Assembly: GCA_965603515.1 (NCBI GenBank) | Contig: CBFDDH010000001.1 | Coordinates: 80,568 to 144,567 of the forward strand | Reading direction: 5' to 3' | DNA length: 64,000 nucleotides | Origin: an uncultured bacterium | Lineage (GTDB): Bacteria; Hydrothermota; Tepidihabitantia; SM23-42 | In this document: one piece after another, positions 1 to 64,000 of the stretch | How positions within the stretch are numbered: position 1 is the first letter of the stretch | How the letters are laid out: the number at the start of each line of letters is the position of its first letter | Made by a program: the position numbers and the translations under genes | The notes under the pieces: model-generated | The model's database searches: none | What the model saw: only the letters and a program-made list of their open reading frames with translations | Told to the model about the DNA's origin: nothing

Positions 1-290
1 GATCCTTTTGACTATCGCGAAAGCGAATAATCCTATGTATGGGCAGAGCTTTTTTCACCAGTAAGAACTTCTGCCTGATATACCTTACCCGAACGAGCAA
101 TCTCCGGTCAGTAATAGTAAATCTGATTGTGTCTTCAATAAATTTTAGGGACTCGTTTAATCGGTTGAGGTTTGCGTCTGCGATGCGCTCCCATTGCACG
201 TTTAATTATAATAGAACAAGTTACTCATGTCAATGGGGAAAAGATGCAATATCGGGGTAACGGAGAAATACATTCGCTGGAATAAATTAA

Positions 291-375
291 TAGCGTTATG
301 ATCGTTTAGACCGTTTTGATCGTTAATATCGTTGTTTTTCGCCCTACGCTTTACTCACTACGCCTTACGCTTTTT
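291..375. repeat. 84-85 bp direct repeat, copy 1 (iteron-like sub-repeats)
   Basis: tagcgttatgatcgtttagaccgttttgatcgttaatatcgttgtttttcgccctacgctttactcactacgccttacgctttt identical to 4595-4678. Confidence 0.9.
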
Positions 376-1060
376 CCAGACTGTACTCCACGGCACTTAT
401 CGCGTGGATCCTTGTCGTGTTAAGAAAAGGGATCCCGAATTCATCTTTGGGTAAAATGAGAGGAAGCTCGGTGCAACCAAGGATGACCCCCTGTATAGAT
501 TCTTCAGCGATCATGCGCTTGATGATCACAAGCAGACCTTGTTTTGTCTCCTTCAATATCTTATTGTGCATTATCTCATTCATCAGCTTATTATGAATAT
601 ACTCCTTTTCAGATTCTTCAGGGGTAATAATATCAATGCTAGCCTTGGCAAAAATACGTTGATAAAAACCTGCGCTCATCGTTGTTTTCGTACCTAAAAG
701 CGCTACCTTATGCAGACGGGCGTGCCTGGCAACCTGGCATGTTGCTTTAACAATGCTGAGCATGGGTATGGGTGAACGTGCCTGTAAATCGTCAAAAACA
801 ATATGTGGTGTATTAGATGCAATGAGGGCAAAATCAGCCCCGGCGCGATGCAGTACCTGCACGGCTTCAGCCAACCAAGCTACAGTCTTCTCAGTACTAT
901 CGGTCGTGACCGCACAAGGGAAATCCTTCATGTTTACGCTATAGATAATGACTTCAGGATAAGCACCTCTGGTTTTTTTTTGATAAAGTTCATTGATTAT
1001 CCGATAGTACTCAGCTGTTGCCTCAGGACCCAATCCACCGACAATACCGATCCTCTTCAT
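365..1060 (-). CDS. Asp/Glu/hydantoin racemase family protein (aspartate racemase-like)
   Basis: 231 aa ORF; N-terminal MKRIGIVGGLGPEATAEYY and second Cys-containing half-site typical of Asp/Glu racemase superfamily; SD GGAGG upstream. Confidence 0.6.
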   Translation of the reverse strand: MKRIGIVGGLGPEATAEYYRIINELYQKKTRGAYPEVIIYSVNMKDFPCAVTTDSTEKTVAWLAEAVQVLHRAGADFALIASNTPHIVFDDLQARSPIPMLSIVKATCQVARHARLHKVALLGTKTTMSAGFYQRIFAKASIDIITPEESEKEYIHNKLMNEIMHNKILKETKQGLLVIIKRMIAEESIQGVILGCTELPLILPKDEFGIPFLNTTRIHAISAVEYSLEKA

Positions 1061-1091
1061 AAGACCTCCATATCAACGATATATCACACGT

Positions 1092-1550
1092 TCAGACATC
1101 AGAATTTCTTCTCTTTGAAAGATATACAATGTCACCGTGACGTTTGTAACCCATACGCTGAAATGCTTCCATTGAAACAGTATTCCAATCCTCGACAAGA
1201 CAGGCGATTATCTCAATACCCAGATCATGCAATCGCTCCTCCACTTCTCGTACCAACCGTGCGCCAAGCCCCTGTGTACGTTGCGCTGGAGTTACTGCCA
1301 ACCGGTTAATCCAACCTTTACGTCCATCATGGGTACCAAAGATAGAGCCGATCAGTTCACCTTCACGCTCGGCTACCAAAAAAATAGCGGCTGAAGTTTT
1401 CAGTTCGCGTTCTATGCACTCACGTCGGTCTCGACCCTTGGGCTTATATGGTAAGCCCGCATCCTGCCACAAGGAGATCAACCTATCATAATCTTTAATA
1501 CAAAAAGAAGAAATGATGATCTTTCCGCCCTGATCATCCAAAGTCTTCAT
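1092..1550 (-). CDS. GNAT family N-acetyltransferase
   Basis: Acetyl-CoA binding motif region RLAVTPAQRTQGLGARLVREVEE; start moved to internal Met to limit overlap with downstream CDF gene. Confidence 0.6.
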   Translation of the reverse strand: MKTLDDQGGKIIISSFCIKDYDRLISLWQDAGLPYKPKGRDRRECIERELKTSAAIFLVAEREGELIGSIFGTHDGRKGWINRLAVTPAQRTQGLGARLVREVEERLHDLGIEIIACLVEDWNTVSMEAFQRMGYKRHGDIVYLSKRRNSDV

Positions 1551-2466
1551 TATCGCCAATCGGTTCAGGGTGCACAGTAACCTCTGCACCTTCAATTCTT
1601 TGTTTGATCGTCAATTCGACTAATGATGCTATCTTATGCGCTTTGTCGAGATGAATATTGCGGCGTAAACGAACATGGACAGTTATTTCAAGTTTCCCGC
1701 CGTAATCATGGACATGAATGTGGTGTACATCACTGATATCTTCACAACATAGCGCTGTCGCCCTGATATCGCTAATCAAATGATCTGATGGTGCCTCTCC
1801 GAGAAGCGTGCTACCTGACTCAAATATCATCATGATACCAGTATACACAATAAACATGGCGATAATGATACTGAGAATTCCATCAACCTGATAGAATCCA
1901 AACCGAAATAGAATAAAACCAATAATAACGAGAACCGTTGAAACCGCATCGGTACCATGATGCCAGGCATCTGCTTTTAAAGCCGCCGAATGAACGTGCT
2001 TGCCAAGATCATATGAAATAACGGACAGCAATATCTTTGCAATAATTGTCACCGCAAGAATGACAATAATCAACGAGCTGGATTCAACCGGCACAGGCGT
2101 TCTAACCCGGCTAATGCCATTCATGAAAAACTCAAGACCAACGACTATCAGCATACAGGCAATAACGATTGCGACGATCCTTTCTGCCCTGCCGTGTCCA
2201 AAAGGATGTTTTTTATCGGGCGGCTTTGTTGAGATCATAAAGCCAATAATAACAACAAGTGAGGATGCAACATCGGATAAGGAATGGACTGCATCGGCGA
2301 TAAGGGCCATACTATTTACCATTATGCCGAAGAAGAACTTCACGGCCGAGATAAGGAGGTTTACTACGATGCTTAGACCACCAGCAAAATACCCACAGTT
2401 TTTCCTCTCATTACCTTTATCAAGATGAAAGCTAGAAATAATAACACTCATAAGTCTTTTCATCAT
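1534..2466 (-). CDS. cation diffusion facilitator (CDF) family metal efflux transporter
   Basis: 310 aa, six predicted TM helices, HSLSDVASSL and His-rich metal sites, C-terminal cytoplasmic domain typical of CzcD/FieF. Confidence 0.75.
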   Translation of the reverse strand: MMKRLMSVIISSFHLDKGNERKNCGYFAGGLSIVVNLLISAVKFFFGIMVNSMALIADAVHSLSDVASSLVVIIGFMISTKPPDKKHPFGHGRAERIVAIVIACMLIVVGLEFFMNGISRVRTPVPVESSSLIIVILAVTIIAKILLSVISYDLGKHVHSAALKADAWHHGTDAVSTVLVIIGFILFRFGFYQVDGILSIIIAMFIVYTGIMMIFESGSTLLGEAPSDHLISDIRATALCCEDISDVHHIHVHDYGGKLEITVHVRLRRNIHLDKAHKIASLVELTIKQRIEGAEVTVHPEPIGDNEDFG

Positions 2467-2549
2467 GGTCTCTGTTTTGATTATAGATTATTTGCGATGA
2501 TTGTCAATTGCCGGGGTTGTCTGATTCATCTGGGCTATGGCCGCCCGAC

Positions 2550-3359
2550 TCAGCGCGTATTAATTGTGTTCAGTTCCTCGGCAAGTTCCTCTGAAGTATA
2601 ATCTTGTTTTCTAACGCGCAGATCGAAATACAAAAGGACTGAACCGAGCACAGCTACAGGCATCCCCACTATCGTACTAATCGCTACGCCAAGAACCGGG
2701 ATTATGCCAGCGATCGAATTGATACCCGCTACGATTACTGCAAACATCAAATTGATGCCGAACACGCGCCACCAATTACCTTTAACAAGAGCATAGCTCT
2801 TAGAAAATGCCTCGATAATACCCGTTCCCCTAATCATCACACACGGCAAAGCAAAACACCAACATACACCAAGATAAATGGCAAAAGGTATGCCGATTAC
2901 GGTCAGGACAAGAGCACCGAGTGCCAAACCAACAAGTATGCTCGTGCCCAACGCAGTGCCCAGTCGGGACCAAGCATACCTATATGAATCACTAAAACCA
3001 ATGTCTTTATCATAATACTGCGCAGCAACGAAATAAATCAAAGCGCATTGAACCAAAACACTGACTATGATAAAACCAATGTAGCCAAGCACGCCACCGA
3101 TAATTATATATGGTAATACGCTCATCATCCTGTCGCTCTCGCTGAGCAAAGGAAATAGAAAAAAACCCCCATATATTGCTACGAAAAAAAACGCATTAAG
3201 AACACCGGTGATCGCAGCGATCGCCCAAAGTTTCGTGTAATTGCTTTTATAGATACGAAAAGCCTCGGAAAGAAGGTCTTCGAGTTTCCTCGGACCGAAG
3301 CTGATTTCTTGCGTTGTATTCAATTCTGTAGCCATTAGAAACGAAGGTCTTTTGCCCAT
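2550..3359 (-). CDS. polytopic membrane protein of unknown function
   Basis: 269 aa, multiple hydrophobic helices, no recognisable catalytic motif. Confidence 0.4.
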   Translation of the reverse strand: MGKRPSFLMATELNTTQEISFGPRKLEDLLSEAFRIYKSNYTKLWAIAAITGVLNAFFFVAIYGGFFLFPLLSESDRMMSVLPYIIIGGVLGYIGFIIVSVLVQCALIYFVAAQYYDKDIGFSDSYRYAWSRLGTALGTSILVGLALGALVLTVIGIPFAIYLGVCWCFALPCVMIRGTGIIEAFSKSYALVKGNWWRVFGINLMFAVIVAGINSIAGIIPVLGVAISTIVGMPVAVLGSVLLYFDLRVRKQDYTSEELAEELNTINTR

Positions 3360-4516
3360 AAGTGGGCGTATTTTATCCCGCTCGCGGTATTGAATAATAC
3401 CACAGTTTCACTCTCGCGAATCCAATCTTGCTGGCGTAGGTATTTGAAGGCAACGAGGGTTGCTCCTCCTTCAGGACAACAAAAAATACCCTCGGTGTTT
3501 CCGATCTGCATTATCGCTTCGATCATTGCATCATCCGGAACCGCGATCGCCGTACCCTTGCTTTCCTTTAGCGTACGCAGAATCAAAAAATCACCGATCG
3601 CCGCCGGTACGCGCAAACCATCGGCAATGGTCTCTGCGTCACGCCACGGGGTTGCCGTAGCTTCCCCTTGATTGAACGCAGTTACGATCGGTGCACACCC
3701 TTTAGCTTGAACTGATACCAAACGCGGCAACTTCGATTTTATCCAACCAAGATTCTTGAGTTCTTCAAATGCCTTCCACATGCCGATAAGACCAGTGCCG
3801 CCACCAGTTGGGTAAATGATAACATCGGGTAAGTTCCAGTTAAGTTGTTCCGCCAGCTCAAAACCCATGGTTTTCTTGCCCTCTATACGATATGGTTCTT
3901 TGAGCGTTGACATGTCAAACCTGCTATATTGAGCTACATCATGAGCTGCCTGCTGCCCGCAGTGAGTAATATACCCCTCCACGAGTTTTACCTGAGCTCC
4001 TCTTGCTATGCATTCAATAACAAAGGTCTTGGGCACGTCCTTAGGCATATAAACAAAGGATTTCAAGCCACCGAGTGCCGCATACGCACTCATAGATACC
4101 GCGGCGTTACCAGCTGATGGCACCGCCAGTTCTTGTATCCCGAATTCACGTGCCCGGGATACCGCAACCGACATGCCGCGGTCCTTAAAGGAGCCGGTCG
4201 GATTCTGGCTTTCGTCCTTGATATAGAGATTGCCAAAATCCAAAACTTCACCGAGGTTTCGGGCATGGATCAATGGCGTGAACCCTTCACCGAGTGAAAG
4301 GATGCTCTTGTTATTCTGCAAGGGAAGCAATTCTTTATAACGCCACAGGTTTGGTGCACGTTTTGCTATATCCTCGCGTTTGACTGCCTTGCGAACTTTT
4401 TTCAGGTCATAAAGAACGACCAGAGGTTTACCACAAAACGAACAAAGATTCCAGCGTCTATCCGCCTCCAGCTTATTGCCGCATTTTGAGCACTCTAAGT
4501 GACTGACGAAAGCCAT
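3335..4516 (-). CDS. thrC: threonine synthase with N-terminal zinc ribbon
   Basis: 393 aa; CxxC...CxxC N-terminus, PLP-lysine motif GSFKDRG, fold-type II PLP enzyme, length and motifs of ThrC. Confidence 0.8.
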   Translation of the reverse strand: MAFVSHLECSKCGNKLEADRRWNLCSFCGKPLVVLYDLKKVRKAVKREDIAKRAPNLWRYKELLPLQNNKSILSLGEGFTPLIHARNLGEVLDFGNLYIKDESQNPTGSFKDRGMSVAVSRAREFGIQELAVPSAGNAAVSMSAYAALGGLKSFVYMPKDVPKTFVIECIARGAQVKLVEGYITHCGQQAAHDVAQYSRFDMSTLKEPYRIEGKKTMGFELAEQLNWNLPDVIIYPTGGGTGLIGMWKAFEELKNLGWIKSKLPRLVSVQAKGCAPIVTAFNQGEATATPWRDAETIADGLRVPAAIGDFLILRTLKESKGTAIAVPDDAMIEAIMQIGNTEGIFCCPEGGATLVAFKYLRQQDWIRESETVVLFNTASGIKYAHLWAKDLRF

Positions 4517-4521
4517 GAATC

Positions 4522-4550
4522 ATTGTACACACAATGTGGTAAATTGTCAA
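4522..4550 (-). promoter_or_regulatory. sigma70-like promoter TTGACA-17-TACAAT placing TSS at the thrC start codon (leaderless)
   Basis: Minus-strand reading ttgacaatttaccacattgtgtgtacaatgattcATG; no SD between -10 and ATG. Confidence 0.45.
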
Positions 4551-4594
4551 TCATCCCGGCAAAATTATATAGCCATCATGTCACTGCGTCACTA

Positions 4595-4678
4595 TAGCGT
4601 TATGATCGTTTAGACCGTTTTGATCGTTAATATCGTTGTTTTTCGCCCTACGCTTTACTCACTACGCCTTACGCTTTT
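4595..4678. repeat. 84 bp direct repeat, copy 2, immediately upstream of thrC promoter
   Basis: Identical to 291-374 by eye across all 84 bp. Confidence 0.9.
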
Positions 4679-4725
4679 CCTGTTCCTCCCATACTCCGAT
4701 ACCCCATTACTCCGTTACTATCGTT

Positions 4726-5460
4726 CTACTTGTCTTTTATTTCTTCAAGTAGTTCAAGCGCTTCAGGCTTATCATCTAATACAAAATCAGCCATGTAGGT
4801 TGGATCCTGTATGTCGAGCAACCTCTTCAAATACCAACGTGCTTTCTCATAGTCCTTTTTCTTTATCCAGACTTTAGCCATATCAACGTAAAGCAAACTA
4901 TAATTAGAATCTATTTCAATACCCTTATTGAGCGCTTCCGAGGATTTATTCAGATTGCCACCTAGTAACCCTGGTAATTCATAGTACAACATCGCTTTCA
5001 CATCGAGCGCACCGGTATGTTCTGGATCCAGCTTCAGGATCTTATCTAGTTCTTTTTTTATCTCAGGGACTGATGCGAGAGAATTCAGCACGCCCTTTGT
5101 CTGCCCTATCCTACCGATATTAACAACATACCAAAAGTGAGCCCATTTAGAATTGCCATCGAGTTTAATCGCTTTTTTCGCGTGTTTCTTACCCGTTTCA
5201 TATAATGCAAGCTTGTCTTTCTTACTATTAGCTTCGTCCCCTAGCAGATAATAAATCCTGGAAAGTTCATAAAGAGCACGTACATTTTCCGGTTCTTGTT
5301 CAATTACGTTGCTGAGTACCTCAGCACTCTTCGCGAGGTTTCCGCTGTTCAAATGGCGCGTTCCGAATAACTCAATTGCATTATCGATAAGAGAATCACT
5401 TGATTGAGCAGTAATAAGAGATACTACAACGAATAGTCCTATTAAATAACGTCTTAACAT
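4726..5460 (-). CDS. TPR repeat protein with signal peptide
   Basis: 244 aa; hydrophobic N-terminus, repeated A/Y/L-rich 34-residue TPR-like units; SD AGGAGG upstream. Confidence 0.6.
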   Translation of the reverse strand: MLRRYLIGLFVVVSLITAQSSDSLIDNAIELFGTRHLNSGNLAKSAEVLSNVIEQEPENVRALYELSRIYYLLGDEANSKKDKLALYETGKKHAKKAIKLDGNSKWAHFWYVVNIGRIGQTKGVLNSLASVPEIKKELDKILKLDPEHTGALDVKAMLYYELPGLLGGNLNKSSEALNKGIEIDSNYSLLYVDMAKVWIKKKDYEKARWYLKRLLDIQDPTYMADFVLDDKPEALELLEEIKDK

Positions 5461-5474
5461 ATAACCTCCTCAGC

Positions 5475-5535
5475 ACAATAGTTATTGGGCTTGGGTTATG
5501 AAGCTGGAATCCAGCATTCAGACCAAACCCATATT
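5475..5535. repeat. G-rich-TIR intercistronic element, family 1 copy A (short)
   Basis: gttattgggcttgggttatgaagctggaatccagcattcagaccaaacccatattctatctc; between TPR gene start and deacetylase stop. Confidence 0.6.
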
Positions 5536-6273
5536 CTATCTCTTGACGAGCATAGTCGCAATGGTGAAGTGATTAATGACCTTCTGCTTTATGCGGTCAT
5601 AACGATAGATAAAATCGGGTTTTTCGAGAACCTTTGTTTTAAAACTCCTTGATGTATCAGTAATGTAAACGCTTTCTTTTTTGAGCAGCAAGTCATTACG
5701 ACCGTCGCCGCCAAAACCGAACTCATAACCTGCTTTGCTAACTGCCCTAACAACTATCGGGTTTACTCTGTTGAATGGATAAGATATGCTCGTACATTCA
5801 CCGAGTTCCTGCTGTAAAATTCTCCTGGATTCAAATACTTCGTATTCAACCTCCTGTTCACTCATCCTTGCAAGATTCCGATGGTTCATAGTGTGTGAAC
5901 CGAATTCAATGCCCCAATCTTTCATCTCGTATATCTTATCCCAGGATAGGTGCTGGACACGTTTACCCGTGATACTAATATCCCATAAATTATTCTGACC
6001 AATATAATTAACAATAAGAAAAACCACCGCTTTGACATTGTATTTCTTGAGGATTGGAAATGCATACTCATATATAGTATCTTCACCATCATCAAAGGTA
6101 ATAACAATACCATCATCATTATCCCCTGGAAGGACAATGTCTACGCCTTTGTCAGAAATAATTTCCAGGAACCTTGCGAACTGCTCTGGCGTGTTCCAGG
6201 TTCCGCAGAATTGGAATTCAGGAGTTATCCTGTGAAACTGTAGAGCTTTCATCCGGTTAGAAAACCTCGCCAT
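5536..6273 (-). CDS. polysaccharide deacetylase (NodB homology domain)
   Basis: 245 aa; TFDDG and HTMNH motifs of carbohydrate esterase family 4. Confidence 0.7.
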   Translation of the reverse strand: MARFSNRMKALQFHRITPEFQFCGTWNTPEQFARFLEIISDKGVDIVLPGDNDDGIVITFDDGEDTIYEYAFPILKKYNVKAVVFLIVNYIGQNNLWDISITGKRVQHLSWDKIYEMKDWGIEFGSHTMNHRNLARMSEQEVEYEVFESRRILQQELGECTSISYPFNRVNPIVVRAVSKAGYEFGFGGDGRNDLLLKKESVYITDTSRSFKTKVLEKPDFIYRYDRIKQKVINHFTIATMLVKR

Positions 6274-6309
6274 TTCCCGAGCGTAGATGCTAATGTTTTT
6301 TTTGAATTC

Positions 6310-7587
6310 CTAGCGGGATTTACCATGAGCCAAAACCATCCAACCAATGACCGCCAGAACGGCAAGGGATATGCCGGAAACAATAAAAATAGCATCTTTT
6401 CTTACGAATGTAGTAAGAAAACCGATCGCCAATGCTCCAAGAGCAATCAAGCAATGGTAAATCCAATCCCGTATTGAAAACATCCTACCGCGCACCAGTT
6501 CATCCGCACTCCGATGAATCAGTGTATCTTGACCAACAAATATCGGGGATATAGCGAGCCCAGCAACAAAAATCACTCCAGCAAACGCTAAACGATGCAC
6601 GAGAAATGGAAAAAGAACCAGACCACCGCCGATTAAAATAAAACAGAATAACATTAAATCCTTAAGGTCAAAGCGATGACCGATAACACCAACCAGAAAG
6701 GCACCGATGAGCAACCCGATCGCACCAGCTGAAGCAAGGATCCCGACACCGCTAGTGCCCCAACCCATATCCTGTTGGATAGTCGGTATAACAAGCACAT
6801 AAATAACACAAGTACCGATTATCATCAGCACAATCGATGACATAGCAAAACCGAGATCTTTTCTCTTTGGTATCATCTGCAAGGCGTGATTCAGATCATG
6901 CCAGACTCCTAATAAACCTTTGCGTACAAGAAGAAAAACCCCTCTGGCTTCCAAGTGTTTTTCGCGCTTTGGCGGTTTGATTAGCTTGACCTTAATTAAA
7001 TAAAGCATGAAGGCTGATGCGCCAAAAGTAACAGCATCAAGTATAAATGCAACAGTCCAACCAGCCAACCCAATAACTTTGTACCACATATGCCAGTCAA
7101 CGATTAACCCACCGATCAGCATACCGAGAAAAGTAGCTCCCCTGCCCACAAAATTCACTAGCGAATTGGCTTTCAAAATACTCTTTGGGGGTACCATATT
7201 AGGTATTACGGAATTCCTTGCAGTATTAAAGAAGAGGGTCAAAAGAAACATAAAAAAGACCACGGCAAAAACCGGATATATGCTATGTGTACTAATGAGT
7301 ACTATTGGAATCAAAATTGCACAAACCATTCTTAAAGCATCACAGATTACCATGACCTTTTTCTTGTTCCATCTGTCGACCAAAACACCAGCAATTGGAC
7401 CGAAAATAATCACAGGTAAAGTGATTGCGATAATCAATTGCGACAATAAAAACGATACGCTCCCAGGGTAAAGACCGATAATGCCAATAAGTGCTATATA
7501 ATTCAACTTATCACCGAACTGGCTGACCGTTTGCGACAGAACGAATAGCGAGAAGTTTCTGCTCTTAAGAGTTCTCCACACGATCAA
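6310..7587 (-). CDS. MFS transporter
   Basis: 425 aa, 12 predicted TM segments, two-fold repeat organisation. Confidence 0.65.
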   Translation of the reverse strand: MIVWRTLKSRNFSLFVLSQTVSQFGDKLNYIALIGIIGLYPGSVSFLLSQLIIAITLPVIIFGPIAGVLVDRWNKKKVMVICDALRMVCAILIPIVLISTHSIYPVFAVVFFMFLLTLFFNTARNSVIPNMVPPKSILKANSLVNFVGRGATFLGMLIGGLIVDWHMWYKVIGLAGWTVAFILDAVTFGASAFMLYLIKVKLIKPPKREKHLEARGVFLLVRKGLLGVWHDLNHALQMIPKRKDLGFAMSSIVLMIIGTCVIYVLVIPTIQQDMGWGTSGVGILASAGAIGLLIGAFLVGVIGHRFDLKDLMLFCFILIGGGLVLFPFLVHRLAFAGVIFVAGLAISPIFVGQDTLIHRSADELVRGRMFSIRDWIYHCLIALGALAIGFLTTFVRKDAIFIVSGISLAVLAVIGWMVLAHGKSR

Positions 7588-8702
7588 TCTCCTGAGTTTA
7601 ACACTTCAGTGTAGAAACTAAATACTTTCTTCGTGATGATCTGCCAATCATAGGTTAATGCCTTTGCCCGGCCTTTAACTCCCATCCTTTTCATCCTCTT
7701 CTTATCCTTGAGTAAACTGATAACCTTCTTTGCCAGAGACTGGACATCAGTTGTTTTAGAGAACACCCCCTCTTCACCATCCTGCATGACCGTTTTGTAC
7801 CCTGGATTATCTGAAGCAACTATCGGTTTACCTGAAGACATCGCCTCGAGCAAAACAATACCAAAACTCTCCTGACCGGTCGCCGGTGAGCAAAATATAT
7901 CACAGGATGCATAGTACTTCGGCAAATCATCAGGGCTCACACTACCAGCAAATATAACCTGCCTTTTTATGTGTTCCTCGATATATCTCTTGTAATAGCG
8001 TTCAAGAACACCGGCACCGACAATAATAAGTTTGGCACTTGGAAATTCCTTGAGAATTATCGGAAAAGCCTGCAAAAGATACTTCAGCCCCTTTCTCGGT
8101 TCAAACCTCCCGACAAACAATATTTTTGGTGAAAACTCGTCCAAGTAACCCATTGATTCGACCGCCGGACTAAACCGAGTTGTATCAATACCATTAGGGA
8201 TTATCCGATAATTACCCGGAAAATATTTTGAGATAGAATCACGGGCCACTTCAGAAACCGCAATGAGACCGTTTATCTTCCTGAAATACTGTTCCAAAAT
8301 CGGCTCCCAGAGTAGATATCCAAAACTATCCTCATGTGCCGCATGGAATGTAACCAAGTTCTTTGCATTGGAATACTTCAGCACATAATAAGGCAGCACC
8401 GGCGCCAAAATACCATGGATATGAACGATATCAAAATCTTCCTTTTCCAGGAAGCGCCTTAATTTCCATGGCATTGTCAGACTGAGATTCAGAACACCAA
8501 ATGACTTGTTCCATGGAACCAATATCGCCCTACCCAGTCTTATGATATTCTCATCAACATAGGGGTGATTCTTGCCAAAAGAAGCTGCCATGATCTTTGC
8601 ATCATGGCCCATCGACTTCAAACCCTGCCACAGGTGTAACATATGTTCAGGAATGCCACCGGTATGCGGATAGAAATCATCCGCAACTATCAGTATGTTC
8701 AC
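7584..8702 (-). CDS. glycosyltransferase family 4 (group 1 glycosyl transferase)
   Basis: 372 aa; GT-B fold signature with E-x7-E motif region in C-terminal half; 4-nt overlap with downstream MFS gene. Confidence 0.7.
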   Translation of the reverse strand: MNILIVADDFYPHTGGIPEHMLHLWQGLKSMGHDAKIMAASFGKNHPYVDENIIRLGRAILVPWNKSFGVLNLSLTMPWKLRRFLEKEDFDIVHIHGILAPVLPYYVLKYSNAKNLVTFHAAHEDSFGYLLWEPILEQYFRKINGLIAVSEVARDSISKYFPGNYRIIPNGIDTTRFSPAVESMGYLDEFSPKILFVGRFEPRKGLKYLLQAFPIILKEFPSAKLIIVGAGVLERYYKRYIEEHIKRQVIFAGSVSPDDLPKYYASCDIFCSPATGQESFGIVLLEAMSSGKPIVASDNPGYKTVMQDGEEGVFSKTTDVQSLAKKVISLLKDKKRMKRMGVKGRAKALTYDWQIITKKVFSFYTEVLNSGD

Positions 8703-8733
8703 CCCATCACCATAACCTTAAGAGGGAATTGCT

Positions 8734-9192
8734 TCATTGCGTTCCTGTATGACCGAAGCCACCACTGCCGCGTTTTGTTTCTTTCAACTTATCAACCAAT
8801 ATGAATTGAGCCTGTACAACACGGTTGAACACCAATTGCGCGATGCGGTCACCTGGTTCAATACGGAAAGACTCTTGCCCAAAGTTGAAGAGAATTACCT
8901 TTACTTCACCGCGATAATCAGCATCAATCGTCCCTGGTGCATTCAAAATACCGATGCCATATTTCATTGCCATACCACTACGGGGCCTGACCTGTGCTTC
9001 ATAGCCCTGCGGTAATTCAATCCTAACACCGGTCGGTACAATATTGTATTTCCCCGGTTCAAGAACGACTGGATTATCGATATCAGCATACAGATCACAA
9101 CCTGCTGCCTGCTTACTTTGGTATTTCGGTATGAATCTCCCTATTATCTTCACTTCTATTTTAGCTTCTTCATTTTTTAGGTGTTTAGGCAT
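8734..9192 (-). CDS. dut: dUTP diphosphatase
   Basis: 152 aa; all five conserved dUTPase motifs (AAGCDLYA, RPRSGMA, GIGILNAPGTIDADYRGE, etc.). Confidence 0.85.
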   Translation of the reverse strand: MPKHLKNEEAKIEVKIIGRFIPKYQSKQAAGCDLYADIDNPVVLEPGKYNIVPTGVRIELPQGYEAQVRPRSGMAMKYGIGILNAPGTIDADYRGEVKVILFNFGQESFRIEPGDRIAQLVFNRVVQAQFILVDKLKETKRGSGGFGHTGTQ

Positions 9193-10054
9193 TTGCTCCT
9201 TGTTCTATCCATTCCGGATGGAAGACAAACCATTGATCAGGATATTTCCTTATGAATTTCTCAAATTCGCTAACCATGAGTCTATTGAATGCATCAGCAT
9301 CACCATTAAAAATAATCGGTGATTCAATCACTCCAAGGTATCGTACACGCTTACTCGATGGATTTAGAACCATATACGCAAAGACCACTGGTAGCTTACT
9401 CCTGATAACCATTTCTGCAAGACCCTTGGGGATATTCCTCTTCCCCGAAAAAAATCGTACGGAGATACCATTCTTCATAATATCGCGATCCGCCAGCACT
9501 GCAAGAACACGATTGTTTCTAATAATATCAAGAAAAGCATAACCAGCCCGAGTAACTGGATATGTCTTCATGCCCGTGCTCTCGCGGTGTTTTGTATACA
9601 GATCAAACATGGCATTATCAGTCACTTCGACCAGCGCTGTCATCGGCAAACCCCGGGCTGCCAAATACACACCGGCATAATCCCAATTCCCAAGATGCAG
9701 GGTGATTAAAATGCAGCCCTTGTGTTGAGCAAGCGCCTTCTCCACGTTTTCATAACCGAGACATTCAGCGCTTTCAAGAATACTATCTTTAGATATAAAG
9801 GCAAGTCGAAAAAAATCCGTCATTGTAAGTGCAAAATTGGTAAATGTTCTCTTCAAAAAAAAATTCATCTGCTCTCGACTAATACTCTCGGTTGAAAAAA
9901 TATGCTCCAGGTTCCGCTCAATATAACGCCGTTTCTTTTTGAAAAAAAAGCAATATAAAAGCCCAAATCCAATGGCAATTCTGTCGGTCAGTTTCACGGG
10001 CATTAGGTGAACAAGTACAACACCGAATTTTTGCAGTTGAACAACCGGGTTCAT
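9185..10054 (-). CDS. lysophospholipid/lipid A biosynthesis acyltransferase (LpxL/HtrB family)
   Basis: 289 aa; single N-terminal hydrophobic segment, acyltransferase H(x)4D-like region HLGNWD. Confidence 0.55.
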   Translation of the reverse strand: MNPVVQLQKFGVVLVHLMPVKLTDRIAIGFGLLYCFFFKKKRRYIERNLEHIFSTESISREQMNFFLKRTFTNFALTMTDFFRLAFISKDSILESAECLGYENVEKALAQHKGCILITLHLGNWDYAGVYLAARGLPMTALVEVTDNAMFDLYTKHRESTGMKTYPVTRAGYAFLDIIRNNRVLAVLADRDIMKNGISVRFFSGKRNIPKGLAEMVIRSKLPVVFAYMVLNPSSKRVRYLGVIESPIIFNGDADAFNRLMVSEFEKFIRKYPDQWFVFHPEWIEQGANA

Positions 10055-10065
10055 GTACCAGGTGT

Positions 10066-11262
10066 CTAATCCTTATAAGATTGAAGAGCAGCGCCCAAGA
10101 CCTCAATTGCTTCTTTGAGATCTTCACTGTTCAGAACATAAGCAATGCGCACTTCGCTAACTCCTTTATCCTGCGACGAGTAAAAACCATTTGCCGGAGC
10201 AAGCATTAAGGTCTTATTCTTGTAAGAAAAGTCAGTCAAAAGCCATCGGCAAAATTTATCGGCATCCTGTACGGATAATCGCAAAATACCATAAAAAGCA
10301 CCTTCAGGCTTATGTGCGTAAACCCCTTGAACAGTATCCAACCCTTTGAATAACAAATTCCGACGCATCTCATATTCCTCAATCATTGGTCGCACGTATT
10401 TCTCGATATTTCGGTATGCGGCTATCGCACCCACCTGTTCAAGGGTGGGCGGACAGAGCCGCGCTTGCCCGAATTTAAGAAGCCGGTCCATAATCGTTTT
10501 ATTGTGACTTATGATCGTACCAACACGAGCACCGCAGGCAGAAAACCGCTTGGAAATAGAATCCATAACGATCACACGGTCCTTGATCTCAGGTAATGAA
10601 AGGGCACTTGTCTGAACATTGCCATCGTAGACAAACTCCCGGTAAACCTCATCCGAAAGAAGATACAAATTGTGCTTCTTGCAGAGGCTGTTCAATATAA
10701 ACATCTCTTCTTCAGTAAGCACTGTTCCGGTCGGATTGTTTGGCGTATTGATAAGTATTGCCCTTGTTTTATCAGTGATCTTCGCTTCAATAGTTTCCTT
10801 GGATGGCAAATGGAATCCATCCTCAACCCTGGTTGTAACGGGAACGAGGTTTAATTGCGACATTACGGCAAAACCGTTATAATTAGTGTAGAAAGGTTCA
10901 AAAACAATCATTTCATCACCCGGGTCAGCAACCGCCATCATCGCAAAAATGATCGCTTCACTCCCTCCTGTAGTGATCCACACATTATCTATATCAATGT
11001 CAAAACCGAGCTTTCGATGGTAATCTACTACCGCTACCCTGAGATCAACCAAACCGCCTGAAGGTCCGTAGCCAAGAACGTCTTTTTGAAACCCAGCGAT
11101 CGATTCGAATATTTCAACAGGGGTCTTGATGTCTGGCTGTCCGATGTTCAGGTGAAATACGTGTATGCCTTTTTTCTTTGCCTCTTCGGCAAAAGGGACG
11201 AGCTTGCGGATCGCTGAATATGGCATCTGCTCGGCTCTTCTCGATAATTTCATTTCAGCCAT
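10066..11262 (-). CDS. pyridoxal phosphate-dependent aminotransferase, class I/II
   Basis: 398 aa; PLP-lysine region SISKRFSACGARVG, NPTG motif, fold-type I aminotransferase architecture. Confidence 0.75.
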   Translation of the reverse strand: MAEMKLSRRAEQMPYSAIRKLVPFAEEAKKKGIHVFHLNIGQPDIKTPVEIFESIAGFQKDVLGYGPSGGLVDLRVAVVDYHRKLGFDIDIDNVWITTGGSEAIIFAMMAVADPGDEMIVFEPFYTNYNGFAVMSQLNLVPVTTRVEDGFHLPSKETIEAKITDKTRAILINTPNNPTGTVLTEEEMFILNSLCKKHNLYLLSDEVYREFVYDGNVQTSALSLPEIKDRVIVMDSISKRFSACGARVGTIISHNKTIMDRLLKFGQARLCPPTLEQVGAIAAYRNIEKYVRPMIEEYEMRRNLLFKGLDTVQGVYAHKPEGAFYGILRLSVQDADKFCRWLLTDFSYKNKTLMLAPANGFYSSQDKGVSEVRIAYVLNSEDLKEAIEVLGAALQSYKD

Positions 11263-11343
11263 GCGAAATTATATATATCTAACTATAAAAGTCAATATAT
11301 GCAGAATTTCATGAACTCCTCCATCAGAGCGCGAGGTGTACGC

Positions 11344-11371
11344 TTGACTTTTAACCATTCAGGGATATACT
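11344..11371 (+). promoter_or_regulatory. sigma70-like promoter TTGACT-16-TATACT placing TSS at the pepA start codon (leaderless)
   Basis: cgcTTGACTtttaaccattcagggaTATACTtaagtttATG; 7 nt from -10 to ATG, no SD. Confidence 0.45.
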
Positions 11372-11378
11372 TAAGTTT

Positions 11379-12875
11379 ATGAGAATAGAAACTGTGAACA
11401 AAAAAATCACCGATTTCACTGGTGACATTATAATAACAAACTTGTTTGAGGGAGTACGCAGACCTGGCGGCGCAACCGGTACAATCGATAAGGCTCTTGG
11501 CGGCATAATAACAAAATTGGTCAGGAACGGCGAACTGTCAGGCAAGCTCGGCGAGACCACGGTCGTCCACACCTTTGGTAAGATTAAAGCCAACAAAGTG
11601 CTGATTATAGGTCTGGGCAGAGCTGGAGATTTTAACGTTGAGCGAATTCGAAAGGCTGCAGGTGCTGCGATCAAACAGGCACGTAAAGCCGGTGCAGGAA
11701 AAGTCGGAACCATTGTCCACGGTGCAGGCATTGGCGGCATTGAACCAAAACAGGCGGCGCAGGCATTGACCGAAGGCTCTTTACTTGCATTGTACGAATT
11801 CAAGAAATACAAAAAATCCGATAAAAAACCGATCACCCATCTCTCAATCGTTGAGATAGACCGCAGAAAAATTTCCGAGTTCAAAAAGGGCATTGGCTCG
11901 GGTACGATTCTTGCACAGGCACAGAATATCGCGCGGGATCTCATAAATGAACCTGGTAATAACCTGACGCCTGAGAAACTTGAACTCCGATTGAAAAAAG
12001 CGATAAAGACACTGGGTTTGAATAAAACTATTGGGTATCGGTCCTTGAAGAAAAAAGGCCTGGAAGCATTGAAAATGGGTGCGTTGATGTCGGTTACAAA
12101 GGGCAGCAATAATAAACCAGCGTTCATCGTTCTTAGATACAAAAATACGCGTAAACCCCTGACATGTTTGATCGGCAAAACTGTCACCTTTGATTCGGGA
12201 GGAATTTCCTTGAAATCTCCATCAGGTATGGCACGCATGAAGGGCGATATGTCTGGTGGCGCAGCAGTGATCGGTGCAACCCTTGCGCTTGCCAAAATAA
12301 AAGCCAAGGTGAATCTCATGACTATTATCCCGGCGGTGGAGAACATGCCCTCGGGCACTGCATCAAGACCGGGCGATATCGTTACCGCAATGAACAAAAA
12401 AACTATTGAAATAATTTCAACTGACGCAGAAGGTAGAATGACTTTGGCCGATGCGATCAGTTATGCCGAACAGAAAGGAGCCAAGACGATAATCGACATC
12501 GCTACATTGACTGGAGGTTGCGTTGTTGCATTAGGCGACATCACTGCCGCAGTTATGGGTAATGACCAACGTCTAATCAATCTGCTGCTCAGCTGTGCAG
12601 AAAAAACCGGCGAGAGAATGTGGCAATTACCTTTATTCAATGAATATGAAAAACAAATAAAAAGCGATATCGCTGACGTTAGGAACTCGGGCGGTCGAGG
12701 AGCCTCGGCTATTACTGCAGGCTTATTCCTGAAGAAGTTTGTCAATAAAACACGGTGGCTCCATATTGATATGGCAGGTAAAGAAATAAGTGAAAAGGAA
12801 AGCTTCTACACACCAAAAGGCGGAACTGGATACGGCGTAAGGACTCTTTACGAATTTATCATAGGACTCGAATAG
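11379..12875 (+). CDS. pepA: leucyl aminopeptidase (M17 family)
   Basis: 498 aa; NTDAEGR-type signature (STDAEGRMTLADA) and Zn/Mn ligands of M17 peptidases. Confidence 0.85.
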   Translation: MRIETVNKKITDFTGDIIITNLFEGVRRPGGATGTIDKALGGIITKLVRNGELSGKLGETTVVHTFGKIKANKVLIIGLGRAGDFNVERIRKAAGAAIKQARKAGAGKVGTIVHGAGIGGIEPKQAAQALTEGSLLALYEFKKYKKSDKKPITHLSIVEIDRRKISEFKKGIGSGTILAQAQNIARDLINEPGNNLTPEKLELRLKKAIKTLGLNKTIGYRSLKKKGLEALKMGALMSVTKGSNNKPAFIVLRYKNTRKPLTCLIGKTVTFDSGGISLKSPSGMARMKGDMSGGAAVIGATLALAKIKAKVNLMTIIPAVENMPSGTASRPGDIVTAMNKKTIEIISTDAEGRMTLADAISYAEQKGAKTIIDIATLTGGCVVALGDITAAVMGNDQRLINLLLSCAEKTGERMWQLPLFNEYEKQIKSDIADVRNSGGRGASAITAGLFLKKFVNKTRWLHIDMAGKEISEKESFYTPKGGTGYGVRTLYEFIIGLE

Positions 12876-12877
12876 CT

Positions 12878-13831
12878 TTGTTAATTTTTCTACTAATAGC
12901 AACAGGCTTGAACAGTGCATCAACGCCCATCAACTATTATACCCTGTCTAATCCATCATTTACTGCATTTCGCGGTAATTATCAAGTATTTATTGAACCC
13001 AAGGATGTCGGAGAGATCGCTGTTGTCAGCTGTGCAGCACGTTTTTATGACTGGGGACTCGGTTTTTCCAATATGCATGAAGGTATCGAACGGAGAAACT
13101 GGGTAAGTATCAGCCACCACCTAAGAAAAATACCGCTATCTCTTGGACTCAATGCGGGAATCATCAAAGTTTACGACAATGCAGACGGATTATTTGACCT
13201 GGGGGTCTGGTACCGGACTAAACTGTCTCTTGGAGTAAACTACTCGAACATATTGAACGAAGACAGAATACTGAAAGCAGGCCTATCTTATACATGGAAA
13301 CAGTTTATGGCAGGTGTTGAAATCGAAGACTCAACACGCACCCACAACCTAACCCCTCACGCAATAATCGGTTTCCGACAACCGGTTGGGGATTTCTGTT
13401 TGAGGGCATATGCAGGATTTTGTCCGGGGACATTGAGTGCTGGACTGGGTATCGAATTCAGAGATTTTATAAGCGGCATGGTTTTCCTTGAGGACAGCAC
13501 GATGAACGTGATCATTGGACTGCATTTCCGACCACCGGTAAAAGTAAAAGAAGTCACAGTCGTTGATACCCTATTCGTTCACAAAAAGGTGATCGTCGAA
13601 AAACCCGCGATAAGAAAAGAACCGGAACCAAGCCCGGTCAAACCGCTATTAAAAAAAGACCGGCAATACTGCGAAGAACACTACTTAAAGGGTATCGAGT
13701 ACTATGTAAGCAACCAACTCAATGAAGCGATCGCTGAATGGAAACTGGTTGCTAAAGTCTACGCTGAGTATAAAGATGTCAAGCGTTATTTAGAGAACGC
13801 GCAGGCAAAACTGGAGTTATTGGAAGAATGA
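12878..13831 (+). CDS. hypothetical secreted/outer-membrane protein (beta-rich N-domain, helical C-terminus)
   Basis: 317 aa; TTG start directly after pepA stop, hydrophobic signal-like N-terminus, alternating hydrophobic pattern, TPR-like C-terminal helices; start uncertain. Confidence 0.35.
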   Translation: MLIFLLIATGLNSASTPINYYTLSNPSFTAFRGNYQVFIEPKDVGEIAVVSCAARFYDWGLGFSNMHEGIERRNWVSISHHLRKIPLSLGLNAGIIKVYDNADGLFDLGVWYRTKLSLGVNYSNILNEDRILKAGLSYTWKQFMAGVEIEDSTRTHNLTPHAIIGFRQPVGDFCLRAYAGFCPGTLSAGLGIEFRDFISGMVFLEDSTMNVIIGLHFRPPVKVKEVTVVDTLFVHKKVIVEKPAIRKEPEPSPVKPLLKKDRQYCEEHYLKGIEYYVSNQLNEAIAEWKLVAKVYAEYKDVKRYLENAQAKLELLEE

Positions 13832-13869
13832 ATTGTACGATCTCAGCAAGCTTAAAGAAAGGAGCAACA

Positions 13870-14252
13870 ATGAGGAAATTGAAAATCGGCGATTTAGAAA
13901 AAACAAGAAAAAAAGTAAGAAGAACAGCTAATCTGAGACAAAGCAAAGCAAAAGCTAAAATAACAGTACACTTGGGGACTTGTGGTATTGCTGCAGGAGC
14001 ACGCGAAATTCTTACCACCTTGATGACTGAAATAGATAAAAAAATATAAAGGACGTCATCGTTACCACATCAGGATGCGCTGGACTGTGCAGTCGTGAAC
14101 CAATGGCTACGGTCGAGATAAGTGGCAAACCGCCAGTGAAGTATGCAGATCTCAACGTAAGCAAGATGAAAAAAATTCTCGCGAACCATGTATTCAAAGG
14201 AACTGTTGTCGTTGAGTATGCTCTCGCCGTAGATAGTGAAAGAACACATTAG
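13870..14252 (+). pseudogene. thioredoxin-like [2Fe-2S] ferredoxin (NuoE/HndB-like), interrupted by frameshift in A7 run
   Basis: SD AAAGGAG then ATG at 13870; reading frame stops at 14047-14049 inside aaaaaaa; downstream frame continues KDVIVTTSGCAGLCSREPMATVEISGKPPVKYADL...; one extra A restores a ~127 aa ferredoxin. Confidence 0.5.
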
Positions 14253-14354
14253 ATACTATGCTATTAGCAAAGAAATCTGGAAATAACAGACATATGTATC
14301 CCCGCTTTCTTTCCACTTTGAGTAAGATGATTAGAAATAGGCTGATTCTGATAC

Positions 14355-14382
14355 TTGACAGATACCGATTTCTAAGTATGAT
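14355..14382 (+). promoter_or_regulatory. sigma70-like promoter upstream of gdhA (TTGACA-16-TATGAT)
   Basis: Sequence cTTGACAgataccgatttctaagTATGATa about 140 nt upstream of gdhA ATG. Confidence 0.4.
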
Positions 14383-14522
14383 ACATACGTATTATTGAAA
14401 TGCTTAAAATACCCTACAGTTACACAGAAACACGGGTATTGAACAAACAACAGATCTTTCTAATATAGAAAATCTGTTAATGAGTAAACCAGGAAGCAAA
14501 GACATAATAAAAGGAAGGAGTT

Positions 14523-15779
14523 ATGGCAAAAAGTTTATTTGTAACAGCAATAGAAACACTTGATAGTGTTGCGAAAATGGTGAATCTCGATCCGAATATT
14601 CTTGCTGTTCTAAAAGAACCAGAAAGGGAACTGAAAGTCGCAATTCCAGTTAATATGGATGATGGACATACCGAGGTGTTTACAGGCTATAGAGTGCAGC
14701 ATTCAAGTGTAAGAGGACCCTGCAAAGGGGGAATAAGATACCATCCAGATGTTACCCTGGACGAGGTCAAAGGTCTCGCAACGCTAATGACACTCAAATG
14801 TGCAGTTGTAAATCTTCCCTATGGTGGAGCCAAAGGCGGGGTCAAGTGTGATCCGTTCAAAATGTCAAGAAGAGAGATTGAAAACCTGACGAGACGTTAT
14901 ACGGTAATGATTATGCCAATTATTGGTGGCAGAAGGGATATCCCGGCTCCTGATGTCAACACAAATCCAGAGACGATGGGATGGATAATGGATACGGTCA
15001 GTATGTTTGAGGGACGGACTGTCCTCGAAATCGTTACGGGCAAACCACCTGACCTGGGCGGTTCATGCGGCAGATTTGAAGCAACTGGAAGAGGCGTAAT
15101 GCTTTCGACCATCCAGGCGCTCAAGAAAAAGAGATGTGATCCAGAGAAAACAACCGTGGCGATCCAGGGTTTTGGCAATGTAGGATCAATTGCAGCAAAG
15201 CTTCTCGTTGAAAAAGGATGTAAGATTGTTGCAGTGAGTGACGTCACAGGTGGTTTCTACAATCCCAAGGGACTGGACATGGAGAGTATATTCAAACACG
15301 TTGAATCCTCAGAGAATCACCTGCTGAAAGGCTATCAGAAGAAAGGCACTGAACCGATTTCCAACGAGGAGTTGCTTTTACTGGATGTTGATGTGCTAAT
15401 CCCGGCTGCGTTGGAAAATCAAATCACCGAAAAGAACGCCTCCAAAGTCAAAGCCAAGTTCATTGTTGAAGGTGCAAATGGTCCCACTACAACAGAGGGA
15501 GACGAAATTCTTGATGATAAAGGAACAATTGTGATACCGGATATATTAGCGAATAGTGGTGGTGTCATAGTCTCATACTTTGAATGGGTGCAAGGCCTGC
15601 AGTGTTTTTTCTGGGATGTTAGCCAAGTTAATTCACACCTTGAAAAAATTATGACAAATGCTTTTGATAGTGTCTGGACACTTGCTCAGGAAGAAAAAAC
15701 GAACGTAAGAAATGCCGCTTTTATGATTGCTCTTGAAAGAGTAGCGAATGCACTCCGCGAACGGGGAATCTTTCCATAA
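14523..15779 (+). CDS. gdhA: NAD(P)-specific glutamate dehydrogenase
   Basis: 418 aa; Glu/Leu/Phe/Val dehydrogenase active-site region KGGIRYHPDVTLDEVKGLATLMTLKCAVVNLPYGGAKGG; SD AAGGAGG. Confidence 0.9.
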   Translation: MAKSLFVTAIETLDSVAKMVNLDPNILAVLKEPERELKVAIPVNMDDGHTEVFTGYRVQHSSVRGPCKGGIRYHPDVTLDEVKGLATLMTLKCAVVNLPYGGAKGGVKCDPFKMSRREIENLTRRYTVMIMPIIGGRRDIPAPDVNTNPETMGWIMDTVSMFEGRTVLEIVTGKPPDLGGSCGRFEATGRGVMLSTIQALKKKRCDPEKTTVAIQGFGNVGSIAAKLLVEKGCKIVAVSDVTGGFYNPKGLDMESIFKHVESSENHLLKGYQKKGTEPISNEELLLLDVDVLIPAALENQITEKNASKVKAKFIVEGANGPTTTEGDEILDDKGTIVIPDILANSGGVIVSYFEWVQGLQCFFWDVSQVNSHLEKIMTNAFDSVWTLAQEEKTNVRNAAFMIALERVANALRERGIFP

Positions 15780-16096
15780 AGGATTCGAGTAAACGTGAAA
15801 TAATCATAGTGTTGCAGATAACTATTCTTTCAAGAAGAGACAATAGAACGTTCTTCACCAGCTAAAACGGAAATGCAAGGGAATTTTCTCTCTGATTCAA
15901 ATTTCTCTACTGGTCATTTCTCTATATCAGTAATCAAAGCAATGGCTGAAGAACTGCAAATATTCACTTCAAATCTATCTGAAGAGTTTTTCAGGAATTA
16001 AGTCCGGATAACGGATGAAATTGGAAGCTTTGAGTAGCACTAGATAACGAAAGGCGATACATTGTTAAGGTCGAGCATTAAGCGTAGAGCAAAAAC

Positions 16097-16127
16097 AAAA
16101 GGGGCGGTTTTTCAACCGCCCCTTTAA
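16097..16127. terminator. bidirectional rho-independent terminator hairpin
   Basis: aaaaGGGGCGGTTtttcAACCGCCCCtttaa: GC-rich 10-bp stem flanked by A-run and T-run, between convergent gdhA and flavoprotein genes. Confidence 0.7.
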
Positions 16128-16147
16128 TGCATTACACACGCTATTCG

Positions 16148-17803
16148 TTAGAACACATCAATCATACGTGCAAGCACTGCCTTACCACGGTATTCAGGGA
16201 GTAAAATAGGTGCCTTACGGGTCGTATCAACCCCGGCCTCTTTAAGCAGCTTCACATAGTTATTCATGTGGTCGATCGTCAATTTGCCGTGCTGTGGATT
16301 AGATTTTAGATATTCTGCGGTTGAAATCCCTGACCTTCGACCAAAGACAAGACAGTCAAGGGTTGAGTTACCCATGAGACGGTTCTTACCGTGCACACCA
16401 CCAGAAACCTCACCAGCAACCCAAAGACTATCAATATTGGTTTTACCCCAGGGGTCAGTCTCAACACCGCCATTTTGATAATGTAATGTTGGGAAAACAA
16501 GAACCGGGTCCTTACATATATCAAGATCAAAACGCTCGAACATCCTAAACATACCCGGGAATGATTTTTCTATCGTCCCTTTACCGTTCCGAAGTTCGAT
16601 CATCGGCGTATCAAGCCAGACACCGCGCATGCCCGTAGGTGTCACAATACCCTTGTCCTTTACATAACATTCCCGGATGAAACTCGCAGCTTCGACGTCG
16701 CGCGGTTCAAGCGGAAAAACGAATGCTTCACCATCCTTATTAACTGGTTGAGCACCCATACCCCTTAGCTTCTCGGTCAACAAAAGACCGATTATCTGCT
16801 GTGGGTACGCCGCACCGGTCGGATGGTACTGAACCGTATCAGTATCTCTCAGTTTTGCGCCCACGCGGTAGGCAAGGACTAAACCATCACAAGTAGCACC
16901 ATAATGATTCGTCGTTGGAAAACCCCTTACATGGAGACGTCCAAAACCACCGGTTGCCAGGATCGTTGCTTTGGCCTGGACAATCTTATAATCACCAGTT
17001 TCAAGGTTATATAGCACAACACCAGTAACCCGGTTACCATCAGTAAGAAACTCAATAACCGGAAAATACTCGAGACTGGGTATCTCGCGACTTCTGAATT
17101 CGTCTCTGATAACCCTCAGCTCCTCAAGACCAGTATAGTCTTTACAGGCGTGCATCCTTCTTCTTGAAGTTCCACCACCTGCCTTTTCCACAAAAGTGTT
17201 ATCTTTTTCCCGATCGATAATTGCACCAAGATCACAAAGCCATTTCATTATGAGCGGTGCATCTTCGACAAGTGCTCTCAGCACATCTGGTTTATTAGTG
17301 AAGTGCCCCCCACCAATAGCATCCAGAAAATGACGGGCTGGCGAATCGTTTTCACGATCAGCAGCCTGTGTACCACCCTCAGCCATGATTGAATTGGCAT
17401 CGCCGTGCCGCAGTTTATTAACGACAAGTATCTTATCCTTATCAATACCATTGTCATTTGCAAACACTGCAGCCGAAGTTCCGGCCAAACCGCCGCCCAC
17501 TATCAATAGATCAACTGTGTAATCCGGCTTGTTCACATCTATCTCATTACCCTGGATCAAAGGATAGGCTTCCAGTAAATCAACGACTTCATTAGGTGCC
17601 ATATCCCCTTTATTTAAACCCAAGCTGATCGCACGTTTGCCGCCGGCTGCATAGTCAGGATGAACCCTGAGCACTTCATCCCGTTCTTCCATGGTCATCG
17701 CCTTGGCCGTGAAATCTTTACGCTGAAGCCTTGTCCGATTGACGACTTCGATATATCTCCTCATGTACTCTGGATAACCGCCAATGAATTTTAGTTCTGC
17801 CAT
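16148..17803 (-). CDS. FAD-dependent oxidoreductase, succinate dehydrogenase/fumarate reductase flavoprotein family, with ~100 aa N-terminal extension
   Basis: 551 aa; GGGLAG dinucleotide motif, HYQNGGV and RLMGNSTLD signatures of SdhA/FrdA/NadB family. Confidence 0.65.
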   Translation of the reverse strand: MAELKFIGGYPEYMRRYIEVVNRTRLQRKDFTAKAMTMEERDEVLRVHPDYAAGGKRAISLGLNKGDMAPNEVVDLLEAYPLIQGNEIDVNKPDYTVDLLIVGGGLAGTSAAVFANDNGIDKDKILVVNKLRHGDANSIMAEGGTQAADRENDSPARHFLDAIGGGHFTNKPDVLRALVEDAPLIMKWLCDLGAIIDREKDNTFVEKAGGGTSRRRMHACKDYTGLEELRVIRDEFRSREIPSLEYFPVIEFLTDGNRVTGVVLYNLETGDYKIVQAKATILATGGFGRLHVRGFPTTNHYGATCDGLVLAYRVGAKLRDTDTVQYHPTGAAYPQQIIGLLLTEKLRGMGAQPVNKDGEAFVFPLEPRDVEAASFIRECYVKDKGIVTPTGMRGVWLDTPMIELRNGKGTIEKSFPGMFRMFERFDLDICKDPVLVFPTLHYQNGGVETDPWGKTNIDSLWVAGEVSGGVHGKNRLMGNSTLDCLVFGRRSGISTAEYLKSNPQHGKLTIDHMNNYVKLLKEAGVDTTRKAPILLPEYRGKAVLARMIDVF

Positions 17804-17815
17804 GCTTGCCCCCTT

Positions 17816-18574
17816 TTATACCTTTTCTATATCCCGCGCCGTGTAAAGCTTCCTCAAATCCTCAACCTTAGTCTGTACAAGCTTATCAAGTTCGGCATTG
17901 TATTTACCATCAGCGATCTCTTTAGCTCTCGCATTTAAATGCTCTGGAGCCGGTGTCTCATATTTCCCGTGGAGTCTTCTCCCTAACTGCGCATAATTAT
18001 ACTGGGCCAGCTCTGCTGGACAACGTATCGCACACAGACCGCACATTATGCAGTCAAAAGATAGCTCAGCCATCAAAGAAATATCACCTCTTTTCCCCGC
18101 CGCAATATACTCCATTACGTCAATATCCTGAGGGCATGCCTTTGTACAGGCATTACACCCCAAACATCTTAGAATCTCGGGATAATTAGTCAGGAACGCC
18201 TCAATACCTGGAGATAGCTTATTTATGTCATACTTCGCTCTCTCGGCTGGTGTAAACGGTATCTGGGTCAGGTACATCCCATGTTCGACCCTAGTCTGAC
18301 AAGCCATCGCAGTTTTCAGCCGGTAATCGCCCTCGATCCTATAGACGGTTGTACAAGCACCACAAAAACCTGCCCGACAACCGCACGACCGAATAAAACG
18401 GTATCCTGCAAATTCCATAGCCTGCATTATCGTAAGACCGGCAGGAACTTTATATTCTCTGTCTAAGATGGAAATCTTGATCCAATGTTCAATATCCTTT
18501 TCGTCGATCCCTGTAACAACCGATCTATTGGATTCTGCAATTGTATCCATAATCTTGCTGTCTTTTTCAAGCAT
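17816..18574 (-). CDS. succinate dehydrogenase/fumarate reductase iron-sulfur subunit-like protein
   Basis: 252 aa; 2Fe-2S motif CGCRAGFCGAC plus two cubane motifs CLGCNACTKACP and CIMCGLCAIRCP. Confidence 0.65.
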   Translation of the reverse strand: MLEKDSKIMDTIAESNRSVVTGIDEKDIEHWIKISILDREYKVPAGLTIMQAMEFAGYRFIRSCGCRAGFCGACTTVYRIEGDYRLKTAMACQTRVEHGMYLTQIPFTPAERAKYDINKLSPGIEAFLTNYPEILRCLGCNACTKACPQDIDVMEYIAAGKRGDISLMAELSFDCIMCGLCAIRCPAELAQYNYAQLGRRLHGKYETPAPEHLNARAKEIADGKYNAELDKLVQTKVEDLRKLYTARDIEKV

Positions 18575-18701
18575 TTTTCAAAAACCTCCTCTTATTTTGA
18601 TTACTTTCAAATTTGGATGAAATAGAAGCACACAGAAAATCCTTGTTCTTTCGATTGAATCCAGAAAAAATCCATCTATTATAGTCAATATGGTTCGCAT
18701 G

Positions 18702-19748
18702 TCAACTGCCGTTTATCTTATTGATGGAAGAATCAGTCAGCTTCTCGATATAGCTGACAATTAAACACTTCGTCCTCTCAATATCCTTCAAGCAAACGAC
18801 TTCCACTGGTGTATGCATATAACGCAGAGGAATTCCAATAACGCAGGTCGCTATCCCTTCGCGGCTAAACGCGATAGCATCAGCATCTGTACCTGTAAAG
18901 GTCGGCAATGGTTCAATCCGATAAGGTATGTCATTCTGCTTGGCAGTTTCAATAAGCAGATCGCTCAATTTCTCAGGTATTGTGGCACCGCGACCTATGA
19001 CTGGACCACTGCCCAGCGGATAAATCTCATGATCTTTCAAATCTGGATATTCGGCAAAGGTAACATCAACCACAATTCCATAGTCAATCGGTAAACGGTA
19101 AGCATGAATCCGGGCTCCAAGACCCGTGTATTCTTCCTGACTAGTAGCAACGAAATATATGTTAAATGCACGTTCCCGTTGCGCCAAGTCACGCATTGCG
19201 AGTATGCCACAAGCAATACCGGCGCGATTATCAAGGGACTTCACAGTACGGAGGTCGCCCTGCAGCTTCATGTATTTGCCAAAAAAGGAAACACAGTCAC
19301 CGATTTCTACGATATTTCTCACCTCGCTTGGCGCCAGTCCGGTGTCGACAAAAAATTTATCAAGCGGCAAGATCTTTTTACGTTCTTCTTTGGGTACCAG
19401 ATGCGGCGGTTTAGCAGCAATATAACCCTGTATCGTTTTACGACCATGAATCAGTACTTGCTGGGCTGGTAATATGCTGATGTCAATACCTCCCACACTA
19501 CTGAGACTGAGTCTACCAGCATCGTCCATAGAACTCACCATGAAACCGACCTCATCTATATGACAAGCTAACATGATACCACGATCTGTTCTACCCTTAA
19601 GATAACCGCTAACACTCCCATCTCTTTCAATCGTGGTCTTGATCTGCGAACGCTGCAATTCATCATGAACAATACTCTTCACATCCCCTGAATATCCTAT
19701 CCCAGTTGCCAGCGTCAGTTTCTCAAGCAGCTCATCAATGGATTCCAT
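18702..19748 (-). CDS. M42 family metallopeptidase (glutamyl aminopeptidase/FrvX-like)
   Basis: Start taken at MESIDELLEKL with SD; M42 His/Asp metal ligands (LACHIDEVGFMV). Confidence 0.7.
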   Translation of the reverse strand: MESIDELLEKLTLATGIGYSGDVKSIVHDELQRSQIKTTIERDGSVSGYLKGRTDRGIMLACHIDEVGFMVSSMDDAGRLSLSSVGGIDISILPAQQVLIHGRKTIQGYIAAKPPHLVPKEERKKILPLDKFFVDTGLAPSEVRNIVEIGDCVSFFGKYMKLQGDLRTVKSLDNRAGIACGILAMRDLAQRERAFNIYFVATSQEEYTGLGARIHAYRLPIDYGIVVDVTFAEYPDLKDHEIYPLGSGPVIGRGATIPEKLSDLLIETAKQNDIPYRIEPLPTFTGTDADAIAFSREGIATCVIGIPLRYMHTPVEVVCLKDIERTKCLIVSYIEKLTDSSINKINGS

Positions 19749-20376
19749 CAGTCCGGTCCCCTCTTCTTTTAACCTTCTGCATAATAAGTGGTTTGTTACC
19801 TTCTTCTTGAACCAATTCACAAAACACGAGATGCCCCGTTTCAAAAGACAGCATCGTTGTCACACGTGCATTCACGGTCTGATTTATATACTTCGCACTA
19901 TTGTCTACAACAATCTTCACGCCCTCTATATAACCAACACCCTCAGTGTTTTTTATACCCCGTTTCAAAATCCTGACCGAGATAAGCTTATTTGGTGTAA
20001 AAATGGGTGTGAGTAAGCGATAGAGATCCCGGATATCAAGAATCCTAACATTAGGAAACGTCTTTGCGTACCTTCGTATTTCATCTGATGTAGTAATGAC
20101 CTTAGCACGTCTTCGGCGCGCTTCCCGCAACACACAGTCTTCCTCAACTAACCCATCGCCCTTCACATCAACGAACTCAAGAGTTGAAGTTCTCTTCAAA
20201 ACCTTGATTGCTCGGTCTCCACGGGGCCCCATAAACCTCTTAACAATGGATCGCACCAACTTAGGGATTATTATCTTACCTTCAAAAATCCTCTTATCGA
20301 ACAAATGAATAACTCGTCCATCAATGATGCTTGATGAATCTAAAACAAATCTATTTTCGCGCTTAAAAAATACCAT
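19735..20376 (-). CDS. PIN/TRAM domain protein (YacL-like)
   Basis: 213 aa; N-terminal PIN-like region with acidic residues and C-terminal TRAM-like beta domain; classic position immediately downstream of radA. Confidence 0.6.
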   Translation of the reverse strand: MVFFKRENRFVLDSSSIIDGRVIHLFDKRIFEGKIIIPKLVRSIVKRFMGPRGDRAIKVLKRTSTLEFVDVKGDGLVEEDCVLREARRRRAKVITTSDEIRRYAKTFPNVRILDIRDLYRLLTPIFTPNKLISVRILKRGIKNTEGVGYIEGVKIVVDNSAKYINQTVNARVTTMLSFETGHLVFCELVQEEGNKPLIMQKVKRRGDRTDGIH

Positions 20377-20418
20377 GCTTCCTCCTGCTTATAAGCAGCC
20401 AAAACTTTTCTGAACCGA

Positions 20419-21759
20419 CTATTTCTTCAAAACCAGCCTTACCGCCTCTTTCACATCGGCAACACCAACAATCTTCATCTTCACGCTGTTTTGATGAGAA
20501 TTCTTTACCGGCACAATTGCCCTCTTGAAACCCATCTTCTCGGCTTCCTTAAGCCTGGGCAACACACCATAAACCGACCTCACCTCACCGCCCAGACCGA
20601 CTTCGCCAATGACAACGGTCTCTCTCTCGATCACCATATCTCTTACTGAAGAAGCGATTGCAAGAACAATCCCCAAATCATTCGATGTCTCAAGAACCTT
20701 TATACCTCCAACCGCATTAACAAAACAATCAAATCCGTAAACCCCTATGCCTGCACGACGCTCTAACACTGCAAGAAGCATTGAGAGTCTTTTGTAATCA
20801 ATGCCGGTCGCCACGCGCTGTGGGAAATTGTAAAATGTCGGACTGGTCAGTGCCTGGACCTCAACAAGTAGCGGTCTTGAACCCTCAATAACCGCTACGG
20901 TGACTGACCCTGAATAGATCGCATCGGACATAAAGAGATGCGAAGGGTTGATAACTTCCTTTATACCTGATGCAGTCATCTCAAAAATACCAATCTCATT
21001 AGTTGAACCAAAGCGGTTCTTGATCGCACGGATAATGCGGTACTGCTGGTTACTCTCACCTTCGAAGTACAAAACAGCATCAACCATGTGTTCAAGAGTT
21101 TTTGGTCCGGCAATAGCACCATATTTCGTGACATGGCCTATGAGGACAGTCGTCACATTCCTTTCTTTGGTAAACCTCATCAATGCACCACCGCACTCCC
21201 TGACTTGAGCAACACTACCTGGTGCAGAAGACAAACGAGACGTGTAGATCGTCTGGATCGAATCTATCACCATTAGGTCCGGTTCATAAGCACGCGCACT
21301 CTCAAGTATCGAATCGAGTTGCGTTGCCGTAAGTACACTGATACCATGAACATCCACTCCTAATCGTTCAGCCCTCATACGCACCTGATATGCGGATTCT
21401 TCTCCATTGACATAGAGTATCTTCTTACCCGTGCGTGACATCATACCAGATATTTGCAGCATCAAGGTTGATTTACCGATCCCTGGATCACCACCGAGCA
21501 AGACCAAAGAACCCTTGACAAAACCACCACCCAGCACACGGTCCAGCTCGCCTATTCCAAGCCCGGTCCGCGCTTCTTTGCTATAGGGTATTTCTGATAA
21601 AGGCAGTGGTTTAACTACTTCTGATTTCCTTGATGCTTGTCCGCCCTTTCTTTCAATGACTTCTTCAACCATTGTATTGTACTCTTCACAGGCCGGGCAT
21701 CGACCAAGCCATTTAGGCGCTGAGGCGCCGCAATTTTGACAAACAAATCTCGTTATCAT
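20419..21759 (-). CDS. radA: DNA repair protein RadA/Sms
   Basis: 446 aa; N-terminal C4 zinc finger CQNCG...CPAC, RecA-like Walker A GGDPGIGKST, KNRFG motif, Lon-like C-terminal domain. Confidence 0.9.
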   Translation of the reverse strand: MITRFVCQNCGASAPKWLGRCPACEEYNTMVEEVIERKGGQASRKSEVVKPLPLSEIPYSKEARTGLGIGELDRVLGGGFVKGSLVLLGGDPGIGKSTLMLQISGMMSRTGKKILYVNGEESAYQVRMRAERLGVDVHGISVLTATQLDSILESARAYEPDLMVIDSIQTIYTSRLSSAPGSVAQVRECGGALMRFTKERNVTTVLIGHVTKYGAIAGPKTLEHMVDAVLYFEGESNQQYRIIRAIKNRFGSTNEIGIFEMTASGIKEVINPSHLFMSDAIYSGSVTVAVIEGSRPLLVEVQALTSPTFYNFPQRVATGIDYKRLSMLLAVLERRAGIGVYGFDCFVNAVGGIKVLETSNDLGIVLAIASSVRDMVIERETVVIGEVGLGGEVRSVYGVLPRLKEAEKMGFKRAIVPVKNSHQNSVKMKIVGVADVKEAVRLVLKK

Positions 21760-22016
21760 AAGACTAAAATCATCAAATCACAAACGGCAAATAATCCCGA
21801 AAATCTACGATATGAAAATGAGACAAAATTTTCGAGGATGCTCGCTTCGCGCAACAAACAATCTCCAATGACCTAAACCACAAATAAGAAATAGAGAAGT
21901 TTTGATATTTAAATTTCAGCATTGTTTGGAATTTGGTGCTTGTGTTCTGCAATTTCCAGTACAGTATTCTTGATTTGCATGATGTGAATTCTCGAACTTT
22001 AGAACGATGCCTCCGT

Positions 22017-22769
22017 CTAGAATACCTTTATATTGATGTAACGATCAGGATTCTCCTTGATGTCTTCAACAAGACTTTTCAACGCCTGGTTGGTCTGCCT
22101 GACTTCTTCATAAAGCTCGTCTGACTTCATCAATTGGCCTATTGTTCCATCACCACTCAATAATGTGGTCAGGGAATCTAACCTTATAGCCAGGTGTTCG
22201 ATCTTTTCAGATGGACCTTTTATAGCTTCAGTTAGATTCTCGAGGCTTCGGTTCATGTCCCGAGTCAGTTTTGAAGCTATTTTGTTCAGATCAAAATCTC
22301 CCAGTTTGAAATTCTTTACAACAAGCATCAGACTATCAAGCTGGTTTCCCAATGCTTCGAGATCAAATCCGCCGGTTGAGCCATAATACACGCTTGCAGT
22401 CTTGTCAGATGAGCCTGGTTCGATTTTCACATAGCGATCCGCACCTAACATGCTAATCGATTTAATGGAAATCTTTGAGTCTTCCGGTATCATGATATTA
22501 CGGTCGATCGCAAGAATCGATTTAATCTCATCCTGGTCAATCTTCATATCCTTGACCTTCCCTTTTTCCATACCATAGACCATCACCGGATCACCAATCC
22601 TCAGCCCCACAACATCATCAAACATAACTACTAAATCATAGGTATTTCGTAAACCAAGCCTGCCGGAAAACCATGTGTACAAAACGACGAAGATGATTAC
22701 TCCAACAAAAATAAATATGCCGACAAAAGTCGCCTTCAACTCTTTAACCATTGTAAACTTCCTTTCCAA
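22017..22769 (-). CDS. MlaD-like MCE domain protein
   Basis: 250 aa; single N-terminal TM helix then MCE domain; in operon with ABC ATPase and permease. Confidence 0.6.
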   Translation of the reverse strand: MERKFTMVKELKATFVGIFIFVGVIIFVVLYTWFSGRLGLRNTYDLVVMFDDVVGLRIGDPVMVYGMEKGKVKDMKIDQDEIKSILAIDRNIMIPEDSKISIKSISMLGADRYVKIEPGSSDKTASVYYGSTGGFDLEALGNQLDSLMLVVKNFKLGDFDLNKIASKLTRDMNRSLENLTEAIKGPSEKIEHLAIRLDSLTTLLSGDGTIGQLMKSDELYEEVRQTNQALKSLVEDIKENPDRYINIKVF

Positions 22770-23433
22770 TCTTTTCCAGTTTGTTTATCTTACCTTTCTT
22801 CAGTAGATATATATCGTCACCTACTTTTTCTGCAGTATCGAGGTCATGAGTAACGACAATACCGATCTTTCTGTAATTCTTTTTTAGATCAATGATAAGC
22901 CGCACGATCCGGTCTCTCATAATTGGATCAAGACCGGTAGTCGGCTCATCATAGAATAAATGCTTCGGATCTAAAGCAAGTGCCCGACCAACTGCAACTA
23001 AACGCTTCATACCCCCAGAAAGCGAACGCGGATAAAGCCTTTCCTTACCGACCATACCGATTATTTCTAAAATCTCTTGGACTTTGTCCCTGACTTGTCG
23101 GTTCGACAACGTGGTGTGTTCCACAAGCGGCAAAGCGATATTCTCACAAACGTTCATCGAATCAAACAACGCAGTACTCTGAAACACAAAACCAACCTGT
23201 CTTCGTATGTCGTATATCTCACTTCCTTTGGCCGACTGAACAGGCTTACCATCAAACAACACTTCACCGCTATCGACCGGCACTATTCCAAGTATCGACT
23301 TAAGGAGAACCGTCTTGCCCGTACCTGATGGTCCAAGGATAACAACCAGATGTGCTTCAGTCACGTTGAAACTGACGTTATCCAGAACAACAAGGTCGTC
23401 AAACATTTTTGATAAGTTCTTGACTTCAATCAT
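22744..23433 (-). CDS. ABC transporter ATP-binding protein (MlaF-like)
   Basis: 229 aa; Walker A GPSGTGKT, signature LSGGMKRLV, Walker B. Confidence 0.7.
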   Translation of the reverse strand: MIEVKNLSKMFDDLVVLDNVSFNVTEAHLVVILGPSGTGKTVLLKSILGIVPVDSGEVLFDGKPVQSAKGSEIYDIRRQVGFVFQSTALFDSMNVCENIALPLVEHTTLSNRQVRDKVQEILEIIGMVGKERLYPRSLSGGMKRLVAVGRALALDPKHLFYDEPTTGLDPIMRDRIVRLIIDLKKNYRKIGIVVTHDLDTAEKVGDDIYLLKKGKINKLEKIGKEVYNG

Positions 23434-24167
23434 CCAAAGATCACCACCGCAACCAAAAAATCCAAAACAAGAATGAGAATCGAGGAACTAACAACCGCAT
23501 ATGTTGCCGCCCTGCCGACTTCTTTAGCGCCGCCTTTAACAAGAAACCCAAAATAACAACCGGACGCACCAATTACGATCGAGAAGAATAGCGACTTGAC
23601 TAGTCCTCCGAGAAAATCACGCATAGAGAAAAAGTGAATAATACCATAGCTGAACACACTGAACGGTATGTTCAGGAAATAATGTGCATACACTGCACCA
23701 AATGCTAGAGCCACAAATTCGGCAAAAATCGTAAGGACTGGTAAGGAAATGAATGTACCGACAATGCGCGGAAGACTGAGGAAACGGTAAGGATCAATGG
23801 CCATGATCTCCAGGGCATCGATCTGTTCAGTAACCCGCATCGTGCCGATCTCTGCAGCCATGGAAGACGCACAACGACCACTTACCATTAACGCAGTCAG
23901 GATCGGACCGAGTTCTATCAAAACCATCCTGCCAACCGTAGTACCGATAATATAGCGCGGCACTGTACCGATCATCTGATAGGTCGCTTGAACTGTGGAA
24001 ACTAAGCCGGTAAACGCAGCGATAATAATTATAATCGGCAGAGAACCTATCCCGATATTATAGACTTGTTCCAGTATCCTGTCTTTGCTCGTGCGGAACT
24101 TCCAAGGGATAAAAAGACTCCTGAAGAAAAATGCCGCGAAATCACCGATCAGACTAAAAAGATTCAT
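23430..24167 (-). CDS. ABC transporter permease (MlaE-like)
   Basis: 245 aa; 5-6 TM helices, MlaE/YrbE family arrangement. Confidence 0.7.
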   Translation of the reverse strand: MNLFSLIGDFAAFFFRSLFIPWKFRTSKDRILEQVYNIGIGSLPIIIIIAAFTGLVSTVQATYQMIGTVPRYIIGTTVGRMVLIELGPILTALMVSGRCASSMAAEIGTMRVTEQIDALEIMAIDPYRFLSLPRIVGTFISLPVLTIFAEFVALAFGAVYAHYFLNIPFSVFSYGIIHFFSMRDFLGGLVKSLFFSIVIGASGCYFGFLVKGGAKEVGRAATYAVVSSSILILVLDFLVAVVIFG

Positions 24168-25518
24168 CTTCTACTTCTTCCATAGCCATTTCTTCACGGG
24201 ATGTTAGAGGAGCAAATAATGTGAAATCACCCTGAAACCCCAGTTCCAGTATGCCGGTTGGGCCATTACGTTGTTTTGATAAAAGCAGTTCAGCAATACC
24301 TTTTTTATCACTCTGTCTGTCATAAACCTCTTCGCGGTAGATGAAGAGTACGACATCTGCATCCTGTTCGATCGCTCCGCTCTCTCTTAAATCAGATAAT
24401 AATGGTCGACGATCCTTACGCTGCTCAGGCATACGCGATAACTGTGATACGATAAGCAAGGGTATATTCAACTCTTTTGCCAATCCTTTCACCGCCCTCG
24501 ATATTTCCGATATTTCCTGGGTCCGCGACATTGAACGAAATGTTTGTGGTCCGGTCAAAAGCTGCATATAATCGACTATCAGCATTCCTATATCATTCTC
24601 CGCCTTTAACCGCCGCGCTTTTGCCTTCAGCTCATAGATTGACATAGTCGCTGAATCATCGATGTAGATCGGTGCCTTATCAAGGTTACCAGCCGCAGTA
24701 GCGAGATTGACCCAATCTACATCACGCAACATACCATGCCTTAAGTTCCTCAAACTCACTTTTGCCTCACTGCAAAGAAGTCTCTGGACTAATGCTTCAC
24801 CCGACATTTCTAAAGAAAATATGCCGACTGAAACATTATTCTCAATCGCTGCATAAGCAGCAATATTCAAAGCGAGGGCGGTCTTTCCCATTGATGGTCT
24901 GCCGGCGATAACGACGAAATCGCCTTTTTGAAAACCCGAGGTCATTTCATCGAGTTTGTAATAACCGGTTTCAACACCTGTTATCAGACGCTCCCCGCGC
25001 ATTGCCTCTGCAGCTTCCAATATCCCAGTAATATAGCCTCGGATATGAACCGGCTCTTTTCTCAAACCACTTTCTTTTATTTGAAAAACAGCATTCTGGG
25101 CGTAGTCAACAAGTTCTGCAGCTGCTTGACTATCCTCAAAGCTATTCTTTAAGAGTTCCATCGAAGTTTGTATAATATTACGTTTGATCGCCTTATCTAA
25201 AATCACCCTGGCATGATGTTCAACATTGGCAGTGGTCAGTACATTAGCAACAAGGTTCGATAAATACTCGGGTCCGCCAATATCGTCGAGTATCTTGTTC
25301 TGTTTGAGCCAGTTTGTAACAGTCACCAAATCAGCCGCAACATTCTCACCAAAGAGGTAGAGGATTGCCCGATAGATCTTTTGGTTAACCGGAGAATAGA
25401 AATTGCCTTCATTAAGAATCTCCATAACCTTAGGCAATGCTTGAGCATCAAGCAACATTGCACCAAGCACAGCCTCTTCAGCTTCTGATGAATGTGGGGG
25501 TACGCGCTCTTCTACCAC
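24154..25518 (-). CDS. dnaB: replicative DNA helicase
   Basis: 454 aa; DnaB N-terminal domain plus RecA-like domain with Walker A GRPSMGKT; GTG start. Confidence 0.9.
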   Translation of the reverse strand: MVEERVPPHSSEAEEAVLGAMLLDAQALPKVMEILNEGNFYSPVNQKIYRAILYLFGENVAADLVTVTNWLKQNKILDDIGGPEYLSNLVANVLTTANVEHHARVILDKAIKRNIIQTSMELLKNSFEDSQAAAELVDYAQNAVFQIKESGLRKEPVHIRGYITGILEAAEAMRGERLITGVETGYYKLDEMTSGFQKGDFVVIAGRPSMGKTALALNIAAYAAIENNVSVGIFSLEMSGEALVQRLLCSEAKVSLRNLRHGMLRDVDWVNLATAAGNLDKAPIYIDDSATMSIYELKAKARRLKAENDIGMLIVDYMQLLTGPQTFRSMSRTQEISEISRAVKGLAKELNIPLLIVSQLSRMPEQRKDRRPLLSDLRESGAIEQDADVVLFIYREEVYDRQSDKKGIAELLLSKQRNGPTGILELGFQGDFTLFAPLTSREEMAMEEVEDESF

Positions 25519-25527
25519 GGTTTATGT

Positions 25528-26712
25528 TTATTTGTACTTGCGCTTTTTGCGACGCTTGCCAAGTGCTTTAATGCACTCGTCAAGAATCCTATTGGCGAGC
25601 TGCCATTTCGTAACTTTGCCAAACGAAATAACCTTACCATCTTTCTTGAGTATTTTTGCATGGGTGGTCTCACTGGCCATTGCAGAATAGCTGTTCAGAA
25701 TTATCATATCACATTTCTTTGATGTCAACTTTTTCTTACCTCTGGCAAGAAGCAGGCTGTCTTCAAGCGAAAAACCTACGACCAGCGGAGACGATTTTAC
25801 TCGGATCAGTTTCTTTAGCAAATCCTGGTTCTTCTCCAGATTAAGACTGAATGCTCTATCATGGATCTTTTTTGTCTTCTTTTTCTCTGGTCGATAGTCA
25901 CCAACTGCAGCAGCCATTATCAAACAATCGCACCAGCTCAAATTTGCTTTCAGACCTTCCAGCATCTCACCCGAAGTTCGGGTATAGGTGATATCCATAT
26001 CCTCCGGAAAATCGACAGTCACATCACCTATTACGCCCTTCACAATACCGCCGCGACAGGTAATGGCATAGAGAAATTCTCTTGCCATACGACCGGACGA
26101 ACGATTCGTTATCACGCGAACCGGGTCAATGTCCTCTTCAGTACGACCACCTGATACGAGAAATTTCAGCTGATCAAGAGATTTATGTTTCTCGTGAAGC
26201 ACGAGGATTTTCTTCTGGATAGTTGAAACAGACGGAAAACGCCCTTTACCGATTTTTCCTGAAGCCAAAGCACCGCAGCTTGGTTCTAGAATATGAAAAC
26301 CGGCTTGGCGCAATTTGCTCACATTTTCCCGTACAATCTCGTTTGCCCACATGTCACTGTCCATAGCTGGAACAAACAAGACAGGTTTTTGGAAAGAAAG
26401 CAACGTGGTTGAAAGTAAATCATCACCAACACCGCACGCTGCTTTACCGATAATGTTTGCGGTAGCCGGAGCAACGACCAGCACATCAGCCCATGCTGAT
26501 AAAGTTAGATGTTTCATGCCTTTGGTTAACAGAAACTGATCAATGTACACTTCATTTGCTGATAACGTCTGGCAGCTCAGTGGTGTGACAAAGTGGCTTG
26601 CCGATTTGGTAAGCACCACTCTAACTTCAGCACCACTTTTTCTCAACAGTCTTATGAGCTCTAATGATTTATACGCGGCAATAGAACCGGTTATACCCAG
26701 GGCAATATTCAA
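25528..26712 (-). CDS. coaBC: bifunctional phosphopantothenoylcysteine decarboxylase/phosphopantothenate-cysteine ligase
   Basis: 394 aa; N-terminal flavoprotein domain GITGSIAAYK, C-terminal CoaB ligase domain. Confidence 0.85.
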   Translation of the reverse strand: MNIALGITGSIAAYKSLELIRLLRKSGAEVRVVLTKSASHFVTPLSCQTLSANEVYIDQFLLTKGMKHLTLSAWADVLVVAPATANIIGKAACGVGDDLLSTTLLSFQKPVLFVPAMDSDMWANEIVRENVSKLRQAGFHILEPSCGALASGKIGKGRFPSVSTIQKKILVLHEKHKSLDQLKFLVSGGRTEEDIDPVRVITNRSSGRMAREFLYAITCRGGIVKGVIGDVTVDFPEDMDITYTRTSGEMLEGLKANLSWCDCLIMAAAVGDYRPEKKKTKKIHDRAFSLNLEKNQDLLKKLIRVKSSPLVVGFSLEDSLLLARGKKKLTSKKCDMIILNSYSAMASETTHAKILKKDGKVISFGKVTKWQLANRILDECIKALGKRRKKRKYK

Positions 26713-26897
26713 TCCTGATACCTTATCTTACCAGCGATCAGTTTTCTGATCGCTTCAAAGACCGGATTAATGTGTCCTTCTAAAAGACCCTTTACTTGAT
26801 CGTCTTTCAATTTCCTTGCTTCTAAGGATGCCACGTTAATCGCTTTGTATTTGTTCTCAAACCTTTTATATATTTTTTCAGTCGGTATGATCATCAA
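26709..26897 (-). CDS. rpoZ: DNA-directed RNA polymerase subunit omega
   Basis: 62 aa; NKY...V..ARRA-like core (FENKYKAINVASLEARKLK), canonical position upstream of coaBC. Confidence 0.6.
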   Translation of the reverse strand: MMIIPTEKIYKRFENKYKAINVASLEARKLKDDQVKGLLEGHINPVFEAIRKLIAGKIRYQD

Positions 26898-27039
26898 ACC
26901 TCCTATTTCATTCTATACGCATACAGCTGCATGTCAACAATGATAGACGTCTCATGGACGGCGATATGGATATTGCTCTGTTCTTGCTGTCTGTTGATAG
27001 CCTTTTCATACGATCTTAACGCCATTACAGACCCTCTTG

Positions 27040-27570
27040 TCAGTATTCTATCCCTTTACGCGCGGACGCACCACCGCTAAAATGATGTTTCACTTCCTTG
27101 ATATCACTTATCAGATCTGCGTACTCAGCAAACTCTTCGGGCATGTAACGGCCAGTAAGAACGAGCTCTTTTTTCCGATGTTTGCCTTTCATCAGATCAA
27201 TAACCTCTTGGACCCCAATAAGCCCAAAGGCAACAGCCACATTGATTTCATCCAGAATAACAATATCAAATCCCTTCTTTCTCATAACCTCCTTAGCACG
27301 CGTAAATGCTTGACGCGCTAAACGAATATCTTCCTCAGAAGGATTTTCTGGATTCACAAAATCCGGGCGGCCGTATTGTTCGATAACCAGGTTGGGTAGG
27401 TATTTTGCTGCCTCAAGTTCGCCGTAGTTTATCTTGCCTTTCATGAATTGAATCATTATTACCTTTAGACCGTGTCCGACCGCCCTTAGCGCCAAACCCA
27501 AAGCTGCAGTTGTTTTACCCTTACCGTTACCTGTATATATCTGTATCATTCTTTCTTTCTCAGATGACAC
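27040..27570 (-). CDS. cob(I)yrinic acid a,c-diamide adenosyltransferase (CobO/BtuR family)
   Basis: 176 aa; P-loop GNGKGKTTAALG, conserved MIQFMKG region. Confidence 0.75.
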   Translation of the reverse strand: MSSEKERMIQIYTGNGKGKTTAALGLALRAVGHGLKVIMIQFMKGKINYGELEAAKYLPNLVIEQYGRPDFVNPENPSEEDIRLARQAFTRAKEVMRKKGFDIVILDEINVAVAFGLIGVQEVIDLMKGKHRKKELVLTGRYMPEEFAEYADLISDIKEVKHHFSGGASARKGIEY

Positions 27571-28256
27571 ACACCGGCAACCACTTTTTCAATCTTACCA
27601 TCTAAACACATGATTATTAAAGCACCATCCCTACTGATATCAAGGACTTTACCCTCTAGTTTTTTGTCCGGCAATTCAATAATAACTTGCTGACCAAGCA
27701 AGATTGTGTAGTGACGCCATTCGGTCAATAAATCAGCTGCTTTGTTTTGCTTCAACATCATATAGCAATCATCCAATTGCCTGCACAGTGTATTGAAAAC
27801 CATCTTCTTTTCGAGATGCTTCTTTGTCTCAAGAAACACGGAACTCGCAGTAGTTTTAAGTTCTTTCGGAAACTCGCGTATGTTCAGGTTGAGCCCGATA
27901 CCAAGGATCACTGCTTTATCAACCATTTCAGTTAGAACCCCACCAATCTTTTTTCCATTAAGCATGATGTCATTGGGCCATTTAATGCCTGGAAGTATGC
28001 TATTCATATGTAAGGTTTTGCAAACCGCTATACCGGCAATGAGAGAGATCAATGAAGGATCAAGGGGATGCAGGATGACTGACATCCAAATACCACCCTC
28101 AGGTGAGTACCACTGTTTACAAAATCTTCCACGACCCTCAGTCTGCTCATCAACCAGAACCACTGCTCCTTCTGGTGCGTCTTTTACGAGCGTTTTTGCA
28201 TGCTCGTTCGTGGACTCAATTGAATCAAAGTAATATAGTTTGTTTCCGATAATCAT
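27546..28256 (-). CDS. birA: biotin--[acetyl-CoA-carboxylase] ligase (group I, no HTH)
   Basis: 236 aa; GRGRRGR-type motif (QTEGRGRFCKQW), KWPND motif, C-terminal SH3-like domain. Confidence 0.75.
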   Translation of the reverse strand: MIIGNKLYYFDSIESTNEHAKTLVKDAPEGAVVLVDEQTEGRGRFCKQWYSPEGGIWMSVILHPLDPSLISLIAGIAVCKTLHMNSILPGIKWPNDIMLNGKKIGGVLTEMVDKAVILGIGLNLNIREFPKELKTTASSVFLETKKHLEKKMVFNTLCRQLDDCYMMLKQNKAADLLTEWRHYTILLGQQVIIELPDKKLEGKVLDISRDGALIIMCLDGKIEKVVAGVCHLRKKE

Positions 28257-28274
28257 AAATGGGACAGGTTACTT

Positions 28275-29519
28275 TTATGTTTTTCTGAAGATCATTGCTA
28301 CGACAGTTTTATCATTACCACCCATGCTCGATAACATGCCATAAGGTCGACTCGCATCAATCTTGACCTGATAGCCATCTGCTTTATCGACAAGCTGGTT
28401 GACTACGTCAACTGCTTGCCGGACACCGGTTGCTCCTGTAGGATGACCATAACCAATAAGACCGCCAGTTGTATTTGTGGGTATTGCACCGGTCAACTTG
28501 GTTTGCCCATCCTTCACAAAATCAGCACCTGCACCGTAGTCGGCAAACCCCGCTGCTTCTATAGCCAAAAGGCCCGCAATAGTGAAACAATCATGGACCT
28601 CGAGCACACTCAAATCAACAGGTTTGATACCGGCACGCTCATAGGCACGTTTGGCCGCTACTCCGCACGTCGTTAATTTAGCAAAGTCAGGCGGCGGGGT
28701 TGTCAAATTATCCTGAACCTGTGCATAGGAAATAACTTCAGCAGCATCTTTTCGGTCAACCCCAATCTTCTTCAAACCTTCTTCCGAAGCAAAGATCATT
28801 GATGAACCGCCATCAGAAACCTTTGAGCAATCAAAAACATTGATGTATTCGCAAAAGACTTTGGGATTAGGAGGCGTCATACCGGTAGCAAAGAGCTCCG
28901 AGTTCTTATTGTGAAACTCTTGTGCGTGGGGGTATTTCCTTGCATTTTCGATTGCATTAACATACCATTGTGCCATGCCGACCCGTACTTTCTCCTTGCC
29001 GAATTTTTCAAAACAAGCACCAGCACGCTGTGAAAACTGATCGGGAAAGAAATAGGCGTGGCCATTCTTCCTTTCTCCAGAAAACCAGCCAGCAGCAGCA
29101 AGAAAATCAGCACCATATATCGCCTTAACTGAATTCTGTACCTCAACGCCCAGACAAAGAACAACATCCGCAAGGTCAGCAAGGATCGTTTTCACCGAAA
29201 CAACCAAAGCCAACCCACCTGAATCGCAGGCACCTTCGACACGAATGCAAGGTTTATATTGGAAGGTTGAGTGGACCATTGGAAAAAATCCGCCAAGGTT
29301 ACCTTGTTTACAGAACCTTGCAGCAATGAAGTTCCCGATAACACCTTCATCTATTGCTTCGGGGTTCTGTATCTGGTTAATGGTTCCGAGCCCTGCTTCT
29401 TTAATATAATGTTCAATCCCTGGACGCGGTTTCTTGGGATGGAATTCCTTTCTACCACTACCCAATGATATAGTGTTAAACCCCGCGCAGGCGTAGATTT
29501 TTTTCCTGAAAAACGACAT
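28275..29519 (-). CDS. thiolase family protein (SCP-x/lipid-transfer-type acetyl-CoA acetyltransferase)
   Basis: 414 aa; thiolase-fold with catalytic Cys region and C-terminal GYGHPTGATG motif. Confidence 0.65.
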   Translation of the reverse strand: MSFFRKKIYACAGFNTISLGSGRKEFHPKKPRPGIEHYIKEAGLGTINQIQNPEAIDEGVIGNFIAARFCKQGNLGGFFPMVHSTFQYKPCIRVEGACDSGGLALVVSVKTILADLADVVLCLGVEVQNSVKAIYGADFLAAAGWFSGERKNGHAYFFPDQFSQRAGACFEKFGKEKVRVGMAQWYVNAIENARKYPHAQEFHNKNSELFATGMTPPNPKVFCEYINVFDCSKVSDGGSSMIFASEEGLKKIGVDRKDAAEVISYAQVQDNLTTPPPDFAKLTTCGVAAKRAYERAGIKPVDLSVLEVHDCFTIAGLLAIEAAGFADYGAGADFVKDGQTKLTGAIPTNTTGGLIGYGHPTGATGVRQAVDVVNQLVDKADGYQVKIDASRPYGMLSSMGGNDKTVVAMIFRKT

Positions 29520-29537
29520 AGCAACTCCTTTTCAAAA

Positions 29538-29610
29538 TGGTCATTGGGTTAGGTTAGGAAGCTAGAAAAGAATCCAGCATCCACACCCAAACCCATTTTC
29601 CATATTCTAT
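29538..29610. repeat. family 1 element copy B
   Basis: tggtcattgggttaggttaggaagctag...atccagcatccacacccaaacccattttccatattctat; fills spacer between HADH stop and thiolase start. Confidence 0.7.
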
Positions 29611-30948
29611 TTATACGTAGTCATTTATCGGTCCGTATAACCAATAAAATCCATTCGTTAAAACCGCATTGACATTCTCAGCCGAAACCGCAACGCCATC
29701 ACTGACCAACTGTTCACCTATCACCTTTGTCCTTTTGAGAAAATCGACCGCGAGCTTTGCACCGAGCGTATCCATTTTCTTCAGTTTGGCAAAATGACTC
29801 TGCAGAGCCTCTTCTTTCTTAGGGTTTATCAGGAGGGCTTTCCATGAAACAGAATCTTCCGGTAGGGGCCCGATCTTGGCATCAGTTTTCTCATTCCACT
29901 TGTCACTCAGCATGAAATACTCTTTCTTGCTGAAATTATAGATACCCACCGGACGATTCCTCTCATACTTAAGGAAACCATCTTTTTGGGAACCATCAGC
30001 ATATTGCCCCCCCAACACGTGCTGCTTGACCATCTTATCGACAAATCTACTTCTTAAGCTCTTGTCGTTAAGATGAGTTCGCATAACTCTCAGGATACAC
30101 TGGAATACATCAATCCCGACATAGTCAATGAGTTGGAAAATACCCATGGGTCTTAAGAGAAAATCCTGGGTGACTCTATTAACAACGTAAATCGCACCGG
30201 GATAGCGAAACGTGCTTTTTAGACGTTCCACTTCGCTTAGTGCGTACAAGCCGTCGCGTGTAAAATGACCATTGCCTATAAACCCGGATATATCACATGA
30301 AGGGATTAATTTTTTGCGCAACCGTTTTCCCAGCTCATCTCCAATTCTCACTAACTCTTCGACCGTGCTTTGCGCAGTTATGACCTCGACTAAACGCTGT
30401 ACAACAGGTGGATTGTAGAAGTGGTAGCCAATCAAACGACCATCAAGACCTGCTTGTTCATCAAGATATGAGATCGGAATACTCGACGTATTTGTTAAAA
30501 ACATGGTATCGGGAGCACATAATCTCTTCATTTTCCGGTAGATTTTTGTTTTTACCTTCTCATTCTCAACAATCGCTTCAAAAACCAGGTGTGCATCTTT
30601 GACGACATTGAGATCAGTGGAATAATTAAGCACTGATGATGCACTGTCAACAAAAGTCTCTATGATATCAGCATTCTCAATAAGATCCTGGCGTTCGCTG
30701 TATAGCGCCCTCAACTGAACACTGGATTTCTCAGCTACTTTGGTTAACTGTGTTCTCATATAACCACGTAAACTATCCAGCGCCGTTTCACTAATATCGA
30801 TAAGGTTGATTCGATACGCCTTGTCTTTGTTCTCCGCTTTTAACTTGAGCTTGGTTATCTCCTGAGCAATCATAACGCCGATACCACTACCCATTTTCCC
30901 CGCCGCACCGATAATCGCCACATTTTGCAGCCTATCATCCAATGTCAT
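29611..30948 (-). CDS. 3-hydroxyacyl-CoA dehydrogenase family protein
   Basis: 445 aa; NAD Rossmann IIGAAGKMGSGIG, HADH N-terminal and C-terminal domains plus extension. Confidence 0.7.
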   Translation of the reverse strand: MTLDDRLQNVAIIGAAGKMGSGIGVMIAQEITKLKLKAENKDKAYRINLIDISETALDSLRGYMRTQLTKVAEKSSVQLRALYSERQDLIENADIIETFVDSASSVLNYSTDLNVVKDAHLVFEAIVENEKVKTKIYRKMKRLCAPDTMFLTNTSSIPISYLDEQAGLDGRLIGYHFYNPPVVQRLVEVITAQSTVEELVRIGDELGKRLRKKLIPSCDISGFIGNGHFTRDGLYALSEVERLKSTFRYPGAIYVVNRVTQDFLLRPMGIFQLIDYVGIDVFQCILRVMRTHLNDKSLRSRFVDKMVKQHVLGGQYADGSQKDGFLKYERNRPVGIYNFSKKEYFMLSDKWNEKTDAKIGPLPEDSVSWKALLINPKKEEALQSHFAKLKKMDTLGAKLAVDFLKRTKVIGEQLVSDGVAVSAENVNAVLTNGFYWLYGPINDYV

Positions 30949-31056
30949 CTAAAACCTCCTTTTTCCTTCGGAAAAATAGATGCAGACAGATTTGCCTACC
31001 GGCAAATTAAGATGCAAACGGATTAGATTTGATAAAAATTCCGTCTGCATCCTTAA

Positions 31057-31845
31057 TTATCCGTTTGAATCTAAAGCCCACTTGGGCTTTCGCTTTTCCA
31101 GAAAAGCCTTCATGCCTTCTTTCGCTTCATCAGTAGAGAAAAGAATACTGAAGGCTTCCATTTCATAGGAATTCGCCGTTGTAAGATTTGCATCAATACC
31201 GCGATTGATCACGGTTTTGGCAACACGCACTGCAGTTGGACCAACCGCTGCTATTTTGTTTGCGATATCCTTTGCTTCATCCATGAGTTTATCAAAAGAA
31301 ACAACTCTATTTACTAAACCTATTCTCAACGCCTCCTGAGCGTCAATGAGATCGCCCGTGTAAATAAGCTCTTTTGCTTTTGCCGTACCCACTAATCTGG
31401 CAAGGCGCTGTGTTCCAGCATGCCCGGGGATCAAACCAAGTTTCACTTCAGGCTGACCTAATTTCGCCTTTTCAGAAACAATCCTTATGTCACAAGCCAT
31501 TGCAAGTTCACATCCCGAACCAAGAGCATAACCATTCACTGCCGCAATAACTGGTTTCTCCATATTTTCGATGTAGGATAAAACACGCTGACCGATTCGA
31601 CTGTATTCCCGGGCCTTAAAGACATCCATCTCAGATAAACGAGCGATGTCTGAACCTGAGACAAACGCCTTACCTTCACCAGTTATAATGATGACATAGA
31701 TGCTGTCATCTTCATCGAAACCCTGCATTGCCTTTTCGATCTCAAGTATTGTCTCCACGTTTACAGCATTCAAGACATCGGGCCGATTGATCTTGAGAAT
31801 CCCCAATCTGTCTTCATTTTCAACAATTATGTTATTAAAGGACAT
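31057..31845 (-). CDS. enoyl-CoA hydratase (crotonase)
   Basis: 262 aa; crotonase fold with oxyanion-hole segments AAVNGYALGSGCELA and catalytic Glu residues. Confidence 0.8.
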   Translation of the reverse strand: MSFNNIIVENEDRLGILKINRPDVLNAVNVETILEIEKAMQGFDEDDSIYVIIITGEGKAFVSGSDIARLSEMDVFKAREYSRIGQRVLSYIENMEKPVIAAVNGYALGSGCELAMACDIRIVSEKAKLGQPEVKLGLIPGHAGTQRLARLVGTAKAKELIYTGDLIDAQEALRIGLVNRVVSFDKLMDEAKDIANKIAAVGPTAVRVAKTVINRGIDANLTTANSYEMEAFSILFSTDEAKEGMKAFLEKRKPKWALDSNG

Positions 31846-32044
31846 CTTACCTCCTTCCAGATAAATACTAAATTCTGATCTCTTCAGCCTGAGGCTGATC
31901 CACCTCGGGTGGAAAATCGTACCTAAACAAATTCAAATGTTTTAAACGTTTCTTATTTTGTATTTCTGTCATTTGATATTGTTTAGGATTTAGTACTTAG
32001 ATATTGTCTACTCATTCATTCTGATCTCCTGAAAACACTCACCA
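31846..32044. repeat. AT-rich CCAAA/TTTAGG-armed intercistronic element, family 2, with twin-hairpin core (31885-31915)
   Basis: core cagcctgaggctgatccacctcgggtggaaaat; flanking ataaatactaaattctga ... gtttaggatttagtacttag inverted arms. Confidence 0.55.
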
Positions 32045-32512
32045 TCAGAACAGATCTGCAGCGATTGCACATATTTTCCCCAGCAACGCGTTGTCCTTAT
32101 CAGTAAAAGGGGAAAGAGTATATGAATCAATATCAAGCTCCCCGACAACCTGATCATTCTTCATTATAGGAAATACTATTTCGGACATCACCTTGACACT
32201 GCAGGACAAATAATTCGTTTCTTTTCTAATATCCTGAACCACAAATGGCTTTCTTATTACTGCAGCTTGTCCACAAATCCCTTCACCAAAAGCGATGCGG
32301 GTATGTTCAGTCGGTTCTCCGACAAAAGGTCCAAGAATGAGTTCCCTCTTTGATTGGTCAGCAATATAAAAGCCTACCCAATCATAATACGTTACATTAT
32401 CTTTAAGCAAATTACACGTTGCCGCTAGTTTTTCATCACGACTGAGCTTGCTATCGACAATTTCCTGGACGTTATTGATAATCTGCACAATCTCTTCAGA
32501 ATAGTCGGTCAT
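32045..32512 (-). CDS. GAF domain protein
   Basis: 155 aa; free-standing GAF fold pattern (small-ligand binding), no output domain. Confidence 0.55.
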   Translation of the reverse strand: MTDYSEEIVQIINNVQEIVDSKLSRDEKLAATCNLLKDNVTYYDWVGFYIADQSKRELILGPFVGEPTEHTRIAFGEGICGQAAVIRKPFVVQDIRKETNYLSCSVKVMSEIVFPIMKNDQVVGELDIDSYTLSPFTDKDNALLGKICAIAADLF

Positions 32513-32570
32513 TTTTCATTTCTCCTTCATTATGATTTAATTTTGTTTTCTAAACAACTATCTAAAACGC

Positions 32571-32951
32571 CTACTTCCTTTTTTTCTTTTCCTTCGCCAA
32601 GTAATTCTCGAGTGCCTTATGCAGTGCATCAGCGCCAAGGTTTGAACAATGTAATTTCAGAGGTGGCAAACCTCCAAGTTCATCGACAACTGACTCATTA
32701 GTTATTTTCATCGCTTCCTCAACTGCTTTCCCTTTTGCCATCTCGCTCACGATACTAGAAACGGCAATCGCCGCACCACATCCAAAGGTCTTGAATCTTA
32801 CATCTGTAATAATACCGTTCTTAACTCTAATATAAAAGGTCATAACATCACCGCAGACAGGATTACCAACTTCACCGACACCGTCGGCATCCTTAATCTC
32901 ACCCACGTTACGTGGCTTCATAAAATGGTCCATCACTTTCTTACTGTACAT
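32571..32951 (-). CDS. Fe-S cluster assembly scaffold protein (IscU/NifU N-terminal type)
   Basis: 126 aa; three conserved Cys in GNPVCGD, FGCGAAIA, LHCS motifs. Confidence 0.8.
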   Translation of the reverse strand: MYSKKVMDHFMKPRNVGEIKDADGVGEVGNPVCGDVMTFYIRVKNGIITDVRFKTFGCGAAIAVSSIVSEMAKGKAVEEAMKITNESVVDELGGLPPLKLHCSNLGADALHKALENYLAKEKKKRK

Positions 32952-32953
32952 TA

Positions 32954-33451
32954 TTATTTCTCCTGCTCCAATTCCACTAATGGCTTAAGGGCTTCAACCT
33001 GATCACCTTCTTCATAGTTAATCCTTTTGACAATACCATCCCGCGGCGCGCGCAATTCATTTTGCATCTTCATTGCTTCAACTATCGCGAGCGTGGTTCC
33101 TTCCTTGACATCATCGCCAACCGCTACCATAACCTTCACTAGTAACCCAGGCATTAACGACTGCACACTATCACCCTTTTGAACCTGAGCACCAGCTCCT
33201 TTGAATACATTCCCTCTTTCCAAAACAAGCAAATAATAATCTCCGTTAACTGCCAAATATATAATATCTCCAGCTTGTGCATAATAGATATTGTTAAGTT
33301 TTTTGTTAAGTTTGAAAGAGACTATATTATCATATCTCGAATAGTTAACGATATCATAGTCCTTTCTATCAATAGTAACCTGATAACCACCATCAGATTT
33401 CTTGATTTTCGCTGTATGGGTCTTATTTAGATGTTTGAATTTATATTCCAT
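32954..33451 (-). CDS. biotin carboxyl carrier protein-like (biotinyl domain with ~90 aa N-terminal extension)
   Basis: 165 aa; C-terminal EAMKMQNEL biotinylation motif; 3 nt downstream of IscU gene stop. Confidence 0.7.
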   Translation of the reverse strand: MEYKFKHLNKTHTAKIKKSDGGYQVTIDRKDYDIVNYSRYDNIVSFKLNKKLNNIYYAQAGDIIYLAVNGDYYLLVLERGNVFKGAGAQVQKGDSVQSLMPGLLVKVMVAVGDDVKEGTTLAIVEAMKMQNELRAPRDGIVKRINYEEGDQVEALKPLVELEQEK

Positions 33452-33595
33452 AAACGATTAAATCTCAAAACCCAAGTATCAAAAACCAAACAATACCTAA
33501 ATTCCAATACCGAATTTTCTTTTTTATTTTTAAGTTTAGGATTTTGGTCATTATTAATTATTTGTAATTTGGGATTTGTAATTTGGAACTTGCCC
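33452..33595. repeat. family 2 AT-rich element
   Basis: aaacccaagtatcaaaaaccaaacaatacctaaattccaatacc ... aagtttaggattttgg ... tttgggatttgtaatttgg. Confidence 0.5.
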
Positions 33596-35104
33596 CTAGT
33601 GTCCACATATTTCCCAATGACCCAATTCTTGCCATGGAGTCGTCGTGTGGCGAACCTGCGCCGATTTGGCGAGGGTTTGAACAGCAACCACTGCGCTTCT
33701 TGTTATCTTTACCAAAGAAGCAGCAACTAAAGCCTCCGTTATCTTATCATGTTGAGGGATCAGAGCTTCCTCATTATCATCAATAAAATGCGTATCGTAT
33801 TCGCCAGTTATGAACTTCTCTGTATCCACGATGCGTTTCAAAAAGCCGATATTGGTTTTAATACCGAGGATAATATAGTTTTCCAAGGCTTTGGACATAC
33901 GGGCGATAGAGATTTCTCTTGTCTCAGCCAAGGTTATCAATTTAGAAAGTATCGGATCATAATGGGGCGGCACATCCCAGCCTTGATATATCCCTGAATC
34001 TACTCTGATACCTGGCCCACTCGGTTCAAGGAGAAACAGGATTTTGCCAGGCGACGGCATGAAGTTACTGTCCGGATCTTCAGCGTAAATACGTGATTCT
34101 ATTGCATGCCCGCGCTGACTTATGTCTTTTTGCCGGAACTCCAATTCCCCTCCGGCAGCAATCAGGATTTGATGACGGACTATATCTACACCAGTAACCA
34201 TCTCCGTAATAGGATGCTCAACTTGAACCCGCGCGTTCACTTCCAGAAAATAGAATTTCCTGTTATGGTCAACGAGAAACTCAACTGTACCAGCATTCGT
34301 ATAATCAGCAGCTTCAATAACGCTTTTTGCCGCTTCACCCATTTTAGCACGCAGAACATTATCGAGGGCTGGCGAAGGTGTCTCCTCAACTATCTTTTGG
34401 TGACGACGTTGAATAGAACACTCGCGCTCGTACAAATGCACAACATTACCATGAGTATCCCGAATAACTTGAAACTCAATATGCCGCGGGTTCTGGATAT
34501 ATTTCTCAAGGTAAACCGTAGCATCACCAAAGGCGCTCTGAGCCTCTCTCTGTCCAGCTGCAATACTGGCCTCAAGTTCCTTTTCACTACGAACAACTCT
34601 CATACCTTTACCGCCACCACCCATGGACGCCTTAACAATAACTGGGTAACCTACTTGATCCGCCATACTTCTATACGCAGCTAAATCTGCACTACTGGCT
34701 TCCATGCCCGGGATAATCGGCACATCAACCCGTTTTACTGTATTGCGCGATGCCACCTTATCACCGACAAGGATCATCGCCTTGGAACTTGGTCCGATAA
34801 AGACAATCCCAGCATCTTCACAGGCTTTCACAAACAATGCATTTTCTGCCAAAAAACCATAACCTGGATGAATTGCTTGAGCACCGGTTCGACGTGCTTG
34901 CTCAATGATAGTCTTAATGTTCAAATAGCTCGTCTGAGGCGCCGGTTCGCCAATGCAGACCGCCTCATCCATATGCCAAAGGTGGCGTGAGCTGACATCA
35001 ACCGTGGAATATACGCCGGTTGCTGCAATACCCATTTCATGGCATGCGCGGGCGATGCGAATTGCAATCTCACCACGGTTGGCAATTAGTATTTTCTTAA
35101 ACAT
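33596..35104 (-). CDS. biotin carboxylase subunit of acyl-CoA carboxylase
   Basis: 502 aa; MFKKILIANRGEIAIRIARA N-terminus, ATP-grasp domain, biotin carboxylase C-domain; C-terminal ~40 aa of ORF may be read-through of weak similarity. Confidence 0.9.
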   Translation of the reverse strand: MFKKILIANRGEIAIRIARACHEMGIAATGVYSTVDVSSRHLWHMDEAVCIGEPAPQTSYLNIKTIIEQARRTGAQAIHPGYGFLAENALFVKACEDAGIVFIGPSSKAMILVGDKVASRNTVKRVDVPIIPGMEASSADLAAYRSMADQVGYPVIVKASMGGGGKGMRVVRSEKELEASIAAGQREAQSAFGDATVYLEKYIQNPRHIEFQVIRDTHGNVVHLYERECSIQRRHQKIVEETPSPALDNVLRAKMGEAAKSVIEAADYTNAGTVEFLVDHNRKFYFLEVNARVQVEHPITEMVTGVDIVRHQILIAAGGELEFRQKDISQRGHAIESRIYAEDPDSNFMPSPGKILFLLEPSGPGIRVDSGIYQGWDVPPHYDPILSKLITLAETREISIARMSKALENYIILGIKTNIGFLKRIVDTEKFITGEYDTHFIDDNEEALIPQHDKITEALVAASLVKITRSAVVAVQTLAKSAQVRHTTTPWQELGHWEICGH

Positions 35105-35217
35105 AAATCAAGTTCTTGAAACTTGTCCCGATTTATCATTGTTGATTATATAGTATAAGTAAATCGTGGATCCCGCATAGCGGGAGGATTTGGTTCTTGG
35201 GATTTGCGTTTTGGCAT
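35105..35217. repeat. family 2-related spacer (tttgg arm only)
   Basis: ggatttggttcttgggatttgcgttttggcatc. Confidence 0.3.
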
Positions 35218-36012
35218 CTATACTTTGTTCCATTTCGGTTTTCTCTTGTCAAAAAATGCTGCCATCCCTTCCTGACCTTCATCAGAGATACGCAATCGCG
35301 CAATTACCTCAGCAGTATATTCTCTTGCCTTATCAAAGGGCATCTGCGCAACATTGCGCAATAACTCCTTGCATTTAGTGATCGCCTCTGGACCACTGGA
35401 TATTAATCTACTGACCAGTTCGTCAACATATTTATCGATTTCTTTTAACTCAACGACCGCATTAACCAACCCGGAATTAAATGCCCTTTTGGCGGTCAAC
35501 CTTTCACCGGTTAAAAAGAATTCACGACATTTACCTTCACCGCATTTTTTCATTACGTAAGGTGAAATGCATGCCGGAATAAGACCTATTTTCACTTCGC
35601 TGAAACTGAACTTGGCTTGGTCTGCAGCAATGGCAATATCGCATACTGCAACAAACCCAGTGCCACCACCAATTGCGACACCGTTAACTTGAGCGATTGT
35701 CGGTTTTGGTGAAGTATAGATTTTATAAAACATGTCAGCTAGTTTTAAAGACCCTTTCAGATTATCTTCATAAGAATAATCCTTGACCCGGCGCATCCAG
35801 TTCAGGTCAGCGCCCGCACAAAAAGACTTACCTTTACCAGTTAGAATGACCACCCGTACGTCGTTGTTCTCGGCGATACAGTCAAAAACCTCAATCAACT
35901 CCTTTATCATTATGTCATTGAAGGCGTTATGAACATCCGGACGGTTGAAAGTCACCTTTGCTACTTTGTTTTCGATATCATACAAAAGTGTCTGCAGGTT
36001 TTCTCCTCGCAT
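35218..36012 (-). CDS. enoyl-CoA hydratase/isomerase (methylglutaconyl-CoA hydratase-like)
   Basis: 264 aa; crotonase fold, oxyanion hole region VNGVAIGGGTGF. Confidence 0.7.
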   Translation of the reverse strand: MRGENLQTLLYDIENKVAKVTFNRPDVHNAFNDIMIKELIEVFDCIAENNDVRVVILTGKGKSFCAGADLNWMRRVKDYSYEDNLKGSLKLADMFYKIYTSPKPTIAQVNGVAIGGGTGFVAVCDIAIAADQAKFSFSEVKIGLIPACISPYVMKKCGEGKCREFFLTGERLTAKRAFNSGLVNAVVELKEIDKYVDELVSRLISSGPEAITKCKELLRNVAQMPFDKAREYTAEVIARLRISDEGQEGMAAFFDKRKPKWNKV

Positions 36013-36090
36013 AAACTATATCCCCCTATTTCTTAATTACGAATTTCAAATCAGAAATGCCAAATTGAAGCATTGAGGCTTTGACATTTG

Positions 36091-36420
36091 TCATTGATTA
36101 TCTTCTCCTAGGGTTTTTGTTCGAGTCGGCTCAACGAGCAAAATCCAGGCAGGTTTTTTTGCACGCGAACGGTGCCGCGTCCCCTTTTCTACCAGAAAAC
36201 CTTCATTCTCTCTGAGCTCGACTGCGCCTTCTTCTGTATCAATGAAAATCTTGCCTTTGAGTACTAAAAAGAATTCATCCTCATCGCGATGCGTATGCCA
36301 GTTGTAAACACCATGGATTTTTGCAATACGCAAAGCAGTATCATTAATATAGGCAATATCCTTAGGTTGCCACGGGTCTCTGACATCCTTAATAATATCC
36401 TTAAGTTTTATTTTTTTCAT
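36091..36420 (-). CDS. cupin domain protein
   Basis: 109 aa; two-motif cupin with His ligands (HTHRDEDEFF... H). Confidence 0.55.
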   Translation of the reverse strand: MKKIKLKDIIKDVRDPWQPKDIAYINDTALRIAKIHGVYNWHTHRDEDEFFLVLKGKIFIDTEEGAVELRENEGFLVEKGTRHRSRAKKPAWILLVEPTRTKTLGEDNQ

Positions 36421-36440
36421 TGCACCCCTTTTTGCAGTAA

Positions 36441-36540
36441 TGGTTATTGGGTTAGGGGTAAGATACTAGATTTCAAGCATCCATACCTATCTTCTATCTT
36501 TTTTTGTAGCATCCAAACCTAAACCCATCTTCTATATGTC
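36441..36540. repeat. family 1 element copy C
   Basis: tggttattgggttaggggtaagatactagatttcaagcatccata...catccaaacctaaacccatcttctatatg. Confidence 0.75.
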
Positions 36541-36542
36541 GA

Positions 36543-38150
36543 TTACATTCGGAAAATTCCAAATTTGTGGTCAGGAATTGGCGCATTGAGTGCCATGGCA
36601 ATGGCTAAACCAAGTAGCTGTCGTGTATCTAAAGGATCGATAATTCCATCATCCCACAATCGAGCAGTCGAGAAATAGGCACTTGATTCGTTCTCGTACT
36701 TAACCAAGATGGGGCTTCTTATTTCTTCTATCTCTTTAGGCATAGGCTCTTCACCCTTTTTCGTCAAAGCCCTCACTTTGATATCAGTCAAAACACTTGC
36801 AGCTTGTTCACCACCCATGACACAAATCCTCGCGGTTGGCCACATCCAGAGAAGTCGCGGATCATAAGCCCGTCCGCACATGCCATAGTTACCAGCGCCG
36901 TATGATCCACCTATTATGACCGTGAACTTGGGCACCTGGGCGTTAGCTACCGCGTGCACCAATTTAGCACCGTCTTTCGCAATACCCTGATGCTCGTACG
37001 TCTTACCGACAATAAAACCCGTGATGTTCTGCAGGAAAAGCAATGGGATTTTCCTTACTGCGCACATCGTAATAAAATGTGCACCTTTTTGAGAAGATTC
37101 AGAAAACAAAACTCCGTTATTCGCAAGGATGCCGATCGGATAACCCATGATGCGGGCAAAACCGCAGACAATAGTTGGTCCGTACAATTCCTTGAATTCA
37201 TGGAATTCACTAAGGTCAACCAGACGTGCAATAATCTCTCTCATATCAAAGGTCTTCTTAGGATCCCTGGGGATAATCCCATACAGTTCTGATGGATCAT
37301 ATGCTGGCTCTTCTGGCTCTTTCCTTACAAGCGGGAATTTTGACAACACACCTAAATTCTCCACGATATTACGGGTGATTTCAATGGCGTGTTCGTCACT
37401 GAACGCATAGTGGTCAGCGACACCAGAGATACGACAATGCACATCAGCACCACCTAAATCCTCTTCACTAACAACTTCACCAGTTGCCGCCTTGACCAAA
37501 GGAGGTCCGCCAATATAGATAGTACCCACTCCTTTAACAATGACCACCTCATCACTCATCGCCGGTTGATACGCACCACCGGCAGTACAGAACCCCATAA
37601 CCACAGATATTTGAGGGATATTTTCAGCTGACATTCGCGCCTGGTTAAAAAATATCCTGCCGAAATGGAAGCGGTCAGGAAATGTTCCGACCTGGAGCGG
37701 CAAAAATATACCTCCTGAATCAACAAGATATATACATGGCAGGCGATTTTCCATTGCAATCTCTTGCGCGCGAATATGCTTCTTTATGGTTTCCGGAATA
37801 TATGTCCCACCTTTCACCGTTGCATCGTGGGCAATGACCATAACTTCTCTGTTGTGGATAACGCCGATACCAGTAATAATTGCTGCTCCTGGATGACCAT
37901 TATCATACATATCCCAAGCTGCCAACGGATTCAATTCAAGAAAGGGCGTATCCGGATCAAGAAGAAGGCGTAGCCGCTCACGCACAAAGAACTTACCGCG
38001 GTCCTTATGCTTCTTATGCATATAATCAGGACCACCCTTTTTCACCGATGCAAGGCGTTCCTTCAAAACCCTCACTGCTTCTTGCATAGCTGCTTTGTTC
38101 TCTTTGTATTCAGCGCTGTTTACGCTTACTTTTGATTCTATTTTAAACAT
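36543..38150 (-). CDS. acyl-CoA carboxylase carboxyltransferase subunit (3-methylcrotonyl-CoA carboxylase beta-like)
   Basis: 535 aa; two crotonase-like CoA-carboxyltransferase domains; N-terminal region resembles MCC beta ([27 protein letters not shown]). Confidence 0.8.
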
Positions 38151-38253
38151 AATCTCCTTCTAAATCCTAAACACTATTATTTAAACTTGATTGTTGATTT
38201 ATGAGTTTGAATCTTTGGGATTTGTTTGTCATTTGGTATTTGTAATTTGGATC
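38151..38253. repeat. family 2-related spacer (tttgg arm)
   Basis: gaatctttgggatttgtttgtcatttggtatttgtaatttggatc. Confidence 0.4.
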
Positions 38254-38643
38254 TTATGCCAATACTGCCTTATAACCATAACAAATAATCCCGGTTTGTC
38301 CTTCTGTATACAACTTTCTAAAAACAAACTTCACTTTCTTACCGATTTCAAGGTCCTTTGGCTCACAATCAACGACCTGAGTTGTAAGCCGGACACCGTT
38401 GTCTGATTCAACGATAGCGATCGCATAGGGAACCTGCGTAGCAAAGTCTGCTGGTGCTACCCTGATCATTGTATAAGAAACAATTGTTCCAGTTTCTGAC
38501 AACTTTGTTTTATCAAATCCTTTGGACCCGCAAGCCGCGCATACCAGGCGGGGAGGAAAAAACAATTTACCACATTTCTTACACTTGGCAGCTTCGAGCC
38601 GGTATCTCTGAGGCATCTCTCTGTGATATCTCGGTGATGGCAT
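38254..38643 (-). CDS. DUF35 Zn-ribbon/OB-fold protein (thiolase/HMG-CoA synthase partner)
   Basis: Start at MPSPRYH with SD AGGAGG; CKKCG...CAACG zinc ribbon followed by OB fold. Confidence 0.7.
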   Translation of the reverse strand: MPSPRYHREMPQRYRLEAAKCKKCGKLFFPPRLVCAACGSKGFDKTKLSETGTIVSYTMIRVAPADFATQVPYAIAIVESDNGVRLTTQVVDCEPKDLEIGKKVKFVFRKLYTEGQTGIICYGYKAVLA

Positions 38644-38741
38644 GTAACCTCCTTTTAGAAACAAATACCTAAAAGTCCAAAAATCCAAAATACCTAAAGA
38701 AAAATACCAAACAAATCTTAGGCATTTAGGTGTTTAGTTAT
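38644..38741. repeat. family 2 AT-rich element
   Basis: aaatacctaaaagtccaaaaatccaaaatacctaaag ... cttaggcatttaggtgtttag (latter shared with 42360-42382). Confidence 0.5.
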
Positions 38742-39890
38742 TTATATTAGTTTGAATATATGTGTCACGGATGATGCTCCTGAACCACCCATATTCTGAG
38801 TCAATCCTATCTTTGCGTTCTTCACCTGACGCTTGCCAGCCTTGCCACGTAACTGTTCAACCACCTCAACAACTTGCGCAATACCAGTAGCACCAACCGG
38901 ATGCCCCTTTGATTTCAAGCCGCCCGATGGGTTGACTGGAATCTTACCTTCCAAAGCGGTATTCCCCTGCTCTGTAAAAGGACCACCTGTGCCTTTTTCA
39001 GTAAAACCCAATTCCTCAATAATGCAGATCTCGGCGATCGAGAAACAATCATGGACCTCAGCCACATCAATCTCTGATGGCTTAACACCAGCCATCTTAT
39101 AGGCAACCTCACCTGATACTTTAACCGCTTTCAAAGCAGTTATGTCTTCGCGACTGTGCAGGGCAAGTGTATCAGTGGCCGCACCTGAACCGAGTATCTT
39201 AACCAACGGTACTTTCAGCTGCTTGGCAAAATCAACTGATGTGAGAACAACGCATGCTGCGCCATCAGAAACCGGTGAACTGTCGAGCACCGTCAGCGGA
39301 TCAGCAACCAATGTCGCATTCATGACTTGTTCAAGCGTGACTTCTCTTTGGAATTGGGCATTGGGATTCATCGCACCGTTATGGTGATTTTTTACTGATA
39401 CTGCAGCCAACTGCTCCCTCGTTGTGCCGTAGCGATGCATATGGGCTCGAGCGATCAAAGCGTAAAGGCCAGGAAAAGTCACGCCTTGATACACCTCATA
39501 TTCCTGATCGGCTGCCGTAGCAAGCGCGTAAGTAGCATCAGCGCCGTCATTCATCTTTTCAACACCACCGACCAAAACTACATCACTATGACCTGAAGAA
39601 ATTTCAAAAAGACCGAGTCTCAACGCCATACCACTTGAACAACACGCTGATTCAACACGCATCGCTGGTATCGGAGCCACGCCCAGATAATCCGCCATCA
39701 AAGCACTGATGTGTTCCTGACCAACAAAAAGTCCTGGGGTCATTGCACCAACATACATCGAATCAATATGATCCACACCTGCATCATCGATCGCCTTTAG
39801 GGCAGCTTCAACGAAGATGTCCCTCAGAGACTTTTCCCAGAGCTCACCAAATTTGGTCATTCCACAACCAATTACTGCAACTTCTCTCAT
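38742..39890 (-). CDS. acetyl-CoA acetyltransferase, archaeal-type thiolase
   Basis: Start at [15 protein letters not shown] with SD; thiolase catalytic Cys region, GHPVGATG C-terminal motif; ORF track N-extension rejected. Confidence 0.75.
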
Positions 39891-39900
39891 ACCAGCCTCC

Positions 39901-40947
39901 TTATTCGGACATTCTGATCTTACCCCGATACTTGGCGTACTGTCCATAATCAAGGTAGATACGATTGTTCTCAAGCATCTCTTTGAGCTTCGCAGCTTTA
40001 TCGCGCACTTCATCAATTCGATCAGTCATCTTAAATATAAATGCATCGCTACCTGCACCTGAACCAAAAGAAACGAGCATTATCAACTCACCTGGTTTGG
40101 CAATATCGAGCGTCGCAGAAAACCCAGTGGGTGACGAGCCTGAATAGGTATTACCCATTAATGGAACTATCCAACCCGCGTCAATCTGTTCCTTGGTAAA
40201 TCCCAATCTCTTAGCCACGGCTAATGGAAATTTACCATTTGGCATGTGGAAAATCGCGTGGGCAAAATCGCTGGGTTTATAGCCGCTTTTATCAAGAATT
40301 GCCTTTGCCGCACCCAACTCATGTTTGAAATAAGCAGGCTCGCCAGTGAATCGCCCACCATGAAGCGGATAAAACGCACCTTCTCGGCGCCAGAAATCAG
40401 GTGTATCTGTTGTATAAGAAAACGTATCCAGGACCTCAGCAATAATGCCTTCTTTTCCGAAAATGAATGCCGAACCGCCGGCTGCGGCAGAAAATTCAAG
40501 GGCATCACCTGGTGCACCCTGCGAAGTGTCAGCACCAATGGCGAGTGCATACTTTACAAGATCAGCCTTTACCAAACCATGGGCAACAAACATTGCTTCG
40601 GTGCCTGCCTTGCAGGCAAATTCATAATCCGCTATATGGACATTCGGCACAACACCCAAAGCCTCAGCCACTACAGTACCAGATGGTTTCACGGCATAGG
40701 GATGTGATTCTGAACCGATGTACAATGCGCCGATCTCAACCGGGTCAATATTAGCTCTTTTTAGCGCATTACGTGCAGCTTCCACTGATATGGTTATCGT
40801 ATCCTCATCCATTCCAGGCACGGTCTTTTCCTTGAGCATCAGACCTCGTTTTACTGTCTCGGAATCTCTGCCCCACTGATGGGCAATTTTCTCAACCTTA
40901 ATCCGATATCTTGGTAAATAAGAACCATAGCCAACAACGCCAACCAT
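39901..40947 (-). CDS. hydroxymethylglutaryl-CoA synthase (archaeal/KAS-III-like type)
   Basis: 348 aa; [17 protein letters not shown]-terminus, catalytic Cys in EFACKAGT context, typical size of archaeal HMGCS; forms thiolase/HMGCS/DUF35 trio. Confidence 0.7.
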
Positions 40948-40964
40948 TAGACCTCCTCACCAAA

Positions 40965-41070
40965 TGGTTATTGGATTTGGGTTAGGATGCTGGATATAAT
41001 CAATAAATAAAATCTAGCTTCCAAACCCATCTTCCATCTTTTTTCTAGCATCCAAACCTAAACCCATCTT
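40965..41070. repeat. family 1 element copy D
   Basis: tggttattggatttgggttaggatgctggat...tctagcttccaaacccatcttccatctttttt ctagcatccaaacctaaacccatcttctata; internal tandem sub-units. Confidence 0.75.
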
Positions 41071-42240
41071 CTATATTTTAGATAGGGCTTGTTCTAAATC
41101 AGCAATCAGATCATCAACATGTTCAAGACCAACCGATATTCTAACAAAACCAGGATTGATCCCGCACTCTCGCAGCTCTTCATCTGAATACGTTGAATGG
41201 GTCATTGAAGCGGGATGCTCAATGAGTGTATCTACGTCACCCAGACTCACTGCAAGAATGCACAACTCTACTGAGTTCATTATTGTCTTTCCAGCTTCCT
41301 TACCACCCTTCACATCAAACCCAATCATGCCACCAAAATCGCTCATCTGTTTCTTTGCTAATTCATGATCCGGGTGCGAGGTAAGACCAGGGTAATAAAC
41401 CTTCTCAATCTTGTCATGCTTTTCAAGATACTCTGCGATCTTCATGGCAGTTTCACAGTGTCGGTCCATTCTCACAGCTAAGGTCTTTAGACCACGCAGA
41501 ACAAGCCAAGCATTAAAGGGTGAATTACAGGCGCCGATCTCTTTTGCGTCTTCCCAAAGGTGATGCATGAAATCCTTTTTCCCAACGACAACTCCACCTA
41601 TGATATCGCCGTGCCCACTAAAATATTTAGTCATTGAATGAAGCACGATGTCAGCACCGAGTTCTACTGGTCTTTGGAGATATGGAGTAGCAAAAGTATT
41701 GTCAACACACAGCGGGATATTTCTGGCGTGGGAGATCTCTGAACATCGGGCGATATCGACAATCTTCAAAGTCGGATTTGCCGGCGTCTCAGTAAAGATC
41801 AAACGCGTATTCTCCTTAATACAAGAACCCAGTTGATCTGCATCTGCCGTATCACAGAATGTCACCTCAATACCCATCTTTGGTAGAATGCTCTTGAATA
41901 ATGCAAAAGTACCACCATAGATGGTATCATCAGAAACAACGTGTTCACCGGTTTTAGTTAGTGTCACAACGACGTTAAAAATGGCAGCGAGACCAGATGC
42001 AAAAACCACCCCGGCCTCAGTAGATTCCAACAAAGCAATCTTGCTTGCCAGAAGATCGGTCGTCGGATTGCTAAGTCTTGTATAGATATGACCTTTTTCC
42101 TCTTGCTTGAAAAGACGCGCACCGTGTTCAGCGTTGCGGAATGCAAAAGTCGATGTTTGATAAATCGGCGGCGCAAGAGCACCGGTTTCTTTATCAGGAT
42201 GCTGACCACCGTGTACGATCTTTGACTCAATATGCATCAT
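41071..42240 (-). CDS. Cys/Met metabolism PLP-dependent enzyme (methionine gamma-lyase / cystathionine gamma-synthase family)
   Basis: 389 aa; PLP lysine region SMTKYFSGHGD, fold-type I gamma-family. Confidence 0.75.
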   Translation of the reverse strand: MMHIESKIVHGGQHPDKETGALAPPIYQTSTFAFRNAEHGARLFKQEEKGHIYTRLSNPTTDLLASKIALLESTEAGVVFASGLAAIFNVVVTLTKTGEHVVSDDTIYGGTFALFKSILPKMGIEVTFCDTADADQLGSCIKENTRLIFTETPANPTLKIVDIARCSEISHARNIPLCVDNTFATPYLQRPVELGADIVLHSMTKYFSGHGDIIGGVVVGKKDFMHHLWEDAKEIGACNSPFNAWLVLRGLKTLAVRMDRHCETAMKIAEYLEKHDKIEKVYYPGLTSHPDHELAKKQMSDFGGMIGFDVKGGKEAGKTIMNSVELCILAVSLGDVDTLIEHPASMTHSTYSDEELRECGINPGFVRISVGLEHVDDLIADLEQALSKI

Positions 42241-42389
42241 TCCTCCCTATTGCAAACACCTAAGAATCCAAAATTCCCAAATTCTTCACCCTGAGGCTGA
42301 TCCACCTCGGGCGGAAAATTAGTGCTCTGATACACTGATGTTCTGATAACATAATATTCTTCACTTTAGGCATTTAGGTGTTTAGGTAT
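42241..42389. repeat. family 2 element with twin-hairpin core (42288-42318)
   Basis: aaacacctaagaatccaaaattcccaaa ... ccctgaggctgatccacctcgggcggaaaat ... tttaggcatttaggtgtttaggtatctagg; inverted arms about 15 bp. Confidence 0.55.
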
Positions 42390-42800
42390 CTAGGCATTTT
42401 TGTCTTTTTCGGTTAATTCAATCAAAACACCACCCATATCCTTTGGATGGATAAATGCTATCTTGTTCCCCCCCGCGCCAATTCTCGGAACCTCATCGAT
42501 CAACCGGACATTGTGACTCTTCATCTCGGCTAGTACCTTCTCAATATCATCAACCCGAAAACACAGATGATGCAATCCTTCACCCCTTTTTTCTATGAAT
42601 TTAAAAACCTGGCTCTCTTCACTTGTCGGTTCTACTAATTCAATATGGGTTCCGCTGATATCCAACTTGGCTACTTTGACCTTTTGATCCTCAACCTCTT
42701 CGAGATTCGCCAAGCCCAAACCCAACGCATCTTTCCATACATACAATCGTTCTTCAATAGATTTAACTGCGATGCCTATATGATCTAGTTTCATATTCAT
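42390..42800 (-). CDS. methylmalonyl-CoA epimerase (VOC/glyoxalase family)
   Basis: 136 aa; paired beta-alpha-beta-beta-beta modules with His/Glu metal ligands (HIGIAV...HIELVEP...HLCF...ELTE). Confidence 0.7.
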   Translation of the reverse strand: MNMKLDHIGIAVKSIEERLYVWKDALGLGLANLEEVEDQKVKVAKLDISGTHIELVEPTSEESQVFKFIEKRGEGLHHLCFRVDDIEKVLAEMKSHNVRLIDEVPRIGAGGNKIAFIHPKDMGGVLIELTEKDKNA

Positions 42801-42917
42801 CTTAAACCCTTAACACTATCATGCTGAACCATGGACTGAATTCATTTCGGGCTTGTTTCAGCATCACATCCATTGCACGTCCATTATATTTCATTGTAAA
42901 CTATCTTCTACCTACTC

Positions 42918-44213
42918 TCACAGCAATTTCCTTTTCTTCGCTTCTTCTTCAAGTACATTGCGGAAATCCGGATGAGCTATGGAAATAAGCGCCTCGGCAC
43001 GCTGGCGCAGGTTCTTGCCGTGTAAACTTACAACACCGTGTTCAGTAGCAATATAGTGAACATCTGCCCGGGTCGTCACCACACCCGCACCGACCTGTAA
43101 GGTGGACACAATCTTAGATAATTTACCACCTTTAGCAGTCGAAGGTAAAGCGATTATAGGTTTACCACCTTTGGATTGAGCGGCTCCCCTTATAAAATCG
43201 AGCTGACCACCAAAACCTGAATAGATCCTTGTGCCGATAGAATCCGAGCACACCTGACCAGTAAGGTCGACTTCTATGGCAGAATTTATCGCAACCATCT
43301 TTTCGTTTTGCCCGATTATATAAGGATGATTTGTGTAATTGCATGGGTGGGTCTCAAATACTGGGTTATTATCGATAAACTCGTAGATCTTTTTGGTTCC
43401 CAAATAAAATGTTGCAATAATCTTACCGGTATGCAGGGTTTTTTTCGAACCGGTAACTACACCAGCTTCAATAGCCTCGATTATACTATCTGAAACCATT
43501 TCAGTATGAACCCCGAGGTCTCTTCTATCAAACATAGCTTTGAGCGCGGCATTCGGGATCCCGCCGATACCCAACTGGACAGTGGAACCGTCTTCGACCA
43601 AACTAGCGACATTCGCGCCGATTTTCTTTTCAACATCGGTGAACGGAATGGGCTGCAGCTCAGGCAAGTCCTTTGAAATCTCAACTATCTTGGACACTCT
43701 TGATGCGTGAATGAACGAATCACCCAGAGCACGCGGCATCTTCTCATTGACTTGGGCGACCACGATCTTAGCTGATTCTGCAGCACCTTTTGAAGCCAAA
43801 CATTCAACACCATAACTCATAAAACCGTGTTCATCAGGTGGTGATAGATGCATAAAAGCCACATCGACCGGCAAAAGACCTTTATAAAAAAAACTAGGTA
43901 TCTCATAGAGAAAAACCGGAATATAATCTGCTTTACCAGCATTGACTGCTGCACGGTCAGCCGGACCGACGAAAAGTGAGTTGTGCCGGAAATGACCTTC
44001 CATACCGGGCTTTGACAAAGGTTCATCACCGAACAACAACACATGCGCAAGTTCAACATTATGCAGTTCATCCTTTCGCTTCTCAAGCGCATCCATCAAT
44101 CCAAAAGGAGTTGCTGCATTACCACTGACATAGATCCGGTCATTACTCTTAACAACCGAAACAGCCTCATCAATAGAACATTTTTTTCCTTTGTAATCGT
44201 CGAACCAGCTCAT
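42918..44213 (-). CDS. acetyl-CoA hydrolase/transferase family CoA-transferase (4-hydroxybutyrate/succinyl-CoA:acetate type)
   Basis: 431 aa; two-domain CoA-transferase fold, catalytic Glu region; typical of propionate/succinate CoA-transferases. Confidence 0.75.
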   Translation of the reverse strand: MSWFDDYKGKKCSIDEAVSVVKSNDRIYVSGNAATPFGLMDALEKRKDELHNVELAHVLLFGDEPLSKPGMEGHFRHNSLFVGPADRAAVNAGKADYIPVFLYEIPSFFYKGLLPVDVAFMHLSPPDEHGFMSYGVECLASKGAAESAKIVVAQVNEKMPRALGDSFIHASRVSKIVEISKDLPELQPIPFTDVEKKIGANVASLVEDGSTVQLGIGGIPNAALKAMFDRRDLGVHTEMVSDSIIEAIEAGVVTGSKKTLHTGKIIATFYLGTKKIYEFIDNNPVFETHPCNYTNHPYIIGQNEKMVAINSAIEVDLTGQVCSDSIGTRIYSGFGGQLDFIRGAAQSKGGKPIIALPSTAKGGKLSKIVSTLQVGAGVVTTRADVHYIATEHGVVSLHGKNLRQRAEALISIAHPDFRNVLEEEAKKRKLL

Positions 44214-45298
44214 ATTTTGTACTCCTCCTTGACGACACCACGCTCAACATAAATACCGTGTTTTAAAGCATAGTTCTCTTTCAAAGTAGCTTCAATACCT
44301 TTTTCAGTTAAGATCTTAAGAAACGGATAGATCCCTGAACTGATTGTGTGTGTCGCAGTTCGAGCAACGAGCGTTGTCGCGTTCGGCATGCAGAAATGAA
44401 CCACCCCGTTAACCATGTAGATAAACTGACCGCTTGGAGAGATCTTCGACGTCTCAGAACAACCACCCTGGTCAATAGAGAAATCGATCAAAACCGCACC
44501 AGGACGCATTGAACTCACCATCTCTTTCGTAATGAGAATCGGTGAGCGTTTACCTGGTTCCAGCACAGCACAAATCACAACATCGGCAAACTTGAGAAGT
44601 TTTTCTATATTGTGTTTGGTAGAAAACATTGTGGTGATCCGGCTGCCGCTGGTTTGGCATACCAGACTATCGAGCCTGTCACGAACAACATCCAGTACAT
44701 AAACATTGGCACCAGAAAAGGCAAAAGATTTTGCAGCATTACAGCCTAAAGTACCAGCACCCAGGATCACGACTTCAGCTGGTGGGATACCAGCTATGCC
44801 ACCCAGTAGAATACCTCTTCCCCCACCTGGTGATTCTAATAATCTACCAGCGATCTGCACTGAAAGTTTACCAGCTATCTCACTCATCGGTATAACGACA
44901 GGAAGTCGACCATCCTCATTTTGCATTATTTCATAACCGATAATGGTCATTTTTTTGTCCTGAACAGTTTTAACAAAAGCTTTGCGAGCGGTGACCATAT
45001 GGATAAAACCCATTAAGATCTGCCCCTCATTCATATACTGGTATTCTTCTTGTTGAGGTCTTCTGACCTTCAGGACAATATCTGCCCGTCGATAGACTTC
45101 TTCCTTTGAATAAACAATAGTTGCTCCAGCTTTTTCATAGTCTTCGTCTAGGAACCCTGCACCTTCACCGGCTTTTGATTCAACATAGAATTTCGCGCCG
45201 TATAACATAAGTTCCTTTGCTGCCATAGGAGAAAAACCAACTCTATATTCCGGCGTGTTTTTAAAAGGCGGAATTTCTCGAGGAATACCGAACATCAT
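44210..45298 (-). CDS. ald: alanine dehydrogenase
   Basis: 362 aa; AlaDH/PNT N-domain and Rossmann GAGTLGCNAA; 4-nt overlap with CoA-transferase gene. Confidence 0.75.
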   Translation of the reverse strand: MMFGIPREIPPFKNTPEYRVGFSPMAAKELMLYGAKFYVESKAGEGAGFLDEDYEKAGATIVYSKEEVYRRADIVLKVRRPQQEEYQYMNEGQILMGFIHMVTARKAFVKTVQDKKMTIIGYEIMQNEDGRLPVVIPMSEIAGKLSVQIAGRLLESPGGGRGILLGGIAGIPPAEVVILGAGTLGCNAAKSFAFSGANVYVLDVVRDRLDSLVCQTSGSRITTMFSTKHNIEKLLKFADVVICAVLEPGKRSPILITKEMVSSMRPGAVLIDFSIDQGGCSETSKISPSGQFIYMVNGVVHFCMPNATTLVARTATHTISSGIYPFLKILTEKGIEATLKENYALKHGIYVERGVVKEEYKI

Positions 45299-45317
45299 TC
45301 AAAACCTCCTTGCTAAA

Positions 45318-45425
45318 TGGTTATTGGGTTAAGGTTAGGACGCTGGATTTCAAACATCCATAGTCAAACCTGTCTTCTATCTTTCTCTAGTTTCCAAACC
45401 CATCTTCCATCTTTTTTTTAGGTAT
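45318..45425. repeat. family 1 element copy E
   Basis: tggttattgggttaaggttaggacgctggatttcaaacatccatagtcaaacctgtcttctatctttctctagtttccaaacccatcttccatctttttttta. Confidence 0.75.
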
Positions 45426-46976
45426 CTAAAATATCGATCTTTCCTTATATTCACCATGGACATCCCTTAGTGTATCTGATATTTCACCAATAGTAGCATA
45501 GGCTTTCACGCACGCCAAGATTGGTTCCATCAAGTTCTCATTGTCAATTGCTAATCCCTCTAATTTTTTCAGCAGCGATCTTACCTTTAGGTTATTACGC
45601 CTAGCTTTGACACGTTTAGTCCTTTGCAGCTGTTTCTTCAAGGTTTTAGGCGAAACCCTCATTGTTGTGAACTTCCTCCCTTTATCAGAAGACACGAACT
45701 TGTTTACGCCAATCACACTTATATCATCTTGCTCAATAGCTTTTTGATACTCATACGCACTGCGGTGAATTTCTTCCTGAAAATATCCGTTTTCAATAGC
45801 TACCAGGGCACCACCCATTGAGTCAATCTTATCCAGATAGTCGTTCACCTGCTCCTCTAATCTGCTAGTCAACGATTCAACATAGTAGGATCCAGCCAGG
45901 GGATCAATAACTTCCGGGATCTTACTTTCATAAGCGATCATCTGTTGAGTACGTAATGCCAATTTCACTGATTCTTCGGTGGGCAGGGTCAAGGCTTCAT
46001 CGCGCGAATTCGTATGGAGACTCTGGGTCCCGCCCAGAACTGCGGCGAGTGCCTGTAATGCAACACGTATCGCATTATTATCAGGTTCCTGGGCAGTCAA
46101 TGTTGAACCGGCAGTCTGAGTGTGGAATCGAAGCATCCTCGATTTTGGATTCTTCGCATTGAATCGCTCTTTCATGACACGCGCCCAGATCCTCCTGGCC
46201 GCTCTGAACTTAGCAATCTCTTCAAAAAAATTATTGTGTGCGTTAAGGAAAAATGAAATACGCGGCGCAAATGAATCCACATCAAGTCCACCCCGTTCAA
46301 TTGCATATTGCACATAAGTCATTCCATTTGCGAGTGTGAAAGCAAGCTCTTGTACTGCTGTCGCACCAGCTTCTCTTATGTGATAACCAGATACTGAAAT
46401 GGTATTCCACCTGGGCAGGGACTTACTGCAATATTTCATGATATCGACCGTAATCTTTATCGATGCTGCAGGTGGATATATGTAAGTGCCGCGCGCAATA
46501 TACTCCTTGAGGATATCATTCTGAACCGTACCGGATAGTCTCTCTTTTGGCACACCCTGCTTTTCGGCAACTGCGATATACATTGCCAAGAGAACTGCTG
46601 CGGTGGCATTGATCGTCATCGACGTACTCACCCTGTCAAGCGGTATTCCTTTAAATAATATCTCCATATCTTCAAGTGTATCAATGGCAACACCGGTCTT
46701 ACCCACCTCACCAGCGGCAAGTCTATGATCTGAGTCATAACCCATCTGGGTTGGTAAATCAAATGCAACGGATAAACCTGTCTGCCCCTGTTTCAGTAAA
46801 TAACGGTAGCGACGATTCGACTCTTCTGCAGTCGCATAACCGGCATACTGCCGCATAGTCCATAGCCGACCCGTATACATACTTGGATATACGCCGCGTG
46901 TATAAGGAAATTCACCCGGGTTACCCAAATCTTTTTTGTAGTCTATATCTTTTATGTCATCAGGAGAAAAAAGCAT
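45426..46976 (-). CDS. methylmalonyl-CoA mutase family catalytic (TIM-barrel) subunit, copy 1
   Basis: 516 aa; [34 protein letters not shown] motifs; no B12-binding domain in this polypeptide. Confidence 0.85.
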
Positions 46977-46984
46977 AATTCAGC

Positions 46985-47002
46985 GCAGTATCATTTTCAT
47001 TC
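46985..47002. repeat. 17-bp motif gcagtatcattttcattc (isolated copy between mutase and BCCP genes)
   Basis: Matches motif array flanking four-helix-bundle gene. Confidence 0.5.
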
Positions 47003-47488
47003 TATTATGATAAGTGTATCTCCAGTGTTTACGGTCTGACCTTTTTTCACTTGTATCGTCTTAACAACACCATCTCTTGGCGTTTGTATCTCGTTTTGCA
47101 TTTTCATAGCTTCGATTATGAGCAAACCTTGCCCCTCGGTGACATTGTCACCTTCTTTAACAATCACCTCGATGATCAAACCTGGCATCGCTGTTTTCAC
47201 CGCCAATTCCCGCTTTTCAGATTTGCCCGCGCTTGCCTTCATGAGTCTTCCTACTTGTTCATCAAATATCTCAACAGAGTATTCCTGGTTGTTAACAATA
47301 ATCGTGTTATCGTCAGAAAAAACAACATCGAACGGTTTATCATCAACTATCAATGTCATGCGTGAACCACGATCATCAGCTACCTCTACTCGTCTTGTCT
47401 CACCATTAAGAAAAACCCGGAATTTCTCATCCTGTCTCTCAACTTCTATCTTGATAACCTTATCGTCGACCTTAACAATATCAGCCAC
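46997..47488 (-). CDS. biotin carboxyl carrier protein-like (paralog 2)
   Basis: 163 aa; EAMKMQNEI biotinylation motif, N-terminal extension comparable to 32954-33451 product. Confidence 0.7.
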   Translation of the reverse strand: MADIVKVDDKVIKIEVERQDEKFRVFLNGETRRVEVADDRGSRMTLIVDDKPFDVVFSDDNTIIVNNQEYSVEIFDEQVGRLMKASAGKSEKRELAVKTAMPGLIIEVIVKEGDNVTEGQGLLIIEAMKMQNEIQTPRDGVVKTIQVKKGQTVNTGDTLIIIE

Positions 47489-47489
47489 G

Positions 47490-48989
47490 CTAATTACTCC
47501 TCATCATCGCCTTACGCCCGTACATCTTCCATGAACTTGATAACTTGCGCCCACTTGGTTTTCCTACCACAACCTGCTTCTCCTTGATGATTTTTCCTAT
47601 AGCGGCAGCTATTGCAACAACTTCATGATACTCTTTTTTATAAACTACCTTACCCAAAACTTTGTCGATAAAAGTAGTGTCATACTCACCTTTCACGAAT
47701 TCAGGGGTGTTCATTACCAAAATATGGAAAGGTATTGAGGTCTTAATTCCTCTAATCGTATATTCTTTCAGGGCACGCTTTGTTCTGGAAATAGCCTCTT
47801 CCCGGGAAGGTGCCCAGACAAGTAACTTAGCAATCAATGGGTCGTAATATATCGGCACTTCAAAACCTTCATAGACACCGCTATCAAGTCTTATACCCGG
47901 ACCGCCAGGTTCAACGATCTCTACGATCCTACCAGTCGACGGCACAAAATTGTTTTGTGGATCTTCAGCAGAAATACGACATTCAATAGCCGCACCGTTC
48001 ATCTTTATTTCTTCTTGTTTTAACGATAGTTGTTGCCCAGCAGCGATCTTGAACTGCTCCTTTACAATATCAATACCAGTAATCAACTCAGTAACTGGGT
48101 GTTCCACCTGTAACCGGGTATTCATTTCAAGAAAATAGAAGTTCCTGTTGTTGTCAACCATGAATTCAACCGTACCGGCGTTCGTGTATTTTGATGTCTT
48201 TACCGCCTGAACTGCTGCCTGCCCCATCTTGGCACGCAAATCCAGGTCCATGATCGCAGACGGCGATTCCTCGATCAATTTCTGGTGTCGTCGCTGGACT
48301 GAGCATTCTCTCTCAAAAAGATGTATGACATTACCGTGATTATCTGCAAGAATTTGGAATTCAATGTGACGGGGTGCTTCAAGGAATTTCTCAATAAATA
48401 CGGTTGGGTTACCAAAAGCAGACTGCGCTTCGCTGATAGCCTGTTTCAAGGCGCCAGTCAACTCCCTCATCTCCCTTACAACACGCATCCCCTTTCCGCC
48501 ACCACCACCCGCTGCTTTTATAAGTACAGGAAAACCTATCTGTTGAGCCATAATTTGAGCTTCTGATTCATCAGCCACGGCACCGTCACTACCTGGAATA
48601 ACTGGTATCCCCACGTCGCTCATCGTCTTCTTTGAAATAATCTTATCACCCAATAGCCTTATTGCTTTTGACGTTGGACCAATGAACACAATACCTGATG
48701 CTTCACAGGCTTCAGCAAAATCCGTGTTCTCAGCAAGAAATCCATAGCCTGGATGAATTGCCTCTACCTTTGCACGTTTGGCAACCTCAATGATTCTATC
48801 AATCCTTAGATAACTTTCAGTAGCCGGAGCTCGACCAATATGATATGCTTCATCGGCATAACGCGTATGGAATGCGCTTTGGTCCGCATCCGAATAAACA
48901 GTTACCGAAGTAATATCCATTTCACGACAGGTACGCAAAACCCGCACTGCTATTTCACCACGATTAGCGACTAATATTTTTTTAAACAT
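47490..48989 (-). CDS. biotin carboxylase (paralog 2)
   Basis: 499 aa; MFKKILVANRGEIAVRVLRT, ATP-grasp and BC C-domain. Confidence 0.9.
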   Translation of the reverse strand: MFKKILVANRGEIAVRVLRTCREMDITSVTVYSDADQSAFHTRYADEAYHIGRAPATESYLRIDRIIEVAKRAKVEAIHPGYGFLAENTDFAEACEASGIVFIGPTSKAIRLLGDKIISKKTMSDVGIPVIPGSDGAVADESEAQIMAQQIGFPVLIKAAGGGGGKGMRVVREMRELTGALKQAISEAQSAFGNPTVFIEKFLEAPRHIEFQILADNHGNVIHLFERECSVQRRHQKLIEESPSAIMDLDLRAKMGQAAVQAVKTSKYTNAGTVEFMVDNNRNFYFLEMNTRLQVEHPVTELITGIDIVKEQFKIAAGQQLSLKQEEIKMNGAAIECRISAEDPQNNFVPSTGRIVEIVEPGGPGIRLDSGVYEGFEVPIYYDPLIAKLLVWAPSREEAISRTKRALKEYTIRGIKTSIPFHILVMNTPEFVKGEYDTTFIDKVLGKVVYKKEYHEVVAIAAAIGKIIKEKQVVVGKPSGRKLSSSWKMYGRKAMMRSN

Positions 48990-48998
48990 AGTTTAAAA

Positions 48999-49090
48999 GC
49001 AGTATCATTTCATTCGCAGTATCACGCCACCCTTTTTCAATGAGATGGGGTTCGCAGTATCGTTCATTCTGAACTTGCAGTATCACCTTC
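48999..49090. repeat. array of four gcagtatc(a/g)tttcattc motifs
   Basis: gcagtatcatttcattc gcagtatcacgcc ...gcagtatcgttcattc ...gcagtatcacc. Confidence 0.6.
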
Positions 49091-49111
49091 GGCTCGCCAT
49101 AAACTAAATAC

Positions 49112-49498
49112 TCATGAAGAATAACGCCTCCTATTTTTCGGCTTTTTAATAAGTGATTTATCAAAGGCAATTAGCTTGTAATACTCTTTTTCAATTAATG
49201 GCTCAGCAATTAAATAATCATCTTTGGTGGTATAATTTAGAGGAATCCCAATTTTCAAGACCCCGTCGACTTCTTGTAACGAAGTAATTGATCGGTTGAT
49301 GAAAACACTAAAATCTTTATCAGTATGACGACCACTACCTTCAGCAATGTTCAAAGCTATAGATACTACTGCTCTTTTACCTTGTGATGTTAGTCCATAT
49401 TTCTCATCTTTAGGGAACTCTTCGAGCAATTTATAAACAGCTTTAATTAATTCAATTGCTAACTGCCAGATTTCTGAATCTTCGTATTTAAATTTCAT
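49112..49498 (-). CDS. four-helix-bundle protein (23S rRNA intervening-sequence protein family)
   Basis: 128 aa; hallmark EKYGLTSQ.RRA.VSI..NIAEG.GR segment; inserted between biotin carboxylase and carboxyltransferase genes. Confidence 0.75.
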   Translation of the reverse strand: MKFKYEDSEIWQLAIELIKAVYKLLEEFPKDEKYGLTSQGKRAVVSIALNIAEGSGRHTDKDFSVFINRSITSLQEVDGVLKIGIPLNYTTKDDYLIAEPLIEKEYYKLIAFDKSLIKKPKNRRRYSS

Positions 49499-49530
49499 TG
49501 TTTAAGCGAATAAATGATCCTGCGCCTCCT

Positions 49531-49550
49531 GCGAATGAAATAATACTGCG
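49531..49550. repeat. inverted copy of gcagtat-tttcattcgc motif
   Basis: gcgaatgaaataatactgcg = reverse complement of cgcagtattatttcattcgc; right flank of four-helix-bundle gene. Confidence 0.55.
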
Positions 49551-49572
49551 AGCGTAGCGATCCTGCAATTAT

Positions 49573-51120
49573 TCACAACGGTATATTCCCGTGTTTTCTC
49601 GGTGGATTAGTATCGCGTTTGTTTTCAATAAATTCCAGAGCTTCAATGATCCTGGGTCTTGTCGTTGAAGGTTTGATTACTGCATCAATGTATCCTTTGC
49701 TCGCAGTCACGAAAGGATTGGCGAGTTTCTCAGTATATTCATCGATCAATCGTTTTTCCAAAACCTTGGGGTCCTTAGCCTCTTTGATTTCTTTACGATA
49801 AAGTATCTTCACCGCACCGCTAGGACCCATCACTGCTATCTCTGCGCTGGGCCATGCAAGATTGACATCTGCCCGCGTGTGTTTCGAACTCATTACACAA
49901 TAAGCACCACCATATGCCTTGCGTGTGATCACAGTTATTCGCGGTACGGTCGCCTCACAAAAAGCATAAAGGAGTTTCGCGCCATTCTTGATGACACCAC
50001 CCCACTCCTGGGCAGTCCCGGGCAAAAATCCTGGAACATCAACAAACGTAACAATTGGAATATTAAAACAATCACAAAACCGTACGAAGCGTGCACCCTT
50101 CATGGCTGACTCAATATCCAGAACGCCAGCCAGCACGGCTGGTTGATTGGCCACAACACCAACCGCCCGACCATTGAAGCGTGCAAAACCAATAATAAGG
50201 TTCTTGGCAAAGTGCTTGTGGACTTCCAGAAAATCACCGTTGTCAACGATCAGTTTTAGCACAGCATGCATATCATAAGGCATATTAGTACTATCCGGGA
50301 TTATTGCATCCAACTTTCCATCCATCCGATTGATATCATCAGTCGTTTCGATCTTAACTGGATCTTCGAGATTATTCTGGGGTATGAACGACAACATATT
50401 CTTGATAAGATCCATGCATTCAATCTCTGATTCGACAGCAAAATGAGCAACGCCAGATTTCTCATTATGGACCATCGCACCACCCAACTCTTCAAAAGTA
50501 ACGTCTTCATGGGTTGCTGCTTTAACAACATCAGGACCAGTCAAGAACATAAATGAGCCCTGGACCATAATAACAAAATCAGTCATTGCCGGAGAATAAA
50601 CTGCTCCCCCGGCGCACGGACCCATAACCGCTGATATCTGAGGCACAACTCCCGCGGAAAGGACATTCCTCAGGAAAACGTCAGTGTAACCAGCAAGGCT
50701 ATCAACCCCCTCCTGGATCCTAGCCCCACCTGAATCTTTAAGACCGATTACTGGACATCCCATCTTGAGTGCCAAATCCTGCAGCTTGCAGACTTTCTCA
50801 GCATATGCTTTGGATAGAGAACCACCGAATACTGTAAAATCCTCAGCGAAAATGCATACGGGTCGCCCGTTTATCCTACCGTAGCCAGTGACCACACCAT
50901 CGCCCAATATTTTGTTCTTATCCATGTCAAAGTCACTGCATCGATGGGTGACAAACCGATCGGTCTCACGAAATGAACCTTTATCCATCAGCAGATCAAT
51001 TCGTTCGCGCGCGGTCAACCTGCCTTTATCATGCTGTGCTTTTATTCTTTTCTCACCACCGCCAAGCTGTGCTTGCTCGTTCAGTTCTTCAAGCCGCTTT
51101 AGTTTATCCTCCATCTTCAT
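49573..51120 (-). CDS. acyl-CoA carboxylase carboxyltransferase (propionyl-CoA carboxylase beta / methylmalonyl-CoA decarboxylase alpha type)
   Basis: 515 aa; two CT domains, conserved MGGSLS-like (FGGSLS) and AYGGAY motifs. Confidence 0.85.
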
Positions 51121-51208
51121 ACGCTTACCCCCTGCATACCTTAAACGTTAAACCACAAATCCCAAGCACCAAATTACAAACAATACCTAAATTACGAACA
51201 TACTAAAC
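51121..51208. repeat. family 2 AT-rich element
   Basis: caaatcccaagcaccaaattacaaacaatacctaaattacg ... catttggaatttttg. Confidence 0.4.
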
Positions 51209-52072
51209 TCATTTGGAATTTTTGTTATGTACTGGTTTCAACACTTGATTCCCATTCTTTTCAACTATGTAGGCAAATGGAGTGTCAGGATCGTGTTCAA
51301 ATATCAATAACCAGTGTTCGTTTAGTGCCGTTTGCAAAATATCTTTTTTCTTCTTGATAATGTCGAGTGGGTACAGATCATAACCCATTACATAAGGAAT
51401 CTTAATGTGTGATGTTGTAGGTATAAGATCACCAAAATATATTGCCTTGCTGCCATCCGATTCAATCAAGACCGACTGATGCCCCTGCGTGTGACCATTG
51501 GTGACGATCACCTTGATTCCCTTACTTACTTCTTGTTCGCCATCAACCAATAAGAGCTGAGAATTTTCCTCTAAGGGAACAAAATTCTCTTTTAAGTAAC
51601 TTGCCTTGGTCCTTTCATTAACATGTGTTGCATCATACCATTCTTGTGTTTGAATGATGTACTGAGCATTAGGAAAAGTCGGTACTGACTTACCCTCCTT
51701 TTTTACAGTATTGCCACCACAATGATCGAAATGGAGGTGGGTGTTTATCACTTTATCGATATCCCCAGGTTCAATACCTCGTCTATGCAAGACTTCAATA
51801 AGATTGAAATCCCGCTCCACACGGTAGATATCTTTGAACCTCTCCTTGAGCTTCTCACCGATACCCGTATCGACGAGAATCTTGTTGTCAGGCGTTTGAA
51901 TCAATAAGCAATTCAAACCGAGTTCAATTCTATTCAGGTCGTCAGCCGGATTGAGTTTGTCCCACATAACCTTAGGAACAACACCAAACATCGCACCGCC
52001 ATCAAGCCAGAATTTACCATCTGATACGATCGACAGTTCAAATTGTCCCAGTTTTACTGATCTCGAATTCAT
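51209..52072 (-). CDS. MBL-fold metallo-hydrolase
   Basis: 287 aa; HLHFDHCGG metal-binding motif. Confidence 0.7.
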   Translation of the reverse strand: MNSRSVKLGQFELSIVSDGKFWLDGGAMFGVVPKVMWDKLNPADDLNRIELGLNCLLIQTPDNKILVDTGIGEKLKERFKDIYRVERDFNLIEVLHRRGIEPGDIDKVINTHLHFDHCGGNTVKKEGKSVPTFPNAQYIIQTQEWYDATHVNERTKASYLKENFVPLEENSQLLLVDGEQEVSKGIKVIVTNGHTQGHQSVLIESDGSKAIYFGDLIPTTSHIKIPYVMGYDLYPLDIIKKKKDILQTALNEHWLLIFEHDPDTPFAYIVEKNGNQVLKPVHNKNSK

Positions 52073-52122
52073 AGAAAATCCTGTTTAAAGCCTCTCTCTT
52101 GTTTTTCGTAACTTTCCAACTT

Positions 52123-52575
52123 CTATTTTTTCCTAGCACTTCCCGTTTTTTTTGATTTGCGCGGTTTTGTTTTCCTGATCTTGGCTTTTACATTATCTGT
52201 AATCCACTGAATGATCTCGGTCGTTGGTGTACCTGGACCAAATAATTTCTTCACACCTTTTTTCTCGAGTTTCTTCATGTCTTCGCGAGGGATTATCCCA
52301 CCGCCGATAACGATAATAGCCTTTGCCTGTTTCTTCTCAAGCAAAGACAGCACTTTGGGAAAGATCGTCATATGAGCACCAGACAATATGGATAAACCGA
52401 TTATGTGAACATCTTCTTGTATGGCAGCTTCGACTATACTCTCGCAAGTCTGGTGAAGACCCGTATAGATAACTTCCATGCCTGCGTCGCGCAAGGCAGC
52501 AGCAACGACCTTAGCACCGCGGTCATGTCCATCAAGACCAGGTTTCCCAACCAGAACCCGAATTCTTCTTGTCAT
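52123..52575 (-). CDS. cobalamin-binding domain protein (methylmalonyl-CoA mutase small/B12 subunit)
   Basis: 150 aa; DxHxxG B12-binding motif (GLDGHDRG), Rossmann-like fold, basic C-terminal tail. Confidence 0.8.
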
Positions 52576-52597
52576 AAATCATCCTCCTTCATCAAAA

Positions 52598-52697
52598 TGG
52601 TCATTGGGTTAGGGTTTAGCCCGCCCCGCTTCGCGGCACGAGGTCGGGGAAACGAGAAAAAAATCCAGCATCCAAACCTAAACCAATCTTCCATCTA
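52598..52697. repeat. family 1 element copy F with GC-rich 36-bp internal insert
   Basis: tggtcattgggttagggtttag then cccgccccgcttcgcggcacgaggtcggggaaacg then aaaaaaatccagcatccaaacctaaaccaatcttccatcta. Confidence 0.7.
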
Positions 52698-54329
52698 TTA
52701 GAATATGATCGGTTCATGGTATTCACCGAATTCTTCTTTCAATGTACCACACATTTCACCAAGCGTGGTATAAGCGCGTACGCAATCCAGAATCTTAGGC
52801 ATCAGGTTAGACCCATCAGCTGCGGCTTTGTGTAATCTCCCGAGTGTTTCTTTCACTTTCTTATTATTGCGTTCTCGTTTGATGCCTTTAAGTGCCTTCA
52901 CCTGATCACGTTCAACTTGTTTTGGAATTCTCAGAAGCTCCATTTCTGCCTTGCCCTCTTCTTCGAGTATGTTCACTCCCACATGATATTTCTCTTTCTT
53001 CTCCAAACTCTTCTGGTATTGATATGCACTTCTCGATATTTCGCGTTGAAAAAATCCCTTATCAATCGCTTTAACCACACCACCCATTTTATCTATCGCA
53101 GCAAAGTACTTGTAAGCTCCTTGCTCAAGTTCATTAGTCAAAGTCTCAACGTAATATGAACCACCGATTGGGTCAATAGTATTGGCAACACCCGTTTCAT
53201 AAGCTATCAATTGCTGGGTGCGCAAAGCGATCTTGACCGCGTTTTCAGTTGGCAGGGCATAGGTTTCATCCATAGAGTTGGTGTGGAGTGATTGGGTTCC
53301 TCCGAGTACTGCCGCGAGTGCCTGGAAAGCAGTACGCATGATATTATTCTGTGGTTGTTGAGCAGTCAACGTGCAACCAGCGGTCTGGGTGTGAAACCTC
53401 ATCAAATATGAACGGGGGCTTTGAGCATTATACTTATCCTGCATAAGGCGTGCCCAAATCCGCCGCGCTGCGCGGTATTTAGCGATCTCCTCAAAGAAAT
53501 CAAGGTGTGAGTTGAAGAAAAAAGAGAGCCTTGGGGAAAACTTGTCGACTGATAGACCTGCTTTTATACCGTACTCAACATAAGTTAAACCGTTCTTCAG
53601 GGTAAAAGCAAGCTCCTGCAGCGCAGTAGAACCAGCTTCTCTTATGTGATAACCAGATATCGAAATTGTATTCCATCTAGGGACATGCTCGGTACAATAT
53701 GCCATAATGTCGGTAATTATACGCATCGATGGTTCTGGAGGGTATATCCACGTCTTTTGAGCTTGGTATTCTTTCAGCATATCATTTTGAATAGTTCCGG
53801 TTAGAAACTTCATCGGCACACCCTGTTTTTCACCGACCACGATGTACATGGCCAGAAGCATTGCGGCAGGCGGGTTAATCGTCATTGAAGTCGATATCTG
53901 GTCGAGTGGTATGCCATGAAATAATATCTCCATGTCTCTAAGCGTATCAATCGCAACCCCACACTTACCCACTTCTCCTCGTGCAAGTAAGTCATCAGAA
54001 TCACGACCGTACAAAGTGGGAAAATCAAAAGCAACAGAGAGCCCAGTCTGTCCATGGTTCAGAAGGTACTTGTAGCGCTTATTTGTGTCCTTTGGTGTAC
54101 CAAAGCCCGAGAATTGACGCATTGTCCAGAGCCGACCCCGATACATGTTCGTGTAGACCCCGCGCACATATGGAAATTCACCCGGGTAACCCAGATCTCG
54201 GTCATAATCAAAATCTCTAATGCTATCTGGTGTATACAACGTTTTCGTCACTCTCCCAGAGGCTGTCGTGAATTTCCCATCTCGCTCCTTGCAGGTCTTA
54301 AGCTTCTTGTCCCAAATATCTTTCTTCAT
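52698..54329 (-). CDS. methylmalonyl-CoA mutase family catalytic subunit, copy 2
   Basis: 543 aa; [34 protein letters not shown] motifs; paralog of 45426-46976 product. Confidence 0.85.
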   Translation of the reverse strand: MKKDIWDKKLKTCKERDGKFTTASGRVTKTLYTPDSIRDFDYDRDLGYPGEFPYVRGVYTNMYRGRLWTMRQFSGFGTPKDTNKRYKYLLNHGQTGLSVAFDFPTLYGRDSDDLLARGEVGKCGVAIDTLRDMEILFHGIPLDQISTSMTINPPAAMLLAMYIVVGEKQGVPMKFLTGTIQNDMLKEYQAQKTWIYPPEPSMRIITDIMAYCTEHVPRWNTISISGYHIREAGSTALQELAFTLKNGLTYVEYGIKAGLSVDKFSPRLSFFFNSHLDFFEEIAKYRAARRIWARLMQDKYNAQSPRSYLMRFHTQTAGCTLTAQQPQNNIMRTAFQALAAVLGGTQSLHTNSMDETYALPTENAVKIALRTQQLIAYETGVANTIDPIGGSYYVETLTNELEQGAYKYFAAIDKMGGVVKAIDKGFFQREISRSAYQYQKSLEKKEKYHVGVNILEEEGKAEMELLRIPKQVERDQVKALKGIKRERNNKKVKETLGRLHKAAADGSNLMPKILDCVRAYTTLGEMCGTLKEEFGEYHEPIIF

Positions 54330-54339
54330 ATACGCCCCT

Positions 54340-55281
54340 CTAGTTCCTTGTCTTGATCATTTTCCTGGCTATCTTATTTGCAATGTCATAGGGGTTAAGC
54401 TTCCGTTCGTAGACCTTATCAATGATCCTCACCAGTTCCTCTTTTCGAATGATTTTTTCTCTTAGATGCAATGATATTTTGTCTCCAACCAGGTCATTGA
54501 TGCGCCTCACGAGTTTCGCCTTCCGCTCCTTTTCAAGACGGCCGCTCTTATTGAGATATTTCTGATGATTTTGTATTTCGAGAACAAGTGCATCAATACC
54601 GACATCCCTGGTCGCTGTTGTTTTGAGAATTGGAAAATCCCAACCTGCTTTCTGTTCACGCAATTCAAATGCGAATTTCAATTCCATAAGTAATCGGTCA
54701 ACCCCATCACGATCGCCTTTATTGACAACAATGATATCAGCAATTTCCAATAACCCGGCTTTCATTGCCTGGACACTGTCGCCTGATTCAGGTACCAGAA
54801 TAACGACCGTAGTATCACAGACTTCAGCTATATCTAACTCAACCTGCCCCACACCAATAGTCTCAATGAGGATATAATCCATTCCAGCAGCATCAAGCAC
54901 CAAAGCAGCGTCAATTGTTTTGCGCGCCAAACCGCCAAGACTGCCGCGCGATGCCATGCTTCTTATGAAAACATTCTTGTTAAGTGCCAAATCAGTCATT
55001 CTAATACGGTCACCAAGTAATGCACCACCAGAAAATGGCGATGTAGGATCGACCGCAATGATACCGATTTTCTTCTTTTTCAACAATAATCTTTTGGCCA
55101 CGGCATTAACTAATGTCGATTTACCTGCCCCAGGTGGTCCGGTAATGCCAACATGGTATGCCCTGCCGGTGTGTGAAAATATTCTTCCCAACAATTTTGC
55201 GTCACCGCCATTTTCAACTGCGCTAATTATTCGGGCAATCGTACGTTTATCGCCTTTCATGAGTTTATTTAAATAATTCAT
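54340..55281 (-). CDS. meaB: methylmalonyl-CoA mutase-associated GTPase MeaB/ArgK
   Basis: 313 aa; P-loop GPPGAGKST, G-domain motifs, adjacent to mutase. Confidence 0.85.
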   Translation of the reverse strand: MNYLNKLMKGDKRTIARIISAVENGGDAKLLGRIFSHTGRAYHVGITGPPGAGKSTLVNAVAKRLLLKKKKIGIIAVDPTSPFSGGALLGDRIRMTDLALNKNVFIRSMASRGSLGGLARKTIDAALVLDAAGMDYILIETIGVGQVELDIAEVCDTTVVILVPESGDSVQAMKAGLLEIADIIVVNKGDRDGVDRLLMELKFAFELREQKAGWDFPILKTTATRDVGIDALVLEIQNHQKYLNKSGRLEKERKAKLVRRINDLVGDKISLHLREKIIRKEELVRIIDKVYERKLNPYDIANKIARKMIKTRN

Positions 55282-55351
55282 CTTCAGGTAACCACGGGGT
55301 CAAATCTGGAAACTTGAAAATTGAGTAATATCTCAAAACTTAAAGGATACA

Positions 55352-55834
55352 TTATTCACTTCCAACTTCACCCAATAGTGTAGTATGAAGAGATTCCATT
55401 CCTTTTCTTTTATAGAATTCAATTGCTCCAATATTATTGACTGATGTATAAACTGTATAGTTTCTTACTGATTTTTCACTAAAATAGTTTATAGCATTAT
55501 CAAGAAGTTTAATACCAATACCTCTTCTTCTGTAATTTTTATTAACCATAAATCCTGAAATATGCCCAATTTTTTTAACTGCCCAATAGTCAGGTTGGTT
55601 TTGAATTAACACTGAAATGTAACCAATAATCATATTATTATCTACAGCTATAAATGCTTTGCGATTCTCATTGTCAATAAAATTTATAAAGTAATTGATT
55701 ATATCTTTTCTATTTATCCGATCAGTCTTAAAAAAATAACTATGATTAGCTTCATATTCTGAAAAAAACTCTTTAGATAGAGGAATCAAATCATTTAAGT
55801 TATCAGCATTTTTTAAGGCACGTATTTCTATCAT
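55352..55834 (-). CDS. GNAT family N-acetyltransferase (low-GC islet)
   Basis: 160 aa; RRRGIG acetyl-CoA binding motif; local GC visibly lower than flanks. Confidence 0.6.
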   Translation of the reverse strand: MIEIRALKNADNLNDLIPLSKEFFSEYEANHSYFFKTDRINRKDIINYFINFIDNENRKAFIAVDNNMIIGYISVLIQNQPDYWAVKKIGHISGFMVNKNYRRRGIGIKLLDNAINYFSEKSVRNYTVYTSVNNIGAIEFYKRKGMESLHTTLLGEVGSE

Positions 55835-55915
55835 ACTTATACCTATTTATAATTTTTAAGAAGATTCAACACGAAAATATCGTCTAACTCGGTTATATCC
55901 GTTGAGTCCCTGGGG

Positions 55916-56482
55916 TTAAATAACTTCTGCTTCTTTCTGTATTCTCTGTAACATTGACTCAACGCCAAGTTCCTTAGCCCATTTTTGAAGATAGTCCATG
56001 TTGAGTTTTCCAAATTGCACTTCATAGACCCGTAATGCATCAGTAAATTGTTTTTCACTACCACCAGATAGCTTTGCCCACTTCAACTTAGCTAGAATCG
56101 TATCCTCAGGGCTTGAAACCCTAATATGCATTCCCATTATTTCCTCGACGTATTTACGCGCAAACCGCGATCGGTCAAATGCTTCATCCGTAAGCATCCA
56201 GAAATCAACCTTATCTCCTGTGTTCACAGCAATAAGATTGAACATACCGTTGTTCTTGATTGCATCAATAATACTCTCATCATCCAAATGGTAATCAGCT
56301 GGAGGAAAAACCCGAACCAACTCCTTGACTGCTTTCAGCTGAAGGGCAACTACAAAATCGATATCATGGGTTGAACGTGGTTCCCCCTGCAAACTTGAAG
56401 CAAAAGAACCAGTTAGCATGTATTCAATTCCAACTCTGTCAAGTGCCCCTACAATTTTTTTTAGTAATTCCTGTTGTGACAT
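55916..56482 (-). CDS. minimal nucleotidyltransferase-fold protein (MNT-like)
   Basis: 188 aa; GS-x10-DID motif (TGSFASSLQGEPRSTHDIDFVV) of pol-beta superfamily NTases. Confidence 0.4.
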   Translation of the reverse strand: MSQQELLKKIVGALDRVGIEYMLTGSFASSLQGEPRSTHDIDFVVALQLKAVKELVRVFPPADYHLDDESIIDAIKNNGMFNLIAVNTGDKVDFWMLTDEAFDRSRFARKYVEEIMGMHIRVSSPEDTILAKLKWAKLSGGSEKQFTDALRVYEVQFGKLNMDYLQKWAKELGVESMLQRIQKEAEVI

Positions 56483-56682
56483 TTATCCAATCGCTTTAAA
56501 AATATCTCTTTGATAGTATCGTTCGACAAATCAGGAAATCTCTTGTGCAAGCCATGAAGAAATAGTCCCCGGCATAACTGAGACAATTCAAGGCATTTCA
56601 TCAATCTCTGTTCAGACGTCATACGACGAAGTACCTGAATGTATATTCTGTGATTTGGACGGTTTTTAATGTCTTTCTTCAT
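56461..56682 (-). CDS. small hypothetical protein upstream of and overlapping MNT-like gene
   Basis: 73-82 aa basic ORF; start placed at second Met just after glnS stop; C-terminal RLDKCH motif. Confidence 0.3.
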
Positions 56683-58364
56683 TTTAGCCTCTTCTCGATC
56701 TTTGCCCATGCATCACGCAATGAAACTGTTCGGTTGAATACAAGTAAGTTTTCAGAAGAATCTGGGTCAACGCAAAAATAGCCGAGTCGTTCAAATTGGT
56801 ATCTATTTCCTGGTGCGGCGTCTTTTAGACTCGGTTCAATTTGACAGGAAGTCAATACATCTAAGGACTCTGAATTTACATTAGATGTGAAATCTCTTCC
56901 TTCCTCCACTTCATTAGGATTTGCTTTGGTGAAAAGACGATCATACAACCGCACTTCGGCTTTAAGCGCATGATCAGCTGAAACCCAGTGGAGTGTTGCC
57001 TTTACTTTACGGCCATCAGGTGCATCACCACCACGTGTTTTTGGATCATACATGCAGTGTAGTTCGATCACTTTTCCTTTTTCGTCTTTAATCACATCAA
57101 CACACTTGATAAAATATGCATAACGCAACCGTACTTCACGACCTGGCACCAGACGAAAATATTTTTTATGCGGTTCTTCACGAAAATCTTCCTGTTCTAT
57201 GTACAACACCCGCGAGAAAGGCACCTCTCGAGTAGCCATACCCGCGTCTTCTGGGTTATTCACGCAATCCAATTCTTCTACTTTATCTCCCGGGTAATTG
57301 TCAATGACTACCCGAAGCGGATGCAGTACTGCCATTACACGCTGAGCACGTTTATTCAAATCCTCGCGCAGACAATGTTCGAGCAGTGCTATATCAATGA
57401 TACTATCAGTCTTTGCCACACCGACACGTTTCACAAAATTTCTTATTGATTCAGGTGTATATCCTCTCCTGCGTAAACCAGACAATGTGGGCATACGGGG
57501 ATCACCCCAGCCATCTACATAATTCTCCTGCACAAGTTTTCCCAGCTTGCGGGTGCTTGTTATCATGTAGCTCAAATTAAGACGAGCAAACTCGATTTGC
57601 TGTGGGCGATGAACACCTAACTTGTTCAGATACCATTCATATAAAGGTCGATGATCTTCGAATTCCAAAGAGCAGAGTGAATGAGTAATGCCTTCGATTG
57701 AATCAGATTGACCATGTGTAAAGTCGTATGTCGGATAGATGCACCACTTATCTCCTTGACGATGGTGTGATTTATGTAAAATACGATACATAACTGGATC
57801 GCGCATATTGATATTAGACGCAGCCATGTCGATTTTAGCACGGAGTACGCGAGAACCGTCGGGAAACTCACCTGTTTTCATGCGCTTGAATAAATCCAGG
57901 TTTTCCTCAACTGAGCGGTTCCGATACGAGCTCTCCTTACCAGGCTCAGTCAACGTACCCCTGGTTTCTCGGATTTCATCAGCGCTCAAATCACAAACAT
58001 AAGCCTTGCCTTTTCTTATAAGCTGCATAGCCCACTCGTAAAGCTGGTCAAAATAATCAGATGCATAGTATTCTCGGTCTGCCCAATCAAAACCAAGCCA
58101 ACGAATATCTTCTTTTATGGCGTCAATATATTCCTGCTTCTCCTTGATAGGATTCGAATCATCGAAGCGCAGATTGCAGACACCACGATAATCTTCGGCA
58201 ATACCGAAATTGATACACAGTGATTTAGCATGGCCAATGTGCAAATAACCGTTGGGCTCTGGTGGAAAGCGCGTGTGGATCGATTTGTATTTGCCAGTCC
58301 TTAGGTCATTATCTATGACTTCACGGATGAAATCGGTAGGTCTTGTTGGTTTATCTTCTGCCAT
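56679..58364 (-). CDS. glnS: glutamine--tRNA ligase
   Basis: Start at MAEDKPTRP (562 aa); class I HIGH motif [14 protein letters not shown], GlnRS catalytic and anticodon-binding beta-barrels; upstream ORF-track extension rejected. Confidence 0.85.
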
Positions 58365-58371
58365 AATAACC

Positions 58372-59862
58372 TTATTTCTTAAATCTAAACCTTGCCTTAA
58401 AATGACGCAGGGACAATTCCCTTCCTGAAGTAACCTCAACCCCGGGTATTTTATCACGGCACTTGTGCAATATGCGCACCGCATCAGCAACCGCGTCAAG
58501 GTCGCGTTTCTCATACCTGAGCCTGGGTATTGCAAACCGGACAAAATTGACTTCAGGTGCGATCTCCTTTTGGGAACTCTGGTCGTATGAACCAAAAGCG
58601 AAATGACCGAGTTCACATGCCCGGTGCCCATATGCAGCCAAAAGCACTGCGCACAATGCAATCCCGCCAAAATCATCTGGTTTCATCGATGTACCGGCAT
58701 AAAATCTATTAACGTCGAGGTACACTGCATGACCGCCCGTAGGTAGAAGCACCGGTATACCGAGTTTGTCCATAGTCTCACCGAAATCGCGGATTTGTTC
58801 AATCCGGTAAGTTAAATACTCCTCGGTCGTGATGATTCTTAATCCAACTGTCAAAGCCATAATATCACGACCTGAAAGACCACCATAGGTCGGATGCCCC
58901 TCTTTTATGAGCTGGTAGTTCAACAAAATATCGGGGACCGACGGGAATTTACTAATGAATACACCTTTGTCTCTTAGGAACAACCCTCCACCCATATTGA
59001 CCAAACCATCTTTTTTGAAACTGATCGTGAAACCATCTGCATAAGCAAACATCTCCCGAACGATTTCCTGTATCGACTTTTTTTCGTACCCTGGTTCATA
59101 GTGCTTGATGAACCACGCATTCTCGGCAAAACGACAGGCATCAAAGAAAAACGGAGTATCGTATTGACCGCAAAGTTCAGCAACCTTTTTGATATTCTCA
59201 AGAGATACCGGCTGACCTGCAGCAGTATTATTCGTGATTGTCATATAAACTACAGGGATTTTATCATTTGAGTCACTGAGGAGCGTTTTCAACTTGACGA
59301 TATCCATATCCCCTTTGAAACGATCCGATGACTTCATATCTTTCAACTCGGGGCTGAAAAGATTCAATGCCTTAATATCATTTGCCTTAATATTGGCACC
59401 GGTCGTGTCAAAATGACCATTGCTCGGGATCATAAATCCAGAACCTTGCTTGCCTAGTACTGAAAACAATGCATCTTCACATGACCTGCCCTGGTGGAAA
59501 ATAAAAGCATTTGGTCTACCAATGATTGGATCATTAAAAAATGCTTCACCGAACGTATCTTTTATTTGTTCCATCAATAGATAGAAACCGCGATTCGAAC
59601 CATAGGCTTCATCACCGAGGTGCAAGGCAGCCCATTGTTCATTTGTCATCGTTGAAACCCCGGAATCAGATAAAAGATCACACCCAGTTATCATCTCTGA
59701 TGGAAAGTAGAAAACGTTCAAACCAACCTTCTCCAATGCCTCAGCGCGCTCCTTTGGAGAAAATATTTTCTTCATCTCAACTGAATGATTGAAATATGGT
59801 CGCGCCTGTAAATTCAAGTCTTTCTCTGTAGTGATATTCTCGATGATATGACCTAAGTCCAT
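58372..59862 (-). CDS. tryptophanase/tyrosine phenol-lyase family beta-eliminating lyase
   Basis: 496 aa; alignment-by-eye to E. coli TnaA ([11 protein letters not shown]..., GDEAYGS, PLP-lysine region [13 protein letters not shown]). Confidence 0.8.
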
Positions 59863-59873
59863 TTCCGTAACCT

Positions 59874-61052
59874 CTATTCTAAAGATAGCTCAAGAATTTC
59901 TGAAATATCCATAACTTCAATACTCGCGTTCAATGATTTTATGGTTTCTTCAAACATCTGAAGACAGTACGGACAGGCAACACAAAGGATATCAGCACCA
60001 GTTTCTAATATTTGCTCAGCACGGAGGTCAGCGAGTCTTTCATCCTGGGGCCAATCACGCCACAGACCCATTGCACCACCGCCACAACAGATACTGAAAT
60101 CCCGATTGAAAATAGGGACCTCAATAAGCTTCAAACCCGGGATACTCTTTAACACTGCCCTTGGCTCATCATAAATGTCCATTTGTTTACCTAATGTACA
60201 TGGATCATGGTAGACAACGGTTTTTTCAAACGGCCTTTTTGGGACTATTTTCTTGTCCTTTATCAACCGGTCAAATACCTGTACTGCGTGGAGTGTTTCA
60301 AACCCATCATAATATTCTGGGTATTCTTTGGTAAAAGTAACCAAACAATGGGGTGAAGTAGCGATTACTTTGTGCACCTTAGTCTTTTTGAATAGTTCAG
60401 TATTTTGCTTAACCGCAGTTTGAAAAACCTTTTCCGCACCCACCCTACGCACTGCCTCGCCACAACAGAATTCTTCTTTTCCAATAATACCAAAAGAAAC
60501 AGCGGCTCGTTTTAGTATCCTCGCCGTAGCTTGGGAGACCTTTTTGGCCCGCGCATCATAAGCTGGCAAACAACACGGGAAATACAAGTACTCGCAGTCC
60601 TCAGTGTATTGAGGTATGTTCAGACCCGCAGCCCAATCACCCCTTTTCTCAATTGATTCACCAAGCGGATTCCCTGAACTAAAGACCCGTGTGACAACAC
60701 TCTTTAATTCTCCAGGATAAGAATCATAATCAACAAGTATCCTTCGAACCGCGCGCAATATGTCAGAAAGCCCAACGCCGCGCGGGCACTCGGACTTGCA
60801 TGAATCGCATCCAACACATCTAAATACATCAATAGTATCAGCGGCGATCTCCTCCTTTTCTTCACTATCAATTATCGCACCGAGTTTAATGCGCTGACAG
60901 AACCGATACGTAGTGTAATTCAACCCATCGAGAAGATTCCATGGACATGCCGCCATGCATCGACCACATTGATAACACTTAATAACGTCAGCAGCGTCCG
61001 ATTCAATAATCGCATCGCGTACTTCTAAATTTATTTTTATAGAACCGCCCAT
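59874..61052 (-). CDS. (Fe-S)-binding oxidoreductase with two 4Fe-4S motifs and two CCG domains (HdrD/GlcF-like, ETF-associated)
   Basis: 392 aa; CxxCxxCxxxCP x2 and two CCG cysteine-rich domains (PCCLP, CCGGG). Confidence 0.7.
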   Translation of the reverse strand: MGGSIKINLEVRDAIIESDAADVIKCYQCGRCMAACPWNLLDGLNYTTYRFCQRIKLGAIIDSEEKEEIAADTIDVFRCVGCDSCKSECPRGVGLSDILRAVRRILVDYDSYPGELKSVVTRVFSSGNPLGESIEKRGDWAAGLNIPQYTEDCEYLYFPCCLPAYDARAKKVSQATARILKRAAVSFGIIGKEEFCCGEAVRRVGAEKVFQTAVKQNTELFKKTKVHKVIATSPHCLVTFTKEYPEYYDGFETLHAVQVFDRLIKDKKIVPKRPFEKTVVYHDPCTLGKQMDIYDEPRAVLKSIPGLKLIEVPIFNRDFSICCGGGAMGLWRDWPQDERLADLRAEQILETGADILCVACPYCLQMFEETIKSLNASIEVMDISEILELSLE

Positions 61053-61057
61053 AAAAA

Positions 61058-62041
61058 TTATCCTTTCGCTAGCTTAACCTCTAATATCTTGGTTTTCAAA
61101 ACCGGCACGACCTTAAAAAGATCGTCTACAATGCCATAGTCAGCTTCACTAAATATCGGTGCATTTGAGTCCTTGTTGACCGCGATAACCGTATCCGCAC
61201 CTTTCATACCGACAATGTGCTGGAATGCACCGGAAATACCCAGGGCGATGTAAAGCTTTGGTTTAACAGTCTTTCCAGACGAACCGACTTGTCGGTCTTT
61301 TGCCATCCAACCAGCATCAACAACTGGTCTTGAACAAGCAACAACGCCGCCAATCGCACTGGCAAAATCCTCGATAATCGATAGGTTTGCCTGATCTTTT
61401 ATACCACGGCCAACAGTTACCAGTATGTCGGACTTGGTGATATCAACTTCACCAACCGCGGCTTCAATATACTCGATGAATTTTCGGTAATCAGGTTGGG
61501 TAGATACTGGTGTATCGAATTTCTCAACTGATCCATCCAGACTGCCCTCTCCAGCTGGGAAACAACCGCTGCGCAGTGTGATCATATAGCCAGGGTTCTC
61601 ACGTAATTGAACCTTCGCGTTCAGTTTTCCATCGTATATCTGACGCGTAACCTTGAGTTTCTGCTCCACAAACTCAATATCTAAACAATCAGTGGTAAAT
61701 GGAACGCCGAGTTGGGTAGCAAGTGCTGGGCATAAATCCATACCAAAAGCAGAATGGCTGATCAAGGTCAGTGCAGGATCTTGCTGCTTGATGATCTCAC
61801 TGAGTGCATTCTGATAGACCTCAGAATTAAAGTCTTTAAAGACATCATTATCCACCACGAGCAAACGGTGCGCTTGGCTTTTCAATATCTGCACAAGATC
61901 ATCAGTATTGTGTCCTAAAATAACTGCAGTCAGTTTCGTATTCTCTTTTTCTGCAAGCTTCCTGCCGCAGCTCAGCAATTCATATGTCATGTCTCTTATT
62001 GCACCCTGTCGATGTTCTACCAGCGCAAAAATATCATTCAT
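61058..62041 (-). CDS. etfA: electron transfer flavoprotein alpha subunit
   Basis: 327 aa; ETF alpha N-domain and FAD-binding C-domain (PKLYIALGISGAFQH). Confidence 0.85.
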   Translation of the reverse strand: MNDIFALVEHRQGAIRDMTYELLSCGRKLAEKENTKLTAVILGHNTDDLVQILKSQAHRLLVVDNDVFKDFNSEVYQNALSEIIKQQDPALTLISHSAFGMDLCPALATQLGVPFTTDCLDIEFVEQKLKVTRQIYDGKLNAKVQLRENPGYMITLRSGCFPAGEGSLDGSVEKFDTPVSTQPDYRKFIEYIEAAVGEVDITKSDILVTVGRGIKDQANLSIIEDFASAIGGVVACSRPVVDAGWMAKDRQVGSSGKTVKPKLYIALGISGAFQHIVGMKGADTVIAVNKDSNAPIFSEADYGIVDDLFKVVPVLKTKILEVKLAKG

Positions 62042-62053
62042 TTTTCGCCTCCA

Positions 62054-62827
62054 TCATATGAGTCCTTTTTCCTTGATAATACCTGCGACTTTTGCTGAAA
62101 TCTCATCCATGCTTCCAGAAAGAATTTCCGCACGCTTGCCGACCGGTGGTGTGAATAACTCTTCAAGACTCGCATTAGCTTGAATACCTGTCGGGTCAAT
62201 GTCAGATGCACCGATCACTTTGATTTCTTTTTTTGCGGCGCGCCTGATCGCAATGAGCGAAGCATATCGTGGTTCATTGATACCGGTCTGGATCGTAAAA
62301 AGAGCGGGCAGACTCATCTCGAGGTGTTCTATTAAACCGCCTTCGAGTTCTCGATGTACCTGGGCTTTTGTATCCTGGATGTCAACTTTGGCAACCAATG
62401 TGGCATGTGGTATGCCAAGTAATTCAGCAAGTATTACACCAACCTGTGAATAGTAATCATCGGTCGCAATACAACCGGTAAATATGACATCGGATTTCAG
62501 ATCTTTGATGGCTGCTTTTAGAAGCTGGGCTGTTTTATACCCATCAAGTTCTTCAAAATCCTCTGCTTTTATCCGTATCGCACTATCTGCGCCTTTTGCC
62601 AAAGCAATACGCAATGTATCTTCCACCTCAATAGTTCCTAAAGAGACCGCGGTAAGAGTGCCGCCGGATTTTTCTTTTAAAAGAATTGCTTCTTCAAGGG
62701 CATAAGTGTCAGATTCATTCATGTCAAAGGTCAAACGGTCCTTTATTATATCCTTACCAGAAGAATCAATTTTCACATCAGCTTCAGCAGTCTGCGCAAC
62801 TCTTTTTATGCAAACAATAATATCCAA
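62054..62827 (-). CDS. etfB: electron transfer flavoprotein beta subunit
   Basis: 257 aa; MDIIVCIKRV N-terminus typical of EtfB; TTG start codon 6 nt after AGGAGG. Confidence 0.85.
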   Translation of the reverse strand: MDIIVCIKRVAQTAEADVKIDSSGKDIIKDRLTFDMNESDTYALEEAILLKEKSGGTLTAVSLGTIEVEDTLRIALAKGADSAIRIKAEDFEELDGYKTAQLLKAAIKDLKSDVIFTGCIATDDYYSQVGVILAELLGIPHATLVAKVDIQDTKAQVHRELEGGLIEHLEMSLPALFTIQTGINEPRYASLIAIRRAAKKEIKVIGASDIDPTGIQANASLEELFTPPVGKRAEILSGSMDEISAKVAGIIKEKGLI

Positions 62828-62847
62828 AATAACCTCCTAACAATGCT

Positions 62848-62941
62848 GGTTATTGGGTTAGGGTTAGGACACTGGATTTCAAGCATCCATACTCAAGCCT
62901 GTCTTCTATCTTTCTCTAGCTTCCAAACCCAAACCCACCAT
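62848..62941. repeat. family 1 element copy G (most regular copy)
   Basis: tggttattgggttagggttaggacactggatttcaagcatccatactcaagcctgtcttctatctttctctagcttccaaacccaaacccaccatcta. Confidence 0.8.
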
Positions 62942-64000
62942 CTATCTTGTAAGTTCTCTTGCTATAACAATCTTCTGGATTTCCGATGTCCCCTCATAGA
63001 GCTCAAGAATCTTGGCATCACGGTAGATCCTTTCAATAGGATATTCTTTTGTATAACCATAACCACCGTGAATTTGAACTGCCTTGCGAGCAACATCTAC
63101 AGCCATTGAAGCACCATAATACTTTGCCATTGCCGATTCCAGCGAGAACCTCGTCATCCCTTTGTTCTTACAGTGCCCGGCAAAGTAAACGAGCATCCTT
63201 GCGGCTTGAATCTCAGTTGCCATTTCAGCAAGCATTGACTGCACCATTTGGAAATTACATATCGGCTGCCCGAATGCCTTGCGCTCTTTTGAATATCGCA
63301 CCGCCTCATCGAGTGCGCTCTGGGCAATACCGACCGCCTGCGCACCGATATCAATCCTTGAGACATCGAGCGTGTTCATACAAATCTTGAAACCTTCACC
63401 TTCTTTACCCAATAGGCTTTCTTTAGGTATTCTTACATCCTCGAAAATCATTTCACAGTTAGCTGTTGCCCTAATACCCATCAAATCCTCATGCTTACCA
63501 AGACTAAACCCCGGGATATCTCTCTCTACGATAAAGGTGCTTATACCCTTGTGTTTCAATTCCTTGTTAGTATAGGCAAAAACCACGTAGACCCCTGCTT
63601 CACCGGCATTTGTGATAAATCTTTTTGTGCCATTAAGGATATAGGCATCACCGTCCAACCGTGCCGTAGATTCCATAGCCGCCACATCAGACCCAGCATT
63701 CGGCTCGGTTAAACCAAATGCCCCGAGTTTCTCACCTTTGCAGAGCAACGGTAGATATTTCTTCTTCTGCTCTTCGTTGCCAAACTGCATAATAGGATAG
63801 CCAACGAGCGAATTGTTAACTGCGACAATAACACCAGTCGATGCGCAAGCCCTGGAAATCTCTTCGACCGCAATAGCAAGTGAGATGTAATCAAAACCAG
63901 CACCACCGTATTCCTCCGGAATAATAATGCCAAGCAGACCCAGCTTGGCCATCTTTTTGATATTATCCCAGGGAAACTCAGCAGATTTGTCTATATCTGG
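62942..64000 (-). CDS. acyl-CoA dehydrogenase (short/branched-chain type), N-terminus beyond window end
   Basis: C-terminal 336+ aa of ACAD fold incl. catalytic Glu region YEGTSEIQKIVIAREL; ORF open to position 64000. Confidence 0.85.
   Translation of the reverse strand, partial: PDIDKSAEFPWDNIKKMAKLGLLGIIIPEEYGGAGFDYISLAIAVEEISRACASTGVIVAVNNSLVGYPIMQFGNEEQKKKYLPLLCKGEKLGAFGLTEPNAGSDVAAMESTARLDGDAYILNGTKRFITNAGEAGVYVVFAYTNKELKHKGISTFIVERDIPGFSLGKHEDLMGIRATANCEMIFEDVRIPKESLLGKEGEGFKICMNTLDVSRIDIGAQAVGIAQSALDEAVRYSKERKAFGQPICNFQMVQSMLAEMATEIQAARMLVYFAGHCKNKGMTRFSLESAMAKYYGASMAVDVARKAVQIHGGYGYTKEYPIERIYRDAKILELYEGTSEIQKIVIARELTR

Follow-up and report, generated by a model that had tools for sequence, protein, structure and literature searches.

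A family of small palindromic repeats between stop codons and Shine-Dalgarno sequences in gene arrays of candidate division WOR-3

Results

Seven copies of one repeat in a minus-strand gene array

In the window, that is, the whole 64,000-nt stretch of DNA that was analysed, genes follow one another on the minus strand with hardly a break; according to Pfam, they serve acyl-CoA, amino-acid, and B12-dependent metabolism. The window has 43% G+C and was assigned to candidate division WOR-3 via protein homologues. A previous examination of the letters alone (hereafter, the sequence-only reading) had proposed that seven junctions between these genes carry the same repeat. We found the repeat at all seven places and refer to the family as type A.

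The search of the + strand with the left terminus TTGGGTTAGGGTTAGGA (up to 3 mismatches) returned 7 matches in the window against 0.21 expected. Six of them mark type-A copies and the seventh is the complementary arm of the copy at 62848; the copy at 29538 was missed by this pattern because of a 1-nt deletion. The right terminus gave 5 matches against 0.00 expected. Exactly seven two-armed copies were recovered by the arm HMMs and exactly seven by a covariance model (CM), all of them on the minus (gene) strand and 0/7 inside a gene. The sequence-only reading had every copy beginning and ending with the same termini, which holds within 1-4 mismatches or one indel but not as exact identity. The most divergent window copies are those at 5475 and 45318.

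Copies 1 and 2 are minimal forms. Copy 1 (5474..5538, minus strand; CM 62.8 bits, both arm HMMs matching) has one 5' arm and is flanked by a polysaccharide-deacetylase gene (5536-6273) and a TPR gene (4726-5460), with a TAG stop overlapping its 5' end; its fold has an energy of -26.3 kcal/mol (z -2.83). Copy 2 (29533..29607, minus strand) scores 74.4 bits in sense versus 39.3 in antisense, folds with z -4.16, and lies between a 3-hydroxyacyl-CoA dehydrogenase gene (29611-30948) and a thiolase-like gene (28275-29519), both named from Pfam.

The other copies are larger. Copy 3 (36436..36536, minus strand; CM 63.5 bits, arm HMMs) combines two 5'-arm modules with an inner GGATGCTTGAAATC hairpin between the genes for a carboxyltransferase (36543-38150) and a cupin (36091-36420). 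Copy 4 (40960..41073, minus strand; terminus pattern, arm HMMs, and CM), with two 5'-arm modules and an AT-rich loop, separates a Cys/Met PLP enzyme gene (41071-42240), with a TAG stop overlapping the 5' end of the element, from an HMG-CoA-synthase-like gene (39901-40947). Copy 5 (45313..45412, minus strand; arm HMMs and CM) has two 5'-arm modules and is flanked by a methylmalonyl-CoA-mutase-like gene (45426-46976) and the alanine dehydrogenase gene (44210-45298). Positions 45413-45425, ahead of this copy, are a remnant of another repeat family, a family-5 stub (ATACCTAAA...).

Copy 6 (52593..52697, minus strand; terminus pattern, arm HMMs, and CM) is flanked by the MCM large-subunit gene (52698-54329) and the gene for the B12-binding subunit (52123-52575). 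A nested GC-rich mini-hairpin, CCCCG(N16)CGGGG, at 52624..52649 (no strand assigned) interrupts the inner 3' arm of this copy. This mini-hairpin is an optional module, which was also found within type-A 5' arms of relatives (contigs L005, 11552-11638; L072, 3888-3986; L071, 322-419) and is in the opposite orientation in L005. Copy 7 (62842..62944, minus strand; terminus patterns, arm HMMs, and CM) has two 5'-arm modules and is flanked by the genes for an acyl-CoA dehydrogenase (ACAD; 62942-63952), with a TAG stop overlapping the element, and EtfB (62054-62827, TTG start). It is 93% identical to copy 5 over 85 nt. The genes that the sequence-only reading had placed downstream of the copies agree with Pfam throughout: TPR, thiolase-like, cupin, ACP_syn_III_C/HMG-CoA-synthase-like, alanine dehydrogenase, B12-binding, and ETF-beta.

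Anatomy of the element and its position relative to genes

Type-A elements are 60-115 nt long and bounded by terminal inverted repeats, as MITEs are. In the mRNA sense, a stop codon is followed by 1-3 G/U-rich 5' modules with the consensus (A)GAUGGAAGAUGGGUUUAGGUUUGGAUGCURGA, a variable loop, a single C/A-rich 3' closing arm (UCCAGCAUCCUAACCCUAACCCAAUAACCAUUU), a linker, the Shine-Dalgarno sequence (SD), and the start codon. Direct reading of the consensus arms AGATGGAAGATGGGTTTAGGTTTGGATGCTGGA and TCCAGCATCCTAACCCTAACCCAATAACCATTT gives complementarity at ~25/33 positions, so that the imperfect terminal inverted repeat described earlier (12/14 positions) exists but extends over ~33 nt instead of 14. 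In the collapsed-arm alignment, 78.8% of cells form standard pairs, versus 26-55% when the partner is slid by 1-3 columns.

Two other details of the initial description had to be given up. The interior is not built from tandem ~22-bp sub-units; instead, the 5'-arm module itself repeats at ~36-nt spacing, and TRF did not call the internal type-A repeats as tandem arrays. The resemblance of the ends to telomeric (TTAGGG)2 is incidental, the arms being mutually complementary GGGTTW/CCCWAA hexamer repeats.

The distance to the downstream gene, claimed to be constant, proved to be so: the conserved terminus AAT[AG]ACCA stands 17-22 nt ahead of the start codon in 7/7 window copies and likewise in 12 further copies from relatives. 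A GGAGG-type SD stands 8-12 nt past this terminus, and the linker between element and SD (3-7 nt) is not conserved in sequence. On the other side, the elements do fill the spacer from the stop codon in that their 5' end lies 0-14 nt from it, but the position of the stop varies among the window copies (overlapping the element in 3/7, 1-3 nt upstream in 2/7, and 11-14 nt upstream in 2/7).

For type A, an SD carried by the element was rejected, since paralogs with 93% identity part company straight after ACCA; so was an element-encoded C-terminus or stop for the upstream gene, which keeps its native C-terminus whichever family follows, with a stop of varying type. Type A is itself ORF-less. The sole frames, of 4-17 codons from the AUG in GAUGGG (direct reading), are conserved neither in frame nor in peptide, and a conserved micro-ORF from this AUG was rejected.

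In size and in the lack of a transposase, type A falls within the range of MITEs (about 50-500 bp). The Pfam scan, which covered ~20 window ORFs, gave no match to a transposase family, and no recombinase gene was seen in the window. The copies share no common flanking direct repeat. No target-site duplication could be defined, the filled and empty orthologous sites being too diverged or occupied by another family. We scanned the 28,000-47,000 stretch, which takes in four type-A copies, for promoters and terminators. There was neither a sigma-70-like promoter nor an intrinsic terminator (a GC-rich stem followed by a U-run) inside any of these copies, and the terminator reading was dropped for them; a canonical intrinsic terminator is found elsewhere in the window, after the gene ending at 16148.

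Folding of the RNA

The window copies fold as a long imperfect hairpin, with MFE z-scores of -1.1 to -4.2 relative to shuffles, and the SD is unpaired in the predicted folds. Sequestration of the SD by the AACC terminus was considered and rejected, as it involves 4-6 bp only and is not general. Folding is better for the sense than for the antisense RNA in 18/21 type-A copies. Where single copies depart from the Watson-Crick consensus pairs, the change is more often of the G.U type (16) than of the A.C type (5; p=0.027), which is weak evidence that pairing matters on the transcribed strand.

Covariation, a check suggested by the sequence-only reading, stayed at the level of shuffles in both alignments. 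For 12 copies with collapsed arms, 78.8% of positions were paired versus 79.8% in column shuffles, with a covariation score of 0.097 versus 0.112; for 20 sense copies aligned to the covariance model, the values were 74.8% versus 75.5%, with 7 double-change pairs versus 7.4. A conserved structured RNA, which would show compensatory base changes above shuffles, is thus not indicated. The helix is therefore to be seen as a property of the conserved inverted termini rather than of demonstrated compensatory maintenance, and the support for the RNA structure is thermodynamic. The element had been called unnamed, and Rfam agrees: there was no match at the gathering score in the whole window and none at E<=1 in 28,000-64,000, so that a known Rfam structured RNA was discarded as an identity for type A.

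Copies beyond the window

In 227 kb of related WOR-3 DNA, window included, the covariance model found ~21 copies, distributed over 13 distinct sites. All of them are outside genes and in sense with the gene downstream, which over this DNA answers the orientation check that came with the original proposal in its favour. Reverse-strand CM scores at the same loci were far lower (e.g. 74 vs 39 bits). Like MITEs, type A is present in multiple copies and polymorphic for presence and absence in this DNA.

The spacing of 17-22 nt before a start codon is kept in 19/21 copies. One exception, at 10933-10998 of L035 (L-numbers denote contigs from related WOR-3 genomes), has an extra half-element in between; the other, at 8122-8206 of L042, is ~150 nt away from the start, between divergent genes. 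Two copies (L071, 322-419; L072, 322-428) have no upstream stop and stand in the 5' UTR of the first gene of an ACAD-ETF operon. Within the window, paralogous copies at non-orthologous junctions are up to 93-97% identical; type A has been duplicated to new junctions within a genome.

A strict 5'-arm pattern had three true matches in 185,579 species genomes, all in the MAG GCA_964419565.1, and 7 true matches plus the expected chance matches in 241 million metagenome records; these counts are lower bounds, as the pattern misses the diverged copies in L071-L073. Once those copies were seen to escape it, a reading of type A as low in copy number and confined to a narrow clade was withdrawn. Viral collections gave 0 true matches, and a literature search on WOR-3 intergenic repeats or mobile PF05635 elements returned nothing relevant. 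By GC skew, all window copies lie on the G-rich, presumably leading, strand; transcription-linked and replication-linked orientation are therefore inseparable here.

Turnover at orthologous junctions

Synteny is conserved in related WOR-3 contigs, and orthologous junctions can therefore be compared. The junction between the Cys/Met-lyase and HMGCS-like genes holds type A in the window, L024, and L005, family 2 in L002, L049, and L051, a family 4 with CA/GT arms in L052, and a PF05635 ORF in L001. Between MCM516 and AlaDH, we found type A in the window and, diverged, in L052, family 2 in L001, L002, L024, and L051, family 3 in L050, and a remnant in L005. The ACAD-EtfB junction of copy 7 has diverged type-A copies in L071, L072, and L073 and family 2 in L070. 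The carboxyltransferase-cupin junction carries type A in the window and a 20-nt empty spacer in L005; an ACAD-ACAD junction carries type A in L072, a degenerate copy in L071, and a 29-nt empty spacer in L073. The orthologous copy at the copy 6 junction of L005 has conserved arms and an unrelated interior. Remnants show that sites were occupied serially, as where TAGAAGATGGGTTTA is followed by another family (L052) or where the family-5 stub precedes copy 5.

Two comparisons are the most telling. In the first, with L001 at the MCM516-AlaDH junction, the flanking genes are 95-97% identical at the nucleotide level. Identity holds at 95-100% on either side until the spacer begins, save for the final ~40 nt of the upstream gene (82%). 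In the spacer, family 2 stands in place of type A, the replaced stretch beginning at the stop codon and ending 2-3 nt before the SD.

The second is that of copy 4 with L024. The element is 91% identical, with the first 66 nt identical, while the flanking proteins are 79-87% identical and the 4-fold sites, at 38-47% identity, are saturated. The identity tract runs from ~35 nt before the stop to ~100 nt into the next gene, in coding DNA that is otherwise 57-80% identical. This pattern is the signature of a short recombination tract. More generally, the arms of orthologous copies are 60-90% identical versus ~40% for flanking 4-fold sites, which could reflect purifying selection on the arms instead of recent exchange.

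Type A has been gained, lost, and replaced at one junction between close relatives, at least sometimes via short-patch recombination. Judged from these comparisons, no single junction requires type A, other hairpin families can take its place, and it is exchanged between lineages.

Other repeat families in the same spacers

At least 4 other repeat families fill spacers in the window and its relatives. Several of them bracket small ORFs, which encode PF05635 "rRNA intervening-sequence"/Avd-like proteins and, in one case, a PDDEXK_3 protein. A PF05635 23S_rRNA_IVP (Avd-like) gene lies at 49112-49498 of the window (E 1e-27) and is absent from the orthologous spacer of L002. Other PF05635 ORFs are present in L001, L024, and L052, and the PDDEXK_3 ORF sits inside the family-2 element of L002. 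Elsewhere, PF05635 proteins have been described in 23S rRNA intervening sequences and as the Avd proteins of DGRs (PMC10053308). This arrangement suggests that the ORF-less hairpins may derive from ORF-bearing selfish elements.

Discussion

In co-directional WOR-3 gene arrays, type A occupies the room ahead of an SD, either after a stop codon or within a 5' UTR. We class it as a new family. We interpret it as a family of small non-coding palindromic insertion elements of the same kind as BOX, Correia, REP, and ERIC, and give this explanation, taken as a whole, a probability of about 60%. Its core, namely that type A is an exchangeable palindromic repeat of that kind, we hold with good confidence. 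A selected stabilising or processing role of the RNA hairpin, as modelled, is possible, with the odds somewhat against it.

Under this explanation, the element would be transcribed within the polycistronic mRNA, where its G/U-rich 5' arm would pair with the C/A-rich 3' arm into an imperfect hairpin of 20-35 bp that leaves the SD single-stranded. Most likely, such a hairpin would serve as a generic end-structure, be it by shielding the upstream cistron from 3'-exonucleases, by stabilising the 5' end of the downstream one, or by offering RNase III a cleavage site. The sense orientation and the 17-22 nt spacing would then tell which insertions survive: those that leave the upstream ORF and the SD intact and whose fold in the sense RNA does no harm or is of use. 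A degree of target preference may contribute as well. Several points speak against this explanation: the SD-adjacent position of the 5'-UTR copies, which a filter for short ancestral spacers alone does not predict; the arms of orthologous copies, whose conservation could be due to purifying selection; the lack of covariation; and the failure to define a target-site duplication or a clean pair of filled and empty sites, or to see in the window a transposase or an autonomous partner with matching termini. The common strand of the window copies, which ties transcription to replication, adds to these. Because of the 5'-UTR copies, and because the arms are conserved better than neutral, we keep two alternatives in view, a link to translation initiation and a target preference 5' of the SD.

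The first of these has its strong form in a dedicated cis-regulatory RNA, in which the hairpin and the AAUAACCAUUU tail would make up a selected translation-initiation device (a standby site, an RBS insulator, or a closable stem) with a functional distance to the SD. The sequence-only reading leaned this way. Its description of an unnamed family that has REP/MITE-like anatomy, is oriented with the genes, lies next to the SD, and has arms folding into a long hairpin has held up; its dedicated RBS-controlling RNA has not. The spacing of 19/21 copies, the two in 5' UTRs without an upstream gene among them, the strict sense orientation, the excess of G.U over A.C among departures from consensus pairs, and the conservation of the arms above synonymous sites all favour such a device. 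Yet neither alignment (12 collapsed copies, 20 sense copies) shows covariation, the SD is not sequestered in the predicted folds, the 3-7 nt between element and SD are not conserved, and the downstream genes (TPR, cupin, AlaDH, EtfB, and others) have no obvious common regulatory logic. Moreover, the same junctions work in relatives with an empty spacer of 20-29 nt or with an unrelated family, in one case in a strain that is 95-97% identical. We therefore consider a dedicated regulatory RNA unlikely.

The sister hairpin families in the same spacers, with small PF05635/PDDEXK_3 ORFs enclosed between their arms, bring in another origin. Type A and its sisters might be "mRNA intervening sequences", ORF-less derivatives of selfish hairpin-flanked elements that home to the stop-to-SD gap and are excised or cut by RNase III like the intervening sequences of 23S rRNA, giving separately stable cistrons. 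Their stems of at least 20 bp would be enough for RNase III, although cleavage is a prediction, no ORF-bearing type-A copy is among those found, and the association of ORFs with hairpins is anecdotal (5 cases). We know of no homing enzyme activity for PF05635/PDDEXK_3 proteins. For type A, this origin seems to us quite improbable. A broader version, which we offer as a speculation with low odds, makes the stop-to-SD gap in this WOR-3 clade a dedicated niche, shared by at least five hairpin cassettes that are interchangeable and locked in orientation, type A among them and some enclosing Avd-like (PF05635) or PD-(D/E)XK ORFs. Together these would be selfish mRNA intervening sequences that home beside RBSs, are cut by RNase III as rRNA intervening sequences are, and have been co-opted as operon punctuation setting cistron-specific mRNA stability.

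A purely DNA-level element, in which RNA folding is irrelevant, is the reading that we find very hard to sustain. The arms would then be binding or recombination sites (for gyrase or a nucleoid protein as in BIMEs, or for a site-specific recombinase) or G-quadruplex tracts acting on replication or transcription. Four short G-runs (GG/GGG) on both strands are compatible with two-tetrad quadruplexes, all window copies share their orientation relative to the leading strand defined by GC skew, and the replacement seen between the window and L001 is cassette-like, with fixed boundaries. However, the sense/antisense asymmetry of wobble pairs and folding energy points to the transcript, and the lack of a visible recombinase gene in the window also counts against a DNA-level role. 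A telomere or G-quadruplex reading was rejected, since the G-runs are only 2-3 long and stand opposite a perfectly complementary C-rich arm. The same holds for integron attC sites: the cores (RYYYAAC/GTTRRRY) are absent, the closest strings (GTTAGGG, GTTAGGA, and ATCCTAAC) not fitting them, and the genes keep their order even where a given gene is followed by an element of another family, so type A is not an attC travelling with a cassette ORF.

Work on small palindromic repeats has concentrated on a few cultivated pathogens, and candidate phyla have hardly been studied in this respect. What sets type A apart is that the family is locked to the sense strand and to a position just 5' of RBSs. 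Unrelated hairpin families that swap at identical operon junctions in near-identical strains amount to a natural experiment on what an intercistronic spacer needs, and type A and its sisters are candidates for natural "insulator" or processing hairpins. Annotators should expect strain-level variation to be concentrated in such spacers of WOR-3 MAGs, and assemblies possibly to break there. Should the ORF-bearing relatives prove to be the mobile parents, the enigmatic PF05635/GxxExxY families of small proteins would become tied to a concrete genomic behaviour.

Comparison with known elements

The REP unit is a 20-40-nt imperfect palindrome mobilised by RAYT (a Y1 transposase encoded by a single-copy gene), and a REPIN consists of two such units inverted. 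Type A was rejected as a REP or REPIN because its arms, G/T-only or C/A-only, do not pair with themselves and pair only arm to arm. The similarity lies elsewhere: REP/BIME and REPIN sequences of Enterobacteria and Pseudomonas are extragenic palindromes at gene 3' ends and between cistrons, long hairpins arise from their inverted pairs, orthologous spacers of related strains hold different families, and their classic role is that of mRNA 3'-end stabilisers (PMC3116915, PMC3337134). ERIC/IRU elements of Enterobacteria and Yersinia are likewise imperfect palindromes (~127 bp) in transcribed intergenic regions of operons, with orientation-dependent effects on the stability of flanking mRNA (PMC3049150, PMC10969869). 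Unlike type A, ERIC elements occur in both orientations and are not tied to the SD; the sequences are unrelated.

Correia elements, the MITEs of Neisseria, are about 100-150 bp long and share with type A terminal inverted repeats (TIRs) and presence or absence that differs between strains (PMC2649163, PMC10969869). They are transcribed with their neighbours, and the TIR hairpin is a substrate that RNase III cuts, changing the fate of the mRNA (PMC2649163, PMC10969869). In contrast to type A, they have a 26-bp TIR, a TA target duplication, IHF and promoter sites, both orientations, and hundreds of copies. We did not class type A as a Correia element, since it shows no TA duplication, no sigma-70-like promoter inside the four scanned copies, and no sequence resemblance. 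The intervening sequences of 23S rRNA are hairpin-flanked insertions in transcribed RNA with PF05635 ORFs, as are enclosed here by the sister families, whereas type A has no ORF, lies in mRNA spacers and not in rRNA helices, and its excision is only putative.

The BOX elements of Streptococcus pneumoniae (boxA-boxBn-boxC) differ from type A in that the module repeated is an internal one, while in type A it is the 5' arm itself, and no sequence similarity is evident. Type A, found so far in ~20 copies and in a WOR-3 host, further departs from BOX in that all copies are sense and end 8-12 nt before the SD. Both are nevertheless small modular elements without coding capacity, in which the terminal modules pair to give a stem-loop and one module varies in tandem copy number; both are also gene-adjacent and variable between strains (PMC3049150). 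BOX, like ERIC, alters the stability of co-transcribed mRNA (PMC10969869, PMC2649163, PMC3049150). BOX elements are co-transcribed and thought to act via RNA secondary structure (PMC3049150), and the same is predicted for type A.

Other hairpin families in the intercistronic spacers

At orthologous junctions of related WOR-3 contigs, type A, the hairpin repeat family of seven minus-strand gaps between stop codon and Shine-Dalgarno (SD) sequence in the window, was found to be swapped for a different hairpin, family 2 (spacers in L002, L024, L049, L051, and L070). Family 2 is unrelated to type A, ends in a small hairpin directly adjoining the SD, and occurs once in the window (30949-31056, minus strand; ...CAGAUGGAAGCGGAUGCACACGGAAUUU...AAAUCCGUCUGCAUCUUAAUUUGCCGAUAGGCAAAUCCGUUUGCAUCUAUUUUUCCGAAGGAAAAAGGAGG).

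Family 4 occupies spacers at 21760-22016, 33452-33595, 35105-35217, 38151-38253, and 51121-51208, and combines a periodic C/A-rich arm (CCAAAUUACAAAUCCCAAAU...) with a G/U-rich one complementary to it (AUUUAGGUAUUGUUUGG...). Like type A it is a long-hairpin family, its arms standing in the opposite order. The 8-nt-periodic arm of family 5, AUACCUAAACACCUAAAUGCCUAAA, lies immediately 3' of stop codons (38689-38741, 42372-42389, and 45413-45425). A family-5 stub stands ahead of type-A copy 5 (45313-45412, minus strand), which shows that insertions followed one another at a single junction.

Elements nested within the hairpins

Two small hairpins are found inside larger elements. The conserved 36-nt motif UUUUCCRCCCGAGGUGGAUCAGCCUCAGGSUGAAGA (31881-31916 and 42283-42318, minus strand; also in L001 spacers) forms a small GC hairpin nested within family-4 and family-5 spacers and is without a match in Rfam. 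The GC-rich mini-hairpin CCCCG-N16-CGGGG (window 52624-52649; L005 11552-11638; L072 3888-3986; L071 322-419) is a recurrent insert within type-A arms, usually placed between GGUUUGG and AUGCUGGA. Since both orientations are found, this hairpin could be a nested mini-element in its own right.

Small ORFs were also observed within hairpin elements. Between the carboxyltransferase and biotin carboxylase genes of the window, a 128-aa ORF of the PF05635 "23S rRNA intervening sequence"/Avd-like type (49112-49498, minus strand; E 1e-27) is bracketed by the inverted repeats GCAGUAUUAUUUCAUUCGCAG / CUGCGAAUGAAAUGAUACUGC together with GAUACUGCRA iterations (flanks 49499-49572 and 48990-49111). The orthologous spacer of L002 carries the repeats and lacks the ORF. 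Similar ORFs are present in L001 (6911-7285), L024 (4014-4451), and L052 (16862-17224), with a different enclosing hairpin family in each. At the carboxyltransferase-cupin junction of L002, a 129-aa PDDEXK_3 (GxxExxY-type) ORF (20272-20841) separates the two halves of a family-2 element.

In most type-A copies, the 5' arm carries an AUG (in GAUGGG) 0-12 nt from the upstream stop codon (e.g. 62936-62944), which opens a frame of 4-17 codons. These frames are probably incidental, since neither frame nor peptide is conserved.

Neighboring features

Upstream of the acyl-CoA dehydrogenase/EtfB (ACAD-ETF) operon, three relatives share a conserved operator-like palindrome, AUUAUGGUCAGC...GUAGCUGACAAUAGCGGUAGCUUAUU (L071 and L072, ~230-300; L073, ~330-400). 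This palindrome is likely to be a regulator or promoter site; in two of the three genomes it is separated from the SD by type A.

An exact 85-nt direct repeat with CGTTAAGAT-like units of 9-nt periodicity (290-374 and 4594-4678) has each copy downstream of a different minus-strand gene. The adjacent genes for an HMG-CoA-synthase-like protein (ACP_syn_III_C), a thiolase, and a zf-ChsH2/DUF35 protein (38254-40947) are an archaeal-type thiolase/HMGCS/DUF35 set, hosted here by a bacterial candidate phylum.
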